Numbered from the stretch's first letter, positions 1 through 24,000 are shown. The stretch is 24,000 bases of DNA from an uncultured archaeon (GCA_965552715.1 CBEVTC010000002.1:11927-35926); one strand, 5' to 3'. Notes: generated by a model from the sequence alone, not told the origin. Numbers and translations are program-made.

Positions 1-946
1 TGAAACCGTAAAAACGAAGTGTTTTGTGCTTTGTTGGTTTGAGCTCGTTCGCTACTGCTGAATCCTTTGTTTCCCCGTCCTGAACCAGGGCGATTTTCAA
101 AGCTTTGGCGGTAGCTGTCCCTATGTTTTCGAGGTCGATCTTAAAGGCTGAATTATCTATTTTTGCGCTCAAGACCTCAATAATGGGTTCGCCCCTGATA
201 GGTATACCAATCGAAAATGAAGTTGTCTGGGATTGTCCGCTGTCATCCTTGTATGTTAAAGTCAAAATGCCCGAATAGGTTTTGGACTCCGCTGAGTTAT
301 CAATGCTCATATCGAAGTTCGCTTCCCTTGTTTCTCCAGGTTTGATCTCCCCAACATAATACAAACCGCCTGAAAGAATCGGTAATATGTATGTCGTGTT
401 TGAAACGAGAGCGACCTCCGTGAAGGAAGCTGATCCCGTTCCCACGTTTTTTATACTGGTTGTTATGGCTGCGGAATCCCCCGGCTCCATCTCTTCCGGA
501 TAGGTCTCGATCTTTTCGAGAATGAGTTTGGGTTTGCCCTGGATCTGGATCATGACTTTGCTGGTTACCTGCACACCCACCCCTATCTGATAATATTTGA
601 ATTCGAGTTCGTAGTTATCCGATATCGCATTCTTGTCAACGTGGAGCTTGTATGACGCTGTCACTTGATCGTTTGCCGGGATTCTTGAGAATGTTTTTTC
701 CGCTTCCTGGCCCGGGAGAAGCGTGAAGGGGCTTTCAGGAATTATTTCAAGGATGATGTTCTCTGATGTACCATAACCCGTGTTCTGCAGAGAAACTTCT
801 ATGTCAACAACCTGATCCGGTTCGACTGGGTAAGGGTTTTGCTTGGTTAAAACAACCTCCAGGTTTTCCGTGATCGCATATGCTCCCGTGGAAATTGCGA
901 GCAGGAGCAAGATCGCGAATGAAACCGAAATTATCTTCTTTTTCAT
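1..946 (-). CDS. Secreted surface repeat-domain protein (CARDB / COG1361 S-layer-like beta-sandwich repeats), N-terminal part; the 3' end lies beyond the window start
   Basis: Absent from the ORF track because no stop falls in the window. My translation of the reverse strand from ATG 946 stays open to position 1 (~315 codons): MKKKIISVSFAILLLLAISTGAYA/ITENLEVVLTKQNPYPVEPDQVVDIEVSLQNTGYGTSENIILEIIPESPF... This is a Lys-rich n-region, a hydrophobic core and an A-x-A type cleavage site. About three ~100-aa units follow, with the P-x-x-x-P-G-D/E...I/V-x-N-x-G-x-x-x-A pattern typical of archaeal surface or adhesion domains. Confidence 0.6.
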   Translation of the reverse strand, partial: MKKKIISVSFAILLLLAISTGAYAITENLEVVLTKQNPYPVEPDQVVDIEVSLQNTGYGTSENIILEIIPESPFTLLPGQEAEKTFSRIPANDQVTASYKLHVDKNAISDNYELEFKYYQIGVGVQVTSKVMIQIQGKPKLILEKIETYPEEMEPGDSAAITTSIKNVGTGSASFTEVALVSNTTYILPILSGGLYYVGEIKPGETREANFDMSIDNSAESKTYSGILTLTYKDDSGQSQTTSFSIGIPIRGEPIIEVLSAKIDNSAFKIDLENIGTATAKALKIALVQDGETKDSAVANELKPTKHKTLRFYGF

Positions 947-1070
947 GAAAATCACATTGTTATTATTGGAATTGGAGTATATTTATTGTTAATTTATATA
1001 TAATAATGTAATCCGGACAGAAATACTAAATATCTTTATTTCTCAGGGATTTAAAAACTTTCGGTAAATC

Positions 1071-1078
1071 TTTATAAA
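1071..1078 (+). promoter_or_regulatory. Candidate archaeal TATA box (TTTATAAA) for the pyr operon
   Basis: TTTATAAA sits in the AT-rich divergent intergenic region 947-1106. It ends 28 nt before the pyrB ATG (1107), and no Shine-Dalgarno precedes that ATG. The spacing fits a leaderless or near-leaderless transcript. Confidence 0.45.
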
Positions 1079-1100
1079 ACATTTTTACAATAGAATATAG

Positions 1101-2476
<1,376 letters not shown>

Positions 2477-2483
2477 GATTGTT

Positions 2484-3395
2484 ATGAATTTGGAAACGAA
2501 ACTGTGTGGTATAAAACTGAAAAACCCCACCGTCCTTGCTTCAGGTATTCTGGGAACCTCGAAATCTTTGCTGGCGAGGATTATAGAGAGCGGAGCCGGA
2601 GCTGTCACCATAAAATCGATTTCTTTCGAAGCTAGAGAAGGTCATAAAAACCCGACTGTAATAACGTTCGAAAGGGGGATGATGAATGCTGTTGGTTATT
2701 CGAACTTCGGTGTGGCTGGCGCTCTAAAGGAGTTTGTCAACCTGAATGAATTGGAAGCCCCTATTTTCGCCAGTGTTATCGGAACGGAAGCGGAAGATTT
2801 CGTTAAGGTTGTGGAGGGTCTGAAGGGTCTCGATTTCGCTGCGATTGAAATCCCATTATCCTGCCCGCACACACCTGGTTTCGGGACGTTAGCAGGACAG
2901 GACACGCCTGAAAAAACGTTCGAAATCACAAAAGCCGTTGTGAAAAAAACGAAAAAACCCGTTTTCATTAAGCTCTCCCCGAACACGAAAAACATAGGAG
3001 AGGTCGCGAAAGCAGCGGAAAAGGCAGGCGCATCCGCGATCACCGCTGTGAACACGATGGGTCCTGGAATGGTCATAAACATCGAAGCGAAAAAACCGGT
3101 TCTTGACTTCAAGGTCGGAGGCGTCTCAGGGCCTGCTCTCAAACCAGTTGCTGTCCGTTGTGTTTATGATGTGTACGAAAGCGTGAAAATCCCGATAATA
3201 GGGGTCGGAGGGGTTCTGACCGGAAAGGACGCAATAGAGATGATGATGGCGGGAGCGACAACAGTTGGGATTGGTTCCGGGATATATTACAGGGGTATCG
3301 ACATCTTCCGAGAGGTCTGCTCGGAGATATCCGAATGGGTGGAAAAGAACGGATACAAGAATCTTAAGGAATTGGTGGGGGTAGCGCATGAGTGA
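2484..3395 (+). CDS. pyrD: Dihydroorotate dehydrogenase, class 1B catalytic subunit
   Basis: 303 aa. N-terminal LKNPTVLASG, active-site loop IPLSCPHTPG (Cys base, class 1 type), and C-terminal FMN phosphate-binding IIGVGGV...GATTVGIGSG. Followed by the pyrK partner subunit. Confidence 0.92.
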   Translation: MNLETKLCGIKLKNPTVLASGILGTSKSLLARIIESGAGAVTIKSISFEAREGHKNPTVITFERGMMNAVGYSNFGVAGALKEFVNLNELEAPIFASVIGTEAEDFVKVVEGLKGLDFAAIEIPLSCPHTPGFGTLAGQDTPEKTFEITKAVVKKTKKPVFIKLSPNTKNIGEVAKAAEKAGASAITAVNTMGPGMVINIEAKKPVLDFKVGGVSGPALKPVAVRCVYDVYESVKIPIIGVGGVLTGKDAIEMMMAGATTVGIGSGIYYRGIDIFREVCSEISEWVEKNGYKNLKELVGVAHE

Positions 3396-4170
3396 GCTTC
3401 CGGAGATCGTGAAGATAATTAAAATAACGCAGGAAAACCCCCACGTGAAGACGTTTTTCTTTGACAAGAATATCCAAGCGAAACCCGGTCAGTTCGTCAT
3501 GGTCTGGATCCCCGGTCTGGATGAGAAACCTTTTTCTCTTTCCTACGTAGGGAAGGAAACCGGGATAACGGTTGAAGAAAAGGGGAAGTTCACAAAGAGG
3601 TTGTTTCAAATGAAAGAGGGGGATAAGATTGGAATTCGCGGACCTTACGGGAATAGTTTCGAGTTGAAAGCGAACGCCTGCGTGGTCGCTGGCGGTTGCG
3701 GCATCGCCCCGCTCTCCACTTTAATAGAAAATTTGAAAAATCCGTTCGTCATCCTCGGGGCACGATCAAAGGATCGGTTGATTTTCGAAAAGAGATTCCC
3801 CAATGCGAAGATAACAACGGATGACGGCTCTTTCGGGGAAAAGGGGTTCGTAACGGATGTTCTGAAAAATGTTCTGAAAGATAGGAAGTCCGAAGTGATT
3901 TACACCTGCGGGCCCGAGGTGATGATGAAAAATGTCTTCGAGATATGTGAAAGTCACAAGATCGGATGCCAGGCGAGTCTTGAGCGTTACATGAAATGCG
4001 GATTCGGTGTGTGCGGGCAGTGCGAAGTCAACGGGTTCCGCGTTTGCAAGGAAGGTCCTGTTTTCTCTTCGGAGAGTCTCAGGGAAATGAAGGGTTTCGG
4101 GGGTTTCGCGAGACTGAAATCAGGGGAAAGGGTTTCCGTGAGTGAATATATTCAGTGGAGATGTGCATGA
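3388..4170 (+). CDS. pyrK: Dihydroorotate dehydrogenase electron-transfer subunit (FAD / 2Fe-2S)
   Basis: 260 aa. Ferredoxin-reductase-like N-terminal part and C-terminal 2Fe-2S motif CGFGVCGQCEVNGFRVCKEGPVF. 8-nt ATGAGTGA overlap with pyrD. Confidence 0.9.
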   Translation: MSELPEIVKIIKITQENPHVKTFFFDKNIQAKPGQFVMVWIPGLDEKPFSLSYVGKETGITVEEKGKFTKRLFQMKEGDKIGIRGPYGNSFELKANACVVAGGCGIAPLSTLIENLKNPFVILGARSKDRLIFEKRFPNAKITTDDGSFGEKGFVTDVLKNVLKDRKSEVIYTCGPEVMMKNVFEICESHKIGCQASLERYMKCGFGVCGQCEVNGFRVCKEGPVFSSESLREMKGFGGFARLKSGERVSVSEYIQWRCA

Positions 4171-5354
4171 GTTTGCTTGTTGAAAGGGGAAGGGTGTACA
4201 TAAAAGGGGAATTGATAAATAAAAATATCCTTATAGAGAACGGGAAAATCAAAAAGATAACATCCTCTAAACCGATGGCTGATGAAAAAATAAATGCAAA
4301 AGGGATGGTAGTAGTTCCGGGTTTCATAGACCCCCATGTTCACTTCAGGGACCCCGGTTTAACGCACAAGGAGGATTTCAAAACAGGGAGTTTCGCCGCT
4401 GTTGCGGGAGGGGTCACATGCATTCTGGATATGCCAAACACGAAACCTCCAACCCTCACCAATGAACTCCTGAAGGAGAAAGGGGAAATCGCTTCTAGTA
4501 AATCCGCTGTGAATTACGGTCTTCATTTCGGTTCCTCCTTGGATAATATCGAGGAAATTAGGGAAGCGAAGGGTGTTCCCTCTGTTAAGATCTTCATGAA
4601 CGCCTCAACCGGGAACATGCTGATAGAAGATGGGGAAACCGTAAAGAGAATAATCGAATCCGCCAGGATATGCTCGATACACGCGGAAAATGATAACGTT
4701 AGGAAAGCTATAGAATTTGCAAAATCCCTGAAAAAGAAGTTCTACCTCTGTCATATTACAGAGGAAAGGGAACTGGACCACGTCAAGGGAAACGGGAAGG
4801 AGAACGTCTTTGTGGAGGTGACGCCGCACCACCTGTTTCTAACGGAAAATGACCAGGATAATTTCGTGATTATGAAACCTCCCCTTAAGAGCGAAAAGGA
4901 CAGGAAAGCGCTGTGGGAAGCCTTGGGTAACGGGATCATAGACACCATCGGGAGTGACCACGCACCCCATACAATCGAGGAGAAGAGGTCATCCGAGGTT
5001 TTCGGCGTTCCAGGGGTCGAGACAAGGGTTCCTTTAATGATGGATGCGGTCAACAAGGGGAAAATCACATTGGAGAGAATGGTGGAAACCATGTGCGAGA
5101 ACCCGGCGAAAATTTTTAAGATTAAAAACAAAGGTTTCATAGAAGAAGGGAATGACGGTGATCTGACAGTGATTGACATGAAACTGCGGAAGAAGGTTAG
5201 GAACGATGGGCTGTTCACGAAGTGCGGGTGGTCGCCTTTCGAGGGTTTCGAACTTCAGGGTTGGCCAGTGATCACTATAGTTAACGGGAAGGTCATTTTC
5301 GAAAACGGAGAGGTTTATAGCAAAAAAAACGGGAAAGAGGTCGTATATGAGTGA
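4167..5354 (+). CDS. pyrC: Dihydroorotase
   Basis: Amidohydrolase metal motifs DPHVHFRDPG (H-x-H) and GSDHAPH. The ORF track begins at GTG 4155, but ATG 4167 forms an ATGA overlap with the pyrK stop (4168-4170), like other junctions in this operon, so I prefer 4167. Confidence 0.9.
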   Translation: MSLLVERGRVYIKGELINKNILIENGKIKKITSSKPMADEKINAKGMVVVPGFIDPHVHFRDPGLTHKEDFKTGSFAAVAGGVTCILDMPNTKPPTLTNELLKEKGEIASSKSAVNYGLHFGSSLDNIEEIREAKGVPSVKIFMNASTGNMLIEDGETVKRIIESARICSIHAENDNVRKAIEFAKSLKKKFYLCHITEERELDHVKGNGKENVFVEVTPHHLFLTENDQDNFVIMKPPLKSEKDRKALWEALGNGIIDTIGSDHAPHTIEEKRSSEVFGVPGVETRVPLMMDAVNKGKITLERMVETMCENPAKIFKIKNKGFIEEGNDGDLTVIDMKLRKKVRNDGLFTKCGWSPFEGFELQGWPVITIVNGKVIFENGEVYSKKNGKEVVYE

Positions 5355-5994
5355 GATCGCGAAGGAGATTGCGGATATCCTGCTCGGTATAAGGGCGATA
5401 ACCCTTAGCCCCTCGAAACCATACAGGTTCGTTTCAGGCATATTCAGCCCCATTTACTGCGATAACCGTTTGCTCATGTCTTATCCCGAAAAGAGGAAGA
5501 AGATAATAGATTACTTCGTTGAAGTTATCAGGGAAAGGAATCTGGATTTCGATGTCGTTGCCGGCATCGCTTCCTCCGGAATCCCGCATGCCGCCTGGCT
5601 TGCGGAAAGGCTGGGGAAGCCCATGATTTACATTCGCAAGAAAACGAAAGAACACGGGAAGGAAAACCTAATCGAGGGGAAGCTCGAAAGGAACCAGAAA
5701 GTCGTGATCGTGGAAGATCTCATATCAACGGGCAGTTCATCTGTAAACGGCGTGGATGCCGTCCGGAACCGGGGAGGAATTGTTGAGAATTGCCTGGCGA
5801 TTTTCACGTACGAGATGGAGAAGGCTAAGGAGAATTTCAGGAATGCGAAGTGCGAACTTGTACCGCTCAGTAATTTCACAACGCTGATAGAGGTCGCGAG
5901 CGAAAGGAATTACATAAAGCCCGAAGAGAGGCTAAAAACGCTTGAATGGAATAAAGACCCACAGAACTGGGGGAAGAAGATGGGATTTGAATGA
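5347..5994 (+). CDS. pyrE: Orotate phosphoribosyltransferase
   Basis: 215 aa. PRPP-binding loop VVIVEDLISTGSS. ATGAGTGA overlap with pyrC, the same 8-mer as the pyrD/pyrK junction. Confidence 0.92.
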   Translation: MSEIAKEIADILLGIRAITLSPSKPYRFVSGIFSPIYCDNRLLMSYPEKRKKIIDYFVEVIRERNLDFDVVAGIASSGIPHAAWLAERLGKPMIYIRKKTKEHGKENLIEGKLERNQKVVIVEDLISTGSSSVNGVDAVRNRGGIVENCLAIFTYEMEKAKENFRNAKCELVPLSNFTTLIEVASERNYIKPEERLKTLEWNKDPQNWGKKMGFE

Positions 5995-6518
5995 AACTGA
6001 AAATAGGTGTTTTCGGATCATCCGGGAAAGTGACTGAAGAATTGCGGAGGAAAGCGTTTGAGCTTGGGAAGGAAATAGCGAAACATGACTGCATACTCGT
6101 GACAGGGGCGACAACGGGTCTTCCGTATGAAGCCGCGAAAGGGGCGAAGGAAGGAGGGGGGTTTGTTGTTGGAATCTCGCCTGCGCATGATCTGGAAGAA
6201 CATGCGAACAAATACGGCTTGCCAAAAGAATCTCACGACGTTATAATATTCACCGGTTTTGGGAGAAAGGGAAGGAATCTGATAAACGTGAGATCGTGCG
6301 ACGCCTCGATCTTCGTTTCGGGAAGTTACGGTACCCTGAACGAGTTCACAACAGCTTATGACGAGAAGAAGGTCATGGGGGTTCTGGAAGGGACGGAAGG
6401 CGTATCGGACCACCTGAAGGAAATCGTCAAGATATGCAACAAGGAGACAGGAGCGAAGATCTTTTACGATTCGGATCCGGGAAAACTCGTTGAAAAACTC
6501 CTGGAGGTTTTGGGATGA
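5991..6518 (+). CDS. LOG / TIGR00725-like Rossmann-fold protein (putative nucleotide 5'-monophosphate phosphoribohydrolase); function here unknown
   Basis: 175 aa. IGVFGSSG N-terminus, VTGATTGLPYEAAKGAKEGGG (cf. LOG GGGxxGLMG) and VSGSYGTLNEF (cf. LOG PGGxGTxEE). ATGA overlaps on both sides, with pyrE at 5991 and pyrF at 6515. Confidence 0.6.
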   Translation: MKLKIGVFGSSGKVTEELRRKAFELGKEIAKHDCILVTGATTGLPYEAAKGAKEGGGFVVGISPAHDLEEHANKYGLPKESHDVIIFTGFGRKGRNLINVRSCDASIFVSGSYGTLNEFTTAYDEKKVMGVLEGTEGVSDHLKEIVKICNKETGAKIFYDSDPGKLVEKLLEVLG

Positions 6519-7453
6519 ATTTTGCTGACAGGCTGCTGGAGGCGATTGATAGTAAAAGGAACCCGAGCGTGATCGGTCTTGATTCTGATCTCGCAAAGTT
6601 GCCGAATTCTCTGAAGCAGGATTTCAGGGAAAGGTTCGGGTCGAATTTCGAGGCCGTCGGGAAGTGCATCTTTGAATTCAACAGGAGGATAATAGACTCG
6701 ATAAAGGATGTTGTTCCGGCTGTTAAAATCCAGATAGCGTTCTACGAGCAGTACGGGCACCTGGGAATGAAGGCTTTCGAGGAGACCGTGACGTATGCGA
6801 AACAGAGGGGGCTGATAGTGATAGAAGACGCCAAGAGGAATGATATAGGGAACACGGCGAAAGCGTATTCTTCCGGGCATCTCGGAAAGGTTGATTTGTT
6901 CGGGGAGAGCGTACGTTCGATGGACGTGGACTGCATAACAGTGAACCCCTACCTGGGAAGTGACGGTATCCTTCCCTTCCTTGAGGACGTGAAAGCGAAT
7001 GAAAAGGGTGTTTTTATACTCGTGAAAACCTCGAATCCCAGTTCAAATGAACTCCAAGACCTGACAAGCGGTAACAGGAAGGTTTACGAGATACTAGCGG
7101 ACTACGTGAACGAATGGGGTTTGCCCATGGTCGGGGAAAGAGGGTACAGCTCGGTAGGAGCGGTGGTCGGGGCGACGTACCCCAAAGAAGCGGCTGCACT
7201 CAGAAATATGATGTCGAGATCGATTTTTCTCGTACCCGGTTACGGGGCTCAGGGAGGGGGCGTGAAAGACATTCTCCCTTGTTTCAACCCAGACGGTCAG
7301 GGAGCGCTTATACACTCCGCAAGAAGCGTGATCTTCGCTTACGAGAAGACGGGAAAGGAGAATGAATTCGATGCCCTTGCAAGGGAAGCGGCCATTAGGA
7401 TGAAGGACGAGATCACGTTAGCGCTCAAGGAATTAAAGGTAGGAAACTGGTAA
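6515..7453 (+). CDS. pyrF: Orotidine 5'-phosphate decarboxylase, long (type 2-like) form
   Basis: 312 aa. Catalytic D-x-K-x-x-D signature in IEDAKRNDIGNT, VKIQIAFYE strand and C-terminal VPGYGAQGG phosphate-binding loop. Length and motifs fit the long PyrF subfamily. GGAGGT lies 8 nt upstream of the ATG. Confidence 0.88.
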   Translation: MNFADRLLEAIDSKRNPSVIGLDSDLAKLPNSLKQDFRERFGSNFEAVGKCIFEFNRRIIDSIKDVVPAVKIQIAFYEQYGHLGMKAFEETVTYAKQRGLIVIEDAKRNDIGNTAKAYSSGHLGKVDLFGESVRSMDVDCITVNPYLGSDGILPFLEDVKANEKGVFILVKTSNPSSNELQDLTSGNRKVYEILADYVNEWGLPMVGERGYSSVGAVVGATYPKEAAALRNMMSRSIFLVPGYGAQGGGVKDILPCFNPDGQGALIHSARSVIFAYEKTGKENEFDALAREAAIRMKDEITLALKELKVGNW

Positions 7454-7467
7454 GAAGATCGGGCCGT

Positions 7468-7479
7468 GTTTTCTTTCTG
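7468..7479 (+). terminator. Candidate oligo-T archaeal terminator after the pyr operon
   Basis: GTTTTCTTTCTG T-rich run 15 nt after the pyrF stop. Archaeal termination commonly uses T tracts. Weak evidence. Confidence 0.3.
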
Positions 7480-7508
7480 TAAAATGTTTATTAAGATTTA
7501 AATATTCA

Positions 7509-7516
7509 TTTATATA
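7509..7516 (+). promoter_or_regulatory. Candidate TATA box (TTTATATA) for the ribosomal protein cluster
   Basis: Matches the TTTAWATA consensus. Ends 26 nt before the S13 ATG (7543), which has no Shine-Dalgarno, implying a leaderless mRNA. Confidence 0.45.
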
Positions 7517-7542
7517 ATTGTCTTTACATAACGGGTGCGCAT

Positions 7543-8082
7543 ATGGAAAAAGAAGTGAAAGGAGCAGAGGGAAAGAAAGCAGAACACAAGGAAGAGGAGA
7601 AGACGAAAACTGAGAAGAAAGTCCAGAATATAATAAGGCTTGGGGAAACCAATCTGGACGGGAATAGAAGCGTAAAATCCGCGATACTGGAAGTTAAGGG
7701 GGTTTCTTTCTCCTTCGCTAAGGCAGTGGCGAAGATTTCTGGGTTCGGGGATAAGAGGGTCGGTGATCTGTCGGAGGATGAGCTTAAAAAGCTCGAGGAT
7801 ATCATAAACCACCCAGAGAAGTACGAAATACCGTTATGGTTATACAACAGGAGGAAAGACCCCGAAACAGGCGAAGATAAACACCTGAGCGTATCCCAGC
7901 TTGAATTAACAGAGAAACTGGACACAGGAAGGGAGAAGAAGTTGAAGTCATACAGGGGGGTAAGGCACATCATGAATTTGCCCGTGAGGGGTCAGAGGAC
8001 GAGGGGCTCTTTCAGAAAAGGTAAAGTAGTTGGTGTCTCGAAGAAGGCGAGAGCCCAGCAGGCTGCAAAGAGCGGGAAGTGA
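7543..8082 (+). CDS. rps13: 30S ribosomal protein S13 (uS13) with a Lys/Glu-rich N-terminal extension
   Basis: 179 aa. The core IIRLGETNLDGNRSVKSAILEVKGVSFSFAKAV...YRGVRHIMNLPVRGQRTR matches archaeal S13. It is preceded by ~28 extra residues, MEKEVKGAEGKKAEHKEEEKTKTEKKVQ. Confidence 0.92.
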   Translation: MEKEVKGAEGKKAEHKEEEKTKTEKKVQNIIRLGETNLDGNRSVKSAILEVKGVSFSFAKAVAKISGFGDKRVGDLSEDELKKLEDIINHPEKYEIPLWLYNRRKDPETGEDKHLSVSQLELTEKLDTGREKKLKSYRGVRHIMNLPVRGQRTRGSFRKGKVVGVSKKARAQQAAKSGK

Positions 8083-8086
8083 ACAC

Positions 8087-8548
8087 ATGAGAAAGATTAG
8101 AAGGAAATACAAAAGGCCGAAAAGACCATGGGACTCGGGCAGGATAGAAGAAGAAGGGGAAATGCTCAGGGAGTTCGGTCTCAGGAGGAAGAGGGAGATA
8201 TGGAGAGCGGAATCAATAGTCCGTGAATACAGGAGAAGGGCAAGGGACTTGATCGCAGTGAAGGATGAAGAGAAAACGAAAATCCTTCTTGATAAGCTGG
8301 TCGGACTTGGTCTTATCGAGAAAGGACAAGACCTTGAACAGGTCTTGGCTCTGGGCGTGAATGATATACTCAATCGAAGGCTTCAGACCCTGGTCCTCAA
8401 AAAGGGGTTCGCCTCGAGTATAAAAGAAGCGAGGCAGAAGATAGCGCACGGTCATGTTCATATCGGAGGGAGGAGAACCAAATTCGCTTCTTACATAGTT
8501 CCCGTTGAGAAAGAGCGGATGATAAAGGTTGAAGGTGGTAAGAGATGA
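8087..8548 (+). CDS. rps4: 30S ribosomal protein S4 (uS4)
   Basis: [16 protein letters not shown]... aligns with archaeal S4 N-termini. S4 RNA-binding domain [32 protein letters not shown]. The ORF track start at 8030 overlaps S13 by 53 nt and adds non-homologous residues, so ATG 8087 is preferred. Confidence 0.92.
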
Positions 8549-8934
8549 ATGATGATAAATGGGGGGTCGCTCATATTTACTCTTCTGTTAACAACACTAT
8601 CGTTCATATAACGGACCTTACAGGGGCGGAAACGATAGCGAGGTGTTCCGGGGGTGTGATCACGAACAGGGATAAGGACAAGGGTTCGCCCTTCCCTGCC
8701 ATGAAGGCTGCAAGAAAAGTTGCTGAGGAAGCGAAGAGTAAGGGTCTGATAGGAGTTCACCTGAAGATTCGAGCGCAGGGTGGACATAAAAAGAAAATCC
8801 CCGGTTCCGGAGCGCAGCCCACGATACGCGCGCTTGTCAGGGCAGGACTGAAAATAGGAAGGATTGAGGATTCCACACCAATCCCACACGACACCACAAG
8901 GAAAGCTGGGGGCCGAGGCGGAAGGCGGGTATAA
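8545..8934 (+). CDS. rps11: 30S ribosomal protein S11 (uS11)
   Basis: 129 aa. [27 protein letters not shown]...GPGAQ-like [30 protein letters not shown]...GGRGGRRV matches archaeal S11 throughout. ATGA overlap with S4. Confidence 0.93.
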
Positions 8935-8953
8935 TTAATCCAGATGATTATTT

Positions 8954-9946
8954 ATGGCTAAAGGACACAAACCGAAAGCGGGATCAAGGGCATTCTGGCC
9001 GAGAAAGCGGGCGAAAAGGACGTACGCAAGATTCAAGCACTCGAAAGAATCGGAAAAAGTGAAGAAAGCGGGGGAAACGAAACCCATCGAGTTCGGTGGC
9101 TACAAGGCGGGGATGACGCAAGCGGTTTTCACGAACACGAGGAAGGGTAGCGTAACGCAAGGCCAGGATCTTTCGAAACCGGTTTCCGTTCTTGAATGTC
9201 CACCATTATTTGTTTTCGGGATAAAGCTTTACAGGAAAGGTTCCAAGGGTTTCGAAACTTCTGGAATGGTATGGGCAAAGGATTTGAAAAAGGATATCGT
9301 GAGGAAGCTTGATATCCCTAAAAAGAAATCCGAACTCCCTGATCTCGGGGGAAAACTCGGAGAAATCTCTGATATACGCTTGCTCGTACATACACAGCCA
9401 AGGGAATCGGGTCTGAGAAAGAAAAAGCCAGAAGTGTTCGAGATCGACATCTCCGGGACCTTGGAAAACAGATGGAAGTACGCAAAGGAAAAACTGGGGA
9501 AGGAACTCGATGTGTCCGAGGTTTTCGCGGAAGGCGAATATGTTGACGTGAAGGCCGTTAGCAAAGGCAAGGGATTCCAAGGGGTAGTGAAGAGGTTCGG
9601 GGTCAGGATAAGGAGCAGGAAGAACAAGGAGAAAAGAAGGCACATAGGAACGATGGGTCCTGTCACCCCAGGAAGGGTCTTGCCCGGTGTGATTCCCCAG
9701 GCTGGACAGCTCGGCCTCCAGACAAGGACGGAATATAACAAAAGATTGATAAAAATAGGGAATGCCGGCCTCGAAATAAAGGGAGGGTTTGTGAATTACG
9801 GGGAGGTCAAAAAGAACTTCGTCCTGATCGAAGGCTCTCTCCCAGGACCTAAGAAAAGATTCATTCTCTTTAGGAAATCTTTCAGGAAGACCGATGTGAA
9901 GGAACCGGTTGAAGTGAAATCCGTTTCTCTCGAATCCCAACAGTGA
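8954..9946 (+). CDS. rpl3: 50S ribosomal protein L3 (uL3)
   Basis: 330 aa. N-terminal GSRAFWPRKRAKR, central KGKGFQGVVKRFGV and GQLGLQTRTEYNKRLIKIG are diagnostic archaeal L3 segments. Confidence 0.9.
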   Translation: MAKGHKPKAGSRAFWPRKRAKRTYARFKHSKESEKVKKAGETKPIEFGGYKAGMTQAVFTNTRKGSVTQGQDLSKPVSVLECPPLFVFGIKLYRKGSKGFETSGMVWAKDLKKDIVRKLDIPKKKSELPDLGGKLGEISDIRLLVHTQPRESGLRKKKPEVFEIDISGTLENRWKYAKEKLGKELDVSEVFAEGEYVDVKAVSKGKGFQGVVKRFGVRIRSRKNKEKRRHIGTMGPVTPGRVLPGVIPQAGQLGLQTRTEYNKRLIKIGNAGLEIKGGFVNYGEVKKNFVLIEGSLPGPKKRFILFRKSFRKTDVKEPVEVKSVSLESQQ

Positions 9947-10028
9947 ATTTCAAAAGATGACCTGAACTATAAATCCAAGTCATCAATTGCTAATCGTATT
10001 TTTAACCAAGAAATACAAATTAAATTCT

Positions 10029-10535
10029 ATGAATATTTGGTATCTGATAACCCTTATAGGGGAGCCGGAGATGTGGATGGTTTCCACTGGGATTCTTCTG
10101 GTTTTATATTTATTCCTAAGGAAGAAACTGGACAATGAAAAAAAGGATATTGTAAAAAAGGGTTTTTTCGTTTTTATAGTGAGCGTTTGGTTGACGCTGG
10201 GAGTGGTCTTCGGTCTGAAAAGCGTTATAAACATCGAGAGAACCTGCATACCCTGCGAACCTCCTGTGGAGGGGTGCAACCCCTATTGCCCCAGTGACAG
10301 CACATTCCCTTCCGGGCATTCTGCAGTGATATTCGCTGTTTTCTCCTCAATTTACGTGAACATCCGTAAGAAATGGTTTGCCCCCTTGTTCCTGATACCC
10401 TTCTTTGTGTCCATCTCTAGATATTTCCTCTTTGTCCATAACATGATCGATATAGTGTTCGGAACAGTGATAGGCGTTTTCATCCCGATAATCGTGCTCG
10501 CTCTTTATGAGAAAATCCTAGGCTTTAAATCTTAA
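10029..10535 (+). CDS. PAP2-superfamily membrane phosphatase (phosphatidic acid / polyprenyl-diphosphate phosphatase-like)
   Basis: Multi-pass hydrophobic protein with the three PAP2 motifs: K-x6-R (KSVINIERT), PSGHS, and SRYFLFVHNMID (S-R-x5-H-x3-D). The ORF track starts at TTG 9987; the first ATG is 10029. Confidence 0.7.
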   Translation: MNIWYLITLIGEPEMWMVSTGILLVLYLFLRKKLDNEKKDIVKKGFFVFIVSVWLTLGVVFGLKSVINIERTCIPCEPPVEGCNPYCPSDSTFPSGHSAVIFAVFSSIYVNIRKKWFAPLFLIPFFVSISRYFLFVHNMIDIVFGTVIGVFIPIIVLALYEKILGFKS

Positions 10536-11735
10536 AATTCCCCCTATACCGCCCATCTCCTTCAACTGGTTCCCTTCCGTTGTATCGCTAGAAACCATCT
10601 CGACTTCTGTCCCCCTCTCCTCCGCGAGTTTTATAATCTCATCAGTCAAATCCTTCTCCGCGAGTATCTCGTAAAGCTCTTGGCACTTTTCACATTTCTT
10701 TCCCTCTGCTTTCTCCCTTATCATCACCACTTCCTTTTCCTCCCCGCATTTCGGGCAATGAAGCCTTGCCTTCACCCAATCGAGGTGTTCGGAGATAATG
10801 AGTACTTCAACGCTCCCTGTTTTAAGCGTTTCTACAACTTCCTTTATTCCGTATATCGCAAGTCCTGAATCTTTTCCCAGCTCATCGAAGAACCTTCCCA
10901 GCAACTTCTTCTCCTTCATCACAGAAGCTTCCTTCAATGCTTCCTCTGACCTGTTCACGGTCTCATTCAAACCGTATTCCCCTGTATATGAGGTGTCCAC
11001 AGCGGAGAGTATTTTCTTTTGAAAATCGTATCTCAGAAATTTACCCTCGACAAATTTGTCCTTCACATAACCCGGTCCCCCTATTATCACACCCTTCAGA
11101 TCCTTTAACTCGCTGAAGTGTTGAGAAGCGATATCACCGACCTTTTTCATGAAGTCATGAAGTAAACCCTCTCTGACCCTGGCAAAACGGGAGGCTGACC
11201 ACCCCCCTTTATCCGTCTTTCCCGGGACCAAGGATTCCATGTGCTTAAGGGATTTCACCTTTTTTCCATGCAATACCCCTACTTCGGCTTCGGATTTGTC
11301 AAGAACTATCAACCCGTATATCTCCTTCTCCCTTATCATATCCTTTAAAGGGTCAAGGACGAATTTCTGGTCGCACCAGTAAAGCCTCTGTTTTAAGGGC
11401 TCGGGAGGCTCGAGCACGTAAATCTCGATATCCGCGACACCTTCCCTTTCCGAGACATTTCCCGAAAAAATGACCAGACCGTTCTCAGGAGTTCGCTTAT
11501 AGAGTTTCAGATGCTGAATAATCCTCTCGAGCGCGGACATCACGTTCTTCTTAACGGTCTTTGACTTTATGTTCTGGGCAGTGGATTTCTCGTTCGTGAT
11601 CTGATCCACCACATTGTTGAGGTTGTGCCCAGCAGGAATATACACAGAAACGAGCTCGGTATGCCTACCCCTAAACCCGTCTAGTTCTTCGACTAAATCT
11701 TTCAGCCTTCTCTTCCGGATATCCTCCTTCGTCAT
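10518..11735 (-). CDS. prf1: Archaeal peptide chain release factor aRF1 homolog with a non-canonical GGW in place of GGQ
   Basis: NIKS motif (TAQNIKSK, 11562-11573), Y-x-C-x3-F motif (YWCDQKF) and a domain-3 zinc ribbon (CPKCG...CEKCQ) identify aRF1. The GGQ position reads KGGWSASRFARVRE (GGW = 11199-11207). The ORF track starts at GTG 11744. ATG 11735 sits 6 nt after AAGGTG (11742-11747), which serves better as the RBS. Confidence 0.85.
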   Translation of the reverse strand: MTKEDIRKRRLKDLVEELDGFRGRHTELVSVYIPAGHNLNNVVDQITNEKSTAQNIKSKTVKKNVMSALERIIQHLKLYKRTPENGLVIFSGNVSEREGVADIEIYVLEPPEPLKQRLYWCDQKFVLDPLKDMIREKEIYGLIVLDKSEAEVGVLHGKKVKSLKHMESLVPGKTDKGGWSASRFARVREGLLHDFMKKVGDIASQHFSELKDLKGVIIGGPGYVKDKFVEGKFLRYDFQKKILSAVDTSYTGEYGLNETVNRSEEALKEASVMKEKKLLGRFFDELGKDSGLAIYGIKEVVETLKTGSVEVLIISEHLDWVKARLHCPKCGEEKEVVMIREKAEGKKCEKCQELYEILAEKDLTDEIIKLAEERGTEVEMVSSDTTEGNQLKEMGGIGGILRFKA

Positions 11736-11779
11736 AGCAAACACCTTATTTACGAATAGAGTTTAGTTTCGTTTGCTTA

Positions 11780-11787
11780 TATTTAAA
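11780..11787 (-). promoter_or_regulatory. Candidate TATA box (TTTAAATA) for aRF1
   Basis: The minus strand reads TTTAAATA, an exact TTTAWATA match, 45 nt upstream of ATG 11735, leaving room for a short leader carrying the AAGGTG RBS. Confidence 0.4.
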
Positions 11788-11791
11788 AAAA
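11785..11791 (-). terminator. Candidate oligo-T terminator at the 3' end of the propeller array
   Basis: T7 run on the minus strand beginning 8 nt after the stop of the last array gene (TGA 11799-11801). It abuts the aRF1 TATA box. Confidence 0.4.
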
Positions 11792-11798
11792 GCGTATG

Positions 11799-13148
11799 TC
11801 ACACCCTTGTCTGGAATCTAATGAAATTATTCTGGAACATATCGGGATTCAAGGCCAGAACTTCCTCAAACATCACGAAGCTCGTATCGTAATCTGATTT
11901 TGTCTTGTATTCCGTTTCGCTAGAGTATTCGCTTTCGATGTGGTAGTCTGAGAGGGAGATTGCTTCTTCTTGCCTGGACTTGTACCTGTCTTCGCTTATT
12001 ATATCTTCTGTGCGGGTTTCCTTTTTTATCTCCACGCTGAAGAACTCCTGCAGCGGCGGGAGATAGGACTGGGCCATGCTCGAAGTCGGGCATCTCCACA
12101 GTTCCTTTCTCCTGTCAACGTCTATCGCGTACATATAACAGTCCCACGAACCGATGTAAATTATGTTGCCCTTTAACAGGAATTTGCCGAAAAGGCCGCC
12201 CCCTGTCCGGAACCTCCAGACTTCCTTTCCGTTCATGTCAAGGAAGTAAACATTCCCATCCTCACAGCCGAATATGACCATGTTCTTGTAAACCCTGGGG
12301 AACTGGGCGGTTATCGAATCGCCAGCGCGGAACCTCCACAGTTCTTTGCCTTCTAGCGTAAGGGCGTACAAATGACCGTCCCTCGTGCCAAAATAAATTA
12401 TATCATTGTATATGCTGGGAACGCTCCCGCCGACCCCGTATTTTCCTGTTCTGAATCTCCAGATTTCTTTTCCCGTCTTTGTATCTACGGCGTACAGGTA
12501 ATTGTCCATGCAACCAAGGTATACTACACCTTTGTGTATGATGAACGGTGAATTGTTTATCATTTCGTCTCCTGTCTTGAACCTCCAAATCTCCTTCCCT
12601 GTCTTCGCATCAAGGCAGTAGAGGTTGTGGTCATAAGAACTTATGTAAACCTTCCCGTCCTGAACCAGGGAAGCTGAACATACTTCGCCACCTGTCTTGA
12701 ATCTCCATATTTCCTCTCCTTTCTCCGCGTCAAGGCAGTAAACATTTTCGTCCCTTGAGCCGAAATAAACCCTCCCTTCGTAAACAAATGGTGAACTGAA
12801 TATTTCACCGGATGTTTTGAAAACCCAGAGAGCTTCCCTGCTTTTTATGTCAACCCTGTACATGTTTCCGTCATAAGAACCTATCATTATGGATTCCTTG
12901 AACAGGACAGGCGAAGAGCCTAGAATCATGTCATTGGTCTTGAACCTCCACGCAACTTTACCGGTTTTGGAATTCACCGCATAAAGATAACCATCATTCG
13001 CCCCGAAATAAACCAATCCTCTATACATTAAGGGGTTGCTGTCTATGCTTCCTCCCTTTGTGATTCTCCATATCCTGTCGTATGATTTTATCTTCTTCAC
13101 TTCGAAATCCTCAAGCTCTGCTTCAAAACCTTCAAACTCGAAATCCAT
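11799..13148 (-). CDS. PQQ-like 8-bladed beta-propeller repeat protein, array copy 1 (3'-most)
   Basis: 449 aa. Eight ~40-aa blades ending in G-K-E-[IV]-W-R-F-[KR]-T-G-type motifs (GKVAWRFKT ... RKELWRCPT). N-terminus MDFEFEGFE. S-[DE]-Y hexad tail present. Unique C-terminus, because no gene overlaps it. Confidence 0.85.
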   Translation of the reverse strand: MDFEFEGFEAELEDFEVKKIKSYDRIWRITKGGSIDSNPLMYRGLVYFGANDGYLYAVNSKTGKVAWRFKTNDMILGSSPVLFKESIMIGSYDGNMYRVDIKSREALWVFKTSGEIFSSPFVYEGRVYFGSRDENVYCLDAEKGEEIWRFKTGGEVCSASLVQDGKVYISSYDHNLYCLDAKTGKEIWRFKTGDEMINNSPFIIHKGVVYLGCMDNYLYAVDTKTGKEIWRFRTGKYGVGGSVPSIYNDIIYFGTRDGHLYALTLEGKELWRFRAGDSITAQFPRVYKNMVIFGCEDGNVYFLDMNGKEVWRFRTGGGLFGKFLLKGNIIYIGSWDCYMYAIDVDRRKELWRCPTSSMAQSYLPPLQEFFSVEIKKETRTEDIISEDRYKSRQEEAISLSDYHIESEYSSETEYKTKSDYDTSFVMFEEVLALNPDMFQNNFIRFQTRV

Positions 13149-14473
13149 AACTCCTCACCTTCTAAAACTCCTTCAAACAAAACAAACTCCACATCATAGT
13201 CACTTTTTTGCTTGTATTCGCTTTCACTCGAATACTCACTCTCTACGTGATAGTCAGAAAGCGAAACGATTTCTTCCTTCTTCTTGTACTTGCTTTCCTC
13301 TACAGCCTCTTTAATCCCCGTTTCCTTTTTGATCTCCATTTTGAAAACTTCATAGGCAGGAGGAATATAAGCGGGTGTGCTGCTGCTTGTTGAGAATCTC
13401 CATGCTTCTTCATGTGTCCGTACGTTTACCTTATATAAATAGCAATCCCAGGAACCGAAGAATATGTAATCCTTCCACAGGAAAGCGGATGTCGCAACCA
13501 GACCTCCTGTTTTGAATCTCCACACTTCTTTCCCTGTTTCAATATCGAGAACATAAAGATTCCCGTCCTCCGAGCCGAAGTACACCTTTGAATCATGAAT
13601 TAACGGAAGCTTGTCTATCACTCCTTCTCCCTGCGTTTTAAACCTCCATATTTCCTTCCCTCTCTCTGCCTCTATCGCATAAAAAATCCCGTCCCTTGAT
13701 CCGTAATATAAAACGCCTTTATGTACAGAAGGGCATGTTGCATTACCGTATTTCCCTGTCTTGAACCTCCATACCTCCTTCCCTGTCGAAATATCAACTG
13801 CATAGAGGTTGTTATCGAATGAACTCACGTATACTATGTTCTTGTAGAATGTGAATTGACCTGAGTTGAGGATTTCCCCTCCTGTTTGGAAGCGCCATAT
13901 CTCTTTGCCGTTCTCGGCATCAAGACAATAGAGATTGCTATCATAAGAACCGATAAAGAGTTTCCCATCCTTAACAGAAGGGCTTGAAATGACCTCGTCA
14001 CCTGTCTTGAACCGCCAAACAAGTTCACCTTCATCTGCTTTCAAACAATAAGCATAACCATCCCTACTCCCGAAGTAAACCTTTCCTTTGTGAACGAACG
14101 CTCTTAGGCTTATTCCACCTCCTGTCCTGAAACGCCAAGAGAGCTTGCCCGTGTTTTTGTTTATCACATAAAAATACCCGTCATGAGAACCAACGTAAAG
14201 ATAGTTTCCATGTATTATAGGAGAAGAATCGAGAAAAACGCCACCTGTTTTGAATCTCCAGATTTCCTCTCCGCTTTCACAATCAATACAGTAAACGTAC
14301 TGGTCCATTACAGCTATGTATATCTTGTCATTTTCTATTACAGGTTGCGCACAAACGCTCCCTCCCTCTTTCACCTTCCATACCCTGTCGAATTTCTTTA
14401 CCTGCTTGATTTCCATATCTTCTAGTTCAGTCTCGAAATCGGATGGTTCGAAACCTTCAAATCCGAAGTCCAT
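13097..14473 (-). CDS. PQQ-like 8-bladed beta-propeller repeat protein, array copy 2
   Basis: 458 aa. Eight W-R-F-K-T-G blades (SGEEIWRFKTGG ... THEEAWRFSTSS). N-terminus MDFGFEGFE, tail SLSDYHVESEYSSESEYKQKSDYD. 52-nt overlap with copy 1. Confidence 0.85.
   Translation of the reverse strand: MDFGFEGFEPSDFETELEDMEIKQVKKFDRVWKVKEGGSVCAQPVIENDKIYIAVMDQYVYCIDCESGEEIWRFKTGGVFLDSSPIIHGNYLYVGSHDGYFYVINKNTGKLSWRFRTGGGISLRAFVHKGKVYFGSRDGYAYCLKADEGELVWRFKTGDEVISSPSVKDGKLFIGSYDSNLYCLDAENGKEIWRFQTGGEILNSGQFTFYKNIVYVSSFDNNLYAVDISTGKEVWRFKTGKYGNATCPSVHKGVLYYGSRDGIFYAIEAERGKEIWRFKTQGEGVIDKLPLIHDSKVYFGSEDGNLYVLDIETGKEVWRFKTGGLVATSAFLWKDYIFFGSWDCYLYKVNVRTHEEAWRFSTSSSTPAYIPPAYEVFKMEIKKETGIKEAVEESKYKKKEEIVSLSDYHVESEYSSESEYKQKSDYDVEFVLFEGVLEGEELWISSLKVLKQSLRISK
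13151..13159 (-). promoter_or_regulatory. Embedded Shine-Dalgarno (GGTGAGGAG) for copy 1
   Basis: Purine-rich anti-16S-like motif 2 nt upstream of ATG 13148, inside the coding tail of copy 2. Confidence 0.45.
13152..13282. repeat. 131-nt perfect direct repeat, copy A (C-terminal tail coding region of array copy 2)
   Basis: Base-by-base comparison shows 13152-13282 is identical to 14477-14607 (offset 1325). The flanks diverge at 13151/14476 and 13283/14608. Confidence 0.9.
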
Positions 14474-15786
14474 ATTTCCTCACCTTCTAAAACTCCTTCA
14501 AACAAAACAAACTCCACATCATAGTCACTTTTTTGCTTGTATTCGCTTTCACTCGAATACTCACTCTCTACGTGATAGTCAGAAAGCGAAACGATTTCTT
14601 CCTTCTTTTCCTTGTATTTGTCTTCCTGAACACTTTCGTCCATGTGTGTCGACTTCTTTATTTCAGCCTTGAAGCTGGAATAGGGAGACATGACAGATGA
14701 TGGCGTGTTGTTGCTTGTTGTAAACCTCCATATTTCTTTACCTGTCAAAGCATCAAGAGCATGCACGTGACAGGCCCACGTTCCGAATAAAATCTTTCCT
14801 TCATGGTGGGAAGCGATATCCCACATCAGCCCTTCTATGTTGAACCTCCACAGTTCTTTGCCCTCCAGACTGATACATCTGAAGTAACCGTCTTCAGACC
14901 CGAAGTAAAGTTTGTCACCAACAGGCAGAGGCTGTGTAATAAGACTACCTGTTCTGAACCTCCATATTTCTTTGCCTTCAAGTGAAATAGCGAATAGTAT
15001 TCCGTCACGGGTTCCTTGATACAGAACTCCTTTGTATAGAAGAGGTGGTTCTGATATGCCGTATTTTCCCGTTCGGAACCTCCATACCTCCTTCCCTGTT
15101 CTGTGGTCGAGACAGTAGGTGTTGCAGTCGAATGAACCAAAGAAAATCATATTCCCTAATATCGGACAAGCTGCATCATTATGTATTAAATCACCAGTCT
15201 TGAAACGCCATATCTCCTTTCCGGTTGAAAAGTCCAGACAGTAAAAGTTAGAGTCAACAGAACCTATAAACACCTTGTTTTTGTAAATAGTTGCTCCTGA
15301 AAGGATGTCATCTCCTGTCTTAAATGTCCATTTTTCCTTTCCTGTTTTAGCGTTTATGGCATACAAGTATCCTCCCTTTGTTCCAACAACCAAAATTCCA
15401 TTCCCATAAATAGGCCCGTCGAACATTTCAGCATTCGCTCGAAACCTCCAGATTTCCTTGCCAGTTTTTCTATCCAATGCATAGCAGTTCTGGTCAAAAC
15501 AGGAGAAAAATACTTTATCACCCACAACTTCCGCTCGCCCCATTATAATTCCTCCTGTGGCGAATCTCCAGATTTCCTTCCCCGTTTCCAAATCAACTGC
15601 GTAAAAATACTTGTCAGCTGCCCCGAAATAAGCGACCCCTTCATGAATTTTTGTGTAGCAAATACTTCCTCCAGTCCCAATTTCCCACAGTCTTTCGAAT
15701 CTCTTGACTCTCTTTATCTCTACATCTTCAATGTCTACATCGAAGTCCGTGAATCCGGACTCAAATGTTCCGAAGCCGAAGTCCAT
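14422..15786 (-). CDS. PQQ-like 8-bladed beta-propeller repeat protein, array copy 3
   Basis: 454 aa. Eight blades (TGKEIWRFATGG ... TGKEIWRFTTSN). N-terminus MDFGFGTFE. The tail region is nucleotide-identical to copy 2 over 131 nt. Confidence 0.85.
   Translation of the reverse strand: MDFGFGTFESGFTDFDVDIEDVEIKRVKRFERLWEIGTGGSICYTKIHEGVAYFGAADKYFYAVDLETGKEIWRFATGGIIMGRAEVVGDKVFFSCFDQNCYALDRKTGKEIWRFRANAEMFDGPIYGNGILVVGTKGGYLYAINAKTGKEKWTFKTGDDILSGATIYKNKVFIGSVDSNFYCLDFSTGKEIWRFKTGDLIHNDAACPILGNMIFFGSFDCNTYCLDHRTGKEVWRFRTGKYGISEPPLLYKGVLYQGTRDGILFAISLEGKEIWRFRTGSLITQPLPVGDKLYFGSEDGYFRCISLEGKELWRFNIEGLMWDIASHHEGKILFGTWACHVHALDALTGKEIWRFTTSNNTPSSVMSPYSSFKAEIKKSTHMDESVQEDKYKEKKEEIVSLSDYHVESEYSSESEYKQKSDYDVEFVLFEGVLEGEEIWTSDLKVSNHPISRLN
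14477..14607. repeat. 131-nt perfect direct repeat, copy B (C-terminal tail coding region of array copy 3)
   Basis: Identical to 13152-13282. Explains the identical spurious plus-strand peptides (PHLLKLLQTKQTPHHSHFFACIRFHSNTHSLRDSQKAKRFLPS) in ORFs 13036-13314 and 14316-14672. Confidence 0.9.
14478..14484 (-). promoter_or_regulatory. Embedded Shine-Dalgarno (GGTGAGG) for copy 2
   Basis: 4 nt upstream of ATG 14473, inside copy 3. Confidence 0.45.
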
Positions 15787-17102
15787 ATTCTTTCAACCTC
15801 CATGATATTTTCAAATATTACAAAACTTGTGTCGTAGTCTGATTTTTGTTTATACTCCGATTCGCTCGAGTATTCAGTGGTGATTTGGTAGTCCGATAGC
15901 GACACGGTTTCTTCTTTCTTTTTAGATTTATATTTTTCCTCTGTTATCGCGTCTTCAACGTGCGTTTCCTTCTTCACTTCAGCCTCCCATGCATCAGTAG
16001 GAGGAGGCCATTCTGCCTGGGCAGTGTTACTGGTTGCGAATCTCCATAATTCCTTCCTTGTCGCGATGTCAACTGCATATAAATGACAGTCCCAGGAAGT
16101 GAAATAAATCACTCCGTCTTTTATGACAGGTTGCCAGAAAACATCACCGTCTGTCCTAAATCTCCACACCTCTTTTCCTTCCATTGTCAAGCAATAAAGA
16201 TTGTTGTCTTCTGAACCTACATAAATAAGGTTGTCATGAATTGTTGGCAACGCAACAAGACCACCGGTTTTAAACCTCCATATCTCCTTGCCGTTTTCGT
16301 CAACTGCGTAGAGTATTCCATCCCTTGAATGTATGTAAAGGACATTTTCGTGTATAACAGGTCCTGCAGCACTTCCGTATTTGCCTGTTTTAAACCTCCA
16401 GATTTCCTTCCCTGTTTCCGCGTTCAGGCAGTAAAGATAATTATCGAAAGATGGGACAAAAACCCTTCCTTTCCATACCTTTCCAGGATAAACGTCGTAA
16501 ATTTCATCTCCTGTCTGGAATCTCCATATTTCTTTTCCAGTCTCTTCATCAATGCAGTAAAAATTCGAATCAAAAGAAGCTATGAAAACCCTTCTTTCAT
16601 GAACAAGAGGTGTCGCAACTATCCAGTCGCCTGTTTTGAATCTCCAGATTTCTTTTCCAGTATTCTTGTCCACGCAATAAAGATAACCATCCTTTGAGCC
16701 GATGTAAACCCTGTCTCCACTTAACATCGCGCAGGCGAGTATCTCACCGCCTGTCTTGAAATTCCAGATAAGGCTTCCGTCATGAGGGTTTATTGCATAC
16801 AGATTGTAATCATAATTTCCTATGAATATCGTTTTACCATCGGTAACAGGAGAAGATTCCATGAAAATTCCGTTGGCCTTCATCCTCCATCTTTCTATTC
16901 CAGTTCTCCTGTCCACAGCATAAAGAAAATTATCTACTGAACCGAACATTATCAAATCCTCGAATATAAGGGGTTTCTGGTCTATGCTCCCTCCCTTTCC
17001 AATCCTGAAAAGCCTGTCGAACTTCTTGGTCTTCTTCATCACAATATCTTCTATTTCCACATCAAAGTCTGAAGTTTCGAAACTCTTGAACCCGATATCC
17101 AT
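15735..17102 (-). CDS. PQQ-like 8-bladed beta-propeller repeat protein, array copy 4
   Basis: 455 aa. Same blade periodicity. N-terminus MDIGFKSFE, tail SLSDYQITTEYSSESEYKQKSDYD. Confidence 0.85.
   Translation of the reverse strand: MDIGFKSFETSDFDVEIEDIVMKKTKKFDRLFRIGKGGSIDQKPLIFEDLIMFGSVDNFLYAVDRRTGIERWRMKANGIFMESSPVTDGKTIFIGNYDYNLYAINPHDGSLIWNFKTGGEILACAMLSGDRVYIGSKDGYLYCVDKNTGKEIWRFKTGDWIVATPLVHERRVFIASFDSNFYCIDEETGKEIWRFQTGDEIYDVYPGKVWKGRVFVPSFDNYLYCLNAETGKEIWRFKTGKYGSAAGPVIHENVLYIHSRDGILYAVDENGKEIWRFKTGGLVALPTIHDNLIYVGSEDNNLYCLTMEGKEVWRFRTDGDVFWQPVIKDGVIYFTSWDCHLYAVDIATRKELWRFATSNTAQAEWPPPTDAWEAEVKKETHVEDAITEEKYKSKKKEETVSLSDYQITTEYSSESEYKQKSDYDTSFVIFENIMEVERIWTSASEHLSPDSRTSM
15796..15801 (-). 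promoter_or_regulatory. Embedded Shine-Dalgarno (GGAGGT) for copy 3
   Basis: 9 nt upstream of ATG 15786, inside copy 4, within the codons atg gag gtt gaa. Confidence 0.55.
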
Positions 17103-18421
17103 AATTCCTCCTCCTTTGTAGCGTTTTCAAAAATGACCAAGTCTATGTCATACTGCGACTTCTGCTTGTAATCTGAAACTGTTGTCGAGTATTCAGATTT
17201 CACCCCGTAATCATCGAGTTTTGCCTCTTCTGTTTTGGAAAGGTAGTGTTTATCAGAAGTTTCCACGTTTAAGTCGGTCTTCAGTTCAGGTTTAATAATA
17301 ACCTGTTCTTTTATCTTAAGTTGAGACTGCATTTTACTTGAGGTTTCAAATCTCCAAACTTCTTCACCTGTTTTCGCTTCCAGTGCGTACAGATAACAGT
17401 CGTAAGATCCGAAAACTATCATACCGTTCCAGTAGACCGCATCAGCCCATATTGCTGCACCAGTCTTGAATTTCCACAGCATTTTACCATCATTCGCTGT
17501 CAATGCATACAAGTTCCCGTCAACTGAACCAAAATAAACTACATTATCATGTATAAGCGGGTGAATGTCGCCCACGAAATTTTCAGCCCTGAACCTCCAG
17601 ATCTCTTTGCCAGTTTCCATATCTAGGGCGTAAAAGTTATTGTCATGAGCCCCGAAGTACAAAACCCCATTGCACAGAAGAGGTGTCACTTCTGTCCTGT
17701 CTCCTGTCTTGAACCTCCATACCTCTTGGCCTGTTTCCATATTAACAGCATAAAGATATCTGTCAGAAGAAGGGAAGTACATTATCCCTTTTTGGTGCGG
17801 AGCAGGTCTGTAGTGAAGGATGGCTCCACCTGTCTTGAACCTCCATACCTCCTTCCTAGTTTTTATGTCAACAGCATAAACATAGCCATCACCTGAACCA
17901 ACGTACATTATCCCGTTCAATACCAGTGGTCCTGTACCTACCCAGTCACCTGTCTTGAATCTCCATAGTTCCTGGCCTGTTTTTTCGTCAACTGCATATA
18001 CATTCCCATCGAATGATGAGAAGTACAGAATATCGTCATGTAAAGAAGCTTGCGAAGTTATCCTCCCGCCGGTTTTGAACTTCCATACGAACTCCCCCTT
18101 AGTTATATCCACCTTATACATATACCCACCATGGCATCCGTGATAGTAATTGTTTCCATACAATGAAGGCCTGGCTTCAACGAAACGGCCGGAAGCCTTT
18201 AGCTTCCATACTTCTTTTCCGTTTCTAAGATCAACAGCGTATATGTAATTATCGCATGCACCGAAGTACATTATATCGTCTTTGATGACACCGCAATTTG
18301 AAATGCTCCCGCCGAATCCCACGTCCCAGCTGACGCTGTAGAACTTTGGCTTCTCCACCACAAGGTCTGTCATCTCTGTCTCAAATTCAGACGATCCAAT
18401 TCCTTCGAGACCAAACTCCAT
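17051..18421 (-). CDS. PQQ-like 8-bladed beta-propeller repeat protein, array copy 5 (most divergent)
   Basis: 456 aa. Eight blades (NGKEVWKLKASG ... TGEEVWRFETSS). Degenerate termini: MEFGLEGIG at the N-terminus and tail DDYGVKSEYSTTVSDYKQKSQYD. Confidence 0.82.
   Translation of the reverse strand: MEFGLEGIGSSEFETEMTDLVVEKPKFYSVSWDVGFGGSISNCGVIKDDIMYFGACDNYIYAVDLRNGKEVWKLKASGRFVEARPSLYGNNYYHGCHGGYMYKVDITKGEFVWKFKTGGRITSQASLHDDILYFSSFDGNVYAVDEKTGQELWRFKTGDWVGTGPLVLNGIMYVGSGDGYVYAVDIKTRKEVWRFKTGGAILHYRPAPHQKGIMYFPSSDRYLYAVNMETGQEVWRFKTGDRTEVTPLLCNGVLYFGAHDNNFYALDMETGKEIWRFRAENFVGDIHPLIHDNVVYFGSVDGNLYALTANDGKMLWKFKTGAAIWADAVYWNGMIVFGSYDCYLYALEAKTGEEVWRFETSSKMQSQLKIKEQVIIKPELKTDLNVETSDKHYLSKTEEAKLDDYGVKSEYSTTVSDYKQKSQYDIDLVIFENATKEEELWISGSRVSKLQTLMWK
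17107..17115 (-). promoter_or_regulatory. Embedded Shine-Dalgarno (AGGAGGAGG) for copy 4
   Basis: 4 nt upstream of ATG 17102, inside copy 5. Confidence 0.55.
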
Positions 18422-19743
18422 AACTCCTCCACCTCCATAACATCTTCAAACATCACGAAACTTGTATCATAATCACTCTTCTGTTTGTATTCGCTTTCCA
18501 TGCTGTATTCGCTAGTAACGTGGTAGTCGGAAAGGGAAACGGTCTCTTCTTTCTTCTTTTTGTACTTTTCCTTGGTTTCCACTTCCTCTGATACGCCCGA
18601 CTTGCTGACTTCGAGTTTAAATGAATCAAAAGGTGGCGGGAGAGGCGAGATGGTAAGAGTGGAAGTTGCAAACCTCCATTTTTCTTCACCAGTATCAGCG
18701 TCCAGGGCGTACAAATGGCAGTCCATTGAATTGAAGAATATGGTGTCGTTGAAGACAACCGCAGAGGTGTAGATACAGAAAGATGCTCTATACCTCCAGA
18801 TTTCCTTACCATCAAAATCCAGGCAGTAGAAGTTCCCGTCGCCCGCTCCGAAGTAAATCCTGTTCTTGTATAAGAGGGGTATCGCATCTATTGGTTCGTC
18901 CCTTTCTGTCCTGAACCTCCATATCTCCTTTCCTGTCTTATCATCAACAGCATAAAATATACCGTCTCTTGAACCGTGGTAGATAACGCCGTTGTAAAAG
19001 ACAGGGCTTCCTGCATTTCCGTATTTACCAGTTTTAAATCTCCAGATTTCTTTTCCTGCTTCAATATCAACACAGTAAAGGTAACTGTCAAAGGACGTGA
19101 AATATATTTTCCCTTCCCTCGCTAGGAAAGACCTGTCGTTGTGTATCTCTCCGCCAGTCTTGAACCTCCAAATTTCTTTTCCTGTTTTCTTGTCCAAACA
19201 GTAAAAGTTCTTATCGAAAGAACCGTTGAATATCATATTCTTGTGTACTGTAGGGGCAGAAGCTATCTCGTCTCCTGTTCTGAACCTCCAAATCTCTTTG
19301 CCTGTTTTTGAATCAATGGCGTAAAGGTAACCGTCTCTAGACCCCACGTAAACTATACCCTCTGAAACAACGGGTGAAGCATCTATCTTCCCCCCTGCCC
19401 TGAACGACCATTTGAATTCACCTGTCTTTGCATCAAGAGAATAAATATTGTGGTCAAAAGACCCGATGTAAAGAATGCCTTCTGAAACGGCAGGCGTGCT
19501 TTCACAGATACCATCTCCTGTCCTGAATTTCCACAACTCCTTTCCCGTTAAAGCGTCAACAGCATAAACATAATTATCCATTGCACCGAAATATATTACT
19601 CCATCTACAAGAGTGGGACCATTGTTTATACTTCCTCCGAATCCGACCTCCCACATACGGTCGAACTTCTTTGTTCTCCTGACTTCCAAATCCTCTAATT
19701 CGACATTAAAGTCCGAGAATGCGGTTTCAAATCCGATATCCAT
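18370..19743 (-). CDS. PQQ-like 8-bladed beta-propeller repeat protein, array copy 6
   Basis: 457 aa. Eight blades. N-terminus MDIGFETAF, tail SLSDYHVTSEYSMESEYKQKSDYD. Confidence 0.85.
   Translation of the reverse strand: MDIGFETAFSDFNVELEDLEVRRTKKFDRMWEVGFGGSINNGPTLVDGVIYFGAMDNYVYAVDALTGKELWKFRTGDGICESTPAVSEGILYIGSFDHNIYSLDAKTGEFKWSFRAGGKIDASPVVSEGIVYVGSRDGYLYAIDSKTGKEIWRFRTGDEIASAPTVHKNMIFNGSFDKNFYCLDKKTGKEIWRFKTGGEIHNDRSFLAREGKIYFTSFDSYLYCVDIEAGKEIWRFKTGKYGNAGSPVFYNGVIYHGSRDGIFYAVDDKTGKEIWRFRTERDEPIDAIPLLYKNRIYFGAGDGNFYCLDFDGKEIWRYRASFCIYTSAVVFNDTIFFNSMDCHLYALDADTGEEKWRFATSTLTISPLPPPFDSFKLEVSKSGVSEEVETKEKYKKKKEETVSLSDYHVTSEYSMESEYKQKSDYDTSFVMFEDVMEVEELWSLVSKELDRLNLRQR
18424..18436 (-). 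promoter_or_regulatory. Embedded Shine-Dalgarno (GGAGGTGGAGGAG) for copy 5
   Basis: Double GGAGG motif 2-9 nt upstream of ATG 18421, inside copy 6. Confidence 0.55.
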
Positions 19744-21053
19744 ATTCTCTCCTCCTCCATTACTCCTTCAAATGCAACCCATTGCGTACCATAATCGGTA
19801 TCAGCCTTGTAATCGCTCGTCGCAGAATATTCGCTCTCGATGTGATAATCGGTTAGCGAAACCGTCTTCTGCTTTTTCGATTTATACTTGCTCTCGGAAA
19901 CCTCGTCCTCTACACGGGCCTCTTTCTTAAGTTCCATTGAGAATTCATCATGAGGCGGGGGAGCTTTCGAAGGTGTCTGAGAACTCGTTCCGACTCTCCA
20001 TATCTCTTTTTGTGTGTTCATGTCTATTGCATAAAAATGGCAGTCCATTGAACCTACCAGAATCATGTTTTTATAAATACTTGGAAAGTCATAAGAACCG
20101 CCCTCACCAAACCTGAATCTCCACAACTCTTTGCCTTCGATTGAAAGAACATACAGATTTCCATCTTCTGAAGTGAAGTAAATTTTCTCTTCATGTATTA
20201 TTACGCTAATAATCAGACCGCCTGCCCTGAATCTCCACCTCTCTTTACCTTCAAGTGAAACGGCAAAAACTATCCCCTCTCTTGAAGGGAAAAACAGTGT
20301 ATCTCCATAAATGGAAGGAGGCCCGTCAACGCCATACTTTCCTGCTTTGAATCTCCAGATTTCCTTTCCTGTTTCGACATCCAATGCGTACAAATAATTA
20401 TCAAATGAACCGAAATATACGATATTTTCATGGACGGGACAGGGTCTGTCATGAATGATTTCCCCTCCTACTTTAAACCTCCATAATTCATTTCCACTGT
20501 TCTTGTCAACACAGTAAAAATATCCGTCGAAACCTCCGAAAAGAATTCTGTTTCTATAATCTGTGACACCGCAAGCAACCTCATCTCCGGTCTTGAATCT
20601 CCATTTCAGTATACCATCCAATCCAATTGAATAAACATATCCATCTTTGGAACCAACATACACTCCATCCTCTTTTAGTGTGGGACCCACGGATATTGGT
20701 CCGCCTGTCTTGTATCTCCACAATTCCTTGCCAGTTCGCGTATCAATCAGATAAAGAAAAGCATCAAAACTTCCCACCGCTATCATGCCATTTACAACAG
20801 ACGAAGGCGTTCCGAATACACCTCCACCTGTCCTGAATCTCCACATCGTTTTTCCAGTGTCTACATCGACAGCATACAAATAATTGTCCATTGAACCGAA
20901 ATATGCGATATTCTTATCTAATACATGAAAGGTTACACTCCCGCCTTTACTCCACTTCCAAATTCTATCGAACTTCTTTGTTCTCTTAACTTCAAGTTCC
21001 TCAACATCTACATCAAGGTCTGAGGTTTCAAATCCCTCGAATCCGAAGTCCAT
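19695..21053 (-). CDS. PQQ-like 8-bladed beta-propeller repeat protein, array copy 7
   Basis: 452 aa. Eight blades. N-terminus MDFGFEGFE, tail SLTDYHIESEYSATSDYKADTDYG. Confidence 0.85.
   Translation of the reverse strand: MDFGFEGFETSDLDVDVEELEVKRTKKFDRIWKWSKGGSVTFHVLDKNIAYFGSMDNYLYAVDVDTGKTMWRFRTGGGVFGTPSSVVNGMIAVGSFDAFLYLIDTRTGKELWRYKTGGPISVGPTLKEDGVYVGSKDGYVYSIGLDGILKWRFKTGDEVACGVTDYRNRILFGGFDGYFYCVDKNSGNELWRFKVGGEIIHDRPCPVHENIVYFGSFDNYLYALDVETGKEIWRFKAGKYGVDGPPSIYGDTLFFPSREGIVFAVSLEGKERWRFRAGGLIISVIIHEEKIYFTSEDGNLYVLSIEGKELWRFRFGEGGSYDFPSIYKNMILVGSMDCHFYAIDMNTQKEIWRVGTSSQTPSKAPPPHDEFSMELKKEARVEDEVSESKYKSKKQKTVSLTDYHIESEYSATSDYKADTDYGTQWVAFEGVMEEERIWISDLKPHSRTLMSN
19751..19758 (-). promoter_or_regulatory. 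Embedded Shine-Dalgarno (GGAGGAGG) for copy 6
   Basis: 7 nt upstream of ATG 19743, inside copy 7. Confidence 0.55.
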
Positions 21054-22372
21054 ATTCCATCAACCTCCAAATTTCCTTCGAACATAATGAAGCTCGTGTC
21101 GTAGTCTGATTTCTGTTTGTACTCCGATTCACTAGAATACTCGCTTTCGATTTGGTAGTCGGAAAGGGAAACGGTCTCTTCTTTCTTCTTTTTGTATCTG
21201 CTCTTTTCAGCAGCTTCTTCCATCCCAGTTTCCTTTTTTATCTCTGCCTCAAAGCACTCGTAAGCAGGTGGTAAAGGTGCGGGTGTTAATGTACTCGTTG
21301 GGGTATTCCAGATTTCCTTTCCTGTGTCAGGGTCTATTGCATACAAATGACAATCCCAGGAACCGAAGTACAATACACCATCTATTTCCAAAACAGAAGT
21401 ATAAACGCTTCCGCCTGTCCTGAATCTCCACAGTTCATTGCCGTTCAAATCCAAACAGTAAACATTGCTGTCTCCTGAACCAAAATATACCTTGTCTTTG
21501 AAAACCAACGGATACTTATCAGTAGCATCACCGCCTGTCCTGAATCTCCACAATTCCTTGCCGTTCAAGGAAATGGCGTAAAGTATCCCGTCCCTGCTTG
21601 TGTAGTATACAACATCGTTGTATACCGAAGCCGTGCCGCAGTTTCCATACTTACCTGTCCTGAATCTCCACAGCTCCTTTCCTGATTGAAGGTCAACAGC
21701 GTACAGGAAGTTATCGAAAGATGCAAAGTAAACTACGCCCTTGTGAACTGCAATGGTGTAATCATTTTCTATCTCCCCTCCAGTCCGGAATCTCCATATT
21801 TCCTTACCAGTTTCCACATCAAGACAATATAAATTCTTGTCAAAAGACCCGAAAACTATTCTTCCTTCAACTACATTCGGGGAAGAAACAACTTCGTCAC
21901 CAGTTCTGAATCTCCACAGTTCCTGACCAGTTAAACTGTTAACCGCATAAAGGTAACCATCTTTTGAACCGAAATACAAGATGTTTTTGTCGATAAATCC
22001 TGTTGTGTTTATCTCCCCTCCGGTCTTGAAACGCCAGGCCTCTTCACCTCTTTTCGAGTCTATTGCATACATGTTTCCATCAAACGTTCCTATGTACACT
22101 ATGGAGTTAGCTGCAGCAGGAGAGGAGTCGAGTATCTTCCCTCCTGTGTTGAACTTCCACAAAATTTTACCCATTTTGGGGTCTACCGCGTAAACATAAT
22201 GATCCATCGCACCAAAATACAGAATTCCTTCATAGTACAGCGGTCTTCCACACACACTCCCGCCAAATCCACATTTCCAAATCCTGTCGTATTTCTTCTT
22301 CTTTTTAACACTAACATCTTCCACATCTACATCAAAGTCTGTGGCTTCAAAACTTTCGAATCCGATATCCAT
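21008..22372 (-). CDS. PQQ-like 8-bladed beta-propeller repeat protein, array copy 8
   Basis: 454 aa. Eight blades. N-terminus MDIGFESFE, tail SLSDYQIESEYSSESEYKQKSDYD. Confidence 0.85.
   Translation of the reverse strand: MDIGFESFEATDFDVDVEDVSVKKKKKYDRIWKCGFGGSVCGRPLYYEGILYFGAMDHYVYAVDPKMGKILWKFNTGGKILDSSPAAANSIVYIGTFDGNMYAIDSKRGEEAWRFKTGGEINTTGFIDKNILYFGSKDGYLYAVNSLTGQELWRFRTGDEVVSSPNVVEGRIVFGSFDKNLYCLDVETGKEIWRFRTGGEIENDYTIAVHKGVVYFASFDNFLYAVDLQSGKELWRFRTGKYGNCGTASVYNDVVYYTSRDGILYAISLNGKELWRFRTGGDATDKYPLVFKDKVYFGSGDSNVYCLDLNGNELWRFRTGGSVYTSVLEIDGVLYFGSWDCHLYAIDPDTGKEIWNTPTSTLTPAPLPPAYECFEAEIKKETGMEEAAEKSRYKKKKEETVSLSDYQIESEYSSESEYKQKSDYDTSFIMFEGNLEVDGIWTSDSRDLKPQTLM
21063..21068 (-). promoter_or_regulatory. 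Embedded Shine-Dalgarno (GGAGGT) for copy 7
   Basis: 9 nt upstream of ATG 21053, inside copy 8. Confidence 0.55.
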
Positions 22373-23688
22373 ATTCCGTCAACCTCCATATTTCCTTCGA
22401 ACATAACGAAGCTCGTGTCGTAATCGCTTTTCTGCTTGTACTCGCTTTCGCTTGAATATTCGCTAGTAACGTGATAATCTGAGAGGGATACGGTTTCTTC
22501 TTTCTTTTTAGATTTATATTTTTCCTCGCTTACAGCATCCTCTATGTGTGTTTCCCTCTTCAGCTCTGCCCTGAAATTGCAATGCGGGGGTGGTTCGTAA
22601 GATTGTTTCAGGGTGTTTGTGGCGAACCTCCAGACCTCTTTTCCTGTCTCAGCATTAATGGCGTAGATATGGCAGTCCCATGAACCGAAGTATATCACGT
22701 TGTCATGGAGAACAGGGGAACTGTAAATGTATCCGCCTGTTTTGAACCTCCATGTCTCTTTCCCGTCCAAAGTTAAACAATACATATTGAAATCCTCTGT
22801 TCCGAAGTAAACCCTGTCCTTGCAAATCAAAGGCCTCTGGCTCAGGGTTTCTCCCGTCACGAATCTCCACAGCTCTTTCCCTTCCATCGAAAGGCAGTAA
22901 AATGTTCCGCCTCTCTCTCCGTGATAGATTCTGTTGCCGTGTATTACGGGCATGCCCGCGTTGCCGAATTTCCCAGTCCTGAACTTCCAGATTACCTTTC
23001 TGGTGTTTATGTCCAGTGCGTAAAGATAATTGTCGAATGAAGCGAAATAGAGGATTCCGTCCTTCATGAGTGGTGGATAATGCCAGAATAGTTCTCCTCC
23101 TGTCTTGAACCTCCATATCTCCTTCCCTGTCTCCGCGTCCAGAACGTAAACATTCTCGTCATAAGACCCTATGTAAACCCTTCCTTCGTGAACCAGCGGA
23201 GCGGCGTTAATCTCATCGCCCGTAAGGAACCTCCAGATTTCCTCCCCATTATCGGCTCTTACAGCGTAAACATTCATGTCAGTGGAGCCGAAGTAAACCA
23301 CGTCGTCTTTGTAGTAGGGACTACCGAATATCTTCCCACCAGTCTTGAACCTCCACAAAAGGTTTCCGGTTTTCAAATCAAGCGCGTAGATGTAACCGTC
23401 ATAGGATGTGGTGAAAATCCTCTCCCCGTCGCTACAGGGGGTGGACATTATGATTCCACCTGTCTTGTATTTCCACACAACTTCGCCTGTTTTTGAATCG
23501 AGGGCGTAAAAATAATGGTCACATGACCCGAAATGAGCAATACCGTTAATTATTATAGGGGTGGATTGAACGCTTCCTCCTTCGCCTACTCCAAGCATCC
23601 TGTCAAATTTCTTGAACTTGACTATCCTGACATCCTCTATTTCTGTCTCAAAATCAGAGGACTCGAAACCTTCAAATCCGATATCCAT
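22327..23688 (-). CDS. PQQ-like 8-bladed beta-propeller repeat protein, array copy 9
   Basis: 453 aa. Eight blades. N-terminus MDIGFEGFE, tail SLSDYHVTSEYSSESEYKQKSDYD. Confidence 0.85.
   Translation of the reverse strand: MDIGFEGFESSDFETEIEDVRIVKFKKFDRMLGVGEGGSVQSTPIIINGIAHFGSCDHYFYALDSKTGEVVWKYKTGGIIMSTPCSDGERIFTTSYDGYIYALDLKTGNLLWRFKTGGKIFGSPYYKDDVVYFGSTDMNVYAVRADNGEEIWRFLTGDEINAAPLVHEGRVYIGSYDENVYVLDAETGKEIWRFKTGGELFWHYPPLMKDGILYFASFDNYLYALDINTRKVIWKFRTGKFGNAGMPVIHGNRIYHGERGGTFYCLSMEGKELWRFVTGETLSQRPLICKDRVYFGTEDFNMYCLTLDGKETWRFKTGGYIYSSPVLHDNVIYFGSWDCHIYAINAETGKEVWRFATNTLKQSYEPPPHCNFRAELKRETHIEDAVSEEKYKSKKKEETVSLSDYHVTSEYSSESEYKQKSDYDTSFVMFEGNMEVDGIWISDSKVLKPQTLM
22382..22387 (-). promoter_or_regulatory. 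Embedded Shine-Dalgarno (GGAGGT) for copy 8
   Basis: 9 nt upstream of ATG 22372, inside copy 9. Confidence 0.55.
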
Positions 23689-24000
23689 ACTATTTCAACC
23701 TCCATATTTCCTTCGAATATAACGAAGCTCGTGTCGTAATCGCTTTTCTGCTTGTACTCGGATTTAGTCGAATATTCGCTTGTGACGTGGTAGTCGCTAA
23801 GGGAAACTGTTTTCTCTTTTTTCTCTTTGTATTTCTCCTCACTTATTGGTTCCTCTATACGAGTATCCTTCTTAACTTCCGCCTCGAAAACCTCATGAAC
23901 CGGTGGTATTTCAGATTGAACCATGCTTGAAGTAGGGGTCCTCCAAACCTCCTTTCGAGATTCGATGTCAACACAGTAAAGATAACAGTCCCAGCTACCG
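23637..24000 (-). CDS. PQQ-like beta-propeller repeat protein, array copy 10, C-terminal part only (5' end beyond the window)
   Basis: The ORF track lists 23637-23924 from an internal Met. The same frame stays open to 24000 and reads GSWDCYLYCVDIESRKEVWRTPTSS, which is blade 8 of the family. The standard charged linker and the tail SLSDYHVTSEYSTKSEYKQKSDYD follow. Confidence 0.8.
   Translation of the reverse strand, partial: GSWDCYLYCVDIESRKEVWRTPTSSMVQSEIPPVHEVFEAEVKKDTRIEEPISEEKYKEKKEKTVSLSDYHVTSEYSTKSEYKQKSDYDTSFVIFEGNMEVEIVWISDLKVSSPLILRQK
23698..23703 (-). promoter_or_regulatory. Embedded Shine-Dalgarno (GGAGGT) for copy 9
   Basis: 9 nt upstream of ATG 23688, inside copy 10. Confidence 0.55.

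Follow-up and report, generated by a model that had tools for sequence, protein, structure and literature searches.

Tandem arrays of eight-bladed PQQ-like propeller genes with shared tyrosine-rich tails vary in content and order between genomes of Aenigmatarchaeota

The solved structures nearest to the proteins described here are designer propellers derived from archaeal PQQ proteins, 3HXJ, BamB, and YxaL. 3HXJ, deposited as 'Pyrrolo-quinoline quinone' and presumably from Methanococcus maripaludis, and the designer propellers (Cake8, Scone, Bagel) have eight blades of ~40 residues and high internal symmetry. BamB (YfgL), a lipoprotein of diderm bacteria that takes part in outer-membrane protein assembly, is a single-copy, eight-bladed, non-catalytic propeller whose sole role is to bind proteins as a scaffold. 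Bacillus YxaL and the C-terminal sensor propellers of AfsK-type Ser/Thr kinases are binding or sensor modules with PQQ_2/PQQ_3 repeats, the former secreted by a signal peptide and the latter fused to a kinase. The PQQ-dependent alcohol and glucose dehydrogenases (quinoproteins) belong to the same eight-bladed 'W-motif' superfamily, but reach ~570-700 residues and carry insertions that build the PQQ/metal site. Tandem arrays of archaeal stand-alone PQQ-like propellers were not reported in the literature that we searched.

The window analysed here is a stretch of 24,000 nucleotides from an uncultured archaeon (GCA_965552715.1 CBEVTC010000002.1:11927-35926). Half of it is filled by a run of propeller genes:

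23640-24000, minus strand: 3' part of the tenth propeller gene (120 C-terminal codons), which the window edge truncates; frame-2 translation, terminating GSWDCYLYCVD...SLSDYHVTSEYSTKSEYKQKSDYDTSFVIFEG
22327-23688, minus strand: w2, 453 aa, cassette type R; 701 bits on the family profile, 88% identity to L011_3
21008-22372, minus strand: w3, 454 aa, cassette type C; ORF, Pfam, and family profile, AlphaFold2 model
19695-21053, minus strand: w4, 452 aa, type H; orthologue L003_3, 96% identity, dN/dS 0.19
18370-19743, minus strand: w5, 457 aa, type B; L003_4 90%, L011_5 83%, L013_5 79%, L008_2 77% identity, dN/dS 0.12
17051-18421, minus strand: w6, 456 aa, more divergent than any other copy; complete unit missing from the closest genome, L003
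15735-17102, minus strand: w7, 455 aa, type D; orthologue L003_5, 94% identity, dN/dS 0.20
14422-15786, minus strand: w8, 454 aa, type I; orthologue L003_6, 88-91% identity, dN/dS 0.11
13097-14473, minus strand: w9, 458 aa, type J; missing from L003
11799-13148, minus strand: w10, 449 aa, type A; closes the array; body missing from L003, tail kept there

The nine complete ORFs (449-458 aa) lie head-to-tail, and the tenth runs off the window, so that the array continues past position 24000, as had been proposed from the sequence. The start-to-start spacing is 1310-1325 bp, always 2 mod 3, in agreement with the unit length given by that sequence-only reading, and nothing was found between the propeller genes that would interrupt the array. 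Pairs of paralogues share 37-55% of their residues at the protein level, close to the 'roughly half' estimated by eye. The region is a single cluster of at least ten co-directional paralogues whose divergence is ancient. A copy number created by the assembly of repeats is hardly credible. Contigs of related metagenome-assembled genomes (MAGs) do frequently terminate inside the arrays, and the tails of w8 and w9 reach 95% DNA identity. However, mis-assembly is made unlikely by the bodies of the units, which are only 51-61% identical in DNA between copies, and by an independent MAG, that of L003, which is collinear with the window over four units at ~91% identity. Each copy also has a distinct orthologue elsewhere, and bounded arrays of 5, 6, and 11 copies are found on long contigs.

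All nine copies match PF13570 (Beta-prop_ACSF4, formerly PQQ_3; 180-336 bits for a cut-off of 133) and PF13360 (PQQ_2; 134-205 bits for a cut-off of 27.6), and PF01011 is matched as well. On the family profile each copy scores 554-719 bits, which excludes a chance match, and the fragment of the tenth copy spans profile positions 335-450 with 172 bits. The W[RK]F motif of strand D occurs eight times in every copy. We ran AlphaFold2 on two copies, the central w3 and the most divergent w6. Both gave closed eight-bladed propellers with pLDDT >90 (residues 20-380 in w3 and about 30-370 in w6), with 31-33 strands of at least three residues in the propeller body, arranged in eight four-stranded blades, and a pTM of 0.76-0.77. 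Residues 1-18 and 380-454 of w3 were below 50. Foldseek returned target-normalised TM-scores of ~0.9 against eight-bladed designer propellers and a probability of 1.0 against BamB. The sequence-only proposal of a PQQ-repeat, BamB-like propeller with a closed eight-bladed fold was therefore borne out, and profiles and models together identify the predicted products as non-catalytic eight-bladed PQQ-like/BamB-like beta-propellers.

Automatic database names ('PQQ-binding-like beta-propeller repeat protein', 'BamB') would make these proteins ordinary PQQ-dependent dehydrogenases or BamB orthologues, both of which they resemble in sequence and fold, but this is extremely improbable. Their scores on the models of PQQ-dependent dehydrogenases are 109-138 bits (TIGR03075, PQQ alcohol dehydrogenases) and 54-79 bits (TIGR03074), against cut-offs of 480 and 833. 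The propeller body has ~340 residues, compared with about 600 for quinoproteins and ~570-780 for the full-length dehydrogenases, and the insertions of the PQQ/metal site are absent. BamB is ~19-21% identical to the array copies, which score 167-263 bits on the BamB equivalog TIGR03300 (cut-off 285.2) and 113-116 on NF008351 (cut-off 423). The lipobox-Cys lipoprotein signal of BamB is absent, and the N-termini (MDFGFEGFE...) have no hydrophobic stretch. The diderm setting is absent too, since the flanking aRF1 is archaeal and the homologous loci are in Aenigmatarchaeota MAGs; to our knowledge, archaea lack an outer membrane, BamA, and the BAM complex. More generally, every match of the copies to curated NCBIfam models was under its cut-off, the anti-phage defence models of PADLOC-DB 2.0 gave no match to the three copies searched (E≤0.01), a search of IMG/VR showed no relatives, and a literature search revealed no described counterpart. 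This agrees with the earlier statement that no characterised system fits.

What sets these proteins apart from other propellers is their ends. The family profile matches Cake8 (E=2e-142) and 3HXJ (E=3e-103), but 3HXJ has no known function and so explains nothing here, and its 330 residues, compared with about 450 in the array copies, are, from length alone, too few to accommodate the ~75-residue tail region. YxaL and the AfsK-type propellers lack these termini and are not arrayed. The N-terminus is acidic, with 7-10 D/E among the first 30 residues, and is predicted to be disordered. The C-terminal modules were delimited by alignment:

22396-22521, minus strand: tail module of w2, Lys-rich linker, 4 x S[DE]Yxxx, FxxFE
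21077-21202, minus strand: equivalent module of w3
19767-19892, minus strand: equivalent module of w4
18445-18570, minus strand: equivalent module of w5
17126-17254, minus strand: equivalent module of w6
15810-15935, minus strand: equivalent module of w7
14497-14622, minus strand: equivalent module of w8
13172-13297, minus strand: equivalent module of w9
11865-11990, minus strand: equivalent module of w10

Both terminal modules are conserved in the alignments, and the four Tyr of the tail are invariant across 94 family members. We define an Aenigmatarchaeota 'Tyr-tail propeller' family by an acidic N-peptide, an eight-bladed propeller, and a C-terminal 4 x [ST][DE]Y with six-residue spacing; all nine copies have this architecture. 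A profile of the tail alone, searched against 1.84 billion representatives, matched exclusively this family, and in single-copy and distant relatives, too, the protein ends with the Tyr repeats. Between copies, the tails are 0.69-0.79 identical in amino acids, while their synonymous sites are scrambled to the same degree as elsewhere. This pattern of codons places the apparent constraint on the tail at the level of the protein, not of gene conversion. The w8 and w9 tails, with their 95% DNA identity, indicate local gene conversion. The tail modules have pLDDT <50 in the models of w3 and w6, in which neither terminus docks onto the propeller in cis. A search of the copies for signal peptides, membrane segments, or hydrophobic segments gave none (the highest Kyte-Doolittle value of any 19-mer is 1.56), in line with the earlier view that the proteins are apparently cytoplasmic.

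The window comes from a tiny symbiotic archaeon of the Aenigmatarchaeota (DPANN). Aenigmatarchaeota or archaeal MAGs account for the named homologues and for 40 of the 43 genome loci; on this distribution, the family is specific to that phylum. In relatives, the array stands between FEN1-DUF498 and aRF1, an archaeal/eukaryotic-type release factor, and its neighbours are housekeeping genes that give no functional hint. The elements around the array in the window are:

11745-11798, minus strand: end of the array; T7 run at 11785-11791 right after the w10 stop, overlapping the TTTAAATATAA TATA-like box
10518-11735/11744, minus strand: aRF1; AAGGTG, then ATG at 11735, behind the TATA-like box
2-946, minus strand: exported CARDB neighbour with a classical signal peptide

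From these elements, aRF1 probably has its own promoter and would be a neighbour outside the propeller operon.

Successive propeller genes overlap. At all nine junctions of the window the ATG of the next gene lies 46-52 nt before the preceding stop, in the -1 frame:

22327-22372, minus strand: w2/w3 junction, w3 ATG 46 nt ahead of the w2 stop, GGAGGT within the upstream codons M-E-V
23640-23688, minus strand: junction, same overlap arrangement
21008-21053, minus strand: junction, same arrangement
19695-19743, minus strand: junction, same arrangement
18370-18421, minus strand: junction, same arrangement
17051-17102, minus strand: junction, same arrangement
15735-15786, minus strand: junction, same arrangement
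14422-14473, minus strand: junction, same arrangement
13097-13148, minus strand: junction, same arrangement

Over 77 junctions in relatives the mode of the overlap is 52 nt, and all but eight are between 43 and 73 nt. The overlap is the original junction of the tandem duplication, copied along with every unit. The constant frame relation could suggest that -1 programmed frameshifting turns the array into a giant beads-on-a-string polyprotein of propellers, a reading that is very improbable and already largely refuted. A conserved ATG opens every downstream gene, with a GGAGG-type ribosome-binding site 8-10 nt upstream (a Shine-Dalgarno-like site precedes 69 of 79 starts in the family), and the upstream stop derives from xTA codons inside a conserved E-[IVL]-E motif. 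A search of the nine overlaps for slippery heptamers (X_XXY_YYZ) revealed none, conserved or otherwise; the lone AAATTTG sits 21 nt upstream of one ATG. In some relatives the overlap shrinks to 11 nt in another frame or is replaced by a gap of ~80 nt, and databases contain no fused products. These signals point to initiation of each gene at its own Shine-Dalgarno and ATG, which lie within the last part of the gene before it. The genes had been called 'translationally chained': the term comes down to inherited, overlapping junctions in which every gene has a ribosome-binding site of its own, and the overlap is not obligatory.

Related genomes carry arrays at the same locus in differing combinations and orders. 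The number of copies at the FEN1-DUF498/aRF1 site ranges from 2 to at least 11, and arrays bounded on both sides have 2, 4, 5, 6, and 11. The strings of cassette types, drawn from a pool of at least 21 shared types, vary in content and order; type C, that of w3, opens the array in five other genomes. The closest genome, L003, has ~95% nucleotide identity in the flanking DNA and differs from the window, as deduced from two short-read MAG assemblies, by clean indels of one unit (1319 nt, w6) and two units (2632 nt), with breakpoints inside 111-152 nt of tail/junction DNA. The position of these breakpoints argues that homologous recombination within the conserved tail/junction DNA adds and removes whole units. 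To judge from its gene content, the array is a combinatorial cassette set. Decayed or split copies are present in some genomes. Orthologous cassettes are 77-96% identical across genomes and have dN/dS of 0.11-0.20, compared with 0.10-0.34 in housekeeping genes; these substitution ratios place every retained cassette under purifying selection.

The variation between paralogues is concentrated in the inner strand A (identity 0.19), the A-B turn (0.26), and the D-A loops (0.40), compared with 0.65 in strand D. In the D-A loops, identity rises to 0.80-0.95 within orthologue groups, against 0.42 between groups. The fastest-evolving positions within these groups are likewise those of strand A and the A-B turn (0.53-0.75), so that part of the variability may reflect relaxed constraint rather than specificity.

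We consider, with a probability of about one half, that the array encodes binding modules whose repertoire varies and which have one docking or assembly signal in common. Related genomes hold different selections of gene types at the same spot, which suggests a variable kit of binding proteins and not one fixed machine. Of the two hypotheses in the sequence-only reading, that of a diversified repertoire built on an unchanging scaffold agrees with both the pattern of the D-A loops and the shuffling of cassette types. Each propeller would bind its own ligand through its paralogue-specific D-A loops and central channel, the invariant termini, as a putative common docking signal, would link all paralogues to one partner or to one another, and the array would provide a set of substrate or target adaptors that can be exchanged. 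The closest parallel may be with interchangeable WD40/Kelch substrate receptors that share a docking motif, rather than with the subunits of a fixed complex.

The other hypothesis, in which the paralogues co-assemble into a stoichiometric hetero-oligomeric scaffold, lattice, or fibre, the tail or N-peptide of one subunit binding the propeller of another, is disfavoured relative to the repertoire and seems improbable to us. It would account for the retention in all paralogues of two termini that are disordered and yet strongly conserved, and for genes that are co-directional, overlapping, and probably co-transcribed; beta-propellers often bind short linear peptides. However, it sits poorly with the range of copy numbers, with a composition and order that are not conserved, with the gain or loss of single units between near-identical genomes, and with the decayed copies. 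Natural fusions of two family members did not turn up when an artificial two-propeller sequence served as query, and in the models the tail does not dock in cis. The paralogues may still assemble homotypically or promiscuously, in no fixed order.

A further reading, unlikely but deserving some weight, is that the propellers are exported or transferred host-interaction factors of an episymbiont, their variable surfaces binding host molecules and their disordered termini acting as a non-classical secretion or translocation signal. DPANN genomes of ~1 Mb devote at least 13 kb to the family, cassettes are present or absent between ~95% identical genomes, and the invariant acidic, disordered C-tail and N-peptide are common to all paralogues and found nowhere else. 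Obligate bacterial symbionts have expanded families of ankyrin/TPR/LRR effectors whose signals are C-terminal and acidic. By analogy with these families and with tandem cassette arrays that turn over through recombination in their conserved flanks, the propellers would have binding surfaces that vary on a scaffold that does not, many paralogues in a reduced genome, gene presence/absence between close strains, and conserved terminal segments. Yet the effectors have another fold and belong to another domain of life. The propellers lack a signal peptide or membrane anchor, whereas the exported CARDB protein of the same organism has a classical one, no secretion-system genes were found near any array examined, and selection is purifying, not diversifying. 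We know of no archaeal system with a secretion signal of this terminal type. It is more speculative still, and rather doubtful, that Tyr-tail propellers are previously unrecognised DPANN symbiosis factors, a strain-variable, recombination-shuffled kit of target-binding proteins whose termini would act as an archaeal sorting or assembly signal of a new kind, delivering them to a host-contact apparatus or polymerising them into one. As a separate observation, purifying selection and orthologues at 77-96% identity are also compatible with housekeeping roles of individual paralogues.

The minus strand between 11799 and 24000 carries the head-to-tail array of paralogs proposed in the sequence-only reading: nine complete ORFs of 449-458 aa (w2 to w10, of which w10, at 11799-13148, is the last), plus a tenth represented by its 3' end. 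Start-to-start spacing ranges from 1310 to 1325 nt and always equals 2 modulo 3, so that each downstream gene is read in frame -1 relative to the gene before it. The proposed PQQ-like propeller architecture is also supported, since every one of the nine copies scores above the PF13570 cut-off (180-336 bits, against 133) and also matches PF13360. Each copy consists of eight W[RK]F blades that are on average 0.30-0.42 identical to one another. Identity among the paralogs is 37-55% at the protein level and 51-61% across the DNA of the gene bodies. The AlphaFold2 models of w3 (21008-22372) and of w6 (17051-18421), the most divergent copy in the window, are both closed eight-bladed propellers, as expected. 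Their pLDDT exceeds 90 across about residues 20/30 to 370/380, and the first ~18 and last ~75 residues are predicted to be disordered (pLDDT <50). In line with the apparently cytoplasmic nature noted from the sequence, none of the window's propeller copies has a signal peptide or a hydrophobic segment. One gene in the window serves as an internal control for what exported proteins look like in this organism:

2-946, minus strand: 5' part of a gene, continuing past the window start, whose exported CARDB/NEW3-domain product has a classical signal peptide, MKKKIISVSFAILLLLAISTGAYA

Databases label the array genes 'PQQ-binding-like' or 'BamB'. However, the proteins do not reach the curated cut-offs for BamB or quinoproteins. 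Unlike BamB, the window's propellers lack a lipoprotein signal and come from an archaeon; unlike quinoproteins, they lack the cofactor insertions. Together, these features of the sequences argue for non-enzymatic binding propellers. Among solved natural structures, the nearest is 3HXJ, from an archaeal protein with no assigned function, and the highest scores among solved structures go to the designer Cake/Scone/Bagel proteins because these are idealised versions of such propellers. Weak Pfam matches to SUKH-4/SUKH_5 'immunity' domains (27-40 residues, at or under threshold) fall on the GKEIWRF blade motif and were treated as spurious. A defence or viral origin was rejected, as three copies gave no PADLOC matches at E≤0.01 and we found no relatives of the family in IMG/VR.

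The two disordered ends are the constant part of these proteins. Among the residues invariant in 94 members are four Tyr spaced six residues apart in the C-terminal tail (SDYHVE-SEYSSE-SEYKQK-SDYD), and the N-terminal peptide keeps M1, F5, F13, and E18 almost without exception in the same set. No segment is better conserved between paralogs than the tail (amino-acid identity 0.69-0.79). We rejected gene conversion as the cause because the tail's synonymous sites are as randomised as those of other regions, with codon sharing at identical residues of 0.47-0.49 versus 0.38-0.51 in the propeller body. The conservation therefore acts on the protein. The exception is the w8/w9 pair, whose C-tails (14497-14622 and 13172-13297, minus strand) share 95% of their DNA and are identical in protein over ~45 residues, although the identity of their gene bodies is only 54%. 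The two tails form a local tract of gene conversion, located where unit indels break. Distant single-copy relatives end directly after the Tyr repeats (e.g., ...EYSVKSEYSFKSEYQTKGEYR), and the extra ~20-30 C-terminal residues of array members are mainly coding cover for the ribosome-binding site and start of the next gene. The tail motif is confined to propeller ORFs (101 out of 101, in 696 kb of loci). A tail-only profile searched against 1.84 billion representative proteins gave 42 matches, all of them family members, family fragments, or low-complexity noise, and no model in Pfam, NCBIfam, or PADLOC covers either terminus. A more distant subfamily (30-40% identity), in tandem arrays of 2-4 copies in three Aenigmatarchaeota MAGs (L035, L036, L039), has a different but related C-terminus, ...DYGxxxxxYxxxxxxDYLGKKKRGY.

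By structural element, identity between the paralogs is 0.19 in the innermost strand A, 0.26 in the A-B turn, 0.40 in the D-A loops, and 0.65 in the outer strand D. In the usual propeller geometry, the top face and the central channel, where ligands usually bind, are built from the D-A loops and strand A. Within orthologue groups, the D-A loops are 0.80-0.95 identical (0.42 between groups), and the elements that evolve fastest are again strand A and the A-B turn (0.53-0.75).

All taxonomically named homologues belong to Candidatus Aenigmarchaeota/Aenigmatarchaeota, the best match to w3 being only 60% identical, and 40 of the 43 genome loci are from Aenigmatarchaeota or archaeal MAGs. Bounded arrays have 2 (L001, L005, L008), 4 (L006), 5 (L013), 6 (L049), or 11 copies (L009), and those cut by contig ends give lower bounds of at least 6, 7, and 9. 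Clustering 81 copies at ≥58% identity gave 35 cassette types, of which 21 are common to several loci, in strings that differ between genomes:

Cassette strings of the window and of related loci (letters are cassette types).
Window: ? R C H B U D I J A
L003: ? G H B D I
L011: E A R K B G I Q
L013: C D A S B
L006: C K A D
L005: C A
L008: C B

The closest genome, L003 (GCA_030605605.1), has flanking housekeeping DNA ~95% identical to the window and shares w4, w5, w7, and w8 (88-96% protein identity). Missing from it are w6 (a 1319-nt indel) and w9 plus w10 (a 2632-nt indel), and its upstream cassettes differ. The indels break inside 111-152 nt of tail/junction sequence that can be aligned to both sides. 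Orthologous cassettes have dN/dS of 0.11-0.20, similar to aRF1, L3, pyrE, and pyrF (0.10-0.34). Their dS relative to L003 is 0.08-0.59 (including the copies at 14422-15786 and 18370-19743, minus strand), that of flanking housekeeping genes 0.02-0.26. Since the substitutions are clustered in blocks, the sequences suggest mosaic recombination of cassettes with diverged alleles. Some genomes have split or internally deleted copies. The decayed members (L001 8657-10049, L032 9622-11366, protein P0249) include a copy split into 169 and 277 aa, a stop-interrupted one, and a 212-aa variant made of the first and last blades and both termini.

These results bear on the two functions initially envisaged. 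Variation in copy number, a gene order that is not conserved, and whole units present in one and absent from another of two near-identical genomes all speak against an ordered, stoichiometric hetero-oligomer. A fusion link between paralogs was also rejected: an artificial w2+w3 query matched no natural two-propeller fusion of family members, only unrelated multi-propeller proteins (25-33% identity). The alternative, a diversified repertoire on a constant scaffold, fits the paralog-specific top faces and the different cassette sets of each genome. The proteins would then be exchangeable binding modules, each with its own top face and all with the two common disordered peptides. The likeliest role of these peptides would be to link the proteins to a single shared partner or to one another; alternatively, contacts between tails and propellers could allow promiscuous self-assembly. 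The repertoire's site of action may be the cytoplasm of the symbiont or its interface with the host.

The sequence-only reading described the genes as translationally chained, and this was only partly borne out. Every unit does have an overlapping -1 junction, with the downstream ATG 46-52 nt ahead of the predecessor's stop at all junctions in the window. Each ATG is preceded, 8-10 nt upstream, by GGAGGT or GGAGG encoded within the conserved M-E-V-E of the upstream protein (such a site is present at 69 of 79 family starts), and the upstream stop is formed within the next gene's conserved E-[IVL]-E, where an xTA codon has G or A after it. Over 77 junctions, the mode of the overlap is 52 nt, with exceptions of 11 nt in L015 and gaps of ~80 nt at three junctions. 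Frameshift chaining was rejected because each gene has its own Shine-Dalgarno sequence and ATG, the junctions lack a conserved slippery heptamer, and relatives have the 11-nt overlap or gaps. For the same reasons, the overlap goes back to the founding duplication, whose junction all units have inherited, and is neither a frameshift device nor obligatory.

The fold and the superfamily are already known. What is new is the phylum-restricted subfamily with a Tyr-hexapeptide tail and an acidic N-terminus, its overlapping-gene arrays at a fixed locus, and the combinatorial turnover of cassettes; we found no description of the family in the searchable literature on Aenigmarchaeota or DPANN with PQQ, propeller, or BamB. 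DPANN archaea have genomes of ~1 Mb, and at least 13 kb of the window, more than 1% of such a genome, is given to this one lineage-specific family. This investment, and the variation of the family's gene content between near-identical genomes, mark it out as a promising candidate for an adaptive role in interactions. To our knowledge, little is known about DPANN-host interactions, and the 25-residue invariant Tyr-repeat peptide and the acidic N-terminal peptide are possible baits for experiments. If the proteins are ordinary cytoplasmic scaffolds, the finding reduces to a modest, well-documented paralog expansion. As a natural case, the locus also shows cleanly how recombination in a conserved junction between units turns cassettes over.

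The array site is conserved in seven loci (L001, L003, L005, L008, L011, L013, L049), between a divergent FEN1-DUF498 pair and aRF1 - PAP2 - L3. In L011, L013, and L049, a promoter region of ~300 nt adjoins DUF498/FEN1, and the same is expected at the 5' end of the window's array, beyond 24000. The array's neighbours are housekeeping genes and give no clue to its function. In the window, aRF1 follows the array, and the genes around the array identify the organism as an archaeon. The surroundings include:

1107-10535, plus strand: pyrB, pyrI, pyrD, pyrK, pyrC, pyrE, a SLOG gene, pyrF, ribosomal proteins S13, S4, S11, and L3, and a PAP2 gene
11777-11791, minus strand: T7 run after the w10 stop, overlapping a TATA-like box, TTTAAATATAA, ~45 nt before the aRF1 ATG at 11735

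This ATG is preceded by AAGGTG, and the GTG at 11744 chosen by the ORF caller is probably not the true start. Because the T7 run and the TTTAAATATAA box intervene, aRF1 looks separately transcribed; an operon link with the array was rejected on this ground and because other arrays sit elsewhere (L009, L048). L048 (the 1.1 Mb contig_22876) has two copies at the aRF1 locus and a second array of three copies (6392-10353) between rpS2 and a quinolinate phosphoribosyltransferase gene, so several arrays can occur in one genome. Downstream of the bounded six-copy array of L049 (JGI 3300035701 Ga0373625_0000008), eRF1 domain 2 of a 912-aa aRF1 (10413-13151) is interrupted by an intein that contains a LAGLIDADG endonuclease. 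The SLOG cluster-4 gene of the window (PF18306, LOG-like; 5991-6518, plus strand) is inserted between pyrE and pyrF of the pyrimidine operon; L003 has it too, and the syntenic operons of L001 and L049 lack it, with pyrE directly next to pyrF.
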